Assembly (NCBI GenBank): GCA_016794805.1
Contig: JAEUJI010000033.1
Location: forward strand, 4,769 to 68,768
Direction: 5' to 3'
DNA: 64,000 nt
Source of the DNA: Gemmatimonadota bacterium
GTDB taxonomy: Bacteria; Gemmatimonadota; Gemmatimonadetes; Gemmatimonadales; GWC2-71-9
The notes beneath the pieces were generated by a model. That model searched no databases. It was not told the origin of the DNA and saw only the letters and a program-made list of their open reading frames with translations. Both the position numbers and the translations under genes were made by a program. Below are positions 1-64,000 of the stretch, in pieces (positions within the stretch are counted from its first letter, which is position 1; every line of letters starts with the position of its first letter).

Positions 1-320
1 GCGAGGTTCGCCAGGTACTTGCCCAGGTAGAGCGACTCCCGCGACACCGGCGCCAGCAGCAGCCCGTCGAAGGCCCCGTTCTCCCGCTCCACGGTGAAGG
101 CGCGGTTCATCGCCACCACCGAGGCGAACGTCACCGTCACCCACAGGATGCTCGGGGCCAGGTCCACCGTCGCCACCGCGGTCGGGTCCCGGGCAAAGTT
201 GAACACCATCAGCACCAGGGCCGCGAACACCGCCGCGGAAAGCAGGCTGGTCCGGGTGCGGAGTTCCATCCGCAGGTCCTTGCCCGCGATCGCGAGCGCG
301 TGCCGGAGGGCCCTACCCAC
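1..320 (-). CDS. ccmB: CcmB-like heme exporter permease, N-terminal part only (gene runs off the left edge)
   Basis: The minus-strand frame starts at GTG 320, with AGGAGG 6 nt upstream, and this GTG overlaps the stop of the upstream ABC ATPase. It reads VGRALRHALAIAGKDLRMELRTRTSLLSAAVFAALVLMVFNF...TVERENGAFDGLLLAPVSRESLYLGKYLANL. It is absent from the ORF track because no stop lies in the window. Confidence 0.55.
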   Translation of the reverse strand, partial: MGRALRHALAIAGKDLRMELRTRTSLLSAAVFAALVLMVFNFARDPTAVATVDLAPSILWVTVTFASVVAMNRAFTVERENGAFDGLLLAPVSRESLYLGKYLANL

Positions 321-1032
321 GCGCCACCTCCTGGTACGTCAGGTGGAACGCGGCGAGGTCGGCCGGCCGGGGACCGAGATAGCCCCACCGCCCCCCCACC
401 AGCACCCCGACCCGCGTGGCCAGGTCCCACGCCTCGCTCGCGTGGTGGGTCACGATGACCATCGCGCGCTCGGCGGTGCGGAGCTCTCCCAGCAGCGCCC
501 GCAGCCGGTCCCCCGCCACGGCGTCGAGCCCGGTGAAGGGCTCGTCCAGCAGCAGCAGGGTGGGATCGTGCATCAGCGCCCGCGCGATCGCCGCCCGCTG
601 CTGCATGCCGCGGGAGAGCTGGCGCGGCCGGTCGTCCTTCCGCTCCAGCAGCGCCTGGCGGGCCAGCACCGTTTCCGCCCGGGCCCGCGGGTCCGGGAGA
701 TCGTACAGCCGGCCGGCGAGGACCAGGTTCTCGAGCAGGGTCAGCTCGTCGTACAGCAGCGACTGGTGTGAGAGCAGCCCGATGGGGCGCCGGGCATCGG
801 GATCGTCGCCCGAGAGGCGGCGGCCCGCCACCATTACGCTGCCCGCCTGCGGGCGCAGCAGCCCGGCCAGCGAGCGGAGCAGGGTGGACTTCCCGGCGCC
901 GTTCGGGCCCAGTAGCAGCAGGACATCTCCGGGATGCAGGTCGAGATCCACGCCGCGCAGGGCGTGGACCGGGCCGTAGCGGCGGGCCAGCCCGCGCGCC
1001 GCCACCAGCGGGGCGTCAGCGGGCGGCATCAA
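313..1032 (-). CDS. ccmA: ABC transporter ATP-binding protein, CcmA-like
   Basis: Walker A GPNGAGKST, signature LSRGMQQRAAIARAL, Walker B LLLLDEPF. At 239 aa it is small, and its pairing with a CcmB-like permease suggests CcmA. Confidence 0.7.
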   Translation of the reverse strand: MMPPADAPLVAARGLARRYGPVHALRGVDLDLHPGDVLLLLGPNGAGKSTLLRSLAGLLRPQAGSVMVAGRRLSGDDPDARRPIGLLSHQSLLYDELTLLENLVLAGRLYDLPDPRARAETVLARQALLERKDDRPRQLSRGMQQRAAIARALMHDPTLLLLDEPFTGLDAVAGDRLRALLGELRTAERAMVIVTHHASEAWDLATRVGVLVGGRWGYLGPRPADLAAFHLTYQEVARG

Positions 1033-1384
1033 TGCGGCGGGCGAGGTCGCTCAGGTCGAAGGGCTTCACCAGGTATCCGTGATGGGGCAGGTCCAGCACC
1101 TGGAGCTGGGGCTCCAGGCTCATGTAGGCGGACGTGATGATAACGGGAAGCTCCGGGCGCTCCAGCCGGAACTGCCGGAGCAGCGCGATGCCGTCGGTGT
1201 CCGGCAGCCGGAGGTCGAGCACCACGACGTCGGGCGGCGACTCCCGGAAGCGCTCGAGCGCCTCCCGGCCCGTCGCGGCGAAGGTCGCCGCGAAGCGGGC
1301 GTGGAAGGCGCGCTCGTAACTCTGGCGCAGGGCGGGCTCGTCCTCGACGAAGAGCACCCGCCGCCGGGACTCGGAAGCACCCAT
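1016..1384 (-). CDS. single-domain response regulator (CheY-like receiver)
   Basis: RVLFVEDEP...DVVVLDLRLPDTDG...PVIITSA...YLVKPF. 122 aa with no output domain. Overlaps ccmA by 17 nt. Confidence 0.85.
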   Translation of the reverse strand: MGASESRRRVLFVEDEPALRQSYERAFHARFAATFAATGREALERFRESPPDVVVLDLRLPDTDGIALLRQFRLERPELPVIITSAYMSLEPQLQVLDLPHHGYLVKPFDLSDLARRIDAAR

Positions 1385-1399
1385 GCCCCAATATAAGCC

Positions 1400-1714
1400 C
1401 TACGCCGCGTCGGCCTCGACCTCGAAGAGGTCATCGAGCTTGGTGAGCACCAGCAGGAAGCGCAGCTCGTCGTTGGGCCGCTTGAGCACCACCACCTGGC
1501 GGCGCTCCGAGGCCTTGCGCTGGATCAGCATGAGCGCGCCGAGGCCGGCCGAGTCCACGGTCCGGGTGCCGCGCAGGTCGATGACCAGGCGGCCGGTGCG
1601 TTCCGGCAGCTGATCGAGCAGGCCCACGGCGTGCTGGCGGAAGATGGTCCGGCTCTCGAGGCCGAGATGCTCGGGCGCGGACAGTTCGAGGACTGCGGGT
1701 TGGGTCGCCTGCAT
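1400..1714 (-). CDS. STAS-domain protein (anti-sigma-factor antagonist family)
   Basis: LVIDLRGTRTVDSAGLGALMLIQRK is a SpoIIAA/RsbV-like pattern. I trimmed the start to ATG 1714 (MQATQPAVLEL); the longer track ORF begins at 1783. Confidence 0.7.
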   Translation of the reverse strand: MQATQPAVLELSAPEHLGLESRTIFRQHAVGLLDQLPERTGRLVIDLRGTRTVDSAGLGALMLIQRKASERRQVVVLKRPNDELRFLLVLTKLDDLFEVEADAA

Positions 1715-1945
1715 GGTTGCCTCCGGCGCTCCCTCAAGGAGAGCGCGATGCTTCCGCCGGCCTGGACTTCGCGCGGGGTGCATCGCGCAGGATCGCGCGG
1801 GGCACCCGCCTTCGGCACCGAGCTATCTCTCGCGCTCCATTCGGCGCGCTGGAGACCTCTAGTTTTGCGGCCCCGGATCGCTCCGGGTGTGCTCTTATCG
1901 GGCGGATCGGTTGTCGGAGACCTTGTGGCCTCCGCCCGGTTAAAA

Positions 1946-1961
1946 AGCGAGCCCGGTGCCA
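1946..1961 (-). promoter_or_regulatory. candidate sigma-54 (-24/-12) promoter facing the STAS-receiver-ccmAB genes
   Basis: The minus strand reads TGGCAC-CGGGC-TCGCT against the consensus TGGCAC-N5-TTGCW. GG and GC have the correct spacing. An AT-rich stretch lies just upstream on that strand. Confidence 0.3.
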
Positions 1962-1998
1962 CTCGACCAAACCCTTACATGACTTGGAGTTATAAAGT

Positions 1999-2025
1999 GT
2001 CGTTGGGTCCTCGCCACGACTTTTT
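1999..2025 (+). terminator. intrinsic-terminator-like hairpin plus T5 with no upstream plus-strand gene
   Basis: GTCGT(T)GG-GTCCTCG-CCACGAC followed by TTTTT. Confidence 0.4.
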
Positions 2026-2208
2026 CCTCGCACCGCGCGGTACTCCTCCGCCAACTGCAAGCCTCGACTTCGGCGCCCCCGAATCGTGACCTTCATCACG
2101 CCCCCACTTGCCATTCCGGAGGGGCGGGCCGCATCCTCCGGGGGCACGCGCGGCAGCCGGCCGCGGCGGGCCTTCCAGCCACGCGGTTTCCTCGCACCCC
2201 CGTCTCCC

Positions 2209-4167
2209 ATGACCGACCAGATCAGCACCCTGCTCTCCGAAACCCGGCGCTTTCCCCCGGACCCGGCCTTCGCCCGGGAGGCGAACGGCCAGGCGGCCCT
2301 CTACGATGCTGCCCGGACGGACCGGCTCGCCTTCTGGGAAGAGCAGGCCCGGGCGCTCGACTGGATCACCCCCTGGCACACGGTGCTGGAGTGGACCCCG
2401 CCCCACGCCCGGTGGTTCGTGGGCGGCAAGCTCAACATCGCGGCCAACTGCATCGACCGGCACCTGCACACCGCGCGGCGCAACAAGGCGGCGATCATCT
2501 GGGAGGGGGAGCCGGGGGACCGGCGCACCATCACGTACTGGGAGCTGCACCGCGAGGTGGGCCGCTGCGCCAACGCCCTGCGCAAGCTGGGCGTGCGGAA
2601 GGGGGATCGGGTCGCCATCTACCTCCCGATGATCCCCGAGGCCGCCATCGCGATGCTGGCCTGCGCCCGCATCGGCGCGGTCCATTCCGTGGTGTTCGGC
2701 GGATTCTCGGCTGAATCGCTGCGGGACCGGATCAACGACGCCCAGGCGGTCTGCCTCATCACCGCCGATGGCGGCTACCGCCGGGGCGCGGTGCTGCCGC
2801 TCAAGCGCTTCGCCGACGAGGCCGTGGCGGCCTGCCCCACCATCAAGGACGTCATCGTGGTGCAGCGCCGGCCCGGCGCGGCCGCGGGCGACGAGTCGTT
2901 CGCCAACATCGTCGAGGGCCGGGACCACTGGTGGCACCGGCTGCTGGACCAGGCCTCCCCCGATTGCCCGGCCGAACCGCTCGACGCGGAGGACCTGCTC
3001 TTCATCCTCTACACCTCGGGCACCACCGGGAAACCCAAGGGCATCGTGCACACTACCGGAGGCTACCTCACCCAGGTCACCTCCACCATGCGGCACGTCT
3101 TCGACCTCAAGGAAAGCGACCTCTTCTGGTGCACCGCGGACGTGGGGTGGGTCACGGGCCACTCCTACGTGGTGTACGGGCCGCTCGCCAACGGGGCGAC
3201 GGTGCTGATGTACGAAGGCGCCCCCGACTGGCCGGAGCGGGATCGCTTCTGGAAGATCATCGCCCGGTACGGCGTCACCATCTTCTATACCGCCCCGACC
3301 GCCATCCGCGCCTTCATGAAGTGGGGCGAGGCGCTCCCCGCGAAGCACGACCTCTCCACCCTCCGCCTGCTCGGCACCGTGGGCGAGCCGATCAATCCCG
3401 AGGCCTGGATCTGGTATCAGCAGCACATCGGCCAGGGCCGCTGCCCCATCGTGGACACCTGGTGGCAGACCGAGACCGGCGGGATCATGATCACCCCGCT
3501 CCCCGGCGTGGTCACCACCAAGCCCGGCTCCGCCACGATCCCCTTCCCGGGCATCTCCGCCCAGCTGGTGGACCAGAAGGGCGTTCCCCTCACGGTGGGC
3601 GGCGGCCTGCTGGTGCTGACCGAGCCCTGGCCGGGGATGCTCCGGACCATCTACGGTGATGACGAGCGCTATCGCCAGACCTACTGGTCCCGGTTCGGCG
3701 ACAAGTACTTCGCCGGCGACGGCGCCAAGCTGGACGAGGACGGCTACTGGTGGATCCTGGGCCGGGTGGACGATGTGCTGAACGTGGCCGGCCACCGCAT
3801 CGGCACCATGGAGGTTGAGAGCGCGCTGGTGGACCATCCGTCGGTGGCCGAGGCGGCGGTGGTGGGCAAGCACCACGACCTCAAGGGGCAGGCCCTCGCC
3901 GCCTTCGTGACCCTCAAGGAGGGGAACCGGGCCACCGCCGAGCTGAAGGACGACCTCAAGGATCACGTGGCGCGGAAGATCGGCGCCATCGCCCGGCCCG
4001 ACGACATCCTCTTTTCCGCCGACCTCCCCAAGACCCGGAGCGGGAAGATCATGCGCCGGCTGCTCAAGGACATCGCGGAAGGCCGCGCCCTGGGGGATAC
4101 CACGACCCTGGCGGACCCGTCGGTGGTGGCGCGGCTCAAGGACCAGTATGAGAGCGAGGAAGGGTAG
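2209..4167 (+). CDS. acs: acetyl-CoA synthetase (AMP-forming)
   Basis: [19 protein letters not shown] and [11 protein letters not shown] motifs. Full-length 652 aa after trimming the track ORF (2086) to ATG 2209 (MTDQISTLL). Confidence 0.95.
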
Positions 4168-4169
4168 GA

Positions 4170-4209
4170 GGCGGTTGGGCGGTTGGGCGGTTGGGCGGTT
4201 GGGCGGTTA
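4170..4209 (+). repeat. tandem octamer array (GGCGGTTG)x4 plus GGCGGTTA
   Basis: Read directly from the sequence. It begins 3 nt after the acs stop codon. Confidence 0.95.
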
Positions 4210-4248
4210 GATTCGTGGCAGGATCAGTTCACCGGAATGGGACGTCTC

Positions 4249-4701
4249 ATGCGCCTGGTCAAGACACTCGTGATTGCCGCCGCCCTGACAACCCTCGCGG
4301 CCGCCGCGGCTCCATCGTTGGGTGAGCGGGCGGCGCCGCCGAGCATCACCGTGTATCACTCCCCCACCTGCGGCTGCTGCAAGGAATGGGTGAAGCACCT
4401 CGAGGCGAACGGCTTCACGGTGAAGTCCATCGAGCAGGCCGATGTCTCCCCCATCAAGGCCGAGCTGGGCGTGCCGCGAAAGCTGGTCTCGTGCCACACC
4501 GCCGTGATCGCGGGGTATGTGGTGGAGGGGCATGTGCCTGCCGCCGACATCCAGCGCCTCCTGCGCGAGAAGCCCAAGGTGGCGGGCCTCACCGCGCCGG
4601 GCATGCCCGGCGCCTCCCCCGGCATGAATACCGGGAAGGATCCGTACGACGTGCTGACGTTCGATGCGGCGGGGAATACGACGGTGTGGGCGAAGCACTA
4701 G
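4249..4701 (+). CDS. DUF411/CopG-like periplasmic metal-binding protein
   Basis: Signal peptide MRLVKTLVIAAALTTLAAAAA, CxCC motif (SPTCGCCKEW), and GMPGASPGM. ATG 4249 is preferred over the TTG 4183 track start, which lies inside the repeat array. Confidence 0.8.
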   Translation: MRLVKTLVIAAALTTLAAAAAPSLGERAAPPSITVYHSPTCGCCKEWVKHLEANGFTVKSIEQADVSPIKAELGVPRKLVSCHTAVIAGYVVEGHVPAADIQRLLREKPKVAGLTAPGMPGASPGMNTGKDPYDVLTFDAAGNTTVWAKH

Positions 4702-4799
4702 GCGGTTCGGCGATTCGACGATTAGTCGTTCGCTTAAGGGCGGCCCACCACGCTGGGGGCCGCCCATTTTACGCCCAATCGCCCAATCGCCCAATCGCC
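4701..4799. repeat. composite palindrome: degenerate octamers, then a GC hairpin, then inverted octamers
   Basis: GGCGGTTC GGCGATTC GACGATTA GTCGTTCG (4701-4732); hairpin at 4738-4765; (CGCCCAAT)x3+CGCC (4772-4799), which is the reverse complement of GGCGATTG. The element ends at the kup stop. Confidence 0.9.
4738..4771 (+). terminator. intrinsic terminator of the DUF411 gene
   Basis: 9-bp stem GGGCGGCCC/GGGCCGCCC with a 10-nt loop, followed by ATTTTA. Confidence 0.6.
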
Positions 4800-6712
4800 T
4801 AGAACTGTATCTGCGCCCCCATTTCCACCACCCGGTTCGGCGGCAGCCCGAAGAAGGCTGTGGCGGACTGGGCGTTCCGGCTCATGAGCACAAAGAGCCG
4901 CTTGCGCCAGGTGGACAGCGGTGGCGGGGCATCCTCGGCGCGCGGCTTCCGCTCCGGCGTCACGATGAGCGTCTCGCGGCCCAGGTAGTAGGTCGTTTCC
5001 AGCGGCCGGACCGAGACCCCGTGCGCCTGGAGCCCCCGCAGCAGCTCCGGCACGTTGGGGCTCTCCATGAACCCGTACTCCGCCTGCAGCTCGTAGAACT
5101 TCTCCCCCAGCTCCTTGAACGTCATCCGCTCGTCGTCGGGCACGTAGGGGATGTCGCGGGTCCGGACCGACATCAGGATGACCTGCTCGTGCAGCACCTT
5201 GTTGTGCTTCACGTGGTGCAGCAGCACCGGCGGCGCGCCCCCGGCATGGGAGGTCATGAAGACCGCGGTGCCGGGCACCCGCACGCAGCGCTTCACCGCG
5301 TCCCCGAGGAAGAGGTCCATCGGGAGGCTGCTGCTCTCGATGATAGAGGTCAGCCGGATGCGGCCCCGTTTCCAGGTGGCCATCAGGGTGAAGATCAGCC
5401 CGGCGATCAGGAGCGGTACCCAGCCGCCGTGGGGGATCTTGTCGATGTTGGCGGCGAAGAACGTCACGTCCACCGCCAGGAACAGTCCGCCGAGGGCGCC
5501 CACCTTCCACCAGGGCCAGCGCCAGCGCTCCCGGGCCACGGCGCAGAAGAGAATGGTGGTGAAGGTCATGGTCCCGCACACCGCGACCCCGTAGGTGCCG
5601 GCCAGGCTGGAGGTGTTCTTGAAGGCGAGCATCAGCGCGATGCAGGCCAGCATGAGCGCCCAGTTCACCTGCGGGATGTAGATCTGGCCGCGCTCGGACT
5701 CGGAGGTATGGATGATCGTCACCCGGGGAGAGTAGCCCAGCTGCACCGCCTGCTGGGTCAACGAGAACGCCCCGGAGATCAGCGCCTGGCTCGCCACCAC
5801 CGCGGCGGAGGTGGCGATGGCGATCATCGGATAGAGCGCCCAGCTGGGGACCAGGGTGTAGAAGGGGTTGCTGGCCGCGGCCGGGTCGCGCAGCAGCAGC
5901 GCCCCCTGCCCGAAGTAGTTGAGCAGGAGCGCCGGCAGCACGATCGCGAACCAGGCCAGCCGGATGGGCCGCTTGCCGAAATGCCCCATGTCGGCGTACA
6001 GCGCCTCGCCGCCCGTGACCACGAGGACCACCGCGGCGAGCACGAAGAACGCCGCGGACCCTTCCCGCTGCACCAGGCCCACCACATGCCAGGGGTTCAC
6101 CGCGCCGAGCACCTCCGGCGCCTGGGCGATGCCATAAACCCCGAGCGCGGCGATGCAGAGGAACCAGAGTGTGGTCACCGGACCGAAGACCCGGCCCACC
6201 ATGGCGGTCCCCCGCCGCTGCACCGAGAACAGCACCACCACGATCGCGATGCTGATGGGCAGGACCCAGCGTTCCAGCCCCGGGGCCGCCACGGCCAGTC
6301 CCTCGACCGCCCCGATGACGGAGATGGCGGGGGTGATGATGCCGTCCCCGTACAGCAGGGCGGACCCGAAAAGGCCGGCGGAGATCAGGGCCCATCGCCG
6401 GCCGCGCACCAGGCCGGCCGGGTTGAGCAGCGCCAGCAGGGCGAGGATGCCCCCCTCGCCCCGGTTGTCGGCGCGCAGCATGTGGACGACGTACTTGAAC
6501 GAGATGAGGAAGTTGAGCGACCAGAAGATCAGCGACAGCACGCCCAGCAGGTTGTCCCGGGTGAGCGCCAGCGAATGGGGGCCGCCGAAGCACTCCTTGA
6601 GCGCGTAGAGCGGGCTGGTGCCGATGTCGCCGTACACCACGCCCAGCGCGGCGAACGCGAGCGCCGCGAGCGCCTTGCCCTTCGGGGGGGGACCGCCCTG
6701 GGTGTGACTCAT
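4799..6712 (-). CDS. kup: KUP/HAK/KT potassium uptake protein
   Basis: GVVYGDIGTSPLY signature, a multi-TM core, and a cytosolic C-terminal domain; 637 aa. Confidence 0.95.
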   Translation of the reverse strand: MSHTQGGPPPKGKALAALAFAALGVVYGDIGTSPLYALKECFGGPHSLALTRDNLLGVLSLIFWSLNFLISFKYVVHMLRADNRGEGGILALLALLNPAGLVRGRRWALISAGLFGSALLYGDGIITPAISVIGAVEGLAVAAPGLERWVLPISIAIVVVLFSVQRRGTAMVGRVFGPVTTLWFLCIAALGVYGIAQAPEVLGAVNPWHVVGLVQREGSAAFFVLAAVVLVVTGGEALYADMGHFGKRPIRLAWFAIVLPALLLNYFGQGALLLRDPAAASNPFYTLVPSWALYPMIAIATSAAVVASQALISGAFSLTQQAVQLGYSPRVTIIHTSESERGQIYIPQVNWALMLACIALMLAFKNTSSLAGTYGVAVCGTMTFTTILFCAVARERWRWPWWKVGALGGLFLAVDVTFFAANIDKIPHGGWVPLLIAGLIFTLMATWKRGRIRLTSIIESSSLPMDLFLGDAVKRCVRVPGTAVFMTSHAGGAPPVLLHHVKHNKVLHEQVILMSVRTRDIPYVPDDERMTFKELGEKFYELQAEYGFMESPNVPELLRGLQAHGVSVRPLETTYYLGRETLIVTPERKPRAEDAPPPLSTWRKRLFVLMSRNAQSATAFFGLPPNRVVEMGAQIQF

Positions 6713-6745
6713 GCCGCCGCGGCCGGGCGCGGGCGCCGGCGCCGG

Positions 6746-7435
6746 CTACCGGGCCGGCTGCCGCTCGAGCGAGTCGAGCAGGGCCTTGAGCATGTCGTAG
6801 TGGACCGCGCCGCCGCCGGGATACAGGCGGCCGTTGATGAGGAAGGTGGGGGTGGAGCCGACGCCCGCCGCCGCCCCCTCGTTGCGCCCCGCCTGGATCC
6901 GGCCGGCGAAGCGGGCGGTCTCCATGCAGTCGTCGTACCGGGCCAGGTCGAGTCCCAGCGCCTTGGCGTGCTCCCGGAAGACGCTGTTGCCGTCCGCCTT
7001 GAGGGTCCAGTCCGGCTCCCAGGTGTAGATGCGGTGGCTCATCTCCCAGTACTTCCCCTGCTCGTCCGCGCAGGCGGCCGCATGCGACGCGGGCCGGGCG
7101 TTGCGGTGCTGCTCCAGCGGGAAATCCCGGTAGCGCCAGCGCACCTTGCCGGTCCGGATCAGCCGTTCCTCGATCGTGGGGAACTGGACCGTGAACCACT
7201 GCTGGCAGGCCGGGCACTCATAGTCGGCGTACTCCGTCACCGTGAGCGGCGCGGTGGCCGAGCCGAGGTAGTAGCCGCTGAAGCCGCTGGTATCGGCGAC
7301 CTGCACCACCACGTTGGCGGGGATGCTCACGGCGGGCTTCCGCAGCGCCATGAAGCCCAGGGCCACGGCGGCGGCAACCGCCGCTGCGCCGAGCAGGTAA
7401 TAGAAGCGGTTCAACCCGCTTGAGGCGGCCGCCAT
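6746..7435 (-). CDS. membrane-anchored DsbA-family thiol:disulfide oxidoreductase
   Basis: N-terminal TM helix and a thioredoxin-fold CPAC active site (YADYECPACQQW). Confidence 0.8.
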   Translation of the reverse strand: MAAASSGLNRFYYLLGAAAVAAAVALGFMALRKPAVSIPANVVVQVADTSGFSGYYLGSATAPLTVTEYADYECPACQQWFTVQFPTIEERLIRTGKVRWRYRDFPLEQHRNARPASHAAACADEQGKYWEMSHRIYTWEPDWTLKADGNSVFREHAKALGLDLARYDDCMETARFAGRIQAGRNEGAAAGVGSTPTFLINGRLYPGGGAVHYDMLKALLDSLERQPAR

Positions 7436-7526
7436 GGGTCGTCGTCCTCCGGTTCATCGGTCATGAAGGGATGCTGAGGGGAGGGAATCTAATCAGCCCC
7501 CGGCCCGGGAGGGGGAGCGGCTGGAA

Positions 7527-7556
7527 TTGCCGGGGTGTGGGGGCGCAGGTTATATT
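7527..7556 (+). promoter_or_regulatory. possible sigma-70-type promoter
   Basis: TTGCCG-N18-TATATT, about 40 nt upstream of ATG 7595. Confidence 0.25.
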
Positions 7557-7594
7557 CCCCGCCGTACCTTACGGCCCCTTGGAGACAGAAAAGC

Positions 7595-7888
7595 ATGGCG
7601 AAAGCGAAGCCCCGTCGGACCACCCCGCCCCAGGCTCCCCGGCTGTTTGACCAGGCCCGCGACGAGCTCTTCAGCCACATCCTGCGTTGTGGGGTCCTGG
7701 AAGCCCTCCCGGAGCACATGAAGGAGTGGTTCGACGACACCATGCTCTACCTCGCCGAGCGGTATGAAGACCTGAGCGAGGAAGAGCTGGGCCAGCTGCG
7801 GACCCTCGGCGAGCGCTACTGCCAGCCGGTGGCCAACCGCCCGGCGGCGTCGGCGGAACCCGAGACCGAGACCGCGTCGGTCAACTGA
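7595..7888 (+). CDS. hypothetical protein (97 aa)
   Basis: ATG preceded by GGAGA. Coding-like composition (MAKAKPRRTTPPQAPRLFDQARDELF...). No family recognised. Confidence 0.5.
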   Translation: MAKAKPRRTTPPQAPRLFDQARDELFSHILRCGVLEALPEHMKEWFDDTMLYLAERYEDLSEEELGQLRTLGERYCQPVANRPAASAEPETETASVN

Positions 7889-7954
7889 GCCGAGGCTCCA
7901 CCTCTCCCGGTCGGCCGTTCGCCCCGGTGTCCCCTGGACGCCGGGGCGTCGTGT

Positions 7955-8413
7955 TTACCGGGCTGCCGGCGGCCTGAGCCAGCGGCGCCGGACCCCGACC
8001 AGGAACCGGGCCCCGCCGCCCACCCCCGCCTCCACCGCCACTCCCCAATTCCCGTGCGGCCGGGTCTCCACGCCGAGGCCCAGCACCAGGTCCCCGCGGG
8101 CGCGCCTCCCCGTGGTCCCCGCCACACCCGCGAGGCCATAGAGCCCGATTCCCCCGCGTCCCGCCGGCGTCAGCAGCAGGTGCGCCACCAGTTCTCCCCG
8201 ACCCACGGCGCGGCCGGACAGGTCGCCCGCCGCCAGCAGGACCTGGATGCGGGCGCCGCCACCGGGGCGCGCGGCCAAGGTGGCCCCGCCGCCGGTGAAC
8301 CCCTGCCGGCCGGTAGTGACCAGCCCCGCGACCCCGGCCTCCAAACCCCGCGGTTCCTGTCCCGCCAGCGGCGCCGCCAGGCCCAGCAGCACCGCCCCGA
8401 GGCCCCAGCGCAT
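7955..8413 (-). CDS. hypothetical secreted Gly-rich protein (possible small beta-barrel)
   Basis: Signal peptide MRWGLGAVLLGLAAPLAGQ and alternating G/V/A strands. Its ATG overlaps the OsmC stop (TGATG). The rest of the 324-aa track ORF is antisense to osmC. Confidence 0.5.
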   Translation of the reverse strand: MRWGLGAVLLGLAAPLAGQEPRGLEAGVAGLVTTGRQGFTGGGATLAARPGGGARIQVLLAAGDLSGRAVGRGELVAHLLLTPAGRGGIGLYGLAGVAGTTGRRARGDLVLGLGVETRPHGNWGVAVEAGVGGGARFLVGVRRRWLRPPAAR

Positions 8414-8820
8414 CACTCGAGCACCAGCTCGTGGGTCAGCGCCAGGTCGGGGGCCAGGGTGTGGACGACGGAACAGTATTTCTCCAGCGAGAGGTCGATT
8501 GCCCGCTGGGCCCTGGACCGGTCGAGGCCGGCGCCGGAGAGCCGGAAGCGGAAGTGCAGTGCCACATAGCGACGGGGCTGCTCCTCCCGCCGGGTTCCGG
8601 TCACGTCGATCGTCAGGCCGCGGAGCTCCACTCGCATCTTCTCGAGGATGGAAACGATGTCGGAGCCGGTGCAGGAGCCGGCGGCAAGGAGCAGCAGCAG
8701 CATCGGGCTCGGACCGGCGGCGGCGTCGCCATCGATCGGGATCGAGGGGCCGCCGGTCTCGCCCCCGGAGAACACCATCTGGTGGGACCAGGTGAGCGTG
8801 GCGTGCCGCAGGTTGGTCAT
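8413..8820 (-). CDS. OsmC/Ohr-family peroxiredoxin-like protein
   Basis: 135 aa with two conserved Cys contexts (AAGSCTGSD, LEKYCSVVHT). Confidence 0.85.
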   Translation of the reverse strand: MTNLRHATLTWSHQMVFSGGETGGPSIPIDGDAAAGPSPMLLLLLAAGSCTGSDIVSILEKMRVELRGLTIDVTGTRREEQPRRYVALHFRFRLSGAGLDRSRAQRAIDLSLEKYCSVVHTLAPDLALTHELVLE

Positions 8821-8873
8821 GAGGGTCGCCGGAGAGGGGGAGGAGGTCAGGGACCCGTGCAGGCGCGGCCCGC

Positions 8874-9473
8874 TCAGCCACCCACCGGGCGCCGCGCCCG
8901 GCCGGCCTGGCTGTAGTCCCAGATGGCATAGAGCGCGATGGCGCCGGTGGCCCAGGCCAGGGGCCGGAGCAACGGACTGCCGGTGAGGAACGCGACGAGG
9001 GTCAGGAGCTGGGCCACCGTCACCGCCTTCCCGCCCAGCCGGGCGGGGATGGCCATCGGGCGGCCGGAGAAGAGCGTGACCAGGAACGCGATCGTGGCGA
9101 CGAGGTCGCGGATCAGCACTCCGCCGATCTCGTACCAGGCCAGCGCCCCCGACGCCGCGACCACGATGAACGCGGCCAGCATGAAGAGCTTGTCGGCCAC
9201 GGGATCGATGAAGCCACCGAAGCGGGAACTGCCGATGCGCCGGGCGAGAAAGCCGTCCAGCAAGTCGGTGGCGGCGGCGACGGCGAGGATCACGAGGCGC
9301 CAGTCCGCCCGCGGCACCAGCAGGAAGGCCGCGGCGAGCGGCAGCCGGGCGAGCGTAAGCGCATCCGCCACCGTGAATCGCCCGGCAGTCGGTGACGGCT
9401 GACCTTGCTCCCCCCCGGGCCGGGGACTACCTTGGGCTTCCGGGTCGGCAGGAAGGTCGCGTCGCCCGTCCAT
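8874..9473 (-). CDS. CDP-alcohol phosphatidyltransferase
   Basis: DLLDGFLARRIGSSRFGGFIDPVAD matches DG(x)2AR(x)8G(x)3D(x)3D. Multi-TM. Confidence 0.85.
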   Translation of the reverse strand: MDGRRDLPADPEAQGSPRPGGEQGQPSPTAGRFTVADALTLARLPLAAAFLLVPRADWRLVILAVAAATDLLDGFLARRIGSSRFGGFIDPVADKLFMLAAFIVVAASGALAWYEIGGVLIRDLVATIAFLVTLFSGRPMAIPARLGGKAVTVAQLLTLVAFLTGSPLLRPLAWATGAIALYAIWDYSQAGRARRPVGG

Positions 9474-9498
9474 TGCTCACCCTCCACCGGTCACGACC

Positions 9499-9957
9499 AT
9501 GGACCTTCAGCTCCTGAAGAAGACGGCCATCTTCGCAGACCTGGACGAGGGTGAACTTGCGCGGGTCGCGGAAATCTGCAAGGAGCAGAAGTACCAGGGC
9601 GGCCAGTACGTCTTCAAGGAAGGGGAGCCGGGCAACCGGTTCTACATCATCGTGGCCGGCGAAGTGCGCATCAGCCGCAACATCCCGGGCTCCGGCGAGG
9701 AAGCGCTCGCCGTGCTGCAGCCGGGGAGCTGTTTCGGCGAGATGGCGGTCTTCGACCGCTCCGAGCGCAGCACCGACGCGATCGCCAACGGCCCCGTCAC
9801 CCTGATGACGATCTCCCGCCCCGATTTCGAGATCCTGCTCGATTTCAACCGGGACATGGCCTACAAGATCCTCTGGTCCATGGTGCGGCTGCTCTCCTCC
9901 CGGCTGCGGGTCACCAACGACAACCTCCGCTCCCTCCTGGCCATCTCGATGTTCTAG
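9499..9957 (+). CDS. stand-alone cyclic-nucleotide-binding domain protein
   Basis: FKEGEPGNRFYIIVAGEVRI...GSCFGEMAVF...RSTDAIA; 152 aa with no HTH. Confidence 0.85.
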   Translation: MDLQLLKKTAIFADLDEGELARVAEICKEQKYQGGQYVFKEGEPGNRFYIIVAGEVRISRNIPGSGEEALAVLQPGSCFGEMAVFDRSERSTDAIANGPVTLMTISRPDFEILLDFNRDMAYKILWSMVRLLSSRLRVTNDNLRSLLAISMF

Positions 9958-9960
9958 CGC

Positions 9961-10000
9961 GGCGGCTCGGCCGGCCGCCGAGCCACCGGGCCGCCGAGCC
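9961..10000. repeat. GC-rich tandem or inverted repeat (GGCCGCCGAGCC x2 with an inverted GGCGGCTCGGCC)
   Basis: Read directly from the sequence between the cNMP gene stop and GTG 10005. It shares the GCCGAGCC core with the coding repeat at 23329-23360. Confidence 0.7.
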
Positions 10001-10004
10001 CCAC

Positions 10005-10310
10005 GTGCAGCACGCCCTCACCGAACTGACCGGCATCACCGCCCCCACGCTCGCGGACGAGCAGGCCCTGGCCGCGCTCGCCATCGCGGCCGCCGGGGCG
10101 CTCGGCCTCACCCCCCACGGGCCGCCCACCACGCGCACCGGCCCGCAGGGCATCGCGGTCGGCCTGCTGGGCCACGGCGGCCACGTGATCCTTCACGCCC
10201 GTCCCGCCAGCGGCTCCTGCCTGGTGGATGTAGTCACCCCGAACACCACGCCGCCCAGCCGCGCCCTCGACGTGGTGGCGCGCCGCCTCGGCGTCGCCGC
10301 CACTCCCTGA
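10005..10310 (+). CDS. AdoMet-decarboxylase-fold-like protein lacking the Glu-Ser self-cleavage site (tentative)
   Basis: GIAVGLLGHGGHVILHARPASGSCLVDVVT resembles SpeH [28 protein letters not shown], but ES is replaced by HGG. GTG start. Confidence 0.4.
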   Translation: MQHALTELTGITAPTLADEQALAALAIAAAGALGLTPHGPPTTRTGPQGIAVGLLGHGGHVILHARPASGSCLVDVVTPNTTPPSRALDVVARRLGVAATP

Positions 10311-10333
10311 CCCCCGTCTCGCCGAGCCGACCC

Positions 10334-10768
10334 ATGCTCAAGGAATCTCCCGACCACCTCGACGCGGACCTGGTCCTCAAGATCTACGACCTGCGCCGCG
10401 AAGCCGTGATGCGCGAGTCGCGCGATGCGATCAACCGCGATTACTGGCCCCGGACCAGCGAGGAAGCGACCGGCGTGCTGCGCTCCGACCACCCGCTCAA
10501 CCGCGCCTGGCGCCAGACCACCGGCTACTGGGAGATGGTGTACAGCATGGCGCGGCATGGCATCATCCAGGGCGATTTCCTGGTGGAGAACAACACCGAG
10601 GGCCTCTTCCTGTTCGCCCGGGTGGAGCCGTACCTGGCGGAGATCCGCGGGCTCTCCAGCGCGCGGGCGTTCCGCAACACCGAGTGGATCGCCCGGGAGA
10701 CCGAGTCCGGCCGGACGCTTGCGGACTACTATCGCGCCCGGGTGGCCAAGGCGCTCGCCGCCCGGTGA
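10334..10768 (+). CDS. hypothetical protein (144 aa)
   Basis: Clean ORF with coding-like composition. No family recognised. Confidence 0.55.
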   Translation: MLKESPDHLDADLVLKIYDLRREAVMRESRDAINRDYWPRTSEEATGVLRSDHPLNRAWRQTTGYWEMVYSMARHGIIQGDFLVENNTEGLFLFARVEPYLAEIRGLSSARAFRNTEWIARETESGRTLADYYRARVAKALAAR

Positions 10769-11499
10769 TCCACCGCTACCGGAGCCTCGACGCGGCGCTC
10801 ATCGTCGGCACCGCCCACACGCTGGGGCGGCGCATCGGGGAGCGCTTTCCCCAGTCTGGCCTCTCCCGGGTCGCCGTCGAGCTGGCGCAGGTGGCGGAGG
10901 AAACCAGCGCCCGGATCGCCGCCCTGCGCCAGCCCCGCTGGGGCATCCGCCTGGCCACCGGGGTGGTCGTGCTCCTGCTGCTGACGGTCGCGGCGTTCGC
11001 GATCGCCGCCATGCGCCGGCCGGCCTCGCTCACCGATCTCGGCGCCTTCGTGCAGCTGCTCGAATCCGCCATCAACGACGTGGTGTTCCTCGGCATCGCC
11101 ATCGCCTTCCTGGTCACGATCGAGGGGCGGCTGCGGCGGAAGGAAGCCCTGGCCGCCCTGCACGAGCTGCGCAGCCTGGTCCACATCGTGGACATGCACC
11201 AGCTCACCAAGGATCCGGACCAGTTCCTCTCCGACCGGGCCGCGACGACCTCGTCCCCCGAGCGGTTGCTCACCCCGGGCCAGCTGACCCGCTACCTGGA
11301 CTACTGCTCGGAGATGCTGTCGATCGCCGGCAAGGTGGCGGCGCTCTACGCCCAGCAGCTCGATGATCCGGTGGTCCTCGCCGCGGTGAACGAATTGGAG
11401 GAACTCACCACCGGCCTCTCGAGCAAGATCTGGCAGAAGATCGTCATCCTGGGCACGACGGTTCGCGCCCCGCTGGGCCATGCCGGCCACCCCGGGTGA
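10765..11499 (+). CDS. hypothetical membrane protein (2 TM plus a helical cytosolic domain)
   Basis: GTGA start/stop overlap with the upstream ORF. TM helices GIRLATGVVVLLLLTVAAFAIAAM and VVFLGIAIAFLVTI. The track ORF start at 10684 lies inside the previous gene. Confidence 0.55.
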   Translation: MIHRYRSLDAALIVGTAHTLGRRIGERFPQSGLSRVAVELAQVAEETSARIAALRQPRWGIRLATGVVVLLLLTVAAFAIAAMRRPASLTDLGAFVQLLESAINDVVFLGIAIAFLVTIEGRLRRKEALAALHELRSLVHIVDMHQLTKDPDQFLSDRAATTSSPERLLTPGQLTRYLDYCSEMLSIAGKVAALYAQQLDDPVVLAAVNELEELTTGLSSKIWQKIVILGTTVRAPLGHAGHPG

Positions 11500-11818
11500 G
11501 CGGCGGGGGTGTTGCCGCGCGTCCCTCCGGGTGGGGGACCGCGCCACACCCCAGGTCCGGCCCTCGGGCAGGGGCCGAACGTTGAACGCCACCCGGGCCC
11601 GGAAACCCTGCGGATCATGTTGCGGGACAATGGCTTAGTCGGGGCATCCGGAACGCGGCGCCGAGGCCCGCCTGGGCGACCCCAATGGGTCCACGGGCAC
11701 GCAAGTTGAATCACCACAATCACTGAACAGGGCAGTCATCGCCCCCGCTCTGCACCGGCGGGGGTGCCAGCACAACCAAGACTCGACCTAAGCGCCACGG
11801 CCCGATCGGGTTACCACG

Positions 11819-11834
11819 TGGCACCGCGGGGGCT
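11819..11834 (+). promoter_or_regulatory. weak candidate sigma-54 promoter
   Basis: TGGCAC-CGCGG-GGGCT. The -24 element is perfect; the -12 keeps only the GC. It lies 41 nt upstream of ATG 11875. Confidence 0.25.
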
Positions 11835-11874
11835 CCGCTCCCCAGGTGCCAGCGGCGAGGGAACAGGACACGGC

Positions 11875-12363
11875 ATGAAGGTTCTGCTGCAATACGCCCC
11901 GATGGTTGGCGTTCCTCTCCTCGGAGTAGCGCTCGCCCTGCGGGTGGGGACCCATCTCACGGCGCCGCCTTCTGTCGGCGGCGCCTGGCGCGTCGTGGAG
12001 AGCCGGGACCCGGGTCCGGCCTGCCCCGCCCTCACCGCGCTCGGCGAGATTCGGGACCTCCGCATCGCGCAGTCCGGCCCGGGGATCCGGGTGCTGCTGC
12101 GCGGGGAGCTCGGCACAGCCCTGCTCACCGGGAGTCTCGAGCACTGGCCCGACTCGGCGGGAGAACGGGCGGGGACTCCGATCCAGTTGCGGGCCGCCTC
12201 CGAGACCCTGAGCCTCACCGGAGACGTGCGCCGGGATTCCCTGCCCGCCCGCGTTCGCGTGGATCTCACCGAGCCGGCCTGCGGTACCCAGCCGGCCCGC
12301 CAGCTGATCGCCCACCTGGGCGGACCGGCCGGCACCGGGCCGCGGAGCACCAAGCAGCCATGA
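11875..12363 (+). CDS. hypothetical exported protein
   Basis: MKVLLQYAPMVGVPLLGVALALRVG is a hydrophobic N-terminus. ATGA overlap with the antiporter gene. Confidence 0.5.
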   Translation: MKVLLQYAPMVGVPLLGVALALRVGTHLTAPPSVGGAWRVVESRDPGPACPALTALGEIRDLRIAQSGPGIRVLLRGELGTALLTGSLEHWPDSAGERAGTPIQLRAASETLSLTGDVRRDSLPARVRVDLTEPACGTQPARQLIAHLGGPAGTGPRSTKQP

Positions 12364-13655
12364 CCAATCTCTCCACCCTCCTGCTGCAGATCGCGCTGAT
12401 CATCGTGTTCGCGCGCTCCATCGGGGTGGTCTTCCGGTACTTCGGACAGCCGCAGGTGGTGGGGGAGATGGCGGCGGGCATCGTGCTCGGCCCGTCGGTG
12501 CTGGGCTGGGCCGCACCGGGGCTGTCGGCCACGCTCTTCCCGCCGGCGAGCCTGGGGCAGTTGAGCGCGCTGAGCCAGGTGGGGCTGATCGCCTTCATGT
12601 TCCTGGTGGGGCTGGAGCTCGACCCGAAGGTGATGCGAGGCCGAGGGCACACGGCGCTGCTCACGAGCCAGGTGAGCATCGTGGTGCCCTTCTGCCTGGG
12701 AACGGCGCTGGCGCTGTACCTCTACCCGCGGCTCTCCGACGACAGCGTCACCTTCACGAATTTCGCGCTGTTCGTCGGTATCTCCATGAGCGTGACCGCC
12801 TTTCCGGTGCTGGCCCGGATCCTGGCGGAGCGGAACCTGTTCCATCACCCGGTGGGGGCGCTGGCGCTGGCCTGCGCCGCCCTGGGTGATGTCACCGCCT
12901 GGTGCCTGCTGGCGGCGGTGGTGGCCGCGGTCCGCGCGGGGGAGGGCTCAACCCCGCTCTGGCTCACGATCGGCGGTTCCGCGCTTTATGCGGGCTTCAT
13001 GATCTTCGTGGCGCGACCGGGGCTCCGCTGGCTGCAGCGGGTGTATGAGCGGCGAGGCCGGGTCTCCCAGGACCTGCTGGGATTCGTGCTGCTGCTGGTG
13101 CTGGCGTCCGCCTGGACCACGGAGCACCTGGGCATCCACGCCCTGTTCGGCGCCTTCCTGGTGGGCGCGATCCTGCCCAAGGATCCCGCTTTCGTCCGGG
13201 CCGTGACCGAGCGAATCGAGGACCTGGTCGTGGTGCTGCTGCTGCCGCTGTTCTTCGCCTTCAGCGGGCTGCGGACCAGCATCGCGCTGGTGAGCGGCAC
13301 GGAGGCCTGGCTCATGACCGGGCTGATTGTACTGCTGGCCGTGGCCGGCAAGTTCGGCGGCTCCCTGATCGCGGCCCGCGTCGGCGGCATGGGCTGGCGG
13401 GAAGCGGGCGCCATCGGCGCCCTGATGAACACCCGCGGGCTGGTGGAACTGGTGGTGCTCAACCTGGGCCTGGACATCGGGGTCATTTCCCCGGCCCTCT
13501 TCACCATGATGGTGATCATGGCGCTGGTCACCACCCTGATGACCAAGCCGCTGCTCGAACTGATCTACCCGGCCCGCCGCTTCGAGGCGGAGACGGACGA
13601 GTTCGCCGTGCCGGAGCCGGCCAGCCGGAACCCCGCGGCCACCGGCGCCGCCTGA
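12360..13655 (+). CDS. cation:proton antiporter (CPA2 family)
   Basis: 431 aa, about 12 TM; RYFGQPQVVGEMAAGIVLGPS is a Na_H_exchanger-type N-terminus. Confidence 0.9.
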   Translation: MTNLSTLLLQIALIIVFARSIGVVFRYFGQPQVVGEMAAGIVLGPSVLGWAAPGLSATLFPPASLGQLSALSQVGLIAFMFLVGLELDPKVMRGRGHTALLTSQVSIVVPFCLGTALALYLYPRLSDDSVTFTNFALFVGISMSVTAFPVLARILAERNLFHHPVGALALACAALGDVTAWCLLAAVVAAVRAGEGSTPLWLTIGGSALYAGFMIFVARPGLRWLQRVYERRGRVSQDLLGFVLLLVLASAWTTEHLGIHALFGAFLVGAILPKDPAFVRAVTERIEDLVVVLLLPLFFAFSGLRTSIALVSGTEAWLMTGLIVLLAVAGKFGGSLIAARVGGMGWREAGAIGALMNTRGLVELVVLNLGLDIGVISPALFTMMVIMALVTTLMTKPLLELIYPARRFEAETDEFAVPEPASRNPAATGAA

Positions 13656-13667
13656 ACGACCCTGACC

Positions 13668-13687
13668 GGCCTCCCACCCGGGAGGCC
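13668..13687 (+). terminator. GC hairpin after the antiporter gene (no T-tract)
   Basis: GGCCTCCC-ACCC-GGGAGGCC. Confidence 0.35.
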
Positions 13688-13708
13688 CAAACCTTGAGGA
13701 GTGGACGG

Positions 13709-15061
13709 ATGGACCTGGCACCTGACTATGACGTGGGGATCATCGGCGCGGGTCCCGCGGGCTCGGGACTGGCCTGCTACCTGGCCAAGGCGGGGGTGCG
13801 CTGCGTGGTGTTCGAGCGCGAGCTCTTTCCCCGGCCCCACGTGGGCGAGTCGCTGGTTCCGTCCTCCAACCGCGTCTTCAAGGACCTCGACTTCCTGAAG
13901 GTGATGGAGGCGGAGCGGTTCCCCCACAAGTTCGGGGCGGTGTGGACCGCGACCGGCGGGCGGCGGGAGTTCGAGCACGGCTGGGAGGGGCTGGAGGTGG
14001 ACAGCACCGCCGACATCCGCTTCGAGGAGCGCAAGCAGCAGGGGGTGGACCAGAACTACACCTACCACGTCGATCGCGGCAAGTTCGACAACCTCCTGCT
14101 GCACCACGCCCGGAGCTTCGGCGCCGACGTCTTCGAGGGCGTCGCGGTGCGCGACGTCAACTTCGACGGCCCCTTCCCCGAGATCCGCTACCAGCTGGGC
14201 CAGCGTGAGATCGGCTGCCGGGTGCGCATCGTCGCCGACGCGAGCGGCCGCCGCACCTTCCTCGGCAACCGGCTGAAGCTCAAGCTCAAGGACGAGGTGT
14301 TCGACCAGTACGCCATCCACACCTGGTTCGATGGGCTCGATCGCACCGCCACCATGGGCAAGGGCTCGACCCAGAAGGGCGACTACATCTACGTCCACTT
14401 CCTGCCCATCAGCAACAGCTGGGTGTGGCAGATCCCGATCACCGACACCATCACCAGCGTCGGCGTGGTGACGCAGAAGAAGCACTTCGCCAAGGCCAAG
14501 TCGGAACGGGAGGAGTTCTTCTGGCACGCCGTGAGCAGCCGCCCGGAGCTGCACGACGCGCTGCGCAAGTCGGCCCAGATCCGCCCCTTCACCGATGAGG
14601 GCGACTACAGCTACGCCATGCAGCAGATCGCCGGCGATGGCTGGGTCATGGTGGGGGACGCCGGCCGCTTCGTGGACCCGATCTTCTCCACCGGCGTGAG
14701 CATCGCGCTCAACAGCGCCCGCTTCCTGCACACCGACATCATCAACGCGCTCAAGACCGGCAATACGAAGCGGGAGGCCTTCGCGACCTACGAGGCGACG
14801 CTCCGCCGCGGCACCAAGAACTGGTACAACTTCATCTCGGTCTACTACCGGCTGAACGTGCTGTTCACCGCGTTCATCCGCGACCCGCGCTACCGCCTCG
14901 ACGTGCTCAAGCTGCTGCAGGGCGACGTGTACGACGAGGAGGAGCCCGAGGTGCTGACCCGGATGCGGGCCATCGTGAGCGAGGTCGAGAACAACCCCAA
15001 GCACCCCTGGCACAACCTGCTGGGCGACCTGACCTCCAACGCCTTCAAGCCGGCGTTCTGA
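13709..15061 (+). CDS. FAD-dependent halogenase-like oxidoreductase
   Basis: GIIGAGPAGSG dinucleotide fold, Lys in PHKFGAVW, WxWxIP motif (SWVWQIPI), and GDAGRFVDPIFSTG. Confidence 0.7.
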   Translation: MDLAPDYDVGIIGAGPAGSGLACYLAKAGVRCVVFERELFPRPHVGESLVPSSNRVFKDLDFLKVMEAERFPHKFGAVWTATGGRREFEHGWEGLEVDSTADIRFEERKQQGVDQNYTYHVDRGKFDNLLLHHARSFGADVFEGVAVRDVNFDGPFPEIRYQLGQREIGCRVRIVADASGRRTFLGNRLKLKLKDEVFDQYAIHTWFDGLDRTATMGKGSTQKGDYIYVHFLPISNSWVWQIPITDTITSVGVVTQKKHFAKAKSEREEFFWHAVSSRPELHDALRKSAQIRPFTDEGDYSYAMQQIAGDGWVMVGDAGRFVDPIFSTGVSIALNSARFLHTDIINALKTGNTKREAFATYEATLRRGTKNWYNFISVYYRLNVLFTAFIRDPRYRLDVLKLLQGDVYDEEEPEVLTRMRAIVSEVENNPKHPWHNLLGDLTSNAFKPAF

Positions 15062-15067
15062 CCGCGG

Positions 15068-17701
15068 CTACTTCCCGCCGCCGGTCCCCCGTACCACCCC
15101 CTCGGCCCGGAGCGACTCCGGGCCGAGGGTCGTTTCGGCCACCGCGCGCACCGCCTCGGCGGTGACCGCCCGGTAGCGCTCCGCGGGAGCGGCCAGCTCC
15201 CCCAGCCCCTCCCCCGCCAGCCACGCCTCCAGCACCTCCCCGGCCACCGCGCCCGCGCGCTGTCGCTGCACCTCGGTCTGGCCGGCGAGGTAATTCACCG
15301 CCTGCGCCAGCTCCTCCGGCGTCACCCGTTCGGCGGCGAACCGGGACAGCTCCACGAGCATCTCCCGCCGCGCCTCCTCCTCCCGCTCCGGTCCGGTGGC
15401 GATGTAGGCGAGGAACGCGCCAGCCCGCGCCTTCTGCCAGCTGGAAGCGACCACCGTGTAGGCCAGGGAGCGGCGGTCGCGCAGCGCCTCGAACAGCCGC
15501 CCGCCGAGCCCGCTCGCCACCGCGCTCCACACTTCCGCCGCGTGCCGCGCGGGATCCCGGCGGGAGGGCCCGGGGAACGCCATTGCAAACGCCGACTGAG
15601 CCTTCTGCCGCACGCTCACCCGGGGAGCCGTCCCCGGTCCGACCCGCCAGGGCACCGGCGTGACCAGCGGGGCACTGACCCGGGTGGCGCCGTCGTCGAA
15701 CACCCCCGCAAGCAACCCGAGGGCGGCCTCCGGGTCCAGGTCTCCCACCGCCACGACGACCCCGCGCGGCGCCAGCAGCGCGCGCCCATGCCAGGCGCGC
15801 ACCTGCTCGGGCGTGAGGTTGGCCAGTTCCTCCGGCGTGCCGAGTGACGGCACCCCGTAGCCCTGGTCGCCGAAGGCCGCGCCGAATGCCAGCTGGAAGG
15901 GATACCGGAACATGTCATCGGTGACCTGGGTCGTCTCCTCGACCAGCAGGCCGCGCTCCGCCAGCACCTGGGATTCCTCGAACCGGGGCGCGGTGAGGAC
16001 CAGGTGCAGCAGCCGCCCCGCCTCGCCGATGGCGGGGGCCAGCACCGAGGTCCCGAAGCCCAGCCAGTCGAGGGTGATGCTGGTGGTGAGGGTACCGCCG
16101 AGGCGCTCGAGGGCGAACGCGAGGCTCGCGGCATCGAGGTCGCCGGCGCCGCGCACCGCGCTCCGGACGGCCAGCGCGCTCACCCCCGCCTGCCCGGAGG
16201 GGTCGAAGGCGGCGCGCGGCACGTAGGTGCCCAGGGTCACCAGCGGCACCCCGGGCTTCCGCCGGACCAGCAGGTCGAAGCCCGGGAGCGCCACGTGATG
16301 CACCTCGGCCACGGGCGCGGTGCGCGGGACGTGGACCGGCCGCACCGGCGGGCTGGTCGTTCCGGCGGCCGGGCCGGGTTCAGCACCCGTTCCGTCCGAA
16401 GCCGAAAAGGTGGCGCCGAGCTCGGCTCCGGTCAGGTCGGCGCCGCGCCCGCGGGGCTGGAAGATCACGGCGCTCACGGCGCCGGGATCGAGGATCGAGG
16501 CCGCGGCCTCGCGGACCTGCCCCGCGGTCGCGGCCAGGAGCTGGGCGAATTCACGGTCCAGCAGCCGGTAGTCACCCAGGGCCTCGGCGCCGGCGAGCGA
16601 TGCCGCCCGGCCGTCCATCTCCTCGAGCCCCCGGGACCAGCGGGCCACGAGCAGCGTGCGGGCGCGGTCGAGTTCCTCAGCGGACGGCCCCTGCTCCGTC
16701 AGCCGGCGGGTTTCCCGGGCCACGGCCGCGAGCACCTGCGGCACCCGGTCGGGGTCGCAATCGGCGCCTACCGAGAAGACGCCCAGTTCGGTCGGGGAGT
16801 AGTGCCAGGCGTTCACCGACGTGGCGAGTCCGGTCTCCCGCAGCGCGCGATAGAGCCAGCTGCCCCGGCCGGCCCCAAGCACGCCGGCGGCGAGATCGAG
16901 CGGGATCGCCCGCTCGTCGAGGGCCGGCACGCCGCGCCAGCCGACTGCGACCTCGGCCTGGGTCACGTCACCGCGCAGGGTGCGCGCCCGGACCTCGTGC
17001 CGGGGCGGCTCGGCCGGCGAGGGATCCACCGCCCCGGGGCCGGGAGCCCAGCCGCCGTAGGCCGCGCGGCCCAGGCGCAGGGCCTCCTCCTCGTCCACGT
17101 CGCCCACGATGGCCACGATGGTGCGGCTGGGGACGTAGCGGGAGGCGTAGTACCCGTGCACGTCCGCGCGGGTGAAGCCCGCAAGCTGCTGCTCGTACCC
17201 GATGCGCCAGCGGCGGATGCGGTGCCGGTCGTACATCACCTCGTGCAGCGTCTCCGCGGTGACGGCGCCGGGGTGATCGAGCTTCCGCTTGGCCTCCTGG
17301 ATGATCACCTGCAGCTCGCGGGCGAGCTCGCCGGCGTCGATCGCGGCGTGCATCAGGGCATCGCTCTGGACGGCGATCGCCTCGGCCAGCCGGGCGGCGG
17401 GGAGGGCGACGTAGTAGGAGGTGTGGTCGTAGGTGGTGGAGGCGTTGAGGTAGCCTCCCACGGACTTGGTCTCCCGGGCAATCTGTCCCACCCCTCGCGT
17501 CGGCGTGCCCTTGAAGAACATGTGCTCCAGCACATGGGAGATGCCGGTCCAGGCATCCGGCTCGTCGAAGAACCCCGCCTTCACGTGGGTGACGACCGCG
17601 GCCACCGGGGCGGAGCGGTCGCGCTGCACCAGCAGGGTGAGGCCGTTGGGGAGGACCTCGCGGCGGACGGCGGCGGTCCAGGGCGGTGCAGGGGTGGTCA
17701 T
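15068..17701 (-). CDS. M16 (insulinase/pitrilysin) zinc peptidase, double-length PqqL-like form
   Basis: Inverted zinc motif HVLEH...E, two tandem M16 halves, 877 aa. I trimmed the start from 17929 to ATG 17701 (MTTPAPPW). Confidence 0.9.
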   Translation of the reverse strand: MTTPAPPWTAAVRREVLPNGLTLLVQRDRSAPVAAVVTHVKAGFFDEPDAWTGISHVLEHMFFKGTPTRGVGQIARETKSVGGYLNASTTYDHTSYYVALPAARLAEAIAVQSDALMHAAIDAGELARELQVIIQEAKRKLDHPGAVTAETLHEVMYDRHRIRRWRIGYEQQLAGFTRADVHGYYASRYVPSRTIVAIVGDVDEEEALRLGRAAYGGWAPGPGAVDPSPAEPPRHEVRARTLRGDVTQAEVAVGWRGVPALDERAIPLDLAAGVLGAGRGSWLYRALRETGLATSVNAWHYSPTELGVFSVGADCDPDRVPQVLAAVARETRRLTEQGPSAEELDRARTLLVARWSRGLEEMDGRAASLAGAEALGDYRLLDREFAQLLAATAGQVREAAASILDPGAVSAVIFQPRGRGADLTGAELGATFSASDGTGAEPGPAAGTTSPPVRPVHVPRTAPVAEVHHVALPGFDLLVRRKPGVPLVTLGTYVPRAAFDPSGQAGVSALAVRSAVRGAGDLDAASLAFALERLGGTLTTSITLDWLGFGTSVLAPAIGEAGRLLHLVLTAPRFEESQVLAERGLLVEETTQVTDDMFRYPFQLAFGAAFGDQGYGVPSLGTPEELANLTPEQVRAWHGRALLAPRGVVVAVGDLDPEAALGLLAGVFDDGATRVSAPLVTPVPWRVGPGTAPRVSVRQKAQSAFAMAFPGPSRRDPARHAAEVWSAVASGLGGRLFEALRDRRSLAYTVVASSWQKARAGAFLAYIATGPEREEEARREMLVELSRFAAERVTPEELAQAVNYLAGQTEVQRQRAGAVAGEVLEAWLAGEGLGELAAPAERYRAVTAEAVRAVAETTLGPESLRAEGVVRGTGGGK

Positions 17702-17720
17702 GATGGAAGGGTAAGGGGGA

Positions 17721-17790
17721 GACGAGAAACGGGAAACGGAGGCCGCGTGCGGCGTACCGTTCCCCGTTTCCCCGCTTTCCCGTTTCCCGC
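17721..17790. repeat. tandem-repeat palindrome built from GAAACGG/CCGTTTC units (terminator-like)
   Basis: GAAACGG x2 (17726-17739) faces CCGTTCC, CCGTTTC and CCGTTTC (17757-17786). It lies between the TPR gene stop and the M16 gene start. Confidence 0.85.
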
Positions 17791-17792
17791 CG

Positions 17793-18911
17793 TTACGGAA
17801 TGATCCGCAACATGCCGGCCCGCACGCTGCCGCGCATGAAGGCCTCCGCGTCCGTGGTAGGGATGACCACCCCCGTCTCCGCGGCGCCGTGGCGGGCCAT
17901 GTCCTCCATGAACTCGGCGAGCGGCGCATCCACCCACTCGTGGTCCGCGTTCTTCATCTGGTCCAGGATCTCCTCCCACGTGCCGCGGAAGGTGCGGCCG
18001 GAGAGGGTGGCCACCGTGTGGGTCCCCACCGGCTGCGGGCGCTTCTGCATCGCGGCCAGCTCGGTGAGCAGGGTGCCGAACAGCTCCAGCTGGGTGGGAT
18101 CGCGCGTGGTGCCGTCGGCCTGCAGCGCCTCGACCTCCGCCAGCATCGTGTCCAGCGGGTCCGGCTCACCGGAGACTTCCAGCAGCCGGGCATGCCAGGG
18201 GCGGAGTTCGGCGTCGTCCTCCCGGAGGCGGAACAGCGTCTTCTTGAGCTCCACGTAGCGCCAGATGCCCAGTTCGTCGAAGTGATCCTCGGGGAGGGTC
18301 TGGTGCAGGTGGTGCATCGCGGCCTCGGACTCGCCACGATCGTAGAGCATGTTGGCCAGGTAGATCCGGGCCTCGCTGTATTGCGGGTCGATCTGCAACG
18401 CCCGGCGCAGCCAATAGAGGGCGCCGCTGTCGTCGTTGAGCCGGTGACAGGCGTACCCGACGCAGGCGGCGGCCTCGGGGCAGTCGGTCTGGGCGTTGAC
18501 CGCGTACTCGAAGAACCGCTGGGCCGCGGCCAGCATCCCCTCCCGGAAGAGGGCGCGGCCGATCTGCAGCATCAGCTCGTGGTCTTCGCGGAATCCGAGC
18601 GCGAGGATGCGATCGAACGAGGCCAGCGCCGGCGGCCGCTGCCCCAGCTTGAGCAGGACCTCCCCGTAGCCCGCGAGGGTATCCTCGTGATCCGCGTCCA
18701 GCGCGAGGGCCTTCTCGAAGCTCTGCCGCGCCCAGGCGTAGTCCTCCCGCGCGAGGAAGGCATAGGCCAGCCCCACGTGGAGTTCCACGGCGTTGGGATA
18801 AAGCTGGAGACCTTCGCGGAGATGTTCGAGTGCTTCGTCGAAGCGGCCTTCGTTGTACAGCTGGTGCGCGTGTTCGTCGTAATCGTCGGAGCTGAGGAAC
18901 CGGTCCGGCAT
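17793..18911 (-). CDS. TPR-repeat protein
   Basis: Repeated A..Y/F..AL..DP TPR pattern (e.g. EARIYLANMLYDRGESEAA); 372 aa from ATG 18911. The remainder of the 914-aa track ORF is antisense to the decarboxylase gene. Confidence 0.8.
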   Translation of the reverse strand: MPDRFLSSDDYDEHAHQLYNEGRFDEALEHLREGLQLYPNAVELHVGLAYAFLAREDYAWARQSFEKALALDADHEDTLAGYGEVLLKLGQRPPALASFDRILALGFREDHELMLQIGRALFREGMLAAAQRFFEYAVNAQTDCPEAAACVGYACHRLNDDSGALYWLRRALQIDPQYSEARIYLANMLYDRGESEAAMHHLHQTLPEDHFDELGIWRYVELKKTLFRLREDDAELRPWHARLLEVSGEPDPLDTMLAEVEALQADGTTRDPTQLELFGTLLTELAAMQKRPQPVGTHTVATLSGRTFRGTWEEILDQMKNADHEWVDAPLAEFMEDMARHGAAETGVVIPTTDAEAFMRGSVRAGMLRIIP

Positions 18912-19049
18912 CAAAGAGGACCTCCGGCGGTGAGTACCTGAAAAGCTATGATTACCCCCGCGCCACCACAAGAGCGCCGGCGGCCACCGCATGCAGGCGG
19001 CGCGGCCGCACCCGTGGACCGCGGCGGCCCGTTGTAGATTGGTGGACTC

Positions 19050-20507
19050 ATGCCCGATCGTGATCCGCTGCTCGATGCCTTGGATGCCGACGCCACCCGG
19101 GAGGCCGGGGCCCGGTTTCTCGATCTCGTGGCGCGCTACCTCGAGACGACCGGGCGCGGGGATGGGCCGGTGTCCACCGCGCAGTCGCCCCAGGACATCG
19201 CCGCGCGCTTCGACGGCCCCCTCCCGGCCGGCGGCGCGCCGCTGGACATGGTCCTGTCCCGGCTCGAGCGCCAGGTGCTCGACGGCGTCACCCGCCTGGT
19301 GCACCCCATGTACATGGGACACCAGGTCTCCGCCCCGCTCCCCGCCACCATCTGGACCGAAGCGGTCATCAGCGCGGTGAACGGCTCCACCGCCGTGCGT
19401 GAGATGTCCCCCACCGCCAACGCGATCGAGCACCAGCTGGTGCGCTGGTTCGGCACCCTGGCCGGGTACGGGCCGGGCTGCGGCGGCACCCTCACCAGCG
19501 GCGGCACCGAGGCCACCTTCACCGGCCTGCTCGCCGCCCGTGCGGCGGCCCTCCCCGACGCCTGGGAGCAGGGGGTGGGCGCCGATCCGCCGGTGGTAGT
19601 CTATGGCGAGCAGGCACACTACGCCGTCACCCGCGCCATCGCCGAGCTGGGACTCGGGCTCCGGGCCGGCATCGCCATTCCGGCGCGGGACCACCGGCTC
19701 GACGTCGGGATCCTCACCGCCACCCTGGACCGGCTGGGGCGGGAGGGCCGCGCCGTGATGGCGGTGGTGGCAACGGCGGGCTCGACGCCGGTGGGCGCGT
19801 TCGACGACCTCGAGGCCATCGGCGCCCTCTGCGCGGCCCGCGGTCTCTGGCTTCACGTCGATGGCGCCCACGGCGCCTCGGCCCTCCTCTCCGCGAAGCA
19901 CCGGCACCGGGTGGCGGGCATCGGACAGGCCCGGACCATCGCCTGGGATCCGCACAAGATGATGCTGCTCCCGCTCGCCGCCGGGCTGGTGCTCGCCCGG
20001 GAGGAGCGGGACCTCGACCAGGCCTTCGCCCAGCGGGCGCCGTACCTGTTCCACGGCCAGGCGGGGGAGCGGATCTGGGACCAGGGGGTGCGGAGCTTCC
20101 AGTGTTCCCGCCGCGCCGACGCCATCAAGATCTGGGTGGCCCTCGAGCGCTACGGCGCGGACGGCATCGGCCGCCTCTACGACCGGCTGTGCGACACCAC
20201 CCTGCTGCTGCACCAGAAGCTCGGGGAGCGGCCGGACTTCGTCACGCTGCACCTTCCGGAGTCCAACATCCTCTGCTTCCGGTACGTGGGGGACGGCCAC
20301 GCCACCCCGGAGTCGCTGGACCAGCTCAATTTCGCCCTGCGGCAGCGCTACAACGCCTCGGGCGAGGGGTGGATCACCACCACCCTGCTCGGGGGCCGCC
20401 GCGTGCTCCGCACTACCATCATGAACCCCCGCACCGGGCCGGAGCACCTCGACCGGCTGCTCGCGGGGCTGGCCCGCACCGCCCGGGAGCTGGCCGCGGG
20501 CGCCTGA
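19050..20507 (+). CDS. PLP-dependent group II decarboxylase
   Basis: HPMYMGH, TSGGTEA, HVDGAHG, and DPHKMM (PLP lysine). Confidence 0.85.
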   Translation: MPDRDPLLDALDADATREAGARFLDLVARYLETTGRGDGPVSTAQSPQDIAARFDGPLPAGGAPLDMVLSRLERQVLDGVTRLVHPMYMGHQVSAPLPATIWTEAVISAVNGSTAVREMSPTANAIEHQLVRWFGTLAGYGPGCGGTLTSGGTEATFTGLLAARAAALPDAWEQGVGADPPVVVYGEQAHYAVTRAIAELGLGLRAGIAIPARDHRLDVGILTATLDRLGREGRAVMAVVATAGSTPVGAFDDLEAIGALCAARGLWLHVDGAHGASALLSAKHRHRVAGIGQARTIAWDPHKMMLLPLAAGLVLAREERDLDQAFAQRAPYLFHGQAGERIWDQGVRSFQCSRRADAIKIWVALERYGADGIGRLYDRLCDTTLLLHQKLGERPDFVTLHLPESNILCFRYVGDGHATPESLDQLNFALRQRYNASGEGWITTTLLGGRRVLRTTIMNPRTGPEHLDRLLAGLARTARELAAGA

Positions 20508-20563
20508 TCGGCGGCGGCGCGGTTCCCTTGCCACCACCCCGGGCGGGCCGCTAATTCCCCGCC

Positions 20564-22093
20564 ATGACCTTCCAGCGAAAGCTCCTGCTCGGCGTCTCGC
20601 TGATGGTGCTCCCGGCGCTCCTCATTGGAGTGCAGGCGATCCGCGGCAACGCGCTGGAACGCCGCGCCATCGAGGCCCTGGGCGAGCGCCTGGGCCGGAG
20701 CCGCACCTACGCCGAGCTCGAGACCGCGATGTTCAACCAGACCGAGGTGGTCTGGCGCTACCTCACCGGACTCGACCCCGGGGCGCGGAAGGAGTACCAG
20801 CTTGCCGGCGAGGTGGTGCGGTACTGGTTCGATCGCTGGAAGTCCGAGCTCGGTCCCGAGGAAGCCAGCCTCGCGGAGCCGGTGTGGGCGCTGCAGCAGC
20901 AGTTCGAGACGGTGAGCGACAGCGTCTTCGCGCTGGTGGACCGGGGGGAGCGCCCGCGCGCCTACCGCGCCGCCCAGCTGGAGATCCGCAGCCGGCTGCA
21001 GCCGGCCCTGACCGCGCTTAACCGTCAGGTCTATCGCCGCACCCGCGAATCGAGCGTGTCCGGCGCCTTCACCCGGGTCACGGAGATCGTGCGCACCGAG
21101 CAGCGGAGCCTCATCGCGATCTTCCTGGCGTCGGTCATCGCCGGGCTGGTGTCGGCCTGGCTGCTGGCCCGGAGCCTGGCCCGTCCGATCCGGGAGCTGC
21201 AATCGGCGATGGCCATCGTGGCGGCGGGGGACCTGGAGCACCCGGTGGAGGCGCGGTCCCGCGACGAGATCGGCGATCTCGCGCGGGCCTTCTCCCGGAT
21301 GACCGCGAGCCTGCGCGACTCCCGCAGCGACCAGGACCGGCTCACGGCGGAGCTCGAGGCCAAGGTGGACCAGCTCCAGCGGGCCCAGGCGCGGCTGGTG
21401 CAGTCGGAGAAGCTGGCGTCCATTGGCGAGATGTCGGCCGCCGTGGCCCATGGCCTCCGGAATCCGCTGGCGAGCCTCCGCGCCTCGGCCCAACTGGTGA
21501 TGCGGCACCCCGGGTCCCCGGCGGCGCCGGAGCAGCTGGCGGCGATCATCGAAGAAGTGGACCGGCTGGACCGGCGCATCAGCCACCTGCTCACCTTTTC
21601 CAGGCCGGTGCCGTTCCAGCCCCTGCCTCAGTCCCTGCCCGCGCTGGTGCGACAGGTGCTGCCGGCGTTCCTGGAGCGGGGGCGCGGCGCCGGCATCACG
21701 CTCGACCTGTCCCTGCCGGACGACCTTCCCGAACTCCAGGTGGACGGAGCGAGAGTGGAGCAGACCCTGGTGGAAGTGCTGTCGAACGCCTTTGATGCGA
21801 TGCCTGGCGGGGGGCGGGTCCGCATCGCCGCGGCGCCGGCCCCCGGGGGCGACGGCCAGGCGGGGATCCGCCTGACCGTGGCCGATACCGGCCGCGGCAT
21901 CGCCCCCGAGGTGCTGCCCCACGTGGGGCAGCCGTTCTTCACCACCCGGCCCGAGGGCACCGGCCTCGGCGTGGCCACTGCGCGGCGCTTCGTGGAACAG
22001 CACGGCGGCACGCTGCAGATCCGGAGCGAAGCGCAGGCCGGGACCACCGTCCACCTGTGGCTCCCGCTCACGCCTGCCGGAGTCGTGGCATGA
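20564..22093 (+). CDS. sensor histidine kinase (periplasmic sensor, HAMP, HisKA, HATPase)
   Basis: Two TM segments, HAMP (ARPIRELQSAM), H-box SAAVAHGLRNPL, and DTGRGI/GTGLG boxes. Confidence 0.9.
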   Translation: MTFQRKLLLGVSLMVLPALLIGVQAIRGNALERRAIEALGERLGRSRTYAELETAMFNQTEVVWRYLTGLDPGARKEYQLAGEVVRYWFDRWKSELGPEEASLAEPVWALQQQFETVSDSVFALVDRGERPRAYRAAQLEIRSRLQPALTALNRQVYRRTRESSVSGAFTRVTEIVRTEQRSLIAIFLASVIAGLVSAWLLARSLARPIRELQSAMAIVAAGDLEHPVEARSRDEIGDLARAFSRMTASLRDSRSDQDRLTAELEAKVDQLQRAQARLVQSEKLASIGEMSAAVAHGLRNPLASLRASAQLVMRHPGSPAAPEQLAAIIEEVDRLDRRISHLLTFSRPVPFQPLPQSLPALVRQVLPAFLERGRGAGITLDLSLPDDLPELQVDGARVEQTLVEVLSNAFDAMPGGGRVRIAAAPAPGGDGQAGIRLTVADTGRGIAPEVLPHVGQPFFTTRPEGTGLGVATARRFVEQHGGTLQIRSEAQAGTTVHLWLPLTPAGVVA

Positions 22094-23505
22094 GCACCGG
22101 CACCGTGCTGGTGGTGGACGACGAGCGCACCCTCGCCCGCGCCATCAAGGCCTTCCTCGAGGCCTCGGGCTACGAGGCCACGGTGGCCGACGACGCCGAG
22201 GCCGCGCTGCCGCTGCTCGGCTCGCTCCGGCCGGACGTGGTGTTCACCGACGTACGGCTGCCGGGGATGGACGGGATCGAACTGCTCCGCAGGATCCGCG
22301 AGTTCGATCCGGGCATCCCGGTCGTCGTCATGACCGCGCACGGCTCCATCCAGGGCGCGGTGGAGGCGGTGAAGCTGGGCGCGTTCGACTACCTCAAGAA
22401 GCCGCTCGATCTCGAGGAGCTGAAGCTCCTCGCCGACCGGGCCCGGGAAACCAGCGCCCTCCGGCAGGAGCTCTCCTATTATCGCCAGCAGGCGCTCCGC
22501 GACCAGCCCTTCAGCGACGTGGTGGGGCAGTCCGCCGCCATGCGCGCGGTGCTGGAGCAGGCTCGCCAGATCGCCGCGCTGCAGGACACCCCGCCGGTGC
22601 TCATCACCGGGGAGACCGGCACCGGGAAGGGGCTGGTGGCGCGCACCATCCACGCCTCCGGCCCCCGCGCCGAGAGGCCATTCATCGAAGTGAACTGCAC
22701 CGCCCTCCCGGCCACCCTGATGGAGGCGGAGCTGTTCGGCCACGAGCGCGGCGCCTTCACCGACGCCAAGGAATCCAAGCTCGGCCTGTTCGAGGCAGCC
22801 GAAGGAGGGTTCCTCTTCCTGGATGAAATCGGCGACGTGGAGCTGGCGCTGCAGGGAAAGCTGCTCAAGGCCATCGAGGACCGGGTGGTGCGCCGGGTGG
22901 GTGGGGTCCGGGACCGGAAGATCGACGTGCGCATCCTCGCCGCGACCAACCGGGACCTGGCCCACGAGTCGGAACGGGAGCGGTTCCGCCGCGACCTCTA
23001 CTTCCGGCTCGCGGTGATCATCCTGCACCTCCCCCCGCTCCGCGAGCGCGGCGACGACGTCTATCTCCTCGCCGAGTTCTACCTGCGCCGCTTCTCGACC
23101 AAGTACGGCAAGCCGGTTCGCCGGCTGGACCCGGCGGCTCGGGACCTGCTCCGTGTCTATCCCTGGCCCGGTAACGTGCGGGAGCTGTCCCACGTGATCG
23201 AACGGGCGGTGCTCTGGAGCAAGGGAGCGGAACTCACCCCGGAACACCTCTCCCTGACGATGCCGGGGGGCGCGGCCCCTCGCCGGAGCTCACCCGACGC
23301 CCTCGGCCCGGAACTGCCCGTCGCGGGCGAGCCGCCGAGCCGCCGAGCCGCCGAGCCGGCGCTGACCCTCGACCAGATGGAACGCTCCGCGCTGGAGGAG
23401 GCACTCCGGGAAGCCGGGGGCAACCAGACCCGGGCGGCGCAGCGGCTCGGCATCTCCCGCGACACCCTCCGCTACCGCCTGAAGAAGCACGGTCTGAGTG
23501 GGTGA
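22090..23505 (+). CDS. sigma-54-dependent response regulator (NtrC family bEBP)
   Basis: REC domain (FTDVRLPGMDG), AAA+ GETGTGKG, GAFTDA loop, and Fis-type HTH QRLGISRDTLRYRLKK. ATGA overlap with the kinase gene. Confidence 0.92.
   Translation: MSTGTVLVVDDERTLARAIKAFLEASGYEATVADDAEAALPLLGSLRPDVVFTDVRLPGMDGIELLRRIREFDPGIPVVVMTAHGSIQGAVEAVKLGAFDYLKKPLDLEELKLLADRARETSALRQELSYYRQQALRDQPFSDVVGQSAAMRAVLEQARQIAALQDTPPVLITGETGTGKGLVARTIHASGPRAERPFIEVNCTALPATLMEAELFGHERGAFTDAKESKLGLFEAAEGGFLFLDEIGDVELALQGKLLKAIEDRVVRRVGGVRDRKIDVRILAATNRDLAHESERERFRRDLYFRLAVIILHLPPLRERGDDVYLLAEFYLRRFSTKYGKPVRRLDPAARDLLRVYPWPGNVRELSHVIERAVLWSKGAELTPEHLSLTMPGGAAPRRSSPDALGPELPVAGEPPSRRAAEPALTLDQMERSALEEALREAGGNQTRAAQRLGISRDTLRYRLKKHGLSG
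23329..23360 (+). repeat. octanucleotide tandem repeat (GAGCCGCC)x3 plus GAGCCGGC inside the bEBP coding sequence
   Basis: Read directly from the sequence. It encodes EPPSRRAAEPA in the linker between the AAA+ and HTH domains. Confidence 0.95.
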
Positions 23506-23514
23506 AAACACCCA

Positions 23515-23534
23515 ACTGGGGCCCTTGACCCAGT
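23515..23534 (+). promoter_or_regulatory. dyad ACTGGG-N8-CCCAGT, candidate enhancer (UAS)
   Basis: Perfect 6-bp inverted repeat about 100 bp upstream of the -24/-12 box. The half-site ACTGGG recurs at 23673-23678. Confidence 0.35.
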
Positions 23535-23621
23535 ATGCCCCTGGCGATGGGCAGCGCGGGATCGAACCATAAGTATTTCTTGAACAATGACTTATGAAGC
23601 TGGCCCCCGTATCGGCGATTC

Positions 23622-23637
23622 CGGCACGGCCTCTGCG
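23622..23637 (+). promoter_or_regulatory. candidate sigma-54 promoter of the pqq operon
   Basis: cGGCACG-GCCT-CTGCg against TGGCACG-N4-TTGCW. It lies 86 nt upstream of the pqqA ATG. The AT-rich IR CATAAGT-N15-ACTTATG (23568-23596) lies between it and the dyad. Confidence 0.45.
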
Positions 23638-23722
23638 TTCTTACGGGCGACGTCAGGGATTCCCTCGCCTTGACTGGGTGATCCCACCCAAGTGTTCCAA
23701 CCGCCTCTCACTGGAGTCTTCG

Positions 23723-23797
23723 ATGACCTGGACCAAGCCCGAAGCCGAAGTCGTCGCCGTGACCATGGAAGTCACCGCGTACGTCGCGACCCTGTAA
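23723..23797 (+). CDS. pqqA: PQQ precursor peptide PqqA (24 aa)
   Basis: MTWTKPEAEVVAVTMEVTAYVATL has the W-x-K-P start and the E-x-x-x-Y crosslink motif (EVTAY). GGAG lies 8 nt upstream and pqqB follows. It is hidden in the last 24 codons of the 67-aa track ORF. Confidence 0.85.
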   Translation: MTWTKPEAEVVAVTMEVTAYVATL

Positions 23798-23851
23798 GGC
23801 GCGACGCACCGAACGGGGCTCGCGAATCTCGCGGGCCCCGTTTGCGTTTTC

Positions 23852-24760
23852 ATGGACGTCATCCTGCTCGGCACCGCGGCCGGCGGCGGCTTCCCCCAGT
23901 GGAACTGCTGGTGCCCCTCCTGCCGCGTGGCCCGCGCCGAGCCGGCGCGGGCCCACCCCCGCACCCAGTCGTCGGTGGCGATCTCGGCGGACGGGGCTCG
24001 CTGGTTCCTCCTCAACGCCTCACCCGACGTCCGGGAGCAGCTCCTCCGGCTGGAGGGGCCGCCGGCCGGCGCGGTGCGCCACGTGCCGGTGGAGGGGATC
24101 GTCCCGACCGATGCCGAGCTGGACCACACGATGGGCATCGCGCTGCTGCGGGAGGGGCGGTTGCTGCAGCTCTATGCCACGCGGGCGGTGCTCGAGGTGC
24201 TCAACCACGATTCGCGGATCGTGCCGGTGACCTTCGCCTTTGCCCGGGTGGCGCAGCACGAACTGGCCCTCGAGGCCCCGCGCATGCTGCAGTACCACGA
24301 CGGCACCGACACCGGGCTGGTGCTGACGCCCTTTGTGGTGGCGGGAGATCCCCCCCGCTTCGCCCGGCGGGACCTGCCGGGACACACGGTGGGCGTCCTG
24401 GTGGAGGACCGGCGTACCGGCGGGGTGCTGGCCTTCGTGCCCGGGTGCGGCGCGCTGGACGGCGCGCTCCTTGACCGGCTGGCGCGGGCGGATCTGCTGC
24501 TCTTCGACGGGACCTTCTGGACCGATGAGGAGATGATCGCCCTCGGCCTCTCGGAACGCACCGCGCGGCAGATGGACCACCTGCCGGTGAGCGGGGCCGA
24601 CGGCAGCCTCGAGCGGCTGCGCCGGCTTCCCTGCCGGGAGAAGCTCTACACCCACATCAACAATTCGAACCCGATGCTGATCGAGGACTCCCCCGAACGC
24701 GGCGCGGTGCTCGCCGCCGGCATGCGGGTGGGTGACGACGGCATGCGGTTCCGGATCTGA
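23852..24760 (+). CDS. pqqB: PQQ biosynthesis protein B
   Basis: LGTAAGGGFPQWNCWCPSCR...RTQSS...LNASPD are PqqB hallmarks. Confidence 0.92.
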   Translation: MDVILLGTAAGGGFPQWNCWCPSCRVARAEPARAHPRTQSSVAISADGARWFLLNASPDVREQLLRLEGPPAGAVRHVPVEGIVPTDAELDHTMGIALLREGRLLQLYATRAVLEVLNHDSRIVPVTFAFARVAQHELALEAPRMLQYHDGTDTGLVLTPFVVAGDPPRFARRDLPGHTVGVLVEDRRTGGVLAFVPGCGALDGALLDRLARADLLLFDGTFWTDEEMIALGLSERTARQMDHLPVSGADGSLERLRRLPCREKLYTHINNSNPMLIEDSPERGAVLAAGMRVGDDGMRFRI

Positions 24761-24769
24761 GCCGACCCG

Positions 24770-25519
24770 ATGCCCTCAGCCCTTCGCGCGTCCGAACTGG
24801 CCACCCCGCCCCGGGCCCCGCTGCCCGACCTGAGCCGCCCGCTGACCCCGGACGAACTCGAGGCGGCGCTCCGGAGCTTTCACGGCTCCTACTACGTGGA
24901 GCACCCGTTCCACCGGCAGATGTACGAGGGCACCCTCACGCGGCGGCAGTTCCAGGGGTGGGTGGCCAACCGGCTGGCGTACCAGCGCGTGGTGCCGCGC
25001 AAGGACGGCGCGATCCTCTCCAACTGCCCCGACCCCGACGTCCGCCGGGAGTGGCTGCAGCGGATCGTGGATCACGACGGCACCCGCCCCGGGGAGGGCG
25101 GCATTGAACTCTGGATCCGGCTGGGGGTGGCGCTGGGCGTGCCGCGGGAGGAGATGGAGGACGAGCGTCACGTGCTCCCCGCCGTCCGCACCATCTGCGA
25201 GTCCTATGTCTGGTTCTGCAAGTCGAAGCCCTGGGTCCAGGCCTGCGCCAGCTCGCTCACCGAGCTGTTCGCGCCCCGGATCCACCAGCAGCGCCTGGAA
25301 TCGTTCCCCCGGCACTACCCGTGGATCCCGCCGGAGGCCATGGACTACTTCAAGAGCCGGCTGGTCCAGGCGCCGCGGGACGTGAAGCACGGCCTGGCCA
25401 TCGTGCAGCGGCACTGCACCACCGTCGAGAGCCAGCGCATGGCCTTCGAGGCGCTGCAGTTCAAGCTGGAGATGCTCTGGTCGCTCATCGACGTGATTCA
25501 TCATGCCTATCGCGACTGA
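24770..25519 (+). CDS. pqqC: pyrroloquinoline-quinone synthase
   Basis: HPFHRQMYEGTLTRRQFQGWVANRLAYQ...LQRIVDHDG. Confidence 0.92.
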   Translation: MPSALRASELATPPRAPLPDLSRPLTPDELEAALRSFHGSYYVEHPFHRQMYEGTLTRRQFQGWVANRLAYQRVVPRKDGAILSNCPDPDVRREWLQRIVDHDGTRPGEGGIELWIRLGVALGVPREEMEDERHVLPAVRTICESYVWFCKSKPWVQACASSLTELFAPRIHQQRLESFPRHYPWIPPEAMDYFKSRLVQAPRDVKHGLAIVQRHCTTVESQRMAFEALQFKLEMLWSLIDVIHHAYRD

Positions 25520-26909
25520 CGCCCGCCCGCGCCTCTGGCGCCTGGCCCGCATCGGGCACGACCGGGTGCGGAACCGGCCGGTGCTGCTGTATCCCGAGGG
25601 CGCCATGTTCCTGAACGAGACCGGCAAGGCGATCCTCGAGCTGTGCGACGGCACCCGCAGCGTCGAACAGATCGCGCAGGAACTGGGAACCCGCTACCAG
25701 GCCGATGTGCTGGCGGACGTCAGGGAGTACCTGGCGCTGCTCGGCCGCCGGGATCTGGTCCAGGGCGGCGCACTCCCGTCCGTGCCGGCGCCGGCGCCGC
25801 CCTCCCCCGCCGCCCAGCGGGCCCCGGTCGCGCCGGTCCTCGGCGAGCCCACCACGCTCCTCGCCGAACTCACCTATCGCTGCCCGCTGCACTGCCCCTA
25901 CTGCTCCAACCCGCTCGAGATGTCCCGGGCCGAGGCCGAGCTGTCCACCGACGACTGGAAACGGGTCTTCACCCAGGCCCGCGACCTCGGGGTGCTCCAG
26001 CTGGGACTCTCCGGCGGCGAACCGCTGGTGCGGAAGGACCTCGAGGAGCTGGTGGCCCACGCCCGCCAGGAGGGGCTGTACACCACGCTCGTCACCAGCG
26101 GCCTGGGCCTCACCCGCCAGCGGGCGGAGCGCCTCAAGGCCGCGGGTATCGACCACATCCAGATCTCCTTCCAGGACACCGACCAGGCCAACGCCGATCG
26201 CATCGCGGGTATCAAGCTCGGGCGGCAGAAGCAGGAGGCGGCGTCGCTGGTGAAGGAGCTGGGGCTGGCCTTCTCGGTGAACGTGGTCCTGCACCGCGGC
26301 AACCTCGACCGGCTGGCGGAGATCATCGCCTTTGCGGCGGAGGCGGGCGCCGACCGGCTGGAGCTGGCCAATACCCAGTACTACGGCTGGGCGCTCAAGA
26401 ACCGGGAGATGCTGATGCCGACCCGGGCGCAGGTGGAGCGGTCACGGGTGATTGCGGAGCGCGCGCTGGCGGAGTACCGCGGGCGGATGCAGATCATCTA
26501 TGTCCTGCCGGACTACTACGAGCAGTACCCCAAGCCCTGCTACGGCGGCTGGGGCAACGTGTACATCCTCCTGACTCCCGACGGGCGCGCCCTCCCCTGC
26601 CACGGCGCCACCCAGATCCCCGACCTCGAGTTCGTGGACGTGCGGCGGCACGATCTGGCCTGGATCTGGCGCCAGTCCCCGATCTTCAACGCCTTCCGGG
26701 GCGACCGCTGGATGCAGGAGCCCTGCCGCAGCTGCCCGCGGAAGGGACAGGACTTCGGCGGCTGCCGCTGCCAGGCGTTTGCGCTCACCGGGGACGCGCG
26801 TGCCACCGATCCGGTGTGCAGCCTCTCGCCGAACCACGGGATCATCGAGGCGGCGCTCACCGAGACCACGGCGCCGCTGGAGTATGTGTACCGGGAGGTG
26901 GGGAGGTAG
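25503..26909 (+). CDS. pqqDE: PqqD-PqqE fusion (peptide chaperone plus radical-SAM enzyme)
   Basis: The N-terminal ~90 aa are PqqD-like (VLLYPEGAMFLNETGKAILELCDGTRSVEQIAQEL). A Pro/Ala linker follows, then radical SAM CPLHCPYC and a SPASM-type C-terminus. One uninterrupted frame. Confidence 0.88.
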   Translation: MPIATDARPRLWRLARIGHDRVRNRPVLLYPEGAMFLNETGKAILELCDGTRSVEQIAQELGTRYQADVLADVREYLALLGRRDLVQGGALPSVPAPAPPSPAAQRAPVAPVLGEPTTLLAELTYRCPLHCPYCSNPLEMSRAEAELSTDDWKRVFTQARDLGVLQLGLSGGEPLVRKDLEELVAHARQEGLYTTLVTSGLGLTRQRAERLKAAGIDHIQISFQDTDQANADRIAGIKLGRQKQEAASLVKELGLAFSVNVVLHRGNLDRLAEIIAFAAEAGADRLELANTQYYGWALKNREMLMPTRAQVERSRVIAERALAEYRGRMQIIYVLPDYYEQYPKPCYGGWGNVYILLTPDGRALPCHGATQIPDLEFVDVRRHDLAWIWRQSPIFNAFRGDRWMQEPCRSCPRKGQDFGGCRCQAFALTGDARATDPVCSLSPNHGIIEAALTETTAPLEYVYREVGR

Positions 26910-26924
26910 GGCGGCAGGGCGGCC

Positions 26925-27713
26925 CTACCGGCACCCCTCCCCCGCCGCCACCCGCGCCACCGTCACCTGCTGCTGGATCCGGGTGCGGAAGGGCTGTTTC
27001 ACCACCTCGCCTGCGGGCACCTCGACATCCACCGTGATGGTCCGCTCCCACCGCACCAGCCCCACGTCCGGGGCCCATTCATAGCTGCCCCGCTCGCTTT
27101 CCCGCCGCTGCGCCACCACCTCGCTCGAATCCGGCAGCAGCCGCCTCTCCTCCCGCTCCAGGCGGCGGGTCAGGCGATAGCGCTCGACCCGCCGTCCATC
27201 CCGGGTCCCGTCCGGCATCCGCTGGATCACCGTGCCGAAGCCGTCCCGCCACCCCGCCCCCGGCTGGAGCGGCACCGGGGGCAGCGGCGGCAGCAATTCC
27301 ACGAGGGCGTCGCTGACGTCGGCAACCTGGGCCACATCATCGGGGATGAAGGGGGTCTCAGTCGAGGTGAACCCACCCGACCGGGTGAGCAGGCCGGCAT
27401 AGCGGCCGCCGATGAGGCCGTCGGTCTCGGGGACGAGCCGTTCGCCGGCCCCTTCCCGGGCCACCACCAGGGAATCGAACCAGGCCTCGAGCTGGATGAG
27501 CGTGTCCCGCGCCTCGGCTCGCAGCCGGAGCCGGCCGTCCCGCTCGGAGGTTTCCCGGCTGCGCTGGCCGCGGCTCTCGAGTTCGATCGTGGAATGGACC
27601 GACTGGCGGTAGGTGGAACAGTCCAGCTGCAGCCGGTGATACTGCGGCCCGGACTGGGCCTCGAGGGTGCCGGCGGTGAGGACACAGGCCAGCGCGGGCG
27701 CGATCCCCTTCAC
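26925..27713 (-). CDS. hypothetical exported protein
   Basis: GTG 27713 in a GTGA overlap with the upstream small ORF. Hydrophobic N-terminus VKGIAPALACVLTAGTLEAQ. No family recognised. Confidence 0.45.
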   Translation of the reverse strand: MKGIAPALACVLTAGTLEAQSGPQYHRLQLDCSTYRQSVHSTIELESRGQRSRETSERDGRLRLRAEARDTLIQLEAWFDSLVVAREGAGERLVPETDGLIGGRYAGLLTRSGGFTSTETPFIPDDVAQVADVSDALVELLPPLPPVPLQPGAGWRDGFGTVIQRMPDGTRDGRRVERYRLTRRLEREERRLLPDSSEVVAQRRESERGSYEWAPDVGLVRWERTITVDVEVPAGEVVKQPFRTRIQQQVTVARVAAGEGCR

Positions 27714-27880
27714 CGCTGCCGGCGCCCGCTGCCACCACCTCCCCCACCGCCGCCGCGCCCCCCCGGGCCCAGCATCATGACCAGGGCGGCAATGGCCGCC
27801 GCCGCGAGGATCCCCATCAGGGTGAACAGGAAGATGCGGCGTCCCCGGCCGGGCCGCCGGAGCGGCTTGCCATCGGGCAT
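27710..27880 (-). CDS. possible small membrane protein with a poly-Gly tail (56 aa)
   Basis: [50 protein letters not shown]... One TM helix. The call rests only on this helix and the start/stop coupling. Confidence 0.3.
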   Translation of the reverse strand: MPDGKPLRRPGRGRRIFLFTLMGILAAAAIAALVMMLGPGGRGGGGGGGGSGRRQR

Positions 27881-27949
27881 CAGAACCGGGATATCTCCGG
27901 CAGAGCTCTTCCGTATTCGACCCACGAATCGTCCTCTCTGGGAGGTCAG

Positions 27950-29257
27950 GTGATAATGCCACCCTCGGTCCTCGCGCGCTACATCCTCCCGCTGGCGCTG
28001 GTGGCGCTGCCCGCCGTGGCGCAGGAGGCACCGGCGCGCACCCTCATCCACGCCGGGCGGCTGATCGATGGCGTGGCCGAACAGGCCCTGCCCGACCAGG
28101 GCATCCTTGTCGAAGGTGAGCGGATCGTCCGGGTCGGACCATGGGCGGAACTGCGAACGGCCGATGCCGGGGCCACGATACTCGACCTGAGCGGGATGAC
28201 GGTGCTGCCCGGCCTCATCGACAACCATACCCACGTCCTGCTCCAGGGCGACATCACCAGCGAGGACTACGACGAGCAGCTGCTCAAGGAGTCCATCCCC
28301 TACCGGACCATCCGGGCCACGATGGCGGCCCGGACGGCGCTGGACCACGGATTCACCACCCTGCGGGACCTCGAGACCGAGGGCGCGATGTACGCCGACG
28401 TGGACCTGCGCACCGCGATCAACCGGGGCGTGATCCCCGGCCCGCGGCTCTTCGTCGCGACCCGGGCGTTCAGCGCCACCGGCATGTATCCCCTCTCCGG
28501 CTACTCCTGGGAACTGAAGGTGCCGGAGGGGGTGCAGATCGTGGACGGGGTGGACAACATCCGGCGCGCGGTGCGGGAGCAGGTCAAGTACGGCGCCGAC
28601 TGGATCAAGGTGTACGTGGACCGGCGGTACTACATCGGGGAGGACGGCCGGCTGCACAGCTGGCTCAACTTCACCGAGGAGGAGCTCCGCACCTTCGTGG
28701 AGGAGGCCCACCGGCTCGGGCGGAAGGCCGCGGCGCACGCGATCGGCTGGGACGGGATCGATGCGGCCCTCCGCGCCGGGTTCAACACCATCGAGCACGG
28801 CGTCGGGCTCACCCCCGACCTGATGGATCGCATGGTCCGCCAGAAGGTGTACTGGTGCCCCACGATCTATGTCGTCGCGTACGTCGCGGAAGGGCGCGGC
28901 GGGATCTGGCCCCGGCTGGTGGACATCGAGCGCCAGGCGTTCGGCGAGGCCCTGAAGCGCGGCATGCTGCCGTACATCTCCTACGGCACCGACGCCGGGG
29001 GGTACGCCTGGACCGAGCCCCAGGCGCGGGAACTGGCCTACATGGTCCGATACGGCATGACGCCGATGCAGGCCATCCGCTCCGCCACCAGCGTCGCGGC
29101 CCGGCTGCTGGACCAGTCCCGCAACCTCGGCGCCGTGGTCGCGGGGCGCTATGCGGACCTGATCGCGGTGCGTGGGGATCCACTGGCCGATATCAGCGAG
29201 CTGGAGCGGGTACGGTTCGTGATGAAGGGCGGCGCGACGGTGCGCCTCGAGCGCTGA
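27950..29257 (+). CDS. secreted amidohydrolase-family metallohydrolase
   Basis: Signal peptide and GLIDNHTHV metal motif; length and pattern of the amidohydrolase superfamily. The start could instead be ATG 27956. Confidence 0.85.
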   Translation: MIMPPSVLARYILPLALVALPAVAQEAPARTLIHAGRLIDGVAEQALPDQGILVEGERIVRVGPWAELRTADAGATILDLSGMTVLPGLIDNHTHVLLQGDITSEDYDEQLLKESIPYRTIRATMAARTALDHGFTTLRDLETEGAMYADVDLRTAINRGVIPGPRLFVATRAFSATGMYPLSGYSWELKVPEGVQIVDGVDNIRRAVREQVKYGADWIKVYVDRRYYIGEDGRLHSWLNFTEEELRTFVEEAHRLGRKAAAHAIGWDGIDAALRAGFNTIEHGVGLTPDLMDRMVRQKVYWCPTIYVVAYVAEGRGGIWPRLVDIERQAFGEALKRGMLPYISYGTDAGGYAWTEPQARELAYMVRYGMTPMQAIRSATSVAARLLDQSRNLGAVVAGRYADLIAVRGDPLADISELERVRFVMKGGATVRLER

Positions 29258-29272
29258 CCGCGGGGGTGGCCC

Positions 29273-29872
29273 TCAGGGGGCCGTGGCGAAGGTCACGTCC
29301 AGCCGCACCACGATGTCCTCATGCATCCGGATGGTGCCGAGGAACTTGGTGAGCCCGCCAATCCGGTAGTCCTTGAGGTTGAGCGGCGTGCTCCCCTCCA
29401 CCCGGACCTGATCCGCGGTGATCGTCACCCGGGCCGGGATCTCCGCCTCCCGCGTTACACCGTGGATCAGGAATCGCCCCAGGAGGGTGACCTGGGCGGT
29501 ATCACCGCTCCAGACCCCCGGGGTGACGCCGGTGAGCTCGTAGCGGATCATCGGGTACTTGTCCGACTCCATGGACTTGTTCATGTCCGTGTCCCGCTTC
29601 CCCTTCCCGGTCCGGAGGGTGCGGACCGGCGCCTCCACCCACCCCTGCACCGAAGCGAGGTCGGGGCCACCGGAGAACTCGCCGGTCACCGCGGTCGTGG
29701 TACCGGTGAAGTCTCCCAGGGTGGCGCGGCCGTCGAAGCTCAGCACCCCCGACACGACGGTGCCTGGGGACACCGGCACCTGCGCGCCCGCGCCGACCGG
29801 CAGGGTTGTGATACCGACCAGCAGCGCGAGCGCCAGCGGCCGGTGGAGGCGCCGTGCCGCGGCCACGCTCAC
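29273..29872 (-). CDS. YceI-family periplasmic protein
   Basis: Signal peptide. GKGKRDTDMNKSMESDKYPMIRYE...FLIHGVTRE is a YceI-like pattern. GTG start in a GTGA overlap with the pruA stop. Confidence 0.8.
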   Translation of the reverse strand: MSVAAARRLHRPLALALLVGITTLPVGAGAQVPVSPGTVVSGVLSFDGRATLGDFTGTTTAVTGEFSGGPDLASVQGWVEAPVRTLRTGKGKRDTDMNKSMESDKYPMIRYELTGVTPGVWSGDTAQVTLLGRFLIHGVTREAEIPARVTITADQVRVEGSTPLNLKDYRIGGLTKFLGTIRMHEDIVVRLDVTFATAP

Positions 29873-31497
29873 TCGGCACCCATGAACGGGTAGCGGTAGT
29901 CCTTCGGCGGGACGAACGTCTCCTTGATGCTCCGGGGAGAGACCCAGCGCACCAGGTTGAGGATCGAGCCCGCCTTGTCGTTGGTGCCGCTGGCGCGCGC
30001 GCCGCCGAATGGCTGCTGCCCCACCACCGCCCCGGTCGGCTTGTCGTTCACGTAGTAGTTGCCGGCCGCGTGCCGCAGCGCCTGGTCCGCCTCGGCCAGG
30101 GCGCGCCGGTCCTGCGCGAACACCGCGCCGGTGAGGGCGTAGGGGCTGGTCTGGTCCACCAGGGTGAGCGTCTCGGCCCAGCGGGCATCGGGATAGACGT
30201 AGAGGGTGAGCACCGGACCGAACAGCTCCTCGCACATCGTGCGATAGGTCGGGTCCTCCACCTGGAGCAGCGTCGGCTCCACGAAGTACCCCGTCTCCAT
30301 GCTGGCATTGCCGCCGGCCAGCACCGTGACCCCCGGATCTTTCTTTGCCTGGGCCAGGTATCCGGTGAGCCGGTCCCACGCCCGCCGGTCAATGACGGCG
30401 CCCATGAAGTTGCGGAAATCGCGAACGTCTCCCATGCGGATCTCGGCCAGCATCGCCAGCACCCGCTCCTTCACCCGCGGCCACAGGCTGGCGGGGACGT
30501 AGGCCCGCGAGGCCGCGCTGCACTTCTGCCCCTGGTACTCGAAAGCCCCCCGCACCAGCGCCACCGCCAGCGCGTCCGCGTCGGCACTCGGGTGCGCCAG
30601 CACGAAGTCCTTGCCCCCCGTTTCCCCCACGATGCGGGGATACCCGGCGTAGGTCGGCAGGTTCTGCCCCACCGTGCGCCAGAGCGACTGGAACACCGCC
30701 GTGGATCCGGTGAAGTGGATCCCCGCGAGCCCCCGGTCCGCCAGCAGCGCGTTGCTCACCGCGACCGAGTCGCCCGAGACGAAGTTGATCACCCCCGGCG
30801 GGAGCCCGGCCTCCTCCAGCACTTTCATCACGTAGTAGTTGCTGAGCAGCGCCGTGTGCGCCGGCTTCCAGATGGCCACGTTCCCCATGATCGCCGGCGC
30901 CGTCGGCAGGTTGCCGCCGATCGCGGTGAAGTTGAACGGGGTGATGGCGTAGACGAATCCCTCCAGCGGCCGGTGCTCCATCCGGTTCCAGGTGAGCGGC
31001 GCGGAGGCGGGCTGCTCCCGCATCAACTGCTCGGCGAAGTAGACGTTGAAGCGCCAGAAGTCGATCAGCTCGCAGGCGCTGTCGATCTCCGCCTGGAATG
31101 CGGTCTTGCTCTGCCCCAGCATCGTGGCGGCGTTCACCCGCGCCCGCCACGGGCCGGCGAGCAGGTCCGCCGCCTTGAGGAAGACGGCGGCCCGGTCCTC
31201 GAACCGCATGGCCGACCAGGTGCGCCACCCCGCCTTCGCGGACGCGATGGCGGACTGGATCGTGGCCGCGTCCGCCGGGAAGGCCCGGGCCAGCACCCGG
31301 CGGTGATCGTGCGGACTGACCACCGGGCTGGGTTCGCCGGTCCGGATCTCCTTCCCCCCCACGATGACCGGGATCTCGACCGTCTCCCCGGCCATCCGCT
31401 CCAGCTCCGCCTTCAGCGTGGCGCGCTCGGCGCTGCCAGGGGCGTATCCGAGCACAGGCTCATTGGCGGGACGGGGAATGTTGCTGCTGCCGTTCAT
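29869..31497 (-). CDS. pruA: L-glutamate gamma-semialdehyde (P5C) dehydrogenase
   Basis: ALDH fold with FTGSTAVF and GETGGKDF...EYQGQKCSA catalytic Glu/Cys; 542 aa PruA-type. Confidence 0.9.
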   Translation of the reverse strand: MNGSSNIPRPANEPVLGYAPGSAERATLKAELERMAGETVEIPVIVGGKEIRTGEPSPVVSPHDHRRVLARAFPADAATIQSAIASAKAGWRTWSAMRFEDRAAVFLKAADLLAGPWRARVNAATMLGQSKTAFQAEIDSACELIDFWRFNVYFAEQLMREQPASAPLTWNRMEHRPLEGFVYAITPFNFTAIGGNLPTAPAIMGNVAIWKPAHTALLSNYYVMKVLEEAGLPPGVINFVSGDSVAVSNALLADRGLAGIHFTGSTAVFQSLWRTVGQNLPTYAGYPRIVGETGGKDFVLAHPSADADALAVALVRGAFEYQGQKCSAASRAYVPASLWPRVKERVLAMLAEIRMGDVRDFRNFMGAVIDRRAWDRLTGYLAQAKKDPGVTVLAGGNASMETGYFVEPTLLQVEDPTYRTMCEELFGPVLTLYVYPDARWAETLTLVDQTSPYALTGAVFAQDRRALAEADQALRHAAGNYYVNDKPTGAVVGQQPFGGARASGTNDKAGSILNLVRWVSPRSIKETFVPPKDYRYPFMGAE

Positions 31498-31667
31498 CGG
31501 GCTCTGCCAGGGTCGAGGAGGCGGGAGATTAGCGCCCCCGGCACGAGGCGAGCAAGTCTTGGCCGGCGCGGCGTCCCAGCATGCCCCGCCCTTCCCAGCG
31601 CCGGTGGGAAGCCGTAAGCTCGTGCCCGTCGCCCCCCCCTCTACGCCGGTACCGGAGCCCCGCGACC

Positions 31668-32984
31668 ATGCCCCCTGCTCGCTCCTCGATCACCATGCTC
31701 TGCCTGCTGACGACCCTCGGCGGCTGCGGTACGCGGCAGGGGGTCGCCAGCCGCCCGGCGGGGCCGCTGCCCGAGGTTCGGCCGGGCGGAGACACCCAGT
31801 TCCCACTCGACGGCGGCGCCCTCACCGTGGGGCAGCTGCAGACCCAGCTCATGGCCTATGCCGATCGCGCCATGGGCGAGGTGGCGCGCGCCACCGCAGC
31901 CGCGCGCCTCCGCGACAGCTCGCCCGAGACCCGGCTCCTCACCCAGCTGGTGCAGGCGGAGGTCGGTTCGAGCGCGGTCGCGCTGGCCGTGGGCCCCGAT
32001 CCCGAAGCCGCGCTGCTCGACCTCATGGTCTCCGCCGCGGCCCAGAGGGGCGCGCTGTCGGCGCCAGCCGGCAGCAAGGCCATCACGGGGGCCGAGCGCG
32101 AGCCCCTGGAACAGGCCCTGGACCGGCTGGAGCAGGACATCTGGTCCCTGGGCGCGCGCGTCTACTCCGCCGCCGAGCTGGAGGGCCTGCGGTCGCGGGT
32201 GACACGGTGGTCGGAGACCCACCGGGGTGAGGCCTTTCCCGGAGTGCTGCGCCTGGCCGACCTCCCGGCGGCAGGTCCCGGTGCCCGCGCCAGGGGGCTC
32301 TTTGCGCCGATCGAAGCCGCCACCCGGGAGATCGAGGAGAGCCGCCTGCTGGGCGAGCGTTTCCTTTTCCTGGCGCAACGGCTCCCGGTGCTCTCCCGCT
32401 GGCAGGCGGAGGCGCTGAGCTGGGAAGCGATGGCTGCGCCCGAAGCGCGCCAGGCCCTCGCCGGGCTCGGGCTCATCTCCAGCAGCATGGCCCGCCTCTC
32501 CGCCCAGGCCGAAAGCCTGCCGGCGCTCCTGGGCAGTCAGCGCGAGGCGCTGCTCGCCGCCTTTGACGACCGCTCGGGCACGCTGCGCACCCTGCTCCGG
32601 GAGGCGGGCGTGGTCACCCGCGACGGGCGCTCCCTGGCGGAGTCGGGAGAGCGCCTCATGGCCCTTTCCAGGGAAACCGCCGCCACCCTGGGCGAGACGA
32701 TCCGGGCCGCCGACCGCCTCGCGGCGAGCCTGCGGGATCCGCAGGCACCTGGTGGCGCGCTGTCGTTCGACGTCGAGCGGTACCTCGTGGCGGTGCGGGA
32801 GGTGCGCGCGGCCACCGAGGCGCTCAATGCCGCCGTCGGCCAGGCCGATGGCCTCACCCGCGCCGGGCGCGGCATGGTGGACCACGCCGCGTGGCGCGGG
32901 GCACAACTCCTGGTCCTGGGGTTTGCGCTGCTGCTGGGCTATCGGTGGGCGGCCCCGCGGTTGACGCGGGGCCGGGTGTCGTAG
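31668..32984 (+). CDS. hypothetical lipoprotein, helical, with a C-terminal TM anchor
   Basis: Lipobox LTTLGGC after ATG 31668. Ala/Leu/Arg-rich helical body. Terminal TM LLVLGFALLLGY. Confidence 0.55.
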   Translation: MPPARSSITMLCLLTTLGGCGTRQGVASRPAGPLPEVRPGGDTQFPLDGGALTVGQLQTQLMAYADRAMGEVARATAAARLRDSSPETRLLTQLVQAEVGSSAVALAVGPDPEAALLDLMVSAAAQRGALSAPAGSKAITGAEREPLEQALDRLEQDIWSLGARVYSAAELEGLRSRVTRWSETHRGEAFPGVLRLADLPAAGPGARARGLFAPIEAATREIEESRLLGERFLFLAQRLPVLSRWQAEALSWEAMAAPEARQALAGLGLISSSMARLSAQAESLPALLGSQREALLAAFDDRSGTLRTLLREAGVVTRDGRSLAESGERLMALSRETAATLGETIRAADRLAASLRDPQAPGGALSFDVERYLVAVREVRAATEALNAAVGQADGLTRAGRGMVDHAAWRGAQLLVLGFALLLGYRWAAPRLTRGRVS

Positions 32985-32995
32985 CGGAGCTGGAA

Positions 32996-33484
32996 TCAGT
33001 CGCCGGCGGGCCGGCCTTCCTTCGCGATCACGCCCGGCCATTCACGGTCGGCCTTCTGGAGGTAGCCGGCGCGGTCCGCGTTGAAGCGGCGCTTCACCGA
33101 CTGGCTGTAGTTGAGAATCAGCCGCCCGTCCACGATCTGCCAGGTGTCAATCTCGACCGACGCGGCATACCCGCGTGAGGCCCCGTAGGCGCAGTAGCCC
33201 CCGAAGGCGGGGGCATACTTGGCCGGCTCCGCCGCAAAGGCGTCCCGGTGCCCGGCGCTGGTGAACCGGTAGGTCGCCCCCTGCCAGGTGGCGGTGGGCG
33301 CCGGACTCCCCTTTACCGCGCGGGCCTCGGTGAAGAACGCCACCGGATCGTGCCCCTCGAGCGCGAGGCCCTGCTTGTCGGTGTTGACCAGCACCCTGGC
33401 GGCGGGATCGGGAGACTGACCGGCGAGCGGCATGGCGAGCGACGCGACGGCAATCAGGGAGAGGGCGAGGAAACGGCGGGACAC
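32996..33484 (-). CDS. YHS-domain-containing periplasmic protein
   Basis: Signal peptide. LEGHDPVAFF...YRFTS...FAAEPAKYAPAFGGYCAYG. Confidence 0.75.
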   Translation of the reverse strand: MSRRFLALSLIAVASLAMPLAGQSPDPAARVLVNTDKQGLALEGHDPVAFFTEARAVKGSPAPTATWQGATYRFTSAGHRDAFAAEPAKYAPAFGGYCAYGASRGYAASVEIDTWQIVDGRLILNYSQSVKRRFNADRAGYLQKADREWPGVIAKEGRPAGD

Positions 33485-33565
33485 GGGTGCTCCGGGTTCG
33501 AGTCACCCTTCAACGCGGCAGACGACGAAATGGTTCCCTCCTGGCGGGGGCACGCATTTGCCGGG

Positions 33566-34687
33566 TCAGGCGGTCGGCAGCAGCTCGACGGCGCTGGGTT
33601 GCACCGAGACCGTCCACTGCCGGTCGTAGTGCAGGCAGAGCTTTTCATGGACCAGCTTGGGCACCGCGATCTCCAGGTCGTAGCCCCGCGCCGGCGGCTC
33701 GCCCTCGCCCTCCACCGCGAAACGCAGGGTGAACGCGGCGCCCATATCGACCTCCCCCACCAGGGTGCCCCGGACCAGGTTGGTCTGCCGCTCCCCCCCG
33801 GTGCCGTAGCGGTCCTTCCGCATCAGCCGCACATGTTCGGGCCGGATGAAGAACGGTACCCGGTCGCCGGGGGCGGGGAGCGGACTCCCCGACGGGCCCC
33901 GCGCTGCCACCAGCAGGTACCCCCGCCACACCAGCTGAATCCCCTCGGCGCCGGCGTTGAGCACCACCCCTTCGAGCACGTTCCGGACTCCGAGGGCGGC
34001 GGCCACATGGGCGGACGCCGGACGCGAGAGCACCGCATCCTTGGCCCCCGCCTGCACCACCCGGCCGCGATCGTACACCACGATGTGATCGGCGAGCTGG
34101 CAGGCCTCGGCCAGGTCGTGGGTCACCACCACCGCCGTCTTGCCGAAGCCGCGCAGCATGCCCGCCAGCTCATCCCGCAGGCTCCGGCGGAGGGGGCTGT
34201 CGAGCGCGGCGAGCGGCTCGTCCAGGAGCAGCAGGTCCGGATCCGAGGCCAGCGCCCGGCCCAGCGCCACCCGTTGCTGCTGTCCGCCGGAGAGCGCGGC
34301 CGGCTTGAGCCGGCGGGCATCGCCCAGCTGGAGCCGCGCGACGAGTTCGGCGACCCGCTGGCGCCGGGCGGGGCGCGCCATCCGGTCCAGCCCGAAGCCC
34401 AGGTTTTCCTCCACCGTGAGGTGCGGAAACAGCGCGTAGCCCTGGAACACCGTCCCCAGCCGCCGGTCCCGCGGCGGCCGGTGCACGCCGCGCACCGAGT
34501 CGTACAGCTCCCGCCCGTGCAGCTCCACCCGCCCCCCGTCGGGGCGGATCAGCCCCGCGAGGCACTCGAGCGTCAGCGTCTTGCCGGCCCCCGAGGGCCC
34601 GAAGAGCGCCACGACCCCGGCCGGCGCCGACCACTCGACATCGAGGGTGAACCCCGGAAAGTGCTTGAGCAGTTCGACGTGAAGCAT
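33566..34687 (-). CDS. modC: molybdate-type ABC transporter ATPase with C-terminal TOBE domain (second copy)
   Basis: GPSGAGKT, LSGGQQQRVALGRAL and LLLLDEP motifs, plus a TOBE-like tail of about 130 aa. Confidence 0.8.
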   Translation of the reverse strand: MLHVELLKHFPGFTLDVEWSAPAGVVALFGPSGAGKTLTLECLAGLIRPDGGRVELHGRELYDSVRGVHRPPRDRRLGTVFQGYALFPHLTVEENLGFGLDRMARPARRQRVAELVARLQLGDARRLKPAALSGGQQQRVALGRALASDPDLLLLDEPLAALDSPLRRSLRDELAGMLRGFGKTAVVVTHDLAEACQLADHIVVYDRGRVVQAGAKDAVLSRPASAHVAAALGVRNVLEGVVLNAGAEGIQLVWRGYLLVAARGPSGSPLPAPGDRVPFFIRPEHVRLMRKDRYGTGGERQTNLVRGTLVGEVDMGAAFTLRFAVEGEGEPPARGYDLEIAVPKLVHEKLCLHYDRQWTVSVQPSAVELLPTA

Positions 34688-34691
34688 CGGG

Positions 34692-35294
34692 TCAGCTCAC
34701 CGCGCGGGTCAGCCGGCTGGTGGAGAGCACCAGGATCGCGGCGCAGCCCACGGCCAGCACCCCGAGCGCGCTGAGCGCCGGGGTGGGCGGCAGCGCCCGG
34801 GCCACCAGCAGCGTGAGGGCGATCTCGCCCAGCGCCCGGCAGAAGGCGAGCGCCACCCCGGCGGCCACGCCGCGCCAGGCCAGCGGAAGCGTCACCGCCC
34901 AGAAGAGGCTCCACTCCGAGCGGCCCAATGTCCGCGCGGCCGCCTCGAGCCGGCGGTCCACCCGGGCAAATTCCCCCTGGGCGGAGCGCACGAACATCGC
35001 GAGCGCGCCCGCCCACGCGATGCCGATGGCCATCCTCCAGTCGAGGACCGGGGCGAGCCCCAGCCAGCCGAGGGCCGCCGCCATCCAGGGGTGGCCGGCG
35101 AAGCCCACCGCGCAGTAGCCGAGCAGGGTCGCTGGCAGGACCAAAGGGAGCAGCAGCACCGCCTGCAGCGGCGCCTTGCCCGGAAAGCTGTGCCGGCCCA
35201 GCAGCCAGGCCAGCGGCAGGCCGACCACGAATGCCAGCGCCGTGGCGATCCCGGCGAGGGAGAACAGGAACGCGGCGGGCTCAGTCACGGCCAA
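34692..35294 (-). CDS. modB: molybdate/sulfate-type ABC permease (second copy, short at 200 aa)
   Basis: EAA-loop-like AARTLGRSEWSLFWAVTLPLAWRG; 5 TM. Confidence 0.72.
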   Translation of the reverse strand: MAVTEPAAFLFSLAGIATALAFVVGLPLAWLLGRHSFPGKAPLQAVLLLPLVLPATLLGYCAVGFAGHPWMAAALGWLGLAPVLDWRMAIGIAWAGALAMFVRSAQGEFARVDRRLEAAARTLGRSEWSLFWAVTLPLAWRGVAAGVALAFCRALGEIALTLLVARALPPTPALSALGVLAVGCAAILVLSTSRLTRAVS

Positions 35295-35757
35295 TCATCA
35301 CCTCGGTGGATTTGATCACGGCAAGGACCTGGTCGCCAATCTTGAGCCGCAGTCGTTCCGCGGAACGACGCGTGATGATCGAGACCAGCTCCTGGCCGCC
35401 GATCTCGAGCCGCACTTCGCACATGAGTCCGTCGAGTGTGAGTCCCGCGATGCGGCCGCGCAGCTGGTTCCGGGCGCTCAGCTCCACGCCTCCCGCCGGC
35501 GCGGCGGCGCCCTTCGCCCCCAGCAGCGCCTCCACCCGGTCCCGCGGAAACAGCCATTTTCTCCCCACCCGCGTCGCCGGCAGCTTTCCTTCCCGCGCCA
35601 GCGCCTGGACCCGCTTCACGTTGAGGTGCAGCAACCGGGCAGTCTCGGCGACGGTCAGGAGTTCCAGGCGACCTTCCGGGTAATGGAGGCGGGGCCGGAT
35701 AAAGTGGGGGCTGCGACGGCCGGAGGGAAGGGGCGGGTGGGGGGAAGAGCGGATCAA
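35281..35757 (-). CDS. excisionase-type HTH plus TOBE (Mop) domain regulator
   Basis: LLTVAETARLLHLNVKRVQALAREGKLPATRVGRKWLF is an HTH_17-like segment. It is followed by SARNQLRGRIAGLTLDGLMCEVRLEIGGQELVSIITRRSAERLRLKIGDQVLAVIKSTEVMI (TOBE). The start is uncertain (TTG 35757). Confidence 0.7.
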   Translation of the reverse strand: MIRSSPHPPLPSGRRSPHFIRPRLHYPEGRLELLTVAETARLLHLNVKRVQALAREGKLPATRVGRKWLFPRDRVEALLGAKGAAAPAGGVELSARNQLRGRIAGLTLDGLMCEVRLEIGGQELVSIITRRSAERLRLKIGDQVLAVIKSTEVMIGRD

Positions 35758-35792
35758 CGGCGTGGCAGGAGCCCCTCCGGGTGACTGTCCGC

Positions 35793-36746
35793 CTAGAAAC
35801 GAACCTGCACCTGCGTCTGGAGCGCGCCCTTCCGGGCCCCGGGATCTCCGATCTTCCGGCTCACGTAGAACGCCGATAACCGGACCGTGGCCGGTACTAC
35901 GAACCAGTTGATCCCGCCGCTCACCGCCCGATTGGCCTGCTGCAGGCTGATCGCCTCTCGATCGAAGTCCTCATACTTGGCCACCAGCTGGACCGCGGGC
36001 GTCACCTTGTAGCCCCCGAGCGCGAACCACCCGCGATCGTTCTTCCCTCCAGCGCTGTCCCTGGCCCCGGCTACGACTTCGCCGCGCAGGACCAGCGCCT
36101 TGTGCTCGATCGAAATGTCCGCGCCGTAGCGGGTACTGTCGCCGAAGTACCGGGCGACATTGGCCCCGACCGTCACCTCTGGGATCGGCCGCACAGTCAC
36201 TCGCGCCACCCCCAGCACCGTCGAATCCCGGTTGGCGGTCACGTTCTGCCCTTCGCCGTTGAAGACGCCCGCCACCAGGAGGAGATGCTTGCCCGCCTGG
36301 TAATCGGCCTGCATGCCGATGTCCCGCTTCGGCGCGATTGAGTCCACTACCGTGGACCGGTCCAGTGTCTCGATATCCGCGATGGAAGCGATGTACTCGC
36401 GGGTGAACGGCGTCTTCATCTGGCCCACCTGGATGCCCAGCGCGTGGCGGGACCAGCGGATGTAGGCATCCGTCAGCGATACCGACGCCCGCCCAGTTCC
36501 CACGTTTCCGGTGCGGAACTCCGCCTGCAACCGGTAGGAGAAGTTGGTGGCGATGGCGCCGGTGGCCTGCAGCCGGGCCCGGTTGAGGGTGGCGGTGAGC
36601 CCGAGGTCCTTCTGGTAGGCCAGGCGGGCCTGCATGTAGCCGCCGAGTTTCACCGGGGTCGAAGTGGCCACCGGCGCGGACTGCTGGGCAAGCACGGCGG
36701 GCGGGGCGAAGCCCATGAACAGGGAGAGTACGACCGAACGGCGCAT
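35793..36746 (-). CDS. outer-membrane porin (phosphate-selective porin O/P-like)
   Basis: Signal peptide MRRSVVLSLFMGFAPPAVLAQQ, beta-strand periodicity, and C-terminal ...QTQVQVRF. Trimmed to ATG 36746. Confidence 0.7.
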   Translation of the reverse strand: MRRSVVLSLFMGFAPPAVLAQQSAPVATSTPVKLGGYMQARLAYQKDLGLTATLNRARLQATGAIATNFSYRLQAEFRTGNVGTGRASVSLTDAYIRWSRHALGIQVGQMKTPFTREYIASIADIETLDRSTVVDSIAPKRDIGMQADYQAGKHLLLVAGVFNGEGQNVTANRDSTVLGVARVTVRPIPEVTVGANVARYFGDSTRYGADISIEHKALVLRGEVVAGARDSAGGKNDRGWFALGGYKVTPAVQLVAKYEDFDREAISLQQANRAVSGGINWFVVPATVRLSAFYVSRKIGDPGARKGALQTQVQVRF

Positions 36747-36786
36747 TCCGGGTTCCTGGTTCAGGTGAATGGGAAGCGGAATCGCC

Positions 36787-37860
36787 TCAGGCGTACGCAG
36801 CCACGCTCGTGGCCTTGAAGGAGGCGTAGACCCGCTGGCCTGCCGTGAGCCCCATGGCGTGGGACGCCTGGGCCGTGACCTCCGCAACGAACGACGGCGC
36901 GGGACCCAGCACCACCCGGACCCGCTCCCCGTGCGGTGGCTCGGGCAGGATTTCCTCCACCACGCCAGGAAAGACGTTCCGGGCGCTCGCGCTCGGCGGT
37001 TCCCGCGACAACGTCACCTGGTCGGGACTCACCACCAGGAACAGCTCCTCCCCCGCCTCGGCGGCGAGCAGCGTCACCAGGCCGCGCGGCGTCTCGAGCG
37101 CCACCTCGTCCCCCGGACCGCGATGGCGCACCCGCCCGGGGAGCAGGTTGAGCCCCAGCAGCGTGGCCACATAGCGGGTGCGCGGCCGGCGCAGCAGCGC
37201 GGGCGCATCGCCGGTCTGCGCCACCCGCCCCCGCTCCAGCACCGCGATCCGGTCGCCGAACAGCATCGCCTCCATCGGGGCATGGGTGACGAAGACCGTG
37301 ACGCAGGGCAGTTCGCGCAGGGTGCGGCGGAGCTCGGTCCGCACCGCGTGCCGGGTCTCCAGGTCGAGCGCGGACAGCGGCTCGTCGAGCAGCAGCAGAG
37401 CCGGCTCCAGCACCAGCGCCCGGGCCAGCGCCACCCGCTGCTGCTGGCCCCCGGAGAGCTGGCTCGGCCGGCGCTCCGCCAGCGCCGTCAGCCCCAGCCG
37501 CTCGAGCATCGCCGCCGCCATCCCGCGCGATGTCCGCCGGCCGTGCCCCGACGCCACCAGCCCGAACCCGACGTTGTCCAGCACCGAGAGGTGGGGGAAC
37601 AGCGCGTAGTCCTGCGACAGGTACCCGACCGCCCGCCGCTGGGGCGACCACCACTGACGGGTCCCGGTGTCGCACCAGGTGGCCCCGTCGCACTCGATGC
37701 GCCCCGCATCGGGCCGGAGCAGTCCCGCCAGCAGCCGCAGGACGGTCGTCTTTCCCGAGCCGCTCTCTCCCACGAGCACGAGGGTGCTGCCGGGGGCCGC
37801 CTCGAGCTCGCACTCGAGGCGGAACTCACCCAGCGCGTGGCGGAGCGAAGCGCGGAGCAC
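36787..37860 (-). CDS. modC: molybdate ABC transporter ATP-binding protein
   Basis: GESGSGKT, LSGGQQQRVALARAL and LLLLDEPLSALD motifs, plus a TOBE-like C-terminus. GTG 37860 is the assumed start. Confidence 0.8.
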   Translation of the reverse strand: MLRASLRHALGEFRLECELEAAPGSTLVLVGESGSGKTTVLRLLAGLLRPDAGRIECDGATWCDTGTRQWWSPQRRAVGYLSQDYALFPHLSVLDNVGFGLVASGHGRRTSRGMAAAMLERLGLTALAERRPSQLSGGQQQRVALARALVLEPALLLLDEPLSALDLETRHAVRTELRRTLRELPCVTVFVTHAPMEAMLFGDRIAVLERGRVAQTGDAPALLRRPRTRYVATLLGLNLLPGRVRHRGPGDEVALETPRGLVTLLAAEAGEELFLVVSPDQVTLSREPPSASARNVFPGVVEEILPEPPHGERVRVVLGPAPSFVAEVTAQASHAMGLTAGQRVYASFKATSVAAYA

Positions 37861-38674
37861 GGGGAGGCGCGAAGAGGCCCAGGCCCGCCTGCCGCATCCC
37901 GGCGAGGAGGACGGCGGCCATGACGATGAGCAGCAGCGAGAGCGTGGCGGCGGCTTCGAGGTCCTCATGCAGGAGCAGGTAGACATCCAGGGGAACGGTA
38001 CGGGTGACGCCCGCGAGATTGCCGGCAAAGGTGATCGTGGCGCCGAACTCCCCGAGCGCCCGCGCCCACGCCATGCCCAGCCCCGCGACCAGGCTGGGCA
38101 GGGCCAGCGGCAGCCGGACCCGCCAGAAGGTGTGCATCTCCCCGGCCCGCAGCGTCGCCGCCGCGTCGAGGTAGCGCGGATCCACCGCGGAAAATCCCGC
38201 CCGGGCCGCCCCGACGAAGAAGGGGACCGCCATGAAGACCTGAGCCAGGACCACGCCGGCCGTCGTGAACGGCAGGGAGATCCCGAAAGCCGTCAGGGTC
38301 CCGCCCAGCAGTCCCGCCCGGCCGAACGCCATCAGCAGCGCGAACCCCGCCACCGTCGGCGGGATCACCATCGGCAGGTCCATCAGGATTTCCAGCACCC
38401 GCTTGCCCGGGAAGGCGCGGGTCGCGAGGAGGTGCGCCATGGGGAGCCCGATCACCACCGAGACCAGCGCAGCCGCCACGCTGGTCGTCAGGCTCAGCCG
38501 AAGCGCCTCCTGCACGCTCGGATTGCCGAGCTGCGCCAGCAGCGTCCCCGGCGGCACCCGCAGGACCAGAGCCACGACCGGAAGCGCCACCAGGGCTGCG
38601 ACCAGCGCCGCGAGCCCCAGCATCAGCGCCCGTCCGAGCGGCTCCCTCCAGCGTGGCGAGGACGCGGCGATCAT
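37826..38674 (-). CDS. modB: molybdate ABC transporter permease
   Basis: LPMVIPPTVAGFALL and DAAATLRAGEMHTFWRVRLPLA (EAA loop). Confidence 0.85.
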   Translation of the reverse strand: MIAASSPRWREPLGRALMLGLAALVAALVALPVVALVLRVPPGTLLAQLGNPSVQEALRLSLTTSVAAALVSVVIGLPMAHLLATRAFPGKRVLEILMDLPMVIPPTVAGFALLMAFGRAGLLGGTLTAFGISLPFTTAGVVLAQVFMAVPFFVGAARAGFSAVDPRYLDAAATLRAGEMHTFWRVRLPLALPSLVAGLGMAWARALGEFGATITFAGNLAGVTRTVPLDVYLLLHEDLEAAATLSLLLIVMAAVLLAGMRQAGLGLFAPPRAPRFAPPRAG

Positions 38675-39480
38675 CGGCGGGGCGCCGGCGGCAGGAACCC
38701 CCGCGTTGCCAGCAACGCCTGCCCCTCCGGACCGAGCACCAGGGCGATGAATGCCCCGGCCAGCTCCCGGTGGCCGCCTGCCACCACGGCGATGGGATAC
38801 TCGGCGATCGGATTGTAGGGATCGGGGATCTCGAGGATGGTGAGTGCGTCCCGGTCGCGCGCCCCGACATCGGTCGCGTAGGCGATACCGGCGTCCGCCT
38901 CGCGGAGCCGGACCTTGGCCACCACCGCCCGCACATTCTCCTCCTCGGAGACCAGGTTCGCGAGCACCTGACGATCGAAGGCCGCCGGGAACCCCGGAGC
39001 ACCATTCAGTCGGCGCAGTGATTCACGGCTGTACCCGCCAGCGGGAACCTGGGCACCAGCCAGCACCAGCTTGAGGCCAGGCCGGGTCAGATCCTGCAGC
39101 TTCTCGACGTAGCCGGGGTTGGCCCGGGGGATCACGACCACGAGCCGGTTGCGGGCAAAGGTCGCCGCATCGCCGGCGAGCAACCTCCGGTCTCGGGCGT
39201 ACTGCATCCAGCGCTGGTCCGCGGTGGCGAGCACGTCGGCTCTCGCGCCCTGTTCCAGCTGCGTGGCCAGCACCTGGCTTCCGGAATAGTTGAGCCGCAC
39301 CGTCACGCCGGGATGGGCCCGCTCGAACGCACGACCGAGATCGTTGAAGGCCTCGGTCAGCGACGCGGCGGCAAAGACGGAAAGGACCTGCTGGCCAGCG
39401 AGCGGGAGGGCGGGAAGCAATGCGCCCGCGAGCAGCACCACTCCGAATTGGAGGTGGGCGCGTTGGGGGGTCAATGGCAT
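38671..39480 (-). CDS. modA: molybdate-binding periplasmic protein
   Basis: Signal peptide. LSVFAAASLTEAFNDLGRAFE...YSGSQVLATQLEQGARADVLATAD is a ModA pattern. ATGA-type overlap with modB. Confidence 0.85.
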   Translation of the reverse strand: MPLTPQRAHLQFGVVLLAGALLPALPLAGQQVLSVFAAASLTEAFNDLGRAFERAHPGVTVRLNYSGSQVLATQLEQGARADVLATADQRWMQYARDRRLLAGDAATFARNRLVVVIPRANPGYVEKLQDLTRPGLKLVLAGAQVPAGGYSRESLRRLNGAPGFPAAFDRQVLANLVSEEENVRAVVAKVRLREADAGIAYATDVGARDRDALTILEIPDPYNPIAEYPIAVVAGGHRELAGAFIALVLGPEGQALLATRGFLPPAPRR

Positions 39481-39494
39481 CCTTTGAGCCTAGA

Positions 39495-39545
39495 ATTAAG
39501 GACTTAAAGGATATACAAGGTTATTTAAGGAAACTCAAGGAAGCC
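39495..39545 (-). promoter_or_regulatory. five phased CCTT decamers in an AT-rich promoter region of modA
   Basis: The minus strand reads TTCCTTGAGT TTCCTTAAAT AACCTTGTAT ATCCTTTAAG TCCTTAATTC. On the plus strand AAGG falls at 39498, 39507, 39517, 39527 and 39537. An embedded TTGAGT-N17-TATATC is present. Confidence 0.6.
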
Positions 39546-39572
39546 TATGAGCCCACCAACCGCGGCACCCGG

Positions 39573-40022
39573 TCAGGCGACCAGGGTGTTCACCAGCTCC
39601 ACGAAAATGGCGGTGTCGATCGGCTTGTGCAGCACACCCCGGGCTCCCAGCTCGATGGCCTCGTCCTGGATGGACGGAGAGCTATCCCCGGTCACCACCA
39701 CCACCGGGATGCTGGCGGTCACGTGGTTGTGGCGCAGTTGCCGGAGGAGCTGCAGTCCTCCCCCTGCGGGCATGTGCCAGTCGACCAGGATGAACTTGGG
39801 CTGCAGCCGCTGCGCCACCATGAATCCCTGCACGGCGTCGTAGGCCGAGACCGTCGCGAGCCCGCGGCTCGCCAGCACGGCCCCGATCAGCCGCGTCATC
39901 TCGGCATCATCATCCACCACGAGCACCGTGGCGCCGATGGCCCGCTGGGGGCCGGTGCCTGCCAGCTCGTACTTGAGCCCGGCGGAGGGCCGTTTCCGCT
40001 CGTCCATTCGTTGCACCCTCAC
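39573..40022 (-). CDS. single-domain response regulator (CheY-like)
   Basis: VLVVDDDAEM...FILVDWHMPAGGG...PVVVVTG...VLHKPID. The start may be ATG 40007. Confidence 0.85.
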   Translation of the reverse strand: MRVQRMDERKRPSAGLKYELAGTGPQRAIGATVLVVDDDAEMTRLIGAVLASRGLATVSAYDAVQGFMVAQRLQPKFILVDWHMPAGGGLQLLRQLRHNHVTASIPVVVVTGDSSPSIQDEAIELGARGVLHKPIDTAIFVELVNTLVA

Positions 40023-40508
40023 CCCTTTTGAGATCCGAACAAAGTATCGTCCGGCGAGTCAGGCCGCTTTAGTAACCCACCGGCTCTCAACGCGGATCGC
40101 CTGTCGAGTGACCGAAAATCGGGCATTTCCGCGAGTTCAGGTTCGGGGAGCAGGCCCCCGCTTCAACTCCTTGGGCCCCATGGCGCTCGCTCAAAGGCGA
40201 GGGAGTCAACCCCCGAAGACCCTTTCCGGCCGGTCCTCGAGGGGGGCTGGACAGAGTGTGGGCCGGAAGCCAGACTGGCCATGCGGCTCCCGACACGTCG
40301 GGGCCGTGTTTGCATCCTCCGACCAACCGGAGGGTTCGATCTCGCGACTGACAGCACCCTTGGGTCGCGACCCCTATCTGCGGGGGGGGCGAGGTGTACT
40401 TGGGGAGCCGGTAGGATCGCCACCGCGGTCCTAGTCGAGGGGGGGAGAGCCCCACCGGCTCGAGCGGACACCAGACCGAGTCCCGCATCACGTCGAAAAG
40501 AGGAGTTT

Positions 40509-41741
40509 GTGAAAGTCCTGGTGTTGGGCTGTGGCGCGGTGGGGACCGTGTCCGCCCTGAAGTTCGCGCAGGAGCCCTCCTGCGAGCAGCTCGTCGTGGC
40601 CGACGCGGTGCCGGGCCGGGCCCAGCAACTGGCCGACCGGATCGGGCGGCCGCACGTCCTGGCCCTGACGCTCAACGCGGGTGACCGTCACGCGGTGGCT
40701 CGTGCCCTCCGAGAGACCCAGAGCACCATCCTGCTCAATGCCGCGCTGCCGGCCACGAACCTGGTCGTCATGCGCGCCTGCCTGGACGCCGGCGCCGATT
40801 ACATCGACATGGCCTCGGGGGGAGCCGAGAACGACGGTACCCCGAAGCTGCCGGACCAGTTTGCCCTCGACGCCGAGTTCCGGGCCGCGGGCCGCCTGGC
40901 GCTCCTCGGGATGGGCGCCGACCCCGGCACCAGCAATGTGTACGCGGCCTACGCGGCCAAGCACCTCCTGGACGAGGTGACCGAGCTTCGCATCCGCGAC
41001 GGCGACACCTCGGTCTGCGCCGGCCACGATGGGTTCCTGGCGACATTTTCGCCCTGGGTGTTCATCGACGAGTGCACCTGCGGCGCCGTGTCGTGGCGCG
41101 ATGGCGCCTACCACCTCGAGGAGGCGCTGACCGGCTACGAGCCGTTCAACTTCCCCGAGCTGGGCGTCCTGAACACCTATTACGTGGACCACGAGGAGGC
41201 GCGTACCCTGCCGATGTTCTTCCCCGGCATTCGGGTGGCGGACTTCAAGCTCTGCCTGGACGAGACCACCTGGGCCACGCTCAAGGTGCTCAAGGACCTG
41301 GGGCTCAACCGGAAGGACAAGGTGCGCGTGGGAGATGTCGAGGTCTCTCCGCGGGACCTCGTGGTCTCGCTGCTGCCGGAGCCGCGCGACCTGGCCGGAC
41401 GGATGCACGGCAAGACCTGCGTCGGCACCCTGGCCCGCGGCATCCGCGACGGGCAGGAGCGGGCCTATTACATCTACAACGTGACCAGCCAGGAGCATTC
41501 CTACCGGGAGCTGGGGGTGCAGGCCACGGCCTACCAGACCGGGATTCCGCCGGTCATCGCCGCGCGCCTCATCGCCTCCGGTGAATGGACCGGCACCGGC
41601 GTGCTGTCGCCGGAGCAGCTCGATCCCGATCCCTTCATGCGGCTGCTGGACGAGAGCGGCATGCCCTGGCACATCCGGGACGAGGAGACCGGCATCCTGG
41701 ATCCGGAGTACATCTGGATCGAGGAGCCGCTGGCGGCGTAA
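40509..41741 (+). CDS. saccharopine dehydrogenase family NAD(P)-binding protein
   Basis: GTG 40509 preceded by AAGAGGAG. Rossmann motif KVLVLGCGAVG, with N- and C-terminal Sacchrp_dh-like regions. The track ORF from 40281 is an upstream artefact. Confidence 0.8.
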   Translation: MKVLVLGCGAVGTVSALKFAQEPSCEQLVVADAVPGRAQQLADRIGRPHVLALTLNAGDRHAVARALRETQSTILLNAALPATNLVVMRACLDAGADYIDMASGGAENDGTPKLPDQFALDAEFRAAGRLALLGMGADPGTSNVYAAYAAKHLLDEVTELRIRDGDTSVCAGHDGFLATFSPWVFIDECTCGAVSWRDGAYHLEEALTGYEPFNFPELGVLNTYYVDHEEARTLPMFFPGIRVADFKLCLDETTWATLKVLKDLGLNRKDKVRVGDVEVSPRDLVVSLLPEPRDLAGRMHGKTCVGTLARGIRDGQERAYYIYNVTSQEHSYRELGVQATAYQTGIPPVIAARLIASGEWTGTGVLSPEQLDPDPFMRLLDESGMPWHIRDEETGILDPEYIWIEEPLAA

Positions 41742-41751
41742 CCAGGGAACA

Positions 41752-41814
41752 GCGGGGAAACGGAGAAGCGGGGAAACGGAGGTTCGCCGTTTCTCCGCTT
41801 CTCCGTTTCTCCGG
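41752..41814. terminator. 28-bp hairpin made of 16-nt tandem repeats (bidirectional terminator, GAAACGG family)
   Basis: GCGGGGAAACGGAGAA GCGGGGAAACGG - AGGTTCG - CCGTTTCTCCGCTTCTCCGTTTCTCCGG. It lies between convergent stops at 41741 and 41825. Confidence 0.8.
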
Positions 41815-41824
41815 GTCACCTCGA

Positions 41825-42637
41825 CTAGAACGCGGCGCTCACCCCCACCGCCCCCGGCTCCAGCAGGAATCTCGGCGCCGAGATCCCGAACACCCGCCAG
41901 CGCCCGTTCATCAGCTTGACGCTGGTGATCCCGACCAAGGCGCCGGCCAGGACGTCACTCCCCCAGTGCCGGTTGTCGTTGAGGCGGGACCAGCTGGTGA
42001 GGCCGGCGGCCCCGTAGAGCAGGACCGTCGCGGGAGTGGAGTGCAGCTCGTCGCCGACGCCCGTCGCGAGCGCGAAGGCCATGGCGGTGTGCCCCGAGGG
42101 CCAGGAGTCCCGGTTCGAGAAGGGGGTGAACTCGAAGGCGTCCCCGGTTTCCGCAGGCCGCCGCCGCCCCACGAGCGGCTTGAGCAGGTTGGTGACGACC
42201 GCGGCCGTCAGCAGCCCCGCGGTCATCCGCCCGCCGGCCCGGGTCACCCGGTCATCTCCCAGGATCACTCCGGCGGCGATGGTCCCCAGCGCGGGCACGG
42301 CGTACACGGTGGGCTCGCCCATCCGCTTGAACACCCGGGCGACGTCGTCCTTCCCCTCGCTGCGGTGGGCCTGGAGTTCCTCCCGCAGCGACTCATCGCT
42401 CAGGGAGACGAGCGCGACCGCACCCATGGCGCCGAGCCCGTGGTACCAGCGCACGGCGGCCGGAGCCCCGGCGCGGGTCGGGACGAGTGCCGGCCTCGCG
42501 AACACCGGCGCAGGACCGGACCCGAGGTCCCAGCGCGGCAGGGGGGCGGGGCGGACCTGGCCCGCCAGTCCGCCGCCCAGCAGCACGACCAGGGCGAACA
42601 GGGTGGCCGACGGACGCGGGCTCAAGTTGCGCGGCAT
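41825..42637 (-). CDS. PAP2-family phosphatase
   Basis: KPLVGRRRP, WPSGHT and SRLNDNRHWGSD form the tripartite PAP2 motif. Confidence 0.85.
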   Translation of the reverse strand: MPRNLSPRPSATLFALVVLLGGGLAGQVRPAPLPRWDLGSGPAPVFARPALVPTRAGAPAAVRWYHGLGAMGAVALVSLSDESLREELQAHRSEGKDDVARVFKRMGEPTVYAVPALGTIAAGVILGDDRVTRAGGRMTAGLLTAAVVTNLLKPLVGRRRPAETGDAFEFTPFSNRDSWPSGHTAMAFALATGVGDELHSTPATVLLYGAAGLTSWSRLNDNRHWGSDVLAGALVGITSVKLMNGRWRVFGISAPRFLLEPGAVGVSAAF

Positions 42638-42683
42638 GGCGGCAATCTAGTACCTTCGTGCGACCCGAAACCATTCATTAATT

Positions 42684-43061
42684 ATGCGCCCGACCCGCCT
42701 GCTCCTCCTCGCCCTCCTCGCGGTCGCCTCCCTCGGCGCCTGCCGCGACTACAATTTCAAGCGGCACGTCTCCAGCCAGGACGGACTGATCCCGGCGGAC
42801 CAATACGCCCGCTACGGTCGCGAACAGGCCATTGCGGTGGCGATCGGGCGTGAGTTCGCCCGGCCCTACAACTCAGGGCCCGAGGCGCAGGTGGACGTGG
42901 CCATCAACTACGCCCGCACCAACTTCGCGAAGGACATCCGGGACATCTCCGGGGATCCGCAGAGCAACCGGATCGTGGTCACCTTCGTCAGCGGCTGGCG
43001 CACCGCGATCGTGCCGATTGCGGATGGCAAGACCGGGGCGGACACCAGGATCCCCTCCTGA
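42684..43061 (+). CDS. hypothetical lipoprotein
   Basis: Lipobox VASLGAC. Confidence 0.6.
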   Translation: MRPTRLLLLALLAVASLGACRDYNFKRHVSSQDGLIPADQYARYGREQAIAVAIGREFARPYNSGPEAQVDVAINYARTNFAKDIRDISGDPQSNRIVVTFVSGWRTAIVPIADGKTGADTRIPS

Positions 43062-43093
43062 GCCGAGCCCCGGCCGCGCGTCATTGACCCTGA

Positions 43094-43125
43094 GGGGCGG
43101 GCCCGGTGCCCGCCCCTTGGTGTAT
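43094..43125 (+). terminator. hairpin terminator
   Basis: GGGGCGGGC-CCGGT-GCCCGCCCC followed by TTGGTGTAT. Confidence 0.45.
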
Positions 43126-43136
43126 CCGGAGGCCCC

Positions 43137-43463
43137 ATGACCGACCTCCTGGTCGTCACCACCACCGTGCCCGACGAGGCCCTGGCCGACAAGATCGCGG
43201 CCGCGGCCGTGCAGGGACGGCTCGCCGCCTGTGCCCAGGTGCAGGGGCCGGTGCGGAGCACCTTCCACTGGCAGGGGGCGGTGGAGCAGGCCACCGAGTG
43301 GTACTGCCACTGCAAGACCACCCGGGCGCGCTACCCGGAACTGGAACGCCTGATCCGCTCGCTGCACCCGTATGCCGTGCCGGAGATCATCGCCCTGCCG
43401 ATCCTCGCCGGGCATGCGGCCTTTCTCGACTGGATCAGCGACACCCTCGCGGCGGACCGATGA
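43137..43463 (+). CDS. cutA: divalent-cation tolerance protein CutA
   Basis: 108 aa. LVVTTTVPDEALADKIAAAAVQGRLAACAQV...HPYAVPEIIALP. Confidence 0.85.
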   Translation: MTDLLVVTTTVPDEALADKIAAAAVQGRLAACAQVQGPVRSTFHWQGAVEQATEWYCHCKTTRARYPELERLIRSLHPYAVPEIIALPILAGHAAFLDWISDTLAADR

Positions 43464-44851
43464 CCAATCGCCCGACCCCTCCTCCCGGCGAGTTCCTCTA
43501 TCTCCTCGCGGGTGACGCCGATGAGTTCGTCGCCACCTGCGCCGACCTGCTCCCGGCGGACATCGCCGAATCGCTGAACGACCTCCCCCCGGATGGCGCG
43601 GCGCGGGTGCTCACCGCGCTCCCGTTCCACCTCGCCGTCCAGGTGCTCGACGAGTCCATGCTCGAACGGCGGGATGAGGTGATCGAGCGGCTCCCCGACG
43701 CGGTCGCCGCCCCCCTGGTGCAGGCGCTCTCCGCCGACCAGCAGGTGCGGCTCTTCCGGCTCATCAAGGAAGGGGACCGCGCCCGGCTGCTGCACGTGCT
43801 CGACGCGGGCACCCGGGAGCAGCTGGCCCGGCTGCTGAGCTACCCGCCGCAGAGTGCCGGCGGGCTGATGACGACCGAATACCTGGGCATCCCGTCGAGC
43901 TGGACCGCCCTCGACGTCCGGCAGCACATCGCGCGCGTGGGCCGGGCCAAGGAGACGGTGTATGCGGTGTACATCATCGACGAGGCCACCCAGCGGCTGG
44001 CCCGGGTCACCTCGCTGCGCGAGGTGATCATCGCCGACTCGGGCACGCCGGTCATGGAGATCGGCGAGGGCCGGAAGCCGGTCTCCGTCCGTCCCCTGAC
44101 CGACCGGGAGGAGGTGGCCCGGTTGATCGCCCGCTACAACCTGCTCGCCATCCCCGTGCTGGACGATGACGGCCGGGTCCTCGGCATCGTGACGGTGGAC
44201 GACGTCATCGATGCCCTGATCAGCGAGCAGACGGAGGATGTCCAGAAGTTCGGCGGCATGGCCGCCGTGGAGGAGCCCTATCTCGACGCGGGCTTCTGGC
44301 AGCTGGTCTACAAGCGGGCGGGGTGGCTCTGCGTGCTCTTCCTCGGCGAGATGCTCACCGCCACCGCCATGGGCTACTTCGAGCACGAGATCAGCCGGGC
44401 GGTGGTGCTGGCGCTGTTCATTCCCCTCATCATCAGCAGCGGCGGCAACTCCGGCAGCCAGGCCACCAGCCTCGTCATCCGGGCGATGGCCGTGCGCGAG
44501 GTCTCCCTCGCCGACTGGTGGCGGGTCGCGGTCCGGGAGATTCCGACGGGCCTGACCCTGGGGCTCATCCTCGGCGTGATCGGCCTGGCCCGCGTCGAGC
44601 TCTGGCAGGCACTCGGCTGGTACAACTACGGCCCGCACCACCTGCTGGTGGGCATCACGGTCGCGGCATCGCTCGTCGGGGTGGTGCTCTTCGGTTCGTT
44701 TGCGGGCTCAATGCTTCCCTTCCTGCTCCGGCGGATCGGATTCGACCCGGCCAGCGCCTCGGCGCCGTTCGTCGCCACCCTGGTGGACGTGACCGGACTC
44801 ATCATCTACTTCACGGTGGCCTACCTGGTGCTCCGCGGCACCCTGCTCTAG
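43460..44851 (+). CDS. mgtE: magnesium transporter MgtE
   Basis: ATGA overlap with cutA. MgtE_N domain, two CBS domains, and a TM domain with SSGGNSGSQ. The track ORF from 43106 is an artefactual extension. Confidence 0.92.
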   Translation: MTNRPTPPPGEFLYLLAGDADEFVATCADLLPADIAESLNDLPPDGAARVLTALPFHLAVQVLDESMLERRDEVIERLPDAVAAPLVQALSADQQVRLFRLIKEGDRARLLHVLDAGTREQLARLLSYPPQSAGGLMTTEYLGIPSSWTALDVRQHIARVGRAKETVYAVYIIDEATQRLARVTSLREVIIADSGTPVMEIGEGRKPVSVRPLTDREEVARLIARYNLLAIPVLDDDGRVLGIVTVDDVIDALISEQTEDVQKFGGMAAVEEPYLDAGFWQLVYKRAGWLCVLFLGEMLTATAMGYFEHEISRAVVLALFIPLIISSGGNSGSQATSLVIRAMAVREVSLADWWRVAVREIPTGLTLGLILGVIGLARVELWQALGWYNYGPHHLLVGITVAASLVGVVLFGSFAGSMLPFLLRRIGFDPASASAPFVATLVDVTGLIIYFTVAYLVLRGTLL

Positions 44852-44861
44852 GGGGCCCGAT

Positions 44862-44889
44862 TTGACAGCCCCGGTCGCCAACCTACGTT
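44862..44889 (+). promoter_or_regulatory. possible sigma-70-type promoter
   Basis: TTGACA-N16-TACGTT, 31 nt upstream of ATG 44920. Confidence 0.35.
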
Positions 44890-44919
44890 TCTCCAACTCC
44901 CTCACGTCGAGTCCCTCCC

Positions 44920-45639
44920 ATGAGTGCTGACGCCGCGACGAGCACCAATCCGTCCGTCCTCGAGGATTTTGTCGACCTCCTGTATCAGCCCGCGGCAGTC
45001 TTCGAGCGCCGGCGGGAGACCGTGGCCTTTGGCCTCGCGATCGTGCTCCTGACGGTGCTGAGCGCGGTGGTGTTCTTCGCGACCAAGTCGGGATTCGACC
45101 CGGTGCTGGACGTGATGGTGAAACAACAGACCGCCGAAATCCTGCGAGCCAATCCGACGCTCACGCCGGAACAACTGGCCGCCAGCTCCGGCATGATGAA
45201 GGGCGGCATCATCGGAACAATGCTGGCGTACCCGCTGATCATCCCATTCCTGGCCGGACTGCTGATGTGGGTGGTGGGCAAGTTCTTCGACAGCCGGATG
45301 GCGATCGGCGCCGCCATCATGGTCGCCACCTACAGCTACGTGCCCCGGTTCATCGGGTTCATCGTGGCGAGCCTGATGGCGGTCCTGCTCCCCGAGGACC
45401 AGATCACCAGCTTCTTCAGCATCTCGCTCAGCCCCGCCCGGTTCCTGGACCCCGCCACCCATTCGATCGGGGTCATGTCGCTGCTGGCGCGGCTGGACCT
45501 CTTCCTCTTGTGGCAGACGTTTGTCGCGGGCGTCGGCGTGTCCGTCCTCGGCGGAGTCTCCCGCGGCCGGGGGATGACCGTTGCCCTCCTCGTCTGGCTG
45601 CTCGGCTTCCTCCCGCTGATCCCCGCCCTGCTCAGGTAG
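44920..45639 (+). CDS. Yip1-family integral membrane protein
   Basis: Five TM helices with a Yip1/DUF1282-like layout. Confidence 0.65.
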   Translation: MSADAATSTNPSVLEDFVDLLYQPAAVFERRRETVAFGLAIVLLTVLSAVVFFATKSGFDPVLDVMVKQQTAEILRANPTLTPEQLAASSGMMKGGIIGTMLAYPLIIPFLAGLLMWVVGKFFDSRMAIGAAIMVATYSYVPRFIGFIVASLMAVLLPEDQITSFFSISLSPARFLDPATHSIGVMSLLARLDLFLLWQTFVAGVGVSVLGGVSRGRGMTVALLVWLLGFLPLIPALLR

Positions 45640-45662
45640 GCTGGCAAGGACCAGTCGGCGCC

Positions 45663-45688
45663 GGGGCGGCCCCACCCGGGGCCGCCCC
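45663..45688 (+). terminator. GC hairpin terminator
   Basis: GGGGCGGCCCC-ACCC-GGGGCCGCCCC followed by TTGCCGTT. Confidence 0.5.
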
Positions 45689-45796
45689 TTGCCGTTACCG
45701 GGCTAACTCGCTCCTTGCCGGCTGACGAACCGGCCGGTACGTTGAACGCCCCCGCCCCACTGCCGGCGTCCGGCCACCGGGGCGGCCAGCGCCCAC

Positions 45797-48700
45797 ATGC
45801 CACCATCCCGCTCCCCCGAAGCCGCCGAGCCTGGCGGTTCCCAGCCCGCGTTGCTGCGCACCCTGGGCGAGGCCCGCGTGCTCAGCCCCGACGGACTGCG
45901 CGAGCTGCTCGGTCCGGGCAAGCCGTTGGCGCTGCTCGCGTACCTGGCCTGTTCCCCACGGCAGAGCGCCACCCGCGAGCACCTGGTGGACCTGCTCTGG
46001 TCCGACCTCGAGCCCGACCGCGGGCGTCACGCCCTGCGCCAGACCGTCTGGTACCTGCGGCAGCTGTTCGGCACCGATGCCCTGACCGGCCGGGGAGGCG
46101 AACTCACGCTGCTCGCGCCCATTGCGGTGGATCGGGTCGAATTCCTGGCGGCGGTTGAACGGGGGGACCTGCTGCGGGCCGCCGAGCTCTACCAGGGGGA
46201 TTTCCTGGGGGGCTTCGCGGCCCCGGGTAGCATCGAGTTCGAGCACTGGGCGGATGTCGAGCGGCAGCGGTTGCGGTCCGTCTTCCTGCGCACCGCCGAG
46301 ACCGTTGCGCGGCAGTGGCTGAATGCGGGGCGGGTGCGGGAAGCCCAGCAGTTGGCCCGCCGCGCCCGCGATGCCGACCCGGCAAGCGAGAGCGCCTGGC
46401 GCCTGCTGTTCGAGGCCATCCAGCAGGGCGAGGACCGCCTGGCGCTCACCATCGAAGCCGATCAGTTCGCGGAACGGATGACGTCCCTGGGCCGGACGCC
46501 GGAGCCCGCGACCCGGATCCTCCTGGCCCGCGAGCGGCGTACCGATCAGGGCGAGCCTCCTGCGCAGGATGCGCCGGGTCTGGTCGCCGAGCTGATCGGG
46601 CGGGAGCGGGAGTTCGCCGCCATCGTGAGCGGGTGGCAGGGCGCGCGCGCCAGTACCCGGCACCTGCACATCTCCGCCCCCGCAGGATTGGGGAAGTCCC
46701 GGCTGCTGAACGACGTGGCGGCCCGGCTCGCCACCCTCGGCGCCCGAGTGGTGCTGCTCCGGGCCAACCCCGGACAGCGGGAGATCCCGTTCAGCTTCCT
46801 GGCCGAGCTGGCGGGTCGCCTTGCGGAATTGCCGGGCGGCGCGGGCATCTCCCCCGCGACCGCCGGCGCCCTGGTGGCGCTCAACCCGACGCTGTCCGCG
46901 CGCTACGTCCAGCCCGCCGATCCCGCCACCGGCGCCGAGGCCCTGCGCCGCCGCTGCTCCGCCATCACGGAGCTGCTGGAGGTCGTGGCGGAGGAGCAGC
47001 GCCTCTCTCTGCTGCTCGACGACCTGCACTGGCTCGACCCGGCGTCCCGGCAGGCGCTGAGCGGGGTGCTCCCGACGCTGCGCGCGCCCGGCGCCCTCCT
47101 GGTCACCGCCGCCCGGCCGGTGCCAGGCGCCGAACTGGGGGGCGAGGGCACCGAGCGGCTCTCCCTGGCCCCCCTCACGCCCGAACAGGTCCGGGCGCTC
47201 GTCACCAGCCTGGCGGCGCTGCCGCCGGCGCCCTGGGCCCAGAACCTCCCGGCGGCACTGGCCCGGAGCACCGGTGGCTCACCGCTGCTGGTGCTGGAGA
47301 CCCTGCAACTGGTGATGGACCGTGGGTGGCTCGGCGTCACGGCCGGGGCATGGCACTGCGAAGCCCCGGCGGAGCTGGCGCGGGTGCTCGAGGAAGGCAG
47401 CGCCCTCCGTCACCGGCTGGAGGAACTCGATGCCAACGACCGATGGGTGCTTGCCCTGCTGGCGCACGCGGGCATTCCGCTGGACGGGGACACGATTGTC
47501 AGGACATCCGGCCGGCCCCCGCACGCGGTGCTGGAGGTGCTGGGCCGGATGGAGCAGCGCGGCTTCGTGCATCGGGTCGGGGATCGCTGGCAACCGGCGC
47601 ACGACGAGATCGCCGCCGATGCGCTGGCCCTGACCGACCCGGCGACCAGCCGCGCCGCACACCTTGGCCTGGGCCGCGCACTGGTGGATGGCGCCATGGT
47701 CGGTCGTGAGCGGTTGCTGCGAGCCGGCCGGCATCTCGAGGCGGCGGGGGCGCAGGCGGAGCTCTCGGGGCTGTTTGCCCGGTACCTCCGGCTGGTGCGG
47801 GGCCAGGGCGACGGGCGACGGGTGGGAGAGGTGGCGCACGAGTTCCTGGGCGATGCCGCGCCGCCCGCCGCGGTCACGGCGCTGGTCCGCGGCATCCCGC
47901 TCTGGAGCCGGGTGCGCTACAGCAGCGGGTGGGTGGCCGCGGCGGCGCTGTTGGCGATCGGGGTCGCGCTGAGCGGGTTTCTCCTGTTCCGGCCGGCGCC
48001 TGGCCCGGACATGGTGCTGCTCTTCACGGCGGAGATGCGCCTGCCGCGCGGGCGTGCGCTGCGCGTGGATCTCCGGGAGGATGGGTGGCGGGCCGGCGCC
48101 CCGATCGATCTCCGGAGTGCGAAACCGGTGTCGCTACCTGGCTCCAGGCCGGGGGTCGTGGAGATGGCCGCATCTCCCGACGGGCGCGAGTGGATCTTCA
48201 ATCGGGCTGACACCGGGGCAACGACGTTTGATCTCTACCTCCGCACCGCCGCGGGCGCCGAGCGACGGCTTACCCACTTCCGCGGCGACGATGGCGGCGC
48301 GGCATGGGCGCCGGACGGCAAGAGCATTGTGTTCTATTCATCGCAATGGAGTCCGCCGGAGGCGGACAACTACGATCTGGCCCTCATGGACCTCGCGACC
48401 GGGGCGGTCACCCACCTCACGATCGGTCGGTCGGCGGACCGGCACGCCCGGTTCTCGCCCGACGGCACCCTGGTCGGATTCCACCGGACCTACGACGATG
48501 AGGAGCCGGCCTTCTGTACCGTCTCCCGCATCGGCGGCCGCCAGCCGACCTGCTACCGGCCAGCGGGGTACACGGCCACCGGATTCATCGGGTGGCTGGA
48601 CAGCCGCTACGTCCTGCTCGCCGCCGACGCGCAGGGGGAGTACGTCCTGCTGCGCTATGACATCGCCACTGGGGCGACGCTGCTCCTGGAACAGCAGGTT

Positions 48701-49843
48701 CAACAAGTAGACCTCAGCCCCGATGGTCACTGGCTCGCCTGGCTGTTGGAGGACCCCGAGAGCGGAGATGCCTCCTGGTTCGTCTCCCCAGTGGAGGACC
48801 TCTCCCGACGCCGGCAGGTCTTCCTGCCCGGCTCGCAGAGCACCTACTTTCGGGTCTGGATCAACCCGCCGCAGGCGGCCAGGCGTGAGGCGGCACCTCC
48901 CATCCTCAGGAGCATCCGGATCAGGGCCCCCGATACCCTCCGGACGGGCGCATCGTACCTGTTGCGCGTCCTCGGGTCGGATCAGCGCGGCCGGCCGACA
49001 CCGGTCCCCGCGATCCGGGGCTGGACCAGTTCGGACCCCCGGGTGGTCTCGGTGGATACCGCCGGGGTGGCGCTGGCGCGGGATAGCGGCGGCGCCTGGG
49101 TCGGGGTGGATGTGGCAGGCCTGTTGCGCGACTCGGTCCGGCTCCGGGTGCGGCCCCACCGCGACTCGATCCTCTTCCAGGAAGACTGGTCGGCCGGCAT
49201 CAGCCGCCAGTGGATCGCGTTCGGCAACCCGTGGCCGAGCCTCGCCCGTGGACCCGGGGACACGGCCGCGTTCCACAACCGTGGGGATGGGAAGTTCCCC
49301 AGCGGCGCCTTTACCCGGGCGCATTGGACCGCGGAAGGAGGACTGGGCATGGAGGTGATGGTCTCCTGGCGCATCACCCGCGGACAGTGGCAGATCGGCG
49401 ACGTGAGCCTGGTCGGCGGCCTGGACTCGGCCCTGGCGGGCGACTGGGATTTCGTGACCAACGCCATGCCCATCAGCGATGACATTCAGTTGCGATCCTG
49501 TGGCTTTGCCTACCCCGATGGCGAGGGGCCCCTGGGGCGCCGCCGGGTCTGGGTGGGCGCCGGGTCGAGAGGACGGCACGTGCCGGTGGACTCCACGCTG
49601 GGTGACGGGGCATGGCGCCAGGTGAGAATCCAGATCTTCGAGGACGGCCGGTGCGGCTTCGCCATCAATGGCCGGCCGGTGTGGCTCTCCCGCCAGCCGG
49701 TGCCGGTCGCCCTGCCGTTTGCCATCCGCCTGGGACAGTCCTCCGCCGGCACCGAGATCCTCCATGGCCCGATCGTAGCGTGGCGGGGCGTGCGCGACGA
49801 CGTGCAATGGGACCTGCTCCAGGATTCGGCCGGGACCCGGTGA
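45797..49843 (+). CDS. membrane-spanning SARP-family regulator: wHTH+BTAD, AAA/STAND ATPase, TM helix, PD40 (TolB-like) repeats, Big_2, jelly-roll C-terminus
   Basis: LALLAYLA...REHLVDLLW (OmpR-type wHTH) and BTAD (LYQGDFL...ESAWRLL). Walker A SAPAGLGKS and Walker B LLLDDLHWLD. TM helix WVAAAALLAIGVALSGFLLF (about 47930-47990). Four xSPDG repeats. Big_2-like IRAPDTLRTGASYLLRVLGSD...SSDPRVVSVD. Confidence 0.85.
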   Translation: MPPSRSPEAAEPGGSQPALLRTLGEARVLSPDGLRELLGPGKPLALLAYLACSPRQSATREHLVDLLWSDLEPDRGRHALRQTVWYLRQLFGTDALTGRGGELTLLAPIAVDRVEFLAAVERGDLLRAAELYQGDFLGGFAAPGSIEFEHWADVERQRLRSVFLRTAETVARQWLNAGRVREAQQLARRARDADPASESAWRLLFEAIQQGEDRLALTIEADQFAERMTSLGRTPEPATRILLARERRTDQGEPPAQDAPGLVAELIGREREFAAIVSGWQGARASTRHLHISAPAGLGKSRLLNDVAARLATLGARVVLLRANPGQREIPFSFLAELAGRLAELPGGAGISPATAGALVALNPTLSARYVQPADPATGAEALRRRCSAITELLEVVAEEQRLSLLLDDLHWLDPASRQALSGVLPTLRAPGALLVTAARPVPGAELGGEGTERLSLAPLTPEQVRALVTSLAALPPAPWAQNLPAALARSTGGSPLLVLETLQLVMDRGWLGVTAGAWHCEAPAELARVLEEGSALRHRLEELDANDRWVLALLAHAGIPLDGDTIVRTSGRPPHAVLEVLGRMEQRGFVHRVGDRWQPAHDEIAADALALTDPATSRAAHLGLGRALVDGAMVGRERLLRAGRHLEAAGAQAELSGLFARYLRLVRGQGDGRRVGEVAHEFLGDAAPPAAVTALVRGIPLWSRVRYSSGWVAAAALLAIGVALSGFLLFRPAPGPDMVLLFTAEMRLPRGRALRVDLREDGWRAGAPIDLRSAKPVSLPGSRPGVVEMAASPDGREWIFNRADTGATTFDLYLRTAAGAERRLTHFRGDDGGAAWAPDGKSIVFYSSQWSPPEADNYDLALMDLATGAVTHLTIGRSADRHARFSPDGTLVGFHRTYDDEEPAFCTVSRIGGRQPTCYRPAGYTATGFIGWLDSRYVLLAADAQGEYVLLRYDIATGATLLLEQQVQQVDLSPDGHWLAWLLEDPESGDASWFVSPVEDLSRRRQVFLPGSQSTYFRVWINPPQAARREAAPPILRSIRIRAPDTLRTGASYLLRVLGSDQRGRPTPVPAIRGWTSSDPRVVSVDTAGVALARDSGGAWVGVDVAGLLRDSVRLRVRPHRDSILFQEDWSAGISRQWIAFGNPWPSLARGPGDTAAFHNRGDGKFPSGAFTRAHWTAEGGLGMEVMVSWRITRGQWQIGDVSLVGGLDSALAGDWDFVTNAMPISDDIQLRSCGFAYPDGEGPLGRRRVWVGAGSRGRHVPVDSTLGDGAWRQVRIQIFEDGRCGFAINGRPVWLSRQPVPVALPFAIRLGQSSAGTEILHGPIVAWRGVRDDVQWDLLQDSAGTR

Positions 49844-49919
49844 CTCTGGCCCCGGACGGGGCTGGGCGCTAACCTCAAGGCGTCCCCACCGGGCCTGCAC
49901 CCCCCTCGCCAGGTTCACC

Positions 49920-50189
49920 ATGAAGCGCTCCACCATCATCACGATCCTGTTCGTGGTCGCCTTCGGCGCCCTGCTCCTGTTCAACACCCTCTCGGCGCAG
50001 AAGCACGAGTGCAGCGTCTGCGTCGAGTTCCACGGCCGCCGGAACTGCGCCACCGCCTCCAACGAGACGGAGGAAGCCGCGCTTCGGGCCGCCCAGACCA
50101 CGGCCTGCGGCACGATCGCGAGCGGCATGGACCAGTCCATCGCCTGCGACCGCACCCCGCCGATCTCCAAGCAGTGCAAGACCCGGTGA
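49920..50189 (+). CDS. small exported Cys-rich protein (89 aa)
   Basis: N-terminal TM/signal ITILFVVAFGALLLF and 6 Cys in the mature part (CSVC...C...C...C...C). Confidence 0.5.
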   Translation: MKRSTIITILFVVAFGALLLFNTLSAQKHECSVCVEFHGRRNCATASNETEEAALRAAQTTACGTIASGMDQSIACDRTPPISKQCKTR

Positions 50190-50241
50190 GCCGCTGAGGA
50201 CGGGGGCTGCCCCCGCCCGCGGCGCGCCCGGGTCCCGATCC

Positions 50242-51597
50242 ATGCGCTTCCCCCACCCGCTGGTCCTCCTGCTCGGCTGTCTCGGCCTGGCCGCGGCCGC
50301 GAGCCACCTGCTCCCGGCGGGGCAGTATGAACGCCGCGAGGATCCCGTCACCGGTCGCAGCGTGGTGGTGGCCGGCACCTACCATCGCGTGGAGCCGGCG
50401 CCGGTCGGGGCCTTCCGCGCCCTGGTGGCGATCCCCCGGGGCATGGCCGACGCGGCCAGCGTCATCTTCTACGTCTTCCTGGTGGGCGGGGCCTTCGCGG
50501 TCGTGGAGCGCACCGGCGCCTCCACCCGGCTGGTGCAGCGGCTGGTGGCCGGGCTGGGGGAGGCCGGCGCCATGGTCATTCCCCTCGCCTGCCTCGCGTT
50601 CGGGCTGGGCGGCGTGCTCATCCAGATGCAGGAAGAGCTGATCGCCTTCGTCCCGGTGCTGCTGCTGCTCACCGCCCGCCTCGGGTACTCCCCGCTCATC
50701 GCCTGCGCCATGAGCATCGGGGCGGCCGCCGTCGGCGCCGCGTTCAGCCCGGTCAATCCCTTCCAGGTCGTGATCGCGCAGAAGGTGGCGGACCTGCCGC
50801 CCCAATCGGGACTCGGTTTCCGGCTGGTCTTCCTGGCCCTCGCCATGGGATTGTGGACCATCGGCACGATGCGCCATGCCGCGCGGACCCGCGTCCCCGC
50901 CTCCGACCGTCCCGCCACGGCCGATCCGGCGGACACCGAACGGGCGGGGACAAGGCCCGCCCTTACAGACTGGATCATCCTCGCCCTCGTGGCGGCCACC
51001 TTTGTGCTGTTCATCGTGGGCGCGCGGCGGTGGGGCTGGGACTTTCCCGACTTCAGCGCCCTCTTCTTCCTGATGGGCGCCGCGGTGGGGATGATCGGCC
51101 GGCTCGGCGTCTCCGGCACCGCGGAGGCCTTTGTCGAAGGATTTCGCAGCCTCGCCTTCGCCGCGCTGCTGATCGGCTTCGCCCGGGCGATCTACGTCGT
51201 GCTCAATGACGGGATGATCATCGACACGATTGTCCAGGGTCTTTTTGCCCCGATCGCCGGGCTGCCGGTGGCGCTCTCCGCCGTCGGCATGATGGCGCTC
51301 CAGGCGGTGCTCCACATCCCGGTCCCCAGCACCAGCGGCCAGGCGGTGCTCACCATGCCCGTGCTGGTGCCGCTCTCCGACCTGCTGGGGCTGTCGCGCC
51401 AGGTCACGGTTCTCGCCTACCAGTACGGCGCCGGACTCTGCGAACTCCTTACCCCGACCAACGGCGCCCTCATGGCCATGCTGGCCGCCACCGGGGTCCG
51501 CTACGAGGAATGGTTCCGTTTCCTCCGGGGCCTCCTCGCGCTGCTGTTCGGGCTTGGCGGCCTGGCTCTCCTCGCGGGCATCGCCCTCAGGCTGTAG
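50242..51597 (+). CDS. yfcC: YfcC-family (DcuC-like) membrane transporter
   Basis: LPAGQYERREDPVTGRSVVVAGTYHRV...IFYVFLVGGAF is a YfcC-type N-terminus. Multi-TM. Confidence 0.78.
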   Translation: MRFPHPLVLLLGCLGLAAAASHLLPAGQYERREDPVTGRSVVVAGTYHRVEPAPVGAFRALVAIPRGMADAASVIFYVFLVGGAFAVVERTGASTRLVQRLVAGLGEAGAMVIPLACLAFGLGGVLIQMQEELIAFVPVLLLLTARLGYSPLIACAMSIGAAAVGAAFSPVNPFQVVIAQKVADLPPQSGLGFRLVFLALAMGLWTIGTMRHAARTRVPASDRPATADPADTERAGTRPALTDWIILALVAATFVLFIVGARRWGWDFPDFSALFFLMGAAVGMIGRLGVSGTAEAFVEGFRSLAFAALLIGFARAIYVVLNDGMIIDTIVQGLFAPIAGLPVALSAVGMMALQAVLHIPVPSTSGQAVLTMPVLVPLSDLLGLSRQVTVLAYQYGAGLCELLTPTNGALMAMLAATGVRYEEWFRFLRGLLALLFGLGGLALLAGIALRL

Positions 51598-51699
51598 CCC
51601 GCCGAAACGCCCCGAAACGCGCCGGGGCGGCATCCCGGCCGCCAAAAGGTGACACCGAGGCGGCGGCGCGTTCCCGGCCAAATTTCCAACTTCAATTCC

Positions 51700-51711
51700 A
51701 TCAACAGGTTA
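51700..51711 (+). promoter_or_regulatory. IHF-core-like site
   Basis: ATCAACAGGTTA matches ATCAA-N4-TTR. It sits in an AT-rich stretch 26 nt upstream of the -24 element. Confidence 0.3.
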
Positions 51712-51736
51712 CATTCCCGATGCCGGCACTCCCGGC

Positions 51737-51752
51737 TGGCACCAAGGTTGCT
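51737..51752 (+). promoter_or_regulatory. sigma-54 promoter (consensus-perfect core)
   Basis: TGGCAC-CAAGG-TTGCT, 59 nt upstream of ATG 51811. Confidence 0.55.
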
Positions 51753-51810
51753 CCTTACCCGAAACGGTGGCTGGAACCTTTCGGCTCAGCTTCCGATAAG
51801 AGAGGGTAGA

Positions 51811-52242
51811 ATGAGCGAACTCATCATTCGGGAAATGGAAAACGGCGAGGAATTCGCGGACTGGTTTGCGGACCTCACCGAACGGGAAGAGGCCGCGTCC
51901 GGCGAGCCGATTCACCTCGACGAGCACTACCTGATCCTCAGCAACGCCATTGGCGACTGGATCGGGGGCCTTCGCTACAGCCTCCGCGGCGGCGTGGCGC
52001 ATCTCACCGAGATCGCGGTCCGGGCCGAGGAACGGCACCAGGGGCACGCCCATCGGCTGCTGGAGGCGTTCGAGCAGCATGCCTCGCAGCTCGGGGCGCA
52101 CCTCATCGAGTTCTGGACTGATGACGTGCACGGCGAACCGGAGTTCCTGGCGCATGGCTGGCACCGGGTACTGCGCCGGCCCGGGTATCAGGGTGGCCGC
52201 ACCTGGTACCTGATGGAGAAGCGTCTGGCTCCACCGGTCTAG
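51811..52242 (+). CDS. GNAT-family N-acetyltransferase
   Basis: IAVRAEERHQGHAHRLLEAFE fits the R-x-x-G-x-A CoA-binding motif; 143 aa. GAGAGGG ribosome-binding site. Confidence 0.72.
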   Translation: MSELIIREMENGEEFADWFADLTEREEAASGEPIHLDEHYLILSNAIGDWIGGLRYSLRGGVAHLTEIAVRAEERHQGHAHRLLEAFEQHASQLGAHLIEFWTDDVHGEPEFLAHGWHRVLRRPGYQGGRTWYLMEKRLAPPV

Positions 52243-52350
52243 CGCCCCCTCCGCACGACGCCTATTCTTCCGCTCAGCCCAACGCTTTCCGCTGGCGGCG
52301 CGCGCAACCCGCTCGCCGCCTTCTTCCTTCAGCAAGGGTGGTCCGCGCCG

Positions 52351-53325
52351 ATGTCCCTGACCGATCGCGGCCGCGCGTTGCTCTCCAAGATCGAGGTGCT
52401 CCGGGACCTCGAGTCGCGGGTGCGAGAGCTGATGACGGCACACATCGAGAAGCGTCCCCTCTGGTTTCCGCACGACCTGCTGGGCCCCCGGCCGGACCAG
52501 GACCCGGACCGCCACGTGGCGGAGCTGCGCCGCAGGGCCGAAGGGATCCCCGACCCGGCCCGCGCCGCGCTGTCCCTCAACATGCTCACCGAGGAGGGGC
52601 TGCCCCACTTCCACCGGCTCCTCGCGGTGCACCTCGGCGACGACAGCCACTGGCGGGAATGGAACAATCTCTGGACCGCCGAGGAGGACCGGCACGGCGT
52701 CATCCTGCACGACTACATCCGGGATACCCGGCTGGTGAACCAGCGCCGGCTTGAGGAAATGCAGTTCAGCTACCTGCAAAGCGGCTTCGATCCTGACTGG
52801 GACAAGGACCCCTACCGGGTGTTCGTCTACACCACGCTGCAGGAGCGGGCCACCCAGCAGTCCCACAGCGAGACCGGCCGGCTGATCGGCGAATACGAGC
52901 CGCTGCTGGGCGAGGTGCTCACCAACGTGGCGACGGAGGAAGCGCGGCACTTCAGCTTCTACCGCACGGTGTTCGAGGAGATCCTGGCCCGGGACCCTGA
53001 CCAGGCGCTTCACTCTGCTGCGCAGATCATGCCAAGCATCGAGATGCCGGGCCACACCATGCCCGGGTTCCGTGAGCTGGCCGACGTGATCCGCCGGTCG
53101 GGGATCTACGGACCACGCGACTATCTGCGCATCGTCCAGGAGCAGATCCGCTACTGGCAGATCGAGACCCTGACCGGGCTCAACGACCTGGGACGGCGGG
53201 CGCAGGAGAAGATCATGGGCATCCCCGCCCGGCTGCAGCGGATCGCGGAGCACATCGAGACCAAGAGCCGTGCCAAGACGTTCAGCTTCGACCTGGTGTT
53301 CAATCGTGAATTCGCGATGGAGTAG
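52351..53325 (+). CDS. soluble acyl-ACP desaturase (di-iron, FA_desaturase_2 family)
   Basis: WTAEEDRHG, LQERATQQSH and ATEEARHFSFY are the EXXH di-iron motifs. Confidence 0.88.
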   Translation: MSLTDRGRALLSKIEVLRDLESRVRELMTAHIEKRPLWFPHDLLGPRPDQDPDRHVAELRRRAEGIPDPARAALSLNMLTEEGLPHFHRLLAVHLGDDSHWREWNNLWTAEEDRHGVILHDYIRDTRLVNQRRLEEMQFSYLQSGFDPDWDKDPYRVFVYTTLQERATQQSHSETGRLIGEYEPLLGEVLTNVATEEARHFSFYRTVFEEILARDPDQALHSAAQIMPSIEMPGHTMPGFRELADVIRRSGIYGPRDYLRIVQEQIRYWQIETLTGLNDLGRRAQEKIMGIPARLQRIAEHIETKSRAKTFSFDLVFNREFAME

Positions 53326-53779
53326 GCTGGCGCCCGTCGCGGGCGTCCTGCTGCTGGCCGGCCTGGCGGGTTGCCGGGAACGGAGCGGCGCCGCGGCGCG
53401 CCCGGCTGCCGGTCCCGCGGACCCGGTGCAGGCCGAGGCGGAGCTGCTGGGCCGTGACCTGGCGGACATCATGGACCGCGTCATGGCCTACCGGAGCGCC
53501 CACCAGGGGCGCCTCCCCACTTCCCTGCGCCAGGCCGGCATCGACAGCCTGGCGCCCCAGTTCATCCGCCGCCTGGGCCGTCAGGGCGGCGACCCGCTCC
53601 TCACCGTGGTCTTCCGGCACACCGAGGGCCGGACGCTGCAGAGCTGCCGCGGCACCAGCATGGTGCTGGAGGACGCCGCGCTGCACGAGGGCGCCTTCGA
53701 AGTGTCCTGCACGCTGGTGGGCGGCGGGGATCGCACGTTCACCGTGCCGCCACTCCCGCCGCCGCCCAAGCCGGACTAG
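53306..53779 (+). CDS. hypothetical lipoprotein
   Basis: GTG 53306; lipobox LLLAGLAGC. Overlaps the desaturase 3' end by 20 nt. Confidence 0.5.
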   Translation: MNSRWSRLAPVAGVLLLAGLAGCRERSGAAARPAAGPADPVQAEAELLGRDLADIMDRVMAYRSAHQGRLPTSLRQAGIDSLAPQFIRRLGRQGGDPLLTVVFRHTEGRTLQSCRGTSMVLEDAALHEGAFEVSCTLVGGGDRTFTVPPLPPPPKPD

Positions 53780-53782
53780 GGG

Positions 53783-54361
53783 ATGGAGGTCGTCGCCGGG
53801 ATCGTGCAGGTCACGCGGGTGCTGGTGGTGGCCTTCTTCGCCGTTGCCTCCGTCGTGGCCGGAACGCACTGGGCGGTGAAGCATGGGCACCTGTCGCCCT
53901 TCGGGCCGCTGCCCCGCTTTTCCCGCCGCCTGGGGCAGCCCCTGCTGCGCCCCTTCGAGCGCCGGCTCTACCGTAGTGGCGGCAATCCGGTCAACGCCCC
54001 GTACGCCCTGTTCTGGGTGGCGCTGATTGGCGGGCTGGCGCTGATCGCGCTGGTGCAGTGGCTCATCGGCACGGTGCTCGCCCTGCTGTCCAGCGCGGAG
54101 TCGGGCCCGCGCAGCCTGCTGGCATTCGGGGTGAATGCCATCTTCTCGGTGCTGATGCTCTGCATCTTCGTCCGGGTGGTGGCGTCGTGGTTCGGAGTGT
54201 CCCCCTACAGCAAGCCCATGCGCGTGGTTCATGCCCTCAGCGACTGGCTCATCGAGCCGCTCCGCAAGGTGCTCCCCCCCTTCGGCATGCTGGACCTGTC
54301 GCCGATCGTCGCCTACTTCATGCTCTACCTGGCGCGCGGCCTGCTGCTCAGCTGGCTGTAG
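53783..54361 (+). CDS. yggT: YggT-family membrane protein
   Basis: Two YggT-like repeats (RVVASWFGVSPYSKPMRVVHALSDWLIEPLRKVLPPFGMLDLSPIVAY). Confidence 0.8.
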   Translation: MEVVAGIVQVTRVLVVAFFAVASVVAGTHWAVKHGHLSPFGPLPRFSRRLGQPLLRPFERRLYRSGGNPVNAPYALFWVALIGGLALIALVQWLIGTVLALLSSAESGPRSLLAFGVNAIFSVLMLCIFVRVVASWFGVSPYSKPMRVVHALSDWLIEPLRKVLPPFGMLDLSPIVAYFMLYLARGLLLSWL

Positions 54362-54374
54362 CCCGGCCCGCCGC

Positions 54375-54671
54375 ATGCCCCCCCTCACGCCCACGGCTAC
54401 CGGCGTCCGGCTGACGCTGCATGTCCAGCCGCGCGCCGCCCGCACCGAGATCGCGGGCCGGCATGGGGATGCGCTCAAGGTCCGGCTCGCCGCACCGCCG
54501 GTGGAGGGCGCGGCCAACGACGCGCTGATCCGGTTCCTGGCCGATCGCCTGGGGGTGCCCCGGTCGGCCGTCCAGCTGGTCGGGGGCGCGACCAGCCGGC
54601 GGAAGGTGGTGGAGGTGACCGGAATCTCGGCCGAGTCCGCTGCGGCCCGCCTCCCAGTTGGCGGAACCTGA
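54375..54671 (+). CDS. DUF167 (YggU-like) protein
   Basis: VRLTLHVQPRAARTEIAGRHGDALKVRLAAPPVEGAANDALIRFLA. Confidence 0.8.
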   Translation: MPPLTPTATGVRLTLHVQPRAARTEIAGRHGDALKVRLAAPPVEGAANDALIRFLADRLGVPRSAVQLVGGATSRRKVVEVTGISAESAAARLPVGGT

Positions 54672-54710
54672 CCGCCCCGCTACATTGTTCCTGCAGCGGT
54701 TCAATTGCTC

Positions 54711-54757
54711 CGTGGTGATTTGCGCCTATTGCAGCCACGTTAAACAAATGCTAAAAC
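54711..54757 (+). ncRNA. candidate H-type pseudoknot leader (SAM-II/SAM-V-like?) upstream of metH
   Basis: P1 CGTGG/CCACG (54711-15 / 54735-39). Loop ATTTG (54718-22) can pair with tail CAAAT (54745-49). The tail ends GCTAAAAC. A downstream hairpin CCCCG...CGGGG (54765-54793) covers the GGGGA Shine-Dalgarno and is followed by ATTTTT. Confidence 0.3.
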
Positions 54758-54800
54758 GGCCGCCCCCCGGGGAGCCGTCACGGCCACACGGGGATTTTTC

Positions 54801-58507
<3,707 letters not shown>

Positions 58508-58511
<4 letters not shown>

Positions 58512-60337
58512 GCACCCTGCGCGAGCTGATTGCCGACGGCCGGACCCACGTCTTCGACGGGGCGATGGGCACCATGCTCTATGCCCGCGGCATCTTCCTC
58601 AACATCTGCTACGACGAGCTGGTGCTCAAGCAGCCGGACCTGATCCGCGACATCCACCGCGAGTATGTGCGGGCCGGGGCGGAGCTGCTGGAGACCAACA
58701 CCTTCGGCGCCAACCCCGTGAAGCTGGCGCAGTACGGCCTGGCGGGGGAAACCGAGACGATCAACCGGGTGGCCGCGAGCCTGGCGCGCGACGCCGGGGG
58801 CGACCGCGCCTCGGTGCTCGGCGCCCTCGGGCCGCTGGGGATCCGCATCGAGCCGTTCGGCGAGATGGCGGTGGCGGAGGCCCGCGCCGCCTTCGTCCGC
58901 CAGGTGGACGGGCTGCTCGCCGGGGGAGTGGACGGGTTCATCATCGAGACCTTCAGCGACGTGGAGGAGGTCCGCGCCGCGTACGAGGCGATCCGGTCCC
59001 GGACCGACCTGCCGGTGGTGGCGCAGATGACCGTCGCGACCGATGGCAAGACCTACTTCGGCACCGAGCCGGCCACCTTCGGTCCCTGGCTGCAGGCGAT
59101 GGGCGCCGACGTGATCGGCGTCAACTGCTCGGTGGGGCCGCACGGGGTGCTGGAGGCGATCGAGCAGCTGGCCCGGGTGGTGACGGTGCCGCTCTCCGCC
59201 CAGCCCAACGCCGGCCTCCCCCGCGATGTCGGGGACCGCAAGATCTACATGGCCAGCCCCGAGTACATGGCGAGCTACGCCCGGCGCATGGTCGAGGCGG
59301 GGGCGCGGTTCGTGGGCGGCTGCTGCGGCACCACCCCGGACCACATCAAGGCGATGGTCGGGTACGTGAAGAGCGTGACCCCGCGCCACGTCACCCAGTT
59401 CTCCGCCCAGCCCGCCAAGGTGGAGCCGCTGGAGCCGGTGCCGCTGGCGGAGCGCTCCCGGTTCGGCGCCAGGCTCGCGCGGGGGGAGTTCATCACCACG
59501 GTGGAGATCGTGCCGCCCAAGGGCGTGGACCCGGGGCCGATGTTCGACCAGGTGCGCGAGCTCAAGGCGGCGGGGGTGGATGCGGTCAACGTCCCCGACG
59601 GGCCGCGGGCCCAGAGCCGGATGGGCGCGCTCCTGTCCGGGCTGCTCATCCAGCGCGAACTGGGCATGGAGCCGGTGGTCCACTACGCCTGCCGGGACCG
59701 GAACCTGCTGGGCATGCTCTCCGACCTGCTCGGCGCCGCCGCGAGCGGCATCCGCAACCTGCTGATCGTCACCGGCGACCCGCCCAAGATGGGCCCCTAC
59801 CCGGACGCCACCGCGGTGTTCGACATCGACAGCATCGGCCTCACCAACCTGGTGAGCCGGCTCAATCACGGACTCGATCCCGGTGGCAACGCCCTGGGCG
59901 GGACCACGAAGTTCGTGGTGGGCGTCGGGGTCAACCCGGCGGCGCCGGACCTCGAGCGCGAGCTGCGCCGCTTCGCGTGGAAGGTGGACGCCGGCGCCGA
60001 GTACGCCATGACGCAGCCGGTGTTCGACATCGAGCAGCTGGACCGCTTCCTGGCGCGGGTGGAGTCGTTCCGGGTACCGATCATCGCGGGCATCTGGCCG
60101 CTGGTGTCGCTCCGGAACGCGGAGTTCCTGGCCAATGAGGTCCCGGGCGTGACGGTGCCACCCGTCATCCTGGAGCGGATGCGCGACGCCTCGGCCCGCG
60201 GCAAGGAAGAAGCGCTGCAGGAGGGGATCCTGATCGCGCGGGAGATGCTGACGGCGGTGCGGAGCCGGGTCCGCGGGGTGCAGGTGGCGGCCCCGATGGG
60301 CCGCGCCGGCGTGGCGGTGCAGGTGATCGCGCCGTAG
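58508..60337 (+). CDS. bifunctional homocysteine S-methyltransferase / 5,10-methylenetetrahydrofolate reductase (YitJ-like fusion)
   Basis: The N-terminal region is FDGAMGTML...[11 protein letters not shown] (Hcy-binding, Zn Cys pair). The C-terminal region is MTHFR (VPDGPRA...LLIVTGDPP). GTGA overlap with metH. Confidence 0.88.
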
Positions 60338-60350
60338 GGGCGGCGGGGGG

Positions 60351-61046
60351 CTATTCGGAGCGCAGCCGGTAGCCCACCCCGGGCTCGGTGAGGAGCAGCC
60401 GCGGCTGGGTCGGATCGGCCTCCAGCTTGTGGCGCAGCTGGGTGATGTACACCCGGAGGTAATGGGTCTGGGTGATGGCGTTCGCGCCCCAGACCTCCCG
60501 CAGCAGGTGGCGGTGGGTCAGCACCTTCCCCGCATGCCGGACCAGCGTCACCAGCAGCTTGTACTCGTTGGGGGTGAGGTGCACCGTCACCCCGTCCCGC
60601 GACACCTCCCGCCGGGCCAGGTCCACCCGCAGCCCGCCAGTCTCGAAGACCGGCTCGTCGGCCGCCCCGACCCGGGCGGCGTGGCGGAGCGCCACCCGCA
60701 TCCGCGCCAGCAGTTCGTCCACCCCGAACGGCTTGGTGAGGTAGTCGTCCGCGCCGGCATCCAGCGCCGTCACCTTGTCGCGCTCCTGCCCGCGGGCCGA
60801 GATGATGATGATGGGGGTTCGGCTCCACTCCCGGATCTGCCGGGTCAGGTCGAGCCCGTCGCCATCGGGGAGCCCGAGGTCGAGGAGGATGAGGTCGGGG
60901 TTCCGCGCGGCCGCCTGCGCCAGCCCCTCCCGCGCGGTCGGCGCCTCGATCAGCTGGTACTCCTGGGTGCCGAAGGCGGCGCGCAGGAAGCGGCGCATCT
61001 CGGGCTCGTCTTCGATGAGCAGGATGGTGGGAGCGGCCACGCTCAC
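60351..61046 (-). CDS. kdpE: OmpR-family response regulator KdpE
   Basis: REC plus winged-helix (LTPNEYKLLVTLVRHAGKVLTHRHLL). Overlaps the kdpD stop. Confidence 0.85.
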   Translation of the reverse strand: MSVAAPTILLIEDEPEMRRFLRAAFGTQEYQLIEAPTAREGLAQAAARNPDLILLDLGLPDGDGLDLTRQIREWSRTPIIIISARGQERDKVTALDAGADDYLTKPFGVDELLARMRVALRHAARVGAADEPVFETGGLRVDLARREVSRDGVTVHLTPNEYKLLVTLVRHAGKVLTHRHLLREVWGANAITQTHYLRVYITQLRHKLEADPTQPRLLLTEPGVGYRLRSE

Positions 61047-63745
61047 GAGGCGGCCTCCGATTCCTGCGGGATCGGGGCCGGCGCCGGCCCCGAGAGCGGC
61101 AGCAGGAAGCGGAACGCGGCGCCCCCACCCTCCCGGTTCTCCGCCCAGAGACGGCCGCCGTGCGCCAGGATGATGCCCCGGGAGATCGTCAGCCCCAGCC
61201 CGATGCCGCGGCCGGGTTCCGCACCCGCCCCACGCTGGAACTTCTCGAAGATCCGTTCCTCCTCCCCAGCCGGGAGGCCCGGGCCGCGGTCGGCGACCGT
61301 CACCGTCACCGCCTCGGGCGCCGCCGCGGCGGACACCTCAATCGGGGTTCCCTCCTGCGTGTACTTGGCGGCGTTTTCCAGCAGGTTGATGAACACCTGC
61401 TCCAGCAGGACGGCGTCGAGCGGCACCAGGGGCAGGTCGGGCGGCAGCGCGACCGTGACGGGGTGCCGGGCCAGGCGGTCTCCCATCCGGATGAGGGCCA
61501 CGCCCACGGCGTCCTCCAGGGGCTGCCATTCCTTCTGGACCTGAAGGCTGCCGGTCTCCAGCCGGATCATGTCAAGCAGGTTCCGGATCAGCCGGTTCAT
61601 GCGCGCGGACTCGTCCAGGATGGAATCGAGCAGCTCCGCGCGCACCGGCTCGGTCATGCCGTCTCCCGCGCGGCGCAGGCTGCTCGCGGCGCCGGTGATC
61701 ACCCCGAGCGGAGTGCGGAGGTCGTGCGACAGCGAACTCAGGAGTGACGTGCGCAGCCGCTCCGCCTCGGTCTCGAGCCGTGCCCGCTGGGCTCCTTCCT
61801 CCAGCGCCACGCGCTCGAGGGCGACGGCCACCTGGCCGGCGAAGGTCTCGAGCAGGTGGCGCCGGGACGGGTCCTGGAAGGAGCTCATGTCCGGCGCGGC
61901 GAGCACCAGGACGCCGAGCACGCCCGCCCCACCGGTGAGCGGCAGGTGCAGCCCGACCGCGGCCGGCAGCGTGGCGGTCCCGATCCCCGCCAGCTCGCCA
62001 CGATGAAAGACCCAGTCCGCGACGCTCAGCTCCTTGGCGTCGAGGACCGGCAGCGCGGCCACCGGGGCCAGCGGCGCGAGCCGCCCCTCGGGGCCGGGGA
62101 CCACCAGCTGGCATTCGCAGCCGAAGCTGTCCCGCAGGTGGCGCCGCGCGATCGCCACGATCTGGTCCCGGGCCCGGGCCGTGCCCAGGTCGCGGCTGAG
62201 GGCGTAGAGGGCGGCGGTCCGCTGCTCGCGCTCGCGCGCCAGCTGCGCCTGTTCGCGGTGGCGCAGGGTGTAGCCGCTGATGACCAGCGCCACGACCAGC
62301 ATGACCAGGAAGGTCAGGATGTAATTGAGGTCCGAGACCGCGAACGTCAGGTACGGCGGCACGAACATGAAGTCAAAGGCGGCGATGCTGAGCAGCGCCG
62401 CGAGCAACGAGGGTCCCCGGCCGCAGCGGGATGCCACGATCATGGCGCCGAGCAGGTAAATCATGGCCACGTCGGTGACGCTGAGGCGCTGGAACACCAT
62501 CCAGCCGGAGAGGGTGCAGAGCCCGACGACCAGCGCGGCCAGTCCATACTCGCGCGCCGGCGCCGGGCGGGGCGGCCCCTGCCGGCGCGGCGCGGCCCGC
62601 TCCTCGCCCGCATCGCCGCTCATGACGTAGACATCCACGTCGCCGCTGCCCCGCACGAGCCGGTCCAGGGTGCTGCCGAGGAGTTTGTCCCGCCAGGTGG
62701 GGTGGGTCGGCTTGCCGACGAGGATCCGGGTGGCGTTGTTGACGGCGGCGTAGGCCAGCACCTCCTCCGCCACGCCGGTGCCGGCAACCGTCACGGTCCG
62801 GGCCCCGGACTCCTCCGCCAGCCGCATGGTCTCAACCAGCTCGGCCCGCTGCGCGTCCGTGAGGGCGGCGCCGGGCGTTTCCACGTGCAGCACAATCCAC
62901 TCGCAGCGGAGGCTTGTGGCCATCCGGCGGCCCGCCCGCACCAGTCGCCGGCCGGCGGGGTTGGAGCCGACGCAGACCAGCAGCCGTTCCCCCGCCGGCC
63001 AGATGTCCCGGATGCCGTGCTCCGCCCGCCAGCCGCGCATCTGGGCGTCCACCCGTTCCGCCATGCGGCGCAGCGCCAGTTCCCGCAGCGCGATGAGATT
63101 GCCCTTCTTGAAGAACTGCTCCCGGGCGCGCGCGGCCTGCTCGGCGAAGTACACCTTGCCTTCGGCGAGGCGCTTGAGCAGGTCGTCGGGGGTGAGGTCC
63201 GCCAGCTCCACGTCGTCGGCCTGGTCGAAGACCTCGTCGGGCACGGTTTCCCGGACCAGGACGCCGGTGATCTGGGCGACCACGTCGTTCAGGCTCTCGA
63301 GGTGCTGGACGTTGAGGGTGGCGTAGACCGAGATGCCGGCGGCGAGCAGGTCGGCCACGTCCTGGTACCGGCGCTCGTGGCGGGACCCTGGCGCGTTGGT
63401 GTGGGCCAGCTCGTCCACCAGGATGATGCTGGGCCGCCGGGTGAGCGCGGCATCCAGGTCGAACTCGGAGAGCGCGATGCCCCGGTACGTGATGGGGCGG
63501 CGGGGCAGCACCTCGAGCCCTTCGACCAGGGCCGCCGTATCGGCCCGGCCATGCGTCTCCACCACGCCCACCACCACGTCGACCCCTTCCCGGCGGCGAG
63601 CGCGGGCCTCCTCCAGCATGGCGAAGGTCTTCCCGACGCCGGGGTTGGCGCCAAAGAAGATCTTGAGACGCCCTCGCGCGGCCCTGGCTTCTTCGGCCTG
63701 GAGCCTCGCGAGCAGCGCTTCGGGATCGGGACGCGTGCCGGTCAC
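61043..63745 (-). CDS. kdpD: sensor histidine kinase KdpD
   Basis: KdpD N-domain (GANPGVGKTFAML), Usp domain, 4 TM, GAF, H-box SHDLRTPL, and HATPase; 900 aa. Confidence 0.92.
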   Translation of the reverse strand: MTGTRPDPEALLARLQAEEARAARGRLKIFFGANPGVGKTFAMLEEARARRREGVDVVVGVVETHGRADTAALVEGLEVLPRRPITYRGIALSEFDLDAALTRRPSIILVDELAHTNAPGSRHERRYQDVADLLAAGISVYATLNVQHLESLNDVVAQITGVLVRETVPDEVFDQADDVELADLTPDDLLKRLAEGKVYFAEQAARAREQFFKKGNLIALRELALRRMAERVDAQMRGWRAEHGIRDIWPAGERLLVCVGSNPAGRRLVRAGRRMATSLRCEWIVLHVETPGAALTDAQRAELVETMRLAEESGARTVTVAGTGVAEEVLAYAAVNNATRILVGKPTHPTWRDKLLGSTLDRLVRGSGDVDVYVMSGDAGEERAAPRRQGPPRPAPAREYGLAALVVGLCTLSGWMVFQRLSVTDVAMIYLLGAMIVASRCGRGPSLLAALLSIAAFDFMFVPPYLTFAVSDLNYILTFLVMLVVALVISGYTLRHREQAQLAREREQRTAALYALSRDLGTARARDQIVAIARRHLRDSFGCECQLVVPGPEGRLAPLAPVAALPVLDAKELSVADWVFHRGELAGIGTATLPAAVGLHLPLTGGAGVLGVLVLAAPDMSSFQDPSRRHLLETFAGQVAVALERVALEEGAQRARLETEAERLRTSLLSSLSHDLRTPLGVITGAASSLRRAGDGMTEPVRAELLDSILDESARMNRLIRNLLDMIRLETGSLQVQKEWQPLEDAVGVALIRMGDRLARHPVTVALPPDLPLVPLDAVLLEQVFINLLENAAKYTQEGTPIEVSAAAAPEAVTVTVADRGPGLPAGEEERIFEKFQRGAGAEPGRGIGLGLTISRGIILAHGGRLWAENREGGGAAFRFLLPLSGPAPAPIPQESEAAS

Positions 63746-63748
63746 ACC

Positions 63749-64000
63749 CTATGGTGCCGGTGTGAGGCCGTCCAACGCAAGGTTGAGCCGGAGCACGTTC
63801 ACCCGCGGCTCCCCGAGCACGCCGAACTGCCGCCCCTCGGTCGAGCCGGCCACGAGGGTGCGGACGCTGTCCTCCGACACCCCCCGGGCCCGGGACACGC
63901 GGGGCACCTGGTACGCTGCCGCCGCCGGGGTGATGTGGGGATCGAGCCCGCTGCCCGAGGCGGTCACCAGGTCCACCGGCACCGGGTCGGTCCGGCCCGG
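63749..64000 (-). CDS. kdpC: K+-transporting ATPase subunit KdpC, C-terminal part (gene runs off the right edge)
   Basis: [27 protein letters not shown] is a KdpC hallmark. Confidence 0.85.

Follow-up and report, generated by a model that had tools for sequence, protein, structure and literature searches.

The pqqA gene analysed here, and hence pqqBCDE, is probably transcribed from a sigma-54 promoter activated by the NtrC-family regulator (bEBP) encoded just upstream; we put the probability of this reading at about 0.8. The initial annotation of the window (the whole stretch of 64,000 nucleotides that was analysed) had proposed that a sigma-54 promoter, an upstream enhancer and an AT-rich spacer link a histidine kinase (HK)-bEBP pair to pqqA. 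This layout is supported by synteny, by motif conservation and by orientation-specific enrichment. It would be a classical kind of switch, apparently placed on a target not reported before.

In the proposed mechanism, the co-transcribed HK would sense a periplasmic ligand via its four-helix bundle and phosphorylate the regulator. Regulator dimers would occupy two tandem TGGGTG-N4-CACCCA sites, which lie some 116 and 98 bp before the -24 element. The bendable AT-rich segment would bring the bound oligomer to the closed complex, and ATP hydrolysis by the regulator would open the promoter. The leader hairpins and the hairpin 3' of pqqA probably also stabilise the abundant pqqA message. The features of the locus are listed in Table 1.

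Table 1. Genes and observed or predicted elements between the histidine kinase gene and pqqE (positions in the window).
Feature	Position	Strand	Description
Sensor histidine kinase	20564..22093	+	TM1, periplasmic four-helix bundle, TM2, HAMP, HisKA, HATPase_c
NtrC-family bEBP	22090..23505	+	REC, sigma-54 AAA+ domain with GAFTDA, HTH_8
Candidate enhancer site 1 (distal)	23499..23514	.	Perfect palindrome TGGGTGAAAACACCCA; 0 mismatches; overlaps bEBP stop codon
Candidate enhancer site 2 (proximal)	23517..23532	.	Degenerate copy TGGGGCCCTTGACCCA; 3 mismatches; starts 18 bp after site 1
AT-rich segment	23560..23600	.	Enhancer-promoter gap; 34% GC vs 71% in window; holds AACAATGACTTA at 23583-23594
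Predicted sigma-54 promoter	23622..23638	+	cGGCACGgcctCTGCgt; GG 23623-23624, GC 23635-23636, N10 spacing
Predicted transcription start	23646..23650	+	About 23648, in block GGGCG(T/A)CGTC; usual 12-nt distance from -12 GC
P1 RNA hairpin, pqqA leader	23652..23674	+	Arms 23652-23658 and 23668-23674; between predicted start and site 3
Site 3, transcribed leader	23675..23690	.	Perfect palindrome TGGGTGATCCCACCCA; 0 mismatches; predicted +28 to +43; could form hairpin P2
Shine-Dalgarno GGAG	23713..23716	+	6 nt 5' of pqqA ATG; GGAG or GGAGG kept there in orthologues
pqqA	23723..23797	+	PQQ precursor peptide MTWTKPEAEVVAVTMEVTAYVATL (E-X3-Y); Pfam PqqA 22.2 bits vs 21.1 cut-off
GC-rich hairpin + U tract	23810..23844	+	pqqA-pqqB gap; 16-pair stem (terminator scan)
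pqqB	23852-24760	+	NCBIfam equivalog PqqB 344.9 bits, above cut-off
pqqC	24770-25519	+	NCBIfam equivalog PqqC 301.3 bits, above cut-off
Single pqqD-pqqE ORF	25503-26909	+	NCBIfam equivalogs PqqE 530.2 and PqqD 73.2 bits, above cut-offs

Regulator Genes and pqq Genes

Pfam and NCBIfam identify the flanking genes as the initial annotation had named them: HK, NtrC-type bEBP, pqqA, pqqB, pqqC and a pqqD-pqqE ORF. The HK gene lies immediately 5' of the bEBP gene, whose ATG shares bases with the HK stop codon (ATGA, 22090-22093). The two genes are kept together, with the HK upstream, in orthologous loci (51-67% HK identity), which points to the HK as the cognate kinase. HAMP, HisKA and HATPase_c were identified by Pfam, and the H-box, G1 and G2 motifs are present in the HK translation. 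Residues 1-260 form an all-helical AF2 model (pLDDT 85), and the top Foldseek matches of this model are chemoreceptor, NarQ and four-helix-bundle ligand-binding domains. The predicted sensor fold is assigned to a generic class only, a four-helix bundle resembling NarQ or Tar; Pfam finds no named sensor domain in the HK, even at E = 10.

The bEBP is matched by Response_reg (5.8e-33), Sigma54_activat (5.5e-63), AAA_lid_14 and HTH_8 (1e-15). Walker A GETGTGKG, DEIGD and GAFTDA can all be read in its translation. GAFTDA is a G5-to-D variant of GAFTGA and the usual form in the orthologues; a strict pattern search finds it in 83 of the 120 best relatives. These 120 relatives are 72-98% identical to the bEBP, and the named ones are Gemmatimonadetes or Gemmatimonadales. 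The same variant is found in FlgR, a sigma-54 activator validated by experiment (PMC3162934). The best NCBIfam matches of the bEBP are AtoC and NtrC, both under the equivalog cut-offs, so that the bEBP is an orthologue of neither.

Downstream, a peptide with the E-X3-Y motif is followed by PqqB, PqqC, PqqD and PqqE, all above their cut-offs, as in a pqqABCDE operon. The hairpin between pqqA and pqqB is probably a partial terminator or a stabiliser of the pqqA message. A hairpin of -27 to -40 kcal/mol occurs within 75 nt 3' of pqqA in all loci having pqqA (17/17). No PQQ-dependent dehydrogenase was found near the operon among the ORFs scanned, which lie between 12 and 52 kb in the window.

Synteny and the Predicted Sigma-54 Promoter

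The comparison draws on 17 species-level genomes; with the metagenomes included, the unique spacers number about 45. The metagenome loci were picked by their upstream palindromes, which biases them for the enhancer but not for the promoter or site 3. Gemmatimonadales are mostly uncultured, and the sample consists almost entirely of metagenome-assembled genomes.

Conservation of the HK-bEBP-pqqA synteny in related genomes had been suggested as a check of the proposal, and among 18 Gemmatimonadales species genome loci there are indeed 17 in which pqqA lies directly 3' of the two regulator genes (bEBP identity 68-79%). In these 17 loci the PqqA peptides are near-identical. The neighbours on both flanks of the module vary between loci. 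The exception (L005) has neither the spacer nor pqqA, and the pqqB ATG is found there 3 nt past the bEBP stop codon.

The sequence GGCACG-N4-CTGC, reported in the initial annotation as the -24/-12 element, is present. It spans 23623-23636, the end given before (23635) being one base short, and 86 nt separate its TGC from the pqqA ATG (23723), as stated there. The corresponding cGGCACGgcctCTGCg shows the GG-N10-GC spacing, which every orthologous spacer shares. GGCAC[AG]-N5-TGC is seen in 17/17 genome spacers, and a GG-N10-GC variant (GGCAC, GGCAT or GGTAC) is seen at all metagenome pqqA loci. In enrichment scans, 4.6 kb of spacer were compared on both strands with the remaining 137 kb of these loci; for the palindrome, 539 kb of control loci were scanned as well. 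On the sense strand of the spacers there are 16 strict promoter matches against 0.017 expected; the antisense strand has none, and the remaining 137 kb have 1. This corresponds to an enrichment of about a thousandfold, on the sense strand only. The box in the window has three departures from TGGCACG-N4-TTGCW and is missed by a scan allowing 2 mismatches to it. Counts of further sigma-54 boxes by consensus scan of the 64-kb window are at chance level. RpoN is present in the sole Gemmatimonadetes genome surveyed (PMC3372290, Table 1), and no RpoN box was found within the 64-kb window. The start of transcription near 23648 is predicted from the distance to the -12 GC; the block GGGCG(T/A)CGTC is kept at this position in the long-leader loci.

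It could be argued that pqqA owes its expression to read-through from the HK-bEBP genes or to an unrecognised sigma-70-type promoter, and that the -24/-12 match is unused. There is no T-tract terminator 3' of the bEBP gene on the + strand, the box in the window is imperfect against the consensus, and Gemmatimonadota promoters are uncharacterised. Against this, the box is present in every orthologous spacer with the strand bias and enrichment given above, its distance from the conserved leader elements is fixed, and a promoter scan of 23300-24000 found no sigma-70-like site. We regard an unused box as very improbable. With a working sigma-54 promoter, read-through could still add to pqqA transcription, because no terminator lies between the bEBP gene and pqqA.

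Tandem Palindromes Upstream of the Promoter

The dyad ACTGGG-N8-CCCAGT, previously taken as the enhancer, is present at 23515-23534. Its absence from orthologous spacers had been named as evidence against the proposal; it is conserved there at the level of TGGG-N8-CCCA. The unit was mis-defined, however. The repeat unit is a 16-bp palindrome, TGGGTG-N4-CACCCA, in tandem upstream of the promoter; the dyad is the weaker second copy, and the best one shares bases with the bEBP stop codon. Single dyads are not beyond chance, since the window contains 50 perfect inverted repeats of the 6-N8-6 type and 20 of the 7-N15-7 type. Chance is exceeded, however, by the two perfect palindromes, by the AT-rich segment and by the conservation of these elements and the -24/-12 box in orthologous spacers.

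The centre of site 1 lies 116 bp before the -24 GG, and the site starts within the end of the bEBP gene, 7 nt before the first coordinate of the spacer as annotated at first. Its counterparts are perfect in 28 of 45 orthologous spacers. Site 2 is the core of the dyad and is found about 98 bp upstream of the -24 element. Most orthologous spacers have a second copy 18-20 bp from the first, and in nearly all spacers the centres fall at -114 to -130 and -94 to -111. Thus at least two conserved dyad-symmetric sites are located roughly 80-150 bp upstream, a position consistent with an enhancer. In one locus (L009), where the bEBP gene and the promoter are parted by a 1-kb insertion, the sites are still at -118 and -100 from the promoter. 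The preserved distance indicates that the enhancer goes with the promoter, not with the bEBP gene.

The perfect palindrome occurs only twice in the 64 kb (23499-23514 and 23675-23690), with no other match at 0 or 1 mismatch; apart from these two, palindrome counts by consensus scan of the window are at chance level. At up to 1 mismatch, the spacers contain 30 palindromes, and neither the rest of the loci (137 kb) nor the controls (539 kb) contain any. No further palindrome was found beyond the spacers in the 64-kb window and the 137 kb of related sequence; within this range, the pair may be a dedicated one, as the initial annotation had it.

The dyad at 23515-23534 might alternatively be an intrinsic terminator or attenuator hairpin of the bEBP transcript and not a protein site. 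Its 6-bp GC-rich stem begins 10 nt after the stop codon. A terminator scan does report it, though for the minus strand, which has a T run after the stem and on which no gene ends at this place. The + strand continues with ATGCCCC and has no U tract. Besides, what the orthologues hold at this position is a sequence-conserved palindrome, not a covarying stem. Such a hairpin is hardly credible, and the dyad was rejected as a terminator on the ground that the + strand has no T tract.

Which Protein May Use the Palindromes

About 10 bEBP homologues from other lineages, with 40-49% identity, have these tandem palindromes after the stop codon and a sigma-54 promoter, in front of unrelated targets. 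Because the palindrome accompanies homologues of this identity before unrelated genes, it is tied to this bEBP subfamily. The palindrome-bearing homologues have the helix GISRD(T/A)LRYRxKK in common, and in homologues of similar identity without this form of the helix the palindrome is also absent. Based on this co-occurrence at different targets, the bEBP is predicted to be the protein that binds the palindromes. The modules L082, L100, L131, L177, L095, L116, L199 and L200 resemble the pqqA locus in the tandem palindromes at the bEBP end and the sigma-54 promoter about 100-130 bp on. They differ from it in having non-PQQ targets, no third palindrome and no long structured leader. Judged by eye from the N-terminal sequences, the targets in other lineages include a polytopic membrane protein and prepilin-like, solute-binding-like (with a signal peptide) and SCO-like proteins.

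Some 55 metagenome contigs that lack a neighbouring bEBP also have similar tandem palindromes, in unrelated settings of small phage-like ORFs or coding repeats. These contigs would fit palindromes that are operators of another transcription factor encoded elsewhere, with the adjacent bEBP acting on other genes or sequences. The association with bEBP homologues in several lineages, with varied targets and always with a sigma-54 promoter downstream, speaks against this, as do the shared recognition helix and the missing palindrome in homologues of similar identity without that helix form. The site position and the tandem spacing also match NtrC-type enhancers. Use of the palindromes by another factor is thus considered improbable, and binding by the adjacent bEBP is preferred.

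The AT-Rich Segment

Only 36 of the 63,960 41-nt segments in the window are as low in GC as 23560-23600. The dip is general: over 45 spacers, mean GC is 0.48 at -60 to -20 from the GG, compared with 0.62-0.69 in the flanks. The segment is probably a bend or a flexible region. The specific elements described in it initially are less general. The inverted repeat CATAAGT-N15-ACTTATG is present at 23568-23596 but is not conserved in L014, L154 and L181. Of the IHF-like bend, the AT-rich dip holds across the spacers and the window has AACAATGACTTA, to be compared with IHF WATCAANNNNTTR, but the CAA-N4-TTR core is seen in only 12/45 spacers (background 0.009 per 56 bp), where it clusters at -32 to -35 and -47 to -50. 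It is absent in most spacers, including those of the close relatives L154 and L181.

The Leader Hairpin and the Third Palindrome

The pqqA leader contains a covarying RNA hairpin, P1. It has 8 pairs, with 96% of cells paired and five pairs changing on both sides, and 0/500 shuffles reach the observed scores. When the partners are slid, pairing falls to 29-50%. RNAalifold finds the same helix independently, and the helix is also part of the minimum-free-energy fold of the window. The frequent G-U pairs suggest that P1 forms on the sense strand. Folded by itself, the leader of the window gains no stability over shuffled sequence (z = -0.35). Rfam yields only noise in 23400-23900 (E 0.3-0.9), which indicates that the leader is not a described RNA family.

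The initial annotation noted that the words ACTGGG and CCTTGAC/CACCCAA recur at 23669-23694, downstream of the box. The recurrence is real in that a third copy of the palindrome, site 3, lies there at a fixed promoter distance, but CCTTGAC is the 3' arm of the covarying P1. As a regulatory word, CCTTGAC is discarded: it is not conserved and is accounted for by that arm. The centre of site 3 is 58-60 bp 3' of the -24 GG in 32/32 long leaders, and the copy is perfect in 26 of them. It is the best conserved copy of the palindrome, and its pairs never covary. The distance from site 3 to the ATG varies by 27 nt, while the distance to the promoter is fixed. The third copy is not seen in a subclade with short leaders.

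Two interpretations can be considered for site 3. One is that site 3 and P1 act only at the RNA level, as two 5' stem-loops that protect the pqqA message or set its translation, with no protein bound at +28 to +43. P1 covaries and tolerates G-U pairs as an RNA structure would, P1 and P2 are adjacent in the minimum-free-energy fold, and a conserved hairpin is also found 3' of pqqA. PqqA is consumed at one peptide per cofactor, so a stable message makes sense. For P2 the pattern is different. In addition to the absence of covariation and the high number of perfect copies, its 12 half-site bases are the same as those of the untranscribed upstream sites, and its variation, at the innermost pair, breaks the pairing rather than compensating. 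The distance fixed to the promoter and not to the ATG, and the lack of a third copy in the short-leader subclade, also argue against a role in RNA alone, which we consider unlikely.

The other interpretation is that site 3 binds a further regulator dimer which tunes initiation, either as the third dimer of a hexamer or as a limit on output. Judging from the sequence pattern, this is the most likely role. A more specific version is tentative, and we would sooner doubt it than accept it: site 3 may be a working third activator site for which a base-pair-exact distance to the promoter is required. In that case the hexamer would be put together around the closed complex from three dimers, of which two are bound upstream and one downstream; alternatively, output would be capped by the downstream dimer. 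If so, the three-dimer arrangement with a site in the leader would represent an enhancer geometry undescribed for sigma-54 promoters, coupled to the structured leader of pqqA, and PQQ supply in a major soil order would hinge on a periplasmic signal.

Functional sites away from the usual upstream position have a precedent in FlbD, a sigma-54 activator of Caulobacter crescentus, whose ftr sites activate or repress by their position relative to the promoter (PMC3930126). FlbD differs in being controlled by FliX and not by a cognate kinase, and the ftr sequences are unrelated. In the pqqA locus, the site at about +36 joins an upstream tandem pair at the same promoter.

Comparison with Known Systems

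NtrC-family systems combine an HK and an activator with paired dyad sites that precede a GG-N10-GC promoter by about 100-130 bp. The pqqA locus is similar to NtrB-NtrC/glnAp2 and other NtrC-family systems in the HK, the REC/AAA+/HTH activator and the position of the regulator genes next to the target. The two adjacent dyad sites, placed as in glnAp2, and the bendable spacer between them and the promoter are also shared. What sets the pqqA locus apart from these systems is its target, the PQQ precursor gene, where theirs are nitrogen, dicarboxylate or stress genes. Its motif is TGGGTG-N4-CACCCA, its first site lies on the activator stop codon, GAFTDA replaces GAFTGA, and the leader carries a third site whose distance is fixed.

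Periplasmic alcohol and sugar dehydrogenases, lanthanide-dependent ones among them, use PQQ as their cofactor; PQQ also underlies phosphate solubilisation by soil bacteria. To our knowledge, the switching-on of PQQ synthesis has been described in only a few Proteobacteria. The regulation of pqq genes there includes induction by alcohols and MxbDM in Methylobacterium. The pqqABCDE operon with pqqA in the first position, and a hairpin after pqqA that favours excess pqqA message, are common to these bacteria and the locus described here. In P. aeruginosa the effect of CbrAB/Crc on pqq is indirect, and the sigma-54 activator CbrB acts only indirectly (PMC3480352). A full-text literature search found no report of direct control of pqqA by rpoN, sigma-54 or NtrC and no sigma-54-dependent pqqA promoter, in agreement with the initial annotation, which held sigma-54/NtrC control to be a non-described mode of pqq regulation. 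In the Proteobacterial literature found, pqqA is described neither with a -24/-12 promoter nor with a dedicated NtrC-type pair next to it. Other studies deal with lanthanide-dependent enzymes from weathered granite and soil, and with the high-affinity import of PQQ into bacteria which use the cofactor without making it.

The conserved sensor-activator-promoter module at pqqA would provide a concrete, testable circuit and a DNA motif for regulon searches. The ligand of the HK sensor would reveal the environmental cue for PQQ production in Gemmatimonadales. The fixed downstream site might offer a small and clean case for the study of enhancer geometry at sigma-54 promoters.

Helical phasing of the upstream sites is suggestive only, as circular statistics are not sharp at 10.5 bp. 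The enhancer-promoter distances form two groups that differ by about 11-12 bp, and these groups follow the clades.

Conservation of the HK-bEBP-pqq Block

Based on the sequence, pqqA would be transcribed from a sigma-54 promoter activated by the adjacent regulator, an NtrC-family enhancer-binding protein (bEBP), bound to tandem palindromes. The probability of this reading is roughly 0.8. The proposed circuit is of the classical NtrC-type sigma-54 kind, and its target is new. In a full-text literature search, no published -24/-12 promoter at pqqA and no adjoining NtrC-type pair came up. The nearest case found is the indirect effect of CbrAB/Crc on pqq in P. aeruginosa (PMC3480352).

Positions of features in the window, and loci sharing particular features (L numbers are related loci from genomes or metagenomes)
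Feature	Position or loci	Remarks
M16 peptidase gene	15068–17929 (−)	953 aa; 2.6 kb upstream of the HK gene
Sensor histidine kinase (HK) gene	20564–22093	HAMP, HisKA and HATPase_c domains encoded
bEBP gene	22090–23505	receiver domain, sigma-54 AAA+ domain, HTH_8
Palindrome copy 1	23499–23514	perfect; overlaps the bEBP stop codon
Palindrome copy 2	23517–23532	
-24 GG	23623–23624	
-12 GC	23635–23636	
Leader hairpin P1	23652–23674	
Third palindrome	23675–23690	perfect
pqqA	23723–23797	217-bp spacer between bEBP stop codon and pqqA
GC-rich hairpin and U tract	23810–23844	between pqqA and pqqB
pqqD-pqqE ORF	25503–26909	468 codons
Palindromes at bEBP homologues of other lineages	L082, L100, L131, L177, L095, L116, L199, L200	~0–60 bp after bEBP stop
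Tandem pairs without bEBP	L085, L086, L088, L113, L124, L129, L140, L157, L166, L186, L192, others	
GTGGTCGACCAC leader	L006, L008, L010, L011, L012, L087, L110, L123, others	

The HK stop and the bEBP gene start overlap by ATGA. The Walker A of the bEBP is GETGTGKG and its loop is GAFTDA, a natural variant in FlgR, a sigma-54 activator with experimental validation (PMC3162934). Downstream of pqqA are pqqB, pqqC and the pqqD-pqqE ORF, all above NCBIfam equivalog cut-offs. The two parts of this single ORF have separate matches in several related loci.

Identity to the bEBP is 72–98% among its 120 best relatives, of which those with a name derive from Gemmatimonadetes or Gemmatimonadales metagenome-assembled genomes. 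When species-representative genomes were scanned with the activator, 18 Gemmatimonadales loci were recovered (68–79% identity) along with 62 others (41–47%), nearly all of Acidobacteriota. The pqqA peptide gene lies 3' of the activator gene in 17 of the 18. HK is found upstream wherever the contig extends, and pqqB, pqqC and pqqD/E follow in most. Neighbours outside the HK-bEBP-pqq block vary among loci, indicating that the block itself is the conserved unit. L005, the sole exception, has neither the spacer nor pqqA: only CGC separates the bEBP stop TAG from the pqqB ATG (L005:5440–5460; 3-nt gap). Either a deletion or faulty assembly could account for this.

The M16 peptidase shows a weak PqqF-like match under the NCBIfam cut-off. 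It or the adjoining TPR gene is retained near the module in three related loci (L001, L007, L017). This peptidase may process PqqA.

In a structural model of the HK N-terminus (pLDDT 85), TM1 is followed by a periplasmic four-helix bundle, then TM2 and HAMP. The top structural matches of the sensor model are chemoreceptor, NarQ and four-helix-bundle ligand-binding domains, and the predicted fold was likened to NarQ or Tar. A Pfam search found no named sensor domain in this region (20564–21343). The sensor family is narrow, with ~200 clusters, and its named members belong to Gemmatimonadetes or Gemmatimonadales.

Probable Sigma-54 Promoter and Enhancer Palindromes

The sequence GGCAC[AG]-N5-TGC is seen on the sense strand 36–115 nt before the pqqA ATG in 17/17 genome spacers. 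The strict promoter pattern has 16 matches in 4.6 kb of spacers (0.017 expected), none of them antisense, and one in the remainder of the loci with both strands counted. About 40 more metagenome pqqA loci all contain a GG-N10-GC box, in the form GGCAC, GGCAT or GGTAC. No sigma-70-like promoter was found in a promoter scan around the spacer. RpoN is present in the sole Gemmatimonadetes genome of an earlier survey (PMC3372290, Table 1).

The elements listed in the initial annotation can all be read in the window where it placed them, except that the TGC of the -12 element ends at 23636, not 23635. Perfect inverted repeats in the window number 50 for 6-N8-6 and 20 for 7-N15-7. The annotation's two dyads, ACTGGG-N8-CCCAGT (23515–23534) and an AT-rich inverted repeat (23568–23596), are unremarkable taken alone. 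Perfect TGGGTG-N4-CACCCA occurs twice, as copy 1 and the third palindrome; nothing else in the 64 kb comes within one mismatch of it. GC content in the AT island (23560–23600) is 34% versus 71% for the window, a level matched by just 36 of 63,960 41-nt windows. The two perfect palindromes, the AT island and the conservation in related genomes are not chance.

In the spacer alignment, the repeat unit is TGGGTG-N4-CACCCA, mostly in two copies with starts 18–20 bp apart. Copy 1 overlaps the stop codon and therefore begins before the start coordinate originally assigned. Copy 2, with three mismatches to this differently defined unit, forms the core of the first dyad, which was proposed as the enhancer. 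The spacers contain 30 palindromes with ≤1 mismatch, against none in the other 137 kb of these loci and none in the control loci (539 kb).

Relative to the -24 GG, distal centres are at ~-128 or ~-117 and proximal centres at ~-110 or ~-99. The two distance classes are roughly one helical turn apart. Since they track clades, helical phasing of the enhancer to the promoter is only suggestive. In L009 the bEBP gene and the enhancer are split by a ~1-kb insertion (L009:5442–6450) that contains a minus-strand ORF of 348 codons. The sites in this locus keep distances of -118 and -100 to the promoter, which indicates that the enhancer belongs to the promoter.

Between enhancer and promoter, mean GC is 0.48 at -60 to -20 from GG, versus 0.62–0.69 in the flanks. 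Of 45 unique spacers, 12 contain the IHF-like core CAA-N4-TTR, which clusters at two positions (background 0.009 per 56 bp). As the GC dip is general and the core is missing from most spacers, the comparison supports the bend suggested earlier as a bendable AT-rich segment and gives no support to a defined IHF site. L014, L154 and L181 do not retain the AT-rich inverted repeat, and a relative with an 89%-identical bEBP retains it only in part.

Putative Binding Protein of the Palindromes

A metagenome scan for tandem palindromes yielded 120 contigs. About 45 are Gemmatimonadales bEBP-pqqA loci. In ~10 others, bEBP homologues of 40–49% identity have the same tandem palindromes at the gene end, followed by a good sigma-54 promoter (e.g., CTGGCATGAGTATTGCT) and then unrelated genes. 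Judged by eye from their N-termini, these non-PQQ targets resemble polytopic membrane, prepilin-like, signal-peptide and SCO-like proteins. The helix GISRD(T/A)LRYRxKK is common to the palindrome-bearing homologues. The five control homologues with an extractable C-terminus (four Acidobacteriota, one Roseomonas) differ in it, and the palindrome is absent from every control locus. This evidence, indirect but independent, suggests that bEBPs of this subfamily bind the palindrome. The HK-bEBP-enhancer arrangement looks like a reusable cassette.

The remaining contigs show unrelated contexts, and some are coding repeats. Tandem TTGGGTG(A/T)AT(A/T)CACCCAA pairs are seen in many medium-GC contigs without bEBP, having only small phage-like ORFs.

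Third Palindrome and Leader Hairpins

In all 32 loci of the larger subclade (leaders of 82–115 nt), the centre of the third palindrome falls 58–60 bp downstream of the first G in the -24 GG, and the palindrome's distance to the pqqA ATG varies (32–59 nt). It is the best-conserved copy, perfect in 26 of the 32. The site could bind an additional regulator dimer modulating initiation, which is the first preference; FlbD is a precedent for activation versus repression depending on site position (PMC3930126). The second preference is a stabilising hairpin acting only as RNA. The palindrome's own pairs show no covariation, which fits a sequence-specific protein site with incidental hairpin formation.

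P1 follows the predicted start, which is placed inside the conserved block GGGCGTCGTC, and precedes the third palindrome. Its 8 pairs are kept in 96% of cells, and in five of them both bases change. The observed scores lie above those of all 500 shuffles, slid partners lower pairing to 29–50%, and RNAalifold independently predicts the helix. G-U pairs are frequent, indicating a structure on the sense strand, i.e., RNA. Taken alone, the window leader has unexceptional stability (z = -0.35), and the support for P1 is therefore comparative. Two variant features of the circuit are worth testing: the downstream site at its fixed distance and the leader hairpin with its covariation.

In the second subclade, leaders are short and lack the third palindrome; they carry instead a conserved 12-bp palindrome, GTGGTCGACCAC, ~20–27 nt before the pqqA ATG at a roughly constant distance from the ribosome-binding site. 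Downstream of the third palindrome and ahead of the ribosome-binding site, one sub-group (L001, L002, L004, L007) has an additional GC hairpin, GGGCC-N4-6-GGCCC, whose loop varies; the window lacks this hairpin. A strong hairpin occurs within 75 nt after pqqA in 17/17 related loci having pqqA, and probably gives excess or stabilised pqqA message.

Follow-up and report, generated by a model that had tools for sequence, protein, structure and literature searches.

A conserved array of phased direct repeats over the predicted modA promoter of Gemmatimonadota is a putative operator for an HTH_17-TOBE regulator

Upstream of modA, on the minus strand of the window (the whole 64,000-nucleotide stretch of Gemmatimonadota DNA that was analysed), five 10-nt direct repeats (39493..39542) recur about once per helical turn, and this array is conserved in the mod clusters of the lineage. 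It is probably a molybdate-dependent repressor array on duplex DNA that lies over the modA promoter and is read by an HTH_17-TOBE protein. Judged from the sequence, the most likely binder is the HTH_17-TOBE protein encoded in the same cluster.

Results

On the modA strand, CCTT starts at 39540, 39530, 39520, 39510 and 39501, i.e. in steps of 10, 10, 10 and 9 nt. This confirms the five phased copies of the initial annotation, whose decamers also match letter by letter: TTCCTTGAGT (repeat 1, 39542-39533), TTCCTTAAAT (repeat 2, 39532-39523), AACCTTGTAT (repeat 3, 39522-39513), ATCCTTTAAG (repeat 4, 39512-39503) and TCCTTAATTC (repeat 5, 39502-39493), all on the minus strand. The array had been described as ending 17 nt 5' of the ATG (39480), which holds for the last CCTT core, while 12 nt separate the last decamer from the ATG. 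For the spacer, a GC content of roughly 40% had been given; 46.7% was measured over the 92 nt and 36.9% over a 65-nt core, compared with 71.0% for the window. The 60 nt at 39479-39538 have 31.7% GC, which is the minimum of the 64 kb, with a runner-up of 43%.

The array is non-random in the window. When both strands were searched for CCTT-N6-CCTT-N6-CCTT-N6-CCTT with at most one mismatch, a single match was obtained in the window and none in 100 dinucleotide shuffles. In 20,000 mononucleotide shuffles, a chain of five copies of any 4-mer at steps of 9-11 nt never arose, neither from the 92-nt spacer nor from the 70-nt core, and chains of four arose 5 and 2 times, respectively. Across the 64 kb, the array was the sole phased chain detected in a PWM scan.

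Conservation of the phasing was then analysed upstream of modA orthologues. Summed 3-mer and 4-mer self-matches within the 80 nt upstream of modA were compared with dinucleotide shuffles. At 14 loci, with the window's clade left out, a lag of 10 nt was the sole peak (z +11.2 for 3-mers and +10.5 for 4-mers), demonstrating that the phasing is conserved. Analysed by group, again without the window's clade, the lag-10 z was +9 to +11 in group 1 and +5.5 to +6 in group 2. In other lineages, 73 modA loci that have no HTH-TOBE gene next to them gave no lag-10 signal (z -1.3), and no aggregate signal was observed among nine HTH_TOBE-modA operons from other lineages. A metagenome scan with a ModA alignment recovered for the most part distant lineages, with identities not above 57%, and these were used as negative control. 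In addition, a PWM was built from the first loci, and a chain of at least three phased sites was counted as a match. In the window and 19 loci, chains were found just upstream of modA only. Out of sample, chains were found in five later loci (L100, L101, L104, L106 and L109) and at no other position in 63 kb; the other five of the ten new loci remained below the chain threshold, so that the array appears degenerate in some lineages. In 276 kb of other lineages two chains were detected, one of them directly 5' of an HTH_TOBE-modA operon. The array is confined to the mod clusters of this lineage.

The repeat unit comprises about 10 bp, with the core Y-C-Y-T (A-R-G-G on the other strand) and an A/T-rich spacer, and the core variants CCTT, CTCT and CCCT occur among the loci. 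When ten independent lineages of group 1 were aligned on TATATC, pyrimidine tetrads occupied columns 4-7, 14-17, 24-27 and 34-37, and the pyrimidine cores are in fixed register with the promoter in 13/13 group-1 loci. For repeats 1 and 4, part of the conservation may be due to the -35 element and the hairpin described below. Read as TAAGG, the motif has antisense orientation in group 1 and sense orientation in group 2. Because it occurs on either strand, the motif is suggested to be recognized in duplex DNA and not in RNA.

A protein-independent role, in which the promoter is merely AT-rich, bent or easily melted and the periodicity reflects DNA shape only, is very unlikely. Within the window, AT content does indeed peak at the array, and its phasing sets similar steps on one helix face. 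However, conservation resides in the columns of the C/T tetrads, while the A/T spacers vary and A-tracts are not conserved, which argues against the intrinsic curvature considered in the initial annotation as the sole explanation. Moreover, no 10-nt phased pattern is present at the promoter of the SAM riboswitch in the window, and the modA promoters of other lineages lack the lag-10 signal.

A promoter TTGAGT-N17-TATATC had been proposed to be embedded in the array, and it is present at 39538-39510. The -35-like TTGAGT (39533..39538, minus strand) overlaps repeat 1 and has a conserved position in group 1, and the -10-like TATATC (39510..39515, minus strand) overlaps repeats 3 and 4, with TATATCC being invariant in group 1. 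TTGnnn-N17(18)-TATATC was recovered in all loci that share this arrangement (13/13), with a spacing of 17 nt in group 1 except for 18 nt in L017. In five loci, the TTG lies immediately 3' of an intrinsic terminator. A scan of 39300-40300 for sigma-70 promoters and terminators called no sites on either strand; TATATC was missed because this second hexamer lacks the canonical final T, and with no sites called the promoter is argued from conservation. Transcription would start at about 39503, approximately 7 nt past TATATC.

The array precedes a mod cluster in which modA (38671..39480, minus strand), encoding the substrate-binding protein of a molybdate ABC transporter (TIGR01256, 124 bits), is followed by modB (37826-38674) and by a modC with a TOBE domain (36787-about 37900). 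A porin of the Porin_O_P family (35793..36887, minus strand) is a conserved member of the cluster. The proposed array binder is encoded at 35281..35757 (minus strand) and combines an HTH_17 domain, i.e. an excisionase/BldC-type wHTH, with a single Mop-like TOBE domain. As most homologues have about 110-160 aa, typically about 130, its true start probably lies near 35679. The HTH_17-TOBE gene is present in every mod cluster of the array-bearing lineage.

Both domain types of the regulator were identified by Pfam (HTH_17, PF12728, 50 bits; TOBE, PF03459, 72 bits), and the protein also matches TIGR01764 'excise' and TIGR00638 Mop. The HTH alone was compared with the PDB by phmmer and matched only Pukovnik Xis (4j2n) and BldC (6ama). 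An AF2 model of the regulator was obtained with a pLDDT of 81, and the top Foldseek match of its HTH domain was the direct-repeat filament complex of BldC (6ama; TMt 0.80-0.83, rmsd 1.0-2.4 A, 34-37% identity), while the BldC family model NF033787 was matched weakly (17.7 bits vs a cut-off of 77). The TOBE domain could be aligned with MopII/ModG, the SARN and KST motifs included, and also with ModE. The recognition region LNVKRVQALAR-GKLPA-RVGRKWLF is nearly invariant in both groups, as expected for a shared motif; therefore, comparing variation of the recognition helix with that of the core (CCTT, CTCT, CCCT) is uninformative. With an E-value limit of 1e-10, HTH_17-TOBE proteins fall into 2,913 clusters; where they are named at all, the names are only 'TOBE domain-containing', 'molybdopterin-binding' or 'molybdate transport system regulatory protein', and no study of their DNA sites was found in the literature searched. 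The initial annotation had named the HTH-TOBE protein as a possible direct-repeat binder. It is a credible candidate, as its HTH belongs to the excisionase/BldC type, which binds phased direct repeats head-to-tail (PMC5859096, PMC12266134).

The genes flanking the spacer are as annotated before, with modA downstream and a receiver-only response regulator (39573..40022, minus strand) directly upstream. The receiver had been called an orphan, but it is rather a conserved member of the mod cluster: synteny is conserved, and the receiver gene heads the cluster in every array-bearing Gemmatimonadota locus. This location would also suit a different binder, namely a DNA-binding partner of the receiver, and a ModE-N-like HTH_1 protein may be considered as well, since its gene lies upstream of modA, behind the receiver gene, in L012 and one further contig. 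Either of them is quite unlikely to read the array. Although response regulators of the OmpR/PhoB type are generally known to bind direct repeats (PMC5859096), no output domain was detected in the receiver by domain searches. Most loci, including the window's cluster, have no HTH_1 gene. The ModE operator has the inverted consensus TATAT-N7-TAYAT, and a canonical operator of this kind was not found in the spacer, which contains a single TATAT without an inverted partner.

Next to their phasing, repeats 1 and 4 show complementarity to CUCAAAGGAUG, the region around the modA start. In repeat 4, the 5' arm UAUCCUUU (39506..39513, minus strand) pairs with the 3' arm AAAGGAUG (39478..39485, minus strand), which contains the modA start codon (39480-39478). 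An alternative longer 5' arm at repeat 1, GGCUUCCUUGAG (39534..39545, minus strand), complements CUCAAAGGAUGCC (39488-39476). RNA starting at 39516 folds with -11.9 kcal/mol (z -2.6) and RNA starting at 39545 with -17.2 kcal/mol (z -2.4); RNA from the predicted transcription start is unstructured (z +0.15). Formal covariation is weak, because the seven core pairs in an RNAalifold analysis of six close sequences are almost all invariant and bulges are misplaced by MAFFT. In place of covariation, duplexes of own- and other-lineage arms were compared for 18 lineages, and the 5' arm was found to pair better with the 3' arm of its own lineage (mean -14.2 vs -11.6 kcal/mol, p 6e-4). In the majority of loci of group 2, better folding was obtained for the sense than for the antisense strand, in keeping with G.U pairs. 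The hairpin is missing in about a third of the lineages that keep phased cores (L003, L108, L110 and L107), and it is weak or absent in the five loci where an intrinsic terminator follows the receiver gene. This anticorrelation of terminator and hairpin is weak, as L107, L108 and L110 have neither and the terminator loci may be one clade.

It had been suggested that each UCCUU, if transcribed, is able to base-pair with the AAGGA that overlaps the ribosome-binding site and start codon. The pairing with the start region, including its lineage-specific complementarity, was borne out for repeats 4 and 1; however, copies 1-4 are located upstream of the predicted transcription start, so that pairing would be limited to read-through transcripts from the receiver gene. 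For this reason, the hairpin looks like a fold-back insulator. No terminator was detected between the receiver gene and the array in the scan of 39300-40300, and the receiver gene is a possible source of read-through transcription. An alternative -10 element 5' of the hairpin's 5' arm was rejected by eye, since just poor TAnnTA elements and no credible -35 element were present.

That the repeats act as an RNA element only is unlikely. In such a leader, UCCUU anti-start sequences would pair alternately with the modA start region as a translational attenuator or fold-back, and no protein would read the phasing. The two hairpins that bury the start codon, the better pairing of lineage-matched arms, the folding of the group-2 sense strand and the weak or absent hairpins of the five terminator loci are in line with this. 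On the other hand, a 10-nt period is meaningless for RNA pairing, and the repeat strand flips between the groups (CCUU vs AAGG in mRNA sense) while the polarity of the hairpin is constant. The position of copies 1-4 outside the predicted transcript of the conserved promoter also speaks against it, and in the five terminator loci no room is left for another promoter. Furthermore, phased cores persist in the lineages without a hairpin, and the near-invariant core pairs give no covariation signal.

On the plus strand, the array reads as five AAGG/AAGGA motifs, which had been described as a CsrA/RsmA-decoy-like pattern, and AAGGAUG at the modA start codon resembles a CsrA site. Nevertheless, it is extremely improbable that the motifs serve as a CsrA/RsmA target or as a sponge RNA antisense to the modA leader. 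On neither strand did the scan call a promoter-like or terminator-like site, whether the motif is on the mRNA strand or on its complement depends on the lineage, and a strict 10-nt spacing is foreign to CsrA sites. A tblastn search for CsrA in the 64-kb window and the fetched loci gave only noise, a scope that is uninformative for the whole genome. Rfam searches at the gathering threshold detected neither a Moco riboswitch nor any other family, and at E up to 10 only noise was obtained for 39380-39680, which argues further against the CsrA/RsmA pattern. With no Rfam match, a riboswitch finds no support either.

Discussion

A molybdate-dependent repressor array read by the HTH_17-TOBE protein is the explanation that we favour. 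The array would extend over the core promoter of modA, beginning at the -35 hexamer and reaching slightly beyond the predicted transcription start, to about +10. Several protomers may assemble head-to-tail on one face of the helix in the manner of BldC and Xis, and by analogy with ModE and Mop, an oxyanion bound at TOBE-TOBE interfaces may promote the oligomer. In molybdate-replete cells, the promoter would thereby be occluded and modABC repressed. Against this model counts that a Mop-type hexamer would not obviously display its HTH domains along one DNA face. As a second layer, read-through transcripts from the receiver gene would fold into the hairpin that buries the modA start codon, which would link modA translation to modA's own regulated promoter. 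More tentatively, and with some doubt on our side, the regulator may represent an uncharacterised class of molybdate sensors, in which a BldC/Xis-like wHTH with a single Mop domain polymerises head-to-tail on 3-5 phased 10-bp repeats and gains its cooperativity from oxyanion-bridged TOBE contacts. A metal-triggered nucleoprotein filament would then lie over the modA promoter, and the same DNA would encode a fold-back hairpin that silences modA translation on transcripts with a foreign start.

Cooperative binding to 2-4 direct repeats was described for BldC, Xis and D29 Gp36 (PMC5859096; PMC12266134). BldC is a transcription regulator with direct-repeat operators at whiI and smeA-sffA of Streptomyces, and this small MerR-like/excisionase-like winged helix binds its 2-4 repeats head-to-tail at promoters, as cooperative multimers on one DNA face (PMC5859096). 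Among solved structures, BldC (6ama) comes closest to the HTH studied here, and five repeats of the same orientation, about one helical turn apart and accompanied by a gene for a cognate-type wHTH, resemble a BldC-type operator. In contrast to BldC, which has no sensor domain, the wHTH is here fused to a Mop-like TOBE domain, and the BldC unit AATTxxxx(C) has about 9 bp, whereas the unit found here has about 10 bp and a CCTT/AAGG core. The array may work like an operator of the BldC/Xis type, yet it is not the same site. An excisionase-type wHTH is likewise shared with mycobacteriophage Xis (Pukovnik Gp37, 4j2n; L5/D29 Gp36) and the filaments of lambda Xis, and 4j2n is the best PDB sequence match to the HTH. 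Tandem direct repeats are bound cooperatively by these proteins, and D29 Gp36 represses transcription of downstream genes via such repeats (PMC12266134). They are, however, phage recombination directionality factors without ligand sensing, and their repeats differ in sequence and spacing.

Among the regulators of molybdate and tungstate uptake, E. coli ModE is also a TOBE/Mop protein that senses molybdate and has an operator overlapping the modA promoter, and the TOBE domain of the regulator aligns with ModE, ModG and Mop. Unlike ModE, which consists of a LysR-like HTH and two Mop domains and binds a palindromic operator as dimer, the system presented here combines HTH_17, one TOBE domain and a direct-repeat array. 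The TaoR family (Rajeev et al., 2019, as cited in PMC11980592) comprises HTH_17 and PBP-like regulators of tungstate/molybdate transport and tungstoenzymes and thus has an excisionase-related HTH_17 domain and a link to Mo/W transporter genes. The TaoR sensor is PBP-like (PF12727), whereas a C-terminal TOBE domain and no PBP_like match were found here. With respect to the hairpin, IS10 is the nearest parallel in arrangement.

Davis, Simons and Kleckner reportedly described in 1985 that translation of the IS10 transposase is inhibited by fold-back in read-through transcripts. In both cases, a segment upstream of the element's own transcription start, which is a predicted one here, complements the ribosome-binding site or start codon, and the hairpin would form only in externally initiated transcripts. 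Different from IS10, the hairpin described here belongs to a chromosomal transporter operon behind regulator genes, and its 5' arm would double as part of the operator and as -10 region.

To our knowledge, textbook molybdate control of modABC is limited to ModE and a palindromic operator, and we know of almost no experimental data on gene regulation in Gemmatimonadota. A phased direct-repeat operator would give the HTH_17-TOBE family a concrete DNA target and, for Gemmatimonadota, a defined cis-element for the prediction of the Mo regulon. The promoter-embedded fold-back hairpin would exemplify insulation from upstream transcription outside of mobile elements. If the proposed mechanism is true, the head-to-tail binding mode of BldC and Xis would extend to a ligand-sensing regulator.

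The array upstream of modA

The spacer at 39481-39572 is flanked by two minus-strand genes, a receiver-only response regulator gene (39573-40022) and modA (38671-39480), and reads on the modA strand ...GGC TTCCTTGAGT TTCCTTAAAT AACCTTGTAT ATCCTTTAAG TCCTTAATTC TAGGCTCAAAGG ATG. The five CCTT decamers described in the initial annotation were confirmed, with CCTT starting at 39540, 39530, 39520, 39510 and 39501 on this strand (repeats 1-5, repeat 5 being proximal to modA). Their AT-rich setting was confirmed as well, 39479-39538 being the GC minimum of the whole window (31.7% in 60-nt windows; window 71.0%), while the value of about 40% GC first given for the spacer has to be qualified: the spacer has 46.7% and its 65-nt core 36.9%. 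A four-copy CCTT-N6 pattern was matched once in the 64 kb and never in 100 shuffles, and a five-member phased chain of any 4-mer was obtained in 0 of 20,000 spacer shuffles; together with the lag-10 signal of orthologous loci (see below), this excludes a chance origin. The second-densest AAGG cluster of the window, four copies within 45 nt at 41283-41330 (plus strand), lies in the saccharopine dehydrogenase ORF and is probably just coding sequence.

Downstream of modA, the window encodes modB, modC (with a TOBE domain), a Porin_O_P porin and an HTH_17-TOBE protein (35281-35757, minus strand). The nearest relatives in a genome scan with ModA were Gemmatimonadota MAGs, and receiver, HTH_17-TOBE, modABC and porin genes form a conserved cluster, upstream of which a PAP2 gene and a divergent saccharopine dehydrogenase gene are often conserved too; the order PAP2, divergent saccharopine dehydrogenase, receiver, mod cluster is conserved across Gemmatimonadota (window 39573-42637, comparison loci L100-L111). 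Since it is kept within this cluster, the receiver is not the orphan it was first taken for; it retains its phospho-acceptor residues and lacks an output domain. Two arrangements were distinguished. Group 1 (the window, L001-L003, L006, L012, L017, L100-L108 and L110) has the order receiver, spacer, modABC, (porin), HTH_17-TOBE, and group 2 (L004, L005, L007-L009, L109 and L111) the order receiver, HTH_17-TOBE, spacer, modABC, porin. Some relatives (L012 at about 3500-3900 and one further contig) carry an HTH_1 gene, resembling the N-terminus of ModE, between receiver and HTH_17-TOBE/modA, so that Mo-type regulators of two kinds may share one cluster. Group-1 loci carry a second, modB-like ABC permease gene directly 3' of and overlapping the HTH_17-TOBE gene (e.g. 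L001:8258-8695; below 35281 in the window), which may be part of an additional oxyanion transporter that is controlled in the same way.

Conservation of the phasing and strand of the repeats

Phasing was analyzed independently of any motif by summing 3-mer and 4-mer self-matches per lag over the 80 nt upstream of modA, with dinucleotide shuffles as controls. A peak was obtained at lag 10 only, other lags staying below about |z| = 3. For 14 loci without the window's clade the lag-10 z was +11.2 (3-mers) and +10.5 (4-mers), for group 1 alone +9.2 and +10.9, and for group 2 alone +6.0 and +5.5; the signal was absent from 73 modA loci that lack a neighbouring HTH-TOBE gene (z -1.3). A gap-free alignment of ten independent group-1 lineages on TATATC placed pyrimidine tetrads at columns 4-7, 14-17, 24-27 and 34-37, with a weaker fifth at about column 44 (consensus cCCTTG...t.C.cTAa.taaCccTaTATATCC.T). 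The conserved positions are thus C/T cores and not A-tracts, which speaks against intrinsic curvature on its own, one of the readings offered initially.

A position weight matrix was built from the first loci (purine-strand unit TTAAGGATAT, core T-A-R-G-G). In the 64-kb window and 19 loci, every chain of at least three sites 9-11 nt apart that it detected lay immediately upstream of modA. Applied unchanged to later-fetched loci, it detected chains upstream of modA in L100, L101, L104, L106 and L109 and none elsewhere in 63 kb. Two chains were found in 276 kb of more distant lineages, one of them directly upstream of an HTH_TOBE-modA operon. Given the lag-10 phasing and these chains, the repeats are not lacking from orthologous modA promoters. 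Related elements were seen in other HTH_TOBE-modA lineages (L027 at about 100-150; L020 and L021 upstream of HTH_TOBE); other-lineage elements include ATATATCCCC...GGAGATATATGG, an inverted repeat at the start codon, and CCTAAG / CTTGTG / CCTTTAAGG, 10-11 nt apart, over a TTGTGC-N16-TATTAT promoter.

The modA sense strand carries the pyrimidine cores (CCTT, CTCT and CCCT) in group 1. In group 2 the unit is found on the opposite strand, and the sense strand shows TAAGG, TAGGG, TGAGG or TAGAG at intervals of 10-11 nt between a conserved TATCTT and the start codon. Acceptance of both CCUU and AAGG is possible for a reader of duplex DNA but not of single-stranded RNA, and a period of one helical turn matters for DNA, not RNA. 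Strand switch and period, both seen by sequence comparison, are the main argument that a DNA-binding protein would read the array. The CsrA/RsmA-decoy-like pattern noted on the opposite strand did not hold up: an antisense promoter was not found for the array, the strand of the motif differs between lineages, and a decoy leaves the strict spacing unexplained. A riboswitch or known RNA at the spacer was rejected for want of an Rfam match. Group-2 loci L004, L005, L007, L008, L009 and L109 share the element cTTCCCT-N16-TATCTT (in some cases TATATT), which precedes the AGG array at about -80 to -40 relative to the modA start and is either their promoter, with an unusual -35, or an additional pair of pyrimidine-core sites separated by two helical turns. 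TTCCCT ... TTTATCC in the spacer before the window's HTH_17-TOBE gene is reminiscent of this element.

The candidate modA promoter

The promoter proposed within the array, TTGAGT (39538-39533, minus strand) and TATATC (39515-39510, minus strand), is present in the window, and TTGnnn followed after 17 nt (18 in L017) by TATATC recurs in 13/13 group-1 loci. Five loci (L003, L100, L101, L105 and L106) have an intrinsic terminator behind the receiver gene, made up of a GC hairpin (-15 to -23 kcal/mol) and T5-7. It ends about ten bases before the TTG, indicating that modA has its own promoter there, with room for no other. The promoter scan tool reported no promoter for modA because the -10 is without the usual final T. 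The organism uses sigma-70-like promoters; as reference served TTGGCG-N17-TACATT, which precedes the SAM-II riboswitch at 54702 (SAM_alpha, 54702-54775, plus strand, 47 bits against a gathering threshold of 36; with promoter 54657-54775). A c-di-GMP-I riboswitch lies at 1811-1903 (minus strand, 46.6 bits), with a 45% GC island just upstream at 1969-2028. Repeat 1 lies over the -35, repeats 2 and 3 over the promoter spacer, repeat 4 at the 3' edge of the -10 and repeat 5 over the inferred start near 39503; with the start so predicted, this is the classic geometry of occlusion.

The HTH_17-TOBE protein as candidate array binder

The cluster-encoded regulator matches HTH_17 (50 bits) and TOBE (72 bits) in Pfam, and 'excisionase family DNA-binding' and 'Mop' in NCBIfam; its family comprises 2,913 clusters with generic annotation only. 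The entire TOBE domain, SARN and KST motifs included, could be aligned with MopII, ModG, the E. limosum tungstate-binding protein and ModE, and the HTH segment alone matched only two PDB sequences, mycobacteriophage Pukovnik Xis (4j2n, E 0.027) and BldC (6ama). In the AlphaFold2 model (mean pLDDT 81; both domains confident, the linker not), the C-terminal half matched Mop/ModG/ModE in the PDB, and for the N-terminal HTH half the best match was BldC in the smeA-ssfA direct-repeat complex (TM 0.80-0.83 normalised to BldC, rmsd 1.0-2.4 A, 34-37% identity). The DNA-contacting region is almost invariant across groups 1 and 2, as expected if all regulators read the same core. The mechanically called ORF has 158 aa; most homologues measure about 110-160 aa, with about 130 as the typical length, and translation probably begins near 35679.

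On 2-4 direct repeats, BldC assembles into cooperative head-to-tail multimers that occupy one face of the DNA (PMC5859096). Xis proteins build filaments along tandem sites, and D29 Gp36 uses such repeats to repress genes (both PMC12266134). The related TaoR family is cited in PMC11980592 as regulating W/Mo transport, but joins HTH_17 to a PBP-like domain, whereas the window protein carries TOBE. Control by a canonical ModE was rejected, the domain architecture being wrong and the inverted TATAT pair absent from the spacer.

Pairing of the array with the modA start

The stretch immediately 3' of TAT in TATATCC has its complement in the stretch that ends at the start codon. The 5' and 3' arms are UAUCCUUU and AAAGGAUG in the window, AUCCUUGGA and UCCAAGGAU in L001, AUCCUUGGGAGCC and GGCCUCCAAGGAU in L104, and CCUUCUG and CAGAAGG in L006; L017 has 13 pairs, two of them G.U, and group-2 loci L004, L005, L008 and L009 form 11-20-bp stems. 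Folding z was below -2 in eight loci. Six of seven core pairs never vary, and because of this near invariance RNAalifold detected little formal covariation. In a permutation test, 5' arms paired better with the 3' arm of their own lineage than with those of other lineages (14 lineages: mean -15.7 vs -11.8 kcal/mol, p 1.5e-4; 18 lineages: -14.2 vs -11.6 kcal/mol, p 6e-4). In most group-2 loci folding is markedly more stable for the sense than for the antisense strand (L009: -21.3 vs -8.0 kcal/mol), which points to G.U pairs in mRNA sense.

Window RNA from the inferred start at 39503 is predicted to be unstructured (-5.2 kcal/mol, z +0.15). From 39516 a hairpin buries AAAGGAUG (-11.9 kcal/mol, z -2.6), and from 39545 repeat 1 (GGCUUCCUUGAG) pairs with CUCAAAGGAUGCC (-17.2 kcal/mol, z -2.4). 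The suggested pairing of each UCCUU with the start-site AAGGA was borne out in part: repeats 4 and 1 pair in predicted folds, but as 5' arms they precede the inferred start. As, in addition, no terminator was found between receiver gene and array in the window, the hairpin would form solely in transcripts reading through from the receiver gene. In its logic this would resemble the fold-back inhibition of IS10, in which the hairpin belongs to read-through transcripts. The hairpin is absent in L003, L100, L101, L106, L107, L108 and L110, and its apparent anticorrelation with the terminator may rest on a single clade. That part of the array sequence doubles as a fold-back arm has slightly less than an even chance, and the fold-back layer is put forward tentatively.

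Proposed control of modABC

A real, conserved cis-regulatory array, specific to its site and independent of strand, lies upstream of modA in a cluster encoding a protein with HTH_17 and TOBE domains. From the sequence comparisons and the structural model, it is best explained as a head-to-tail operator that overlies the modA promoter and serves an uncharacterised molybdate regulator, a BldC-like/Mop fusion, and we infer that the HTH_17-TOBE protein binds it. Molybdate (or tungstate) would bind the TOBE domains, protomers would line up head-to-tail along the 4-5 phased sites, in a presumed stoichiometry, thereby covering the promoter, and modABC would be repressed when the oxyanion is plentiful, a negative control suggested by analogy with ModE. 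TOBE-TOBE contacts presumably contribute to assembly, because in Mop proteins, which are hexameric, oxyanions are bound where subunits meet. The array is a variation on known kinds, namely ModE-type control and BldC/Xis-type binding, rather than a new category.

Follow-up and report, generated by a model that had tools for sequence, protein, structure and literature searches.

The window, i.e., the 64,000-nucleotide stretch of Gemmatimonadota DNA that was analyzed, carries a gene encoding a 1348-aa protein, whose domains and flanking elements are collected in Table 1. GC3 was 0.83-0.94 across all 300-nt blocks of the ORF, codon bias was uniform along its length, and the reading frame was unbroken around position 47900. 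P0001, identical in sequence, bears the annotation "AAA family ATPase [Gemmatimonadetes bacterium]," and the identical protein occurs on three other assemblies. Searches returned more than 100 full-length homologs (1300-1400 aa, 39-87% identity, domains in the same order), all of them in Gemmatimonadota. The preliminary description had read the ORF as a single chain and had raised the concern that two genes, one for a cytosolic SARP-ATPase and one for a secreted propeller protein, might have been joined by a frameshift near 47900 as an assembly or annotation artifact. Nothing was found in favor of such a fusion, although certain metagenomic relatives occur as fragments, and we exclude it since the >100 independent full-length homologs are collinear. 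It is further refuted by the uniform GC3 over the junction, by a transmembrane (TM) segment at the same place in 50/50 homologs, by the identical proteins on other assemblies, and by the ten shorter matches to the C-terminal domain that were scanned, which fit N-truncated copies of the full architecture (6/10 begin inside AAA_16). The ORF is one intact, conserved Gemmatimonadota gene.

Table 1. Features of the 1348-aa protein gene and its upstream region.
Feature	Position (nt)	Strand	Residues (aa)	Detail or basis
Hairpin	45663-45688			After the upstream Yip1 gene
Promoter-like element	45714..45743	+		CTTGCC-N18-TACGTT, 54 nt upstream of ATG
Whole gene	45797..49843	+		ATG start; 1348 codons plus stop
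OmpR-type winged helix-turn-helix (wHTH)	45845..46129	+	17-111	AF2; Foldseek to AfsR
Recognition helix			73-91	ARHALRQTxWYLRQ
BTAD helical domain, completing the SARP head	46130..46546	+	112-250	Pfam; AfsR structural match
STAND nucleotide-binding domain (NBD)	46583..47131	+	263-445	AAA_16
NBD motifs				Walker A G297-x-G299-K300-S; Walker B D408-D409; sensor-like R440
STAND helical and winged-helix domains (HD, WHD)	47132..47602	+	winged helix, 536-602	GGSPLL at 493-498 (GxP-type)
Helical arm, NOD to membrane	47603..47917	+	603-707 (~100 aa)	AF2 secondary structure; conservation
Single TM helix (predicted)	47930..47989	+	712-731	Kyte-Doolittle 2.46
TolB-like beta-propeller, predicted periplasmic, probably six-bladed	47996..48886	+	734-1030	AF2; Foldseek; profile; PD40
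Big_2 Ig-like domain	48887..49150	+	1031-1118	Profile matches
C-terminal beta-sandwich	49151..49840	+	~230 aa	No known sequence family

Neighboring genes in the window encode MgtE, Yip1, DcuC, and a desaturase, i.e., housekeeping functions. An earlier suggestion that adjoining genes might be targets or partners of the protein was not borne out, since the 89-aa secreted Cys-rich gene downstream, which belongs to a conserved Yip1-...-desaturase-YggT-MetH block, also occurs in that block without the regulator (L092), and the paralogs of the regulator have unrelated neighbors. The Cys-rich gene was found in two further contexts and was lacking beside the paralogs examined, and no conserved target gene was found. 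Upstream of the ATG, the promoter-like element presumably serves as the gene's own promoter. Of 21 regions upstream of family genes, 11 contained the corresponding pattern, TTGC-N17-21-TA[CG][CGA]TT (typically CCTTGC...GTACCTTC); since it also precedes two unrelated plus-strand genes of the window, a general type of promoter is more probable than a SARP box. Direct repeats in the 21 family upstream regions showed no excess over shuffles.

At the N-terminus lies an OmpR-type wHTH followed directly by a BTAD, the SARP head that had been proposed previously. Pfam BTAD matched aa 125-242 with 31.4 bits and passes its cut-off of 22.1; Trans_reg_C matched aa 42-93 with 21 bits, under its cut-off of 26.2, and exceeded that cut-off (29.9 bits) in a protein of the sister subfamily described below. 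The wHTH region of the AF2 model had a pLDDT >90, Foldseek matched the SARP domain of AfsR (8hvr_I/8k60) over 253 columns (TMt 0.66, 25% identity), and the recognition helix is near-invariant among 50 homologs. Pfam and AF2 superposition together recover both modules by which the SARP family is recognized.

The head is followed by an NTPase of the STAND type, comprising a P-loop NBD with Walker A and B motifs, a GxP helical domain, and a His-bearing winged-helix domain. Pfam AAA_16 matched aa 265-435 (62.6 bits, E 8e-17), and Walker A (APAGLGKS) and Walker B (LLLDDLHWLD) are both present as had been quoted. G297, G299, K300, D408, and D409 do not vary across 114 sequences, and R440, GGSPLL (invariant columns G494, P496, and L497), and H602 are invariant in 50-114 homologous sequences. 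Residues 536-601 gave weak wHTH matches in Pfam and the PDB; the winged-helix domain ends within PAHDEI in an MHD-like motif of invariant H602 and D603 (conserved in at least 90%), and this histidine would contact ADP. With Foldseek, the NBD/NOD matched 6mfv, MalT (8bob), Apaf-1 (3sfz), CED-4, Avs3, plant NLRs, and a STAND-TPR protein.

Ahead of the membrane, where a helical region had been described, AF2 shows a ~100-aa helical arm (mean pairwise identity 0.38) with a conserved RRxGDxRR at about aa 666-675; Pfam and profile searches against the PDB detected no TPR in the protein. The AF2 model of the cytoplasmic part reached a pTM of only 0.53, and therefore the packing between its domains is uncertain. 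The TM helix lies where it had been placed before and is the sole strong hydrophobic segment of the protein, the next best elsewhere scoring 1.34 on the Kyte-Doolittle scale. In 50 homologs, the net charge was +3.2 before and -0.3 after this segment, i.e., positive-inside, and conserved Cys residues sit in the C-terminal half, where their number is even in 92% of homologs. The topology is thus predicted to be N-in/C-out with one TM helix.

The predicted periplasmic half was modeled by AF2 with a pLDDT of 89.6 and a pTM of 0.80, and begins with a propeller that Foldseek matched to TolB (2w8b; E 5e-14, ~295 columns). Profile searches against the PDB also gave TolB (E 8e-24, ~19-20% identity), Pfam PD40 matched aa 823-849 with 39.6 bits, and S9 peptidases were among the matches of both Foldseek and the profile search. 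The preliminary description had counted four PD40 blades. A PD40 propeller is confirmed, but the count of four is not: four xPDG motifs are recognizable, yet the propeller is most likely complete, six-bladed, and TolB-like, six blades being favored because the model has ~23 beta-strands and superposes on TolB over ~295 columns. Cys907 and Cys919 of the propeller are invariant. The next domain, aa 1031-1118, gave profile matches to the Big_2 domains of LigA/LigB and to teneurin-like Ig domains, and Pfam Big_2/Ig_Eae matches in homologs likewise agree with the Ig-like Big_2 domain reported earlier.

The C-terminal domain is confidently all-beta, as had been expected of a beta-sandwich. Its proposed lectin/LamG identity did not fare as well: it is weakly suggested by ConA/LamG-like jelly-roll folds at ranks 40, 41, and 49 of the structure matches, and the domain had no Pfam match and no PDB sequence match. 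C1235 is invariant and C1286 is conserved in at least 90%; E1129, D1164, E1186, and D1283 are also conserved. The domain has 704 representatives in 1.84 billion proteins, was always C-terminal among the 150 representatives listed, and, among the matches examined, has been seen only in the SARP-STAND-TM-propeller architecture.

TolB is the ectodomain's best structural and sequence match, and Big_2 and jelly-roll domains are common among cell-surface proteins. These observations would suit a structural or scaffolding protein of the envelope, whose ectodomain binds a Pal-like lipoprotein, peptidoglycan, or an outer-membrane component, with the cytoplasmic ATPase as anchor or organizer. We consider such a role very unlikely, as the N-terminal domain of TolB and a tol-pal gene context are both absent and conservation within the protein is highest in the wHTH recognition helix and BTAD. 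Mean pairwise identity was 0.53-0.54 for the wHTH, BTAD, and NBD versus 0.31-0.38 for the periplasmic domains. Since the head is most conserved, the DNA-binding head is argued to be the output.

In sequence comparisons, then, the cytoplasmic part is conserved and the sensor divergent. Against an 86% identical orthologue, dN/dS was 0.12 for the cytoplasmic and 0.27 for the periplasmic part, with 0.26-0.27 overall for the sensor; these ratios indicate purifying selection on both halves and not diversifying selection in the sensor. The family has also expanded: a single MAG contig carries at least three members, including a tandem pair. A sister subfamily has kept the SARP-STAND part, in most cases with a hydrophobic segment at about aa 705-750, and carries a different C-terminal domain of ~300 aa that is predicted to be periplasmic. 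The regulator is 50% identical to its L001 orthologue, versus 72-77% for MgtE, DcuC, and the desaturase; by this measure the regulator gene evolves faster than its neighbors. That pace, the expansion with divergent sensors, and the resemblance of the NOD to Avs3 and NLRs could all be expected of an envelope-surveillance or conflict STAND, whose periplasmic module would recognize a foreign protein, e.g., one from a phage or bacteriocin, and whose NOD would then oligomerize and trigger an Avs-type defense response. However, Avs-type anti-phage STANDs are marked by a defense model match, a toxic effector, and a defense island, whereas PADLOC gave no model match, the NCBIfam Avs2 model reached only E 0.18, the neighbors are housekeeping genes with no defense genes nearby, and what occupies the N-terminal "effector" position is a DNA-binding SARP head rather than a nuclease, protease, or pore. 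Together with the purifying dN/dS of the sensor, this makes a defense function still more remote.

We favor, with a probability of about 0.6, a membrane-spanning one-component STAND transcription activator of the AfsR/MalT type, in which a helical arm, one TM helix, and a sensor in the periplasm have taken the place of the cytosolic sensor. The whole is most likely a ToxR-like one-component system with an inserted STAND switch; domain order and topology signals agree with the earlier proposal of a membrane-bound regulator whose STAND switch lies between sensor and SARP head. In the resting state, the NBD-HD-WHD unit, or NOD, would keep ADP via the invariant WHD histidine and hold the SARP head in check. 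The signal would come from a ligand or partner in the periplasm, for which a peptide, a protein, or an envelope glycan is most plausible; by binding the propeller or beta-sandwich, it would change how the single-pass receptors are spaced or oligomerized. A lone TM helix cannot itself pass on a conformational change, and therefore the relay would need oligomerization or a partner. The signal would then travel via the TM helix and arm and open the NOD, ATP would replace ADP, and NODs would associate. SARP heads freed and paired in this way would bind at direct repeats that overlap a -35 element and, still at the membrane, recruit RNA polymerase, activating rather than repressing transcription, until ATP hydrolysis resets the switch. 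Since the sensors of paralogs within one genome diverge while the recognition helix is almost identical, different periplasmic cues may feed similar DNA sites.

The DNA-binding head lies ~600 residues from its membrane anchor, and proteolytic release could operate instead. The protein would then be an inactive, membrane-tethered precursor from which a periplasmic signal, through site-1/site-2 proteolysis, liberates a soluble SARP-STAND fragment acting like cytosolic AfsR. The single TM helix indeed leaves the whole AfsR-like unit (SARP, NOD, and arm; aa 1-707) on the side of the cytoplasm, and TolB/PD40 propellers are often associated with peptides or proteases, as in the S9 peptidase matches. 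Anti-sigma factors are an established case of regulated intramembrane proteolysis. RseP is reported to cleave the sigma-factor regulator FecR (PMC8144685). However, no protease gene is conserved beside family members, and conservation across the TM and juxtamembrane region is poor (0.25 identity), with no recognizable cleavage motif. ToxR-type regulators, moreover, are held to act while membrane-bound, and we regard release by proteolysis as unlikely.

As the preliminary description had supposed, no experimentally characterized protein of SARP-STAND-TM-propeller layout was found in the literature, and NCBIfam and Pfam hold no curated full-length model for the 1348-aa architecture. Among the closest parallels to the activator that we propose is AfsR of Streptomyces coelicolor (PDB 8hvr/8k60), a "large SARP" of SARP, NOD, and TPR, which shares the N-terminal wHTH and BTAD followed by a STAND NOD, with sequence similarity too low for detection by phmmer against the PDB. 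AfsR comes from Actinomycetota and is soluble with a cytosolic TPR sensor, whereas the Gemmatimonadota protein has, in place of TPRs, a periplasmic module of 615 aa that follows the ~100-aa arm and TM helix. The SARP head of AfsR is inhibited by its NOD together with the TPR, and the inhibition is lifted when ATP binds (PMC10936776); by analogy, the same logic of inhibition and relief would apply here. MalT of E. coli (PDB 8bob) shares the NBD-HD-WHD-arm order (Foldseek E 7e-9, TMt 0.65) but has a C-terminal LuxR-type HTH and a cytosolic maltotriose-binding sensor, instead of an N-terminal SARP-type head and an extracytoplasmic sensor. In MalT, inducer acting on the sensor drives multimerization. 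Its transcription activation needs ATP binding, not hydrolysis (PMC10936776).

ToxR, CadC, VtrA, and TcpP resemble the protein in having an N-terminal cytoplasmic OmpR-type wHTH, one TM helix, a C-terminal periplasmic sensor (a topology that is predicted here), and no phosphorelay. They differ in periplasmic fold and in their short wHTH-TM linker, where the 1348-aa protein has a BTAD and a STAND ATPase module of ~450 aa. VtrA is reported to be a membrane-bound regulator activated via oligomerization (PMC5693285). A co-transcribed periplasmic partner of the ToxS/TcpH/VtrC type, typical of such regulators though not universal, was not conserved in the family loci examined. BguR of marine Bacteroidota is reported to be a membrane-spanning one-component activator that likewise couples, within one polypeptide, a sensor in the periplasm to a DNA-binding output in the cell, but adjoins its polysaccharide-utilization target genes, whereas our family has no conserved neighbors (bioRxiv 10.64898/2026.01.10.698779). 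The likeness to TolB is limited to the PD40-type propeller (TolB residues ~172-370); TolB is a soluble periplasmic protein with an N-terminal alpha/beta domain and a tol-pal cluster, none of which apply here, and in the 1348-aa protein the propeller serves as ectodomain to a bitopic regulator. Finally, in typical STAND NTPases the C-terminal sensor (TPR, WD40, LRR, or SUPR) shares the compartment of the NOD, whereas the sole large C-terminal module here is predicted to be periplasmic, and it is this extracytoplasmic sensor after the TM helix that sets the 1348-aa protein apart from other STANDs.

The regulator gene (1348 codons) is a single ORF, as the preliminary description had proposed. GC3, calculated per 300-nt block to look for a frameshift near position 47900, was 0.83-0.94 in all blocks and ran smoothly through that position; since there is no break, there is no sign of two genes having been joined by a frameshift. 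We exclude a fusion artefact. At least 698 relatives came up in a protein search, one of them identical to the regulator of the window. The best 120 of these were nearly all 1300-1400 aa long (query coverage 96-100%, identity 39-87%), came from Gemmatimonadota MAGs and carried only the names "AAA family ATPase" or "DNA-binding SARP family transcriptional activator". The motifs quoted earlier, APAGLGKS and LLLDDLHWLD, are present in the regulator sequence. In an alignment of 50 sequences, G297, G299 and K300 of Walker A, D408 and D409 of Walker B, R440, three positions of the GGSPLL motif (G494, P496, L497), H602 and the periplasmic cysteines C907, C919 and C1235 were invariant; D603, which adjoins H602, and C1286 were each kept in at least 90%. 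Comparison with L006, the 86% identical orthologue, gave a dN/dS of 0.12 in the cytoplasmic and 0.27 in the periplasmic half, indicating purifying selection on both, and positive selection was not detected in the sensor (dN/dS 0.26-0.27). In the same pair the propeller segment showed 72% amino acid identity and a dS of 0.73, the rest of the gene having a dS of ~0.2-0.5, and this excess divergence could reflect recombination or segment exchange, beyond mere relaxed constraint.

The regulator was modelled as two separate halves from 55-row alignments. For the cytoplasmic half (aa 1-711; pLDDT 88.8, pTM 0.53), Foldseek comparison with the PDB retrieved the STAND-TPR protein 6mfv (E 3e-12), MalT (8bob; E 7e-9, TMt 0.65) and also Apaf-1, CED-4, Avs3 and plant NLRs, matches that indicate the canonical NBD-HD-WHD order in the regulator's NOD. 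The first ~255 residues matched the AfsR SARP domain of the transcription-initiation complexes 8hvr_I and 8k60 (253 columns, TMt 0.66, 25% identity). A single-sequence phmmer search of the PDB with the cytoplasmic half gave no match, and the links to AfsR and MalT are those of fold comparison. Judged by motif and fold, the residue H602, which closes the WHD together with D603, would occupy the position of the ADP-contacting histidine of STAND proteins (the "MHD" motif of plants). A helical arm of ~100 residues then runs into one strong hydrophobic segment (Kyte-Doolittle 2.46; next best in the protein 1.34), present at the aligned position in 50 of 50 sequences with just 25% conservation of its own sequence, which bears out the single TM helix originally placed at about 47930-47990. 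Across the 50 sequences, net charge was +3.2 in the 15 residues before this segment and -0.3 after it, and 92% had an even number of cysteines in the C-terminal half. Together, the helix position, charge bias and even cysteine number are the signatures to be expected if the protein is bitopic (N-in/C-out) and its ectodomain disulfide-bonded.

Coordinates of the regulator, its parts and associated features (nt positions are those of the window unless a homologue locus is named)
Feature	Position	Strand	Remarks
Regulator gene	45797-49843	+	
Trans_reg_C	aa 42-93		Pfam, sub-threshold
BTAD	aa 125-242		Pfam, above cut-off
AAA_16	aa 265-435		Pfam, E 8e-17
Winged helix	aa 541-595		Pfam, weak matches
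Helical arm	aa 603-707		
Hydrophobic segment	aa 712-731 (nt 47930-47989)		
PD40	aa 823-849		Pfam
Big_2 region	aa 1031-1118		Family profile; matches Big_2 domains of LigA/LigB and a teneurin-like protein
Ig-like	aa 1076-1112		Pfam, weak match
Propeller segment compared with L006	47996-48886		
89-aa ORF	49920-50189	+	Also L001 (50% orthologue) 10108-10377, L003 (48% orthologue) 10103-10372, L092 (locus with the 89-aa gene) 6001-6270
Upstream element, regulator	45714-45743		
Upstream element, unrelated genes	9404-9433; 42627-42660		
Hairpin after Yip1	45663-45688		
Hairpin after 89-aa ORF	50192-50224		
Kup K+ transporter	4799-6712	-	Ordinary chromosomal context
HAMP histidine kinase with sigma-54 activator response regulator	20564-23505	+	Ordinary chromosomal context
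MetH, then homocysteine-methyltransferase/MTHFR fusion	54801-60337	+	Ordinary chromosomal context
KdpD-type sensor kinase	61043-63745	-	Ordinary chromosomal context
Tandem family members	L002 1736-10065		
Propeller protein and two kinases	L003 1-5522		
Short beta-sandwich ORFs	L089 3544-6750; L090 ~4100-6620		

The periplasmic half (aa 732-1348) was modelled with a pLDDT of 89.6 and a pTM of 0.80. Its first ~295 residues superposed on TolB propellers (E 5e-14) and the family profile matched TolB with an E of 8e-24, so the TolB/PD40 type named in the preliminary description stands. The blade number of four given there probably does not; about 23 strands precede the Ig domain in the model and, together with the ~295-column superposition, they fit a complete six-bladed propeller better than a four-bladed one, a blade number taken from strands and superposition rather than counted from coordinates. 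For the last ~230 residues the model is all-beta with confidence, and they had no sequence relative in Pfam or the PDB, even with a profile of 23 sequences. Hints of a ConA/LamG-like jelly roll were weak (propeller-plus-lectin sialidases at high rmsd; BFVD ranks 40, 41 and 49), leaving the earlier lectin/LamG label unsupported. An exhaustive HMMER/phmmer scan of 1.84 billion representatives found 704 relatives of this domain, and it sits at the C-terminus in all of the 150 listed among them; exhaustive phmmer and profile searches with the domain returned only regulator-family members or fragments. Ten shorter relatives were scanned, six of which start inside AAA_16, three have just PD40 or Big_2 and one lacks a Pfam match; they look like N-truncated pieces of the regulator architecture. 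With its 704 representative clusters, the beta-sandwich makes up a domain family that is as yet unclassified and could be curated. Two long contigs, L089 and L090, have short ORFs with the beta-sandwich alone, located 3' of ORF fragments that at least in L089 (one with a weak AAA_22 match) could belong to the same gene. As stand-alone genes these ORFs were rejected, since they have the look of copies that are broken or frameshifted, possibly through long-read indel errors or as pseudogenes.

In a survey of one representative genome per species, full-length matches occurred only in Gemmatimonadota (Gemmatimonadales, Gemmatimonadaceae, Gemmatimonas), and in Chloroflexota, Actinomycetota, Myxococcota and others alignment was limited to the cytoplasmic SARP-STAND part. 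One 1.05-Mb MAG contig holds two family members (1365 and 1354 aa) in tandem (L002) and a third copy ~55 kb away (L024); the family is therefore paralogous within genomes, and it is locally expanded in this MAG. Mean pairwise identity was 0.53-0.54 for the wHTH, BTAD and NBD, 0.44-0.46 for the HD and WHD, 0.38 for the arm, 0.31 for the propeller, 0.33 for Big_2 and 0.38 for the C-terminal domain, and the recognition helix (ARHALRQTxWYLRQ) is almost invariant among paralogues. A conserved head joined to divergent periplasmic domains is what marks a sensor family whose output is conserved and whose inputs have diversified. Six proteins of a sister subfamily from the same phylum (L026, L030, L031, L033, L034 and L037; ~1010-1057 aa) keep BTAD and AAA_16 and end in a different ~300-aa domain without a Pfam match; in five of them a hydrophobic stretch lies around aa 705-750. 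This difference in the C-terminal domain indicates that the regulator chassis is modular, and the ~300-aa domain is probably a second type of periplasmic sensor on the same scaffold. The regulator family is a lineage-specific, expanded set of SARP-STAND proteins that span the membrane and end in a C-terminal domain of their own.

Building on the observed architecture, topology signatures, motif invariance and selection, our preferred reading (probability about 0.6) is that the regulator is a membrane-spanning AfsR-like SARP-NOD protein switched by a periplasmic cue; its ligand, relay, ATP dependence and DNA binding are what we infer. The AfsR-like SARP-NOD unit would be tethered via the arm and one TM helix to the periplasmic propeller, Ig domain and beta-sandwich, and a periplasmic ligand or partner would alter the association state of the bitopic protein. 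The NOD would then be let go from an ADP-locked state, ATP would bind, NODs would associate and the SARP heads would become paired on target promoters at the membrane. A relay of this kind, through oligomerisation, is favoured by the single-pass helix and is also how STAND proteins are natively activated. The main variant of this reading, proteolytic release of a soluble SARP-STAND fragment, seems unlikely to us. A role as an envelope scaffold is improbable, and a role in conflict or defence, for which PADLOC was negative, is slightly less probable again. Were the preferred reading wrong, the regulator would still be a conserved uncharacterised envelope protein, of less general interest.

Upstream of the regulator gene, at a distance of 54 nt, lies a CTTGCC-N18-TACGTT element that recurs before 11 of 21 family members. 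Its recurrent form is CCTTGC-N17-19-(C/G)GTAC(C/G)TTC, ~50-200 nt ahead of start codons, in the window and in upstream regions of L001, L002, L003, L006, L007, L011, L017, L020 and L024, with CCTTGC...GTACCTTC as the enriched version. Two unrelated genes of the window have the element ahead of them as well, so a generic promoter is the probable reading; the copy before the regulator would be the regulator's own promoter, of a kind typical of the lineage, rather than a SARP box, and the element may be the lineage's housekeeping promoter type, with TTGC as -35 and TAnnTT as -10. A sigma-70 consensus scan of 45300-52400 (70% GC) found nothing. A SARP box and autoregulation were rejected, as 7-mer direct repeats (spacing 10-12 or 21-23 nt) in 21 upstream regions showed no excess over shuffled controls, and alignment of the intergenic region between the regulator and the 89-aa gene revealed no conserved motif. 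Just past the Yip1 stop codon is an inverted repeat, GC-rich and perfect over 11 nt (GGGGCGGCCCC / GGGGCCGCCCC, 4-nt loop), terminator-like without a T tract, and a similar hairpin follows the 89-aa ORF.

The neighbours of the regulator are housekeeping genes, namely saccharopine dehydrogenase, PAP2, MgtE and Yip1 on the 5' side and, after the 89-aa ORF, DcuC/YfcC, acyl-ACP desaturase, YggT and MetH on the 3' side. Much of this synteny is kept in orthologues of 48-50% identity, and paralogues occur in unrelated contexts. The 89-aa protein is Cys-rich (up to six Cys), has a probable signal peptide, lacks a Pfam match and belongs to a tight family (142 clusters, lengths of 89-92 aa, identities of 54-96%) whose few named members are Gemmatimonadales. 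In L003 both Cys34 and Cys43 are Thr, and this joint replacement suggests a disulfide pair. The gene lies directly 3' of the regulator in the window and in six loci (L001, L003, L006, L018, L087 and L088). As an obligate ToxS/VtrC-like partner it was rejected: L092 has the order Yip1, 89-aa gene, acetyltransferase, desaturase, YggT, MetH without the regulator, L091 and L093 carry the gene in other, unrelated contexts, and it is missing beside regulator paralogues. The adjacency is therefore one of synteny, and the placement of the regulator between Yip1 and the 89-aa gene is confined to a sub-lineage. The suggestion that the small Cys-rich gene and yfcC are targets was likewise unsupported, as the synteny block exists without the regulator and paralogue contexts are unrelated; no conserved operon partner or candidate target was found in the neighbourhoods of the regulator, its orthologues and its paralogues. 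In L003, the 48% orthologue is preceded on its 5' side by two Ser/Thr protein kinases and a PD40/Tricorn-like propeller protein of 769 aa, an arrangement that recalls the AfsK-AfsR pairing and is not conserved in other loci.

The regulator's architecture is unusual and conceptually attractive, and all that we say of its function we infer. STAND/NLR-type switches have, to our knowledge, been studied as intracellular sensors with the ligand-binding domain in the ATPase's compartment. If the preferred reading is true, a cue from outside the cell can drive an ADP/ATP oligomerisation switch by way of one TM helix, and the family would provide a tractable bacterial model for transmembrane STAND coupling. 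Gemmatimonadota, a phylum abundant in soil and, as far as we know, little studied in its regulation, would also gain a major signalling family specific to this lineage. Somewhat short of an even chance, in our estimate, is the broader proposal of a first described class of transmembrane STAND switch, in which an ectodomain ligand would cause nucleotide exchange and NOD oligomerisation via one TM, rendering the SARP head active at the membrane, with a multi-paralogue Gemmatimonadota family converging on similar DNA sites; this would unite ToxR-type membrane one-component regulators with NLR/MalT-type ATP switches, so far known separately.

Full-text searching of the literature turned up no account of any such SARP or STAND regulator that spans the membrane, in agreement with the initial statement that no characterised example was known; NCBIfam, too, had no full-length model, giving partial and far-sub-threshold likeness only, to a TOMM kinase/cyclase STAND region and to TolB. 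In MalT, inducer binding to the sensor drives multimerisation, and the OmpR-type wHTH of ToxR-, CadC- and VtrA-type regulators can function while membrane-anchored. A 2026 STAND survey gives transcriptional STANDs only as soluble examples. VtrA is reported to be a membrane-bound regulator activated through oligomerisation (PMC5693285). The SARP head of AfsR is inhibited by the NOD and TPR domains until ATP or ATP-gamma-S binding lifts the inhibition; two heads then sit side by side as a dimer on direct repeats that overlap the -35 element, contacting sigma region 4 and core RNAP (PMC10936776). The regulator has the wHTH and BTAD that define a SARP, and the P-loop, GxP helical domain and WHD histidine of STAND NTPases; however, it differs from AfsR-type large SARPs in lacking TPRs, and departs from the usual STAND arrangement of sensor and NOD in one compartment. 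It is not TolB, because the N-terminal TolB domain and tol-pal context are missing. Unlike ToxR-type regulators, it has ~600 aa of BTAD, NOD and arm between the wHTH and the TM helix and no conserved periplasmic partner. The architecture and one-component logic of the preliminary description are supported, with an AfsR-like SARP-NOD unit, an arm, one TM helix and a periplasmic module.
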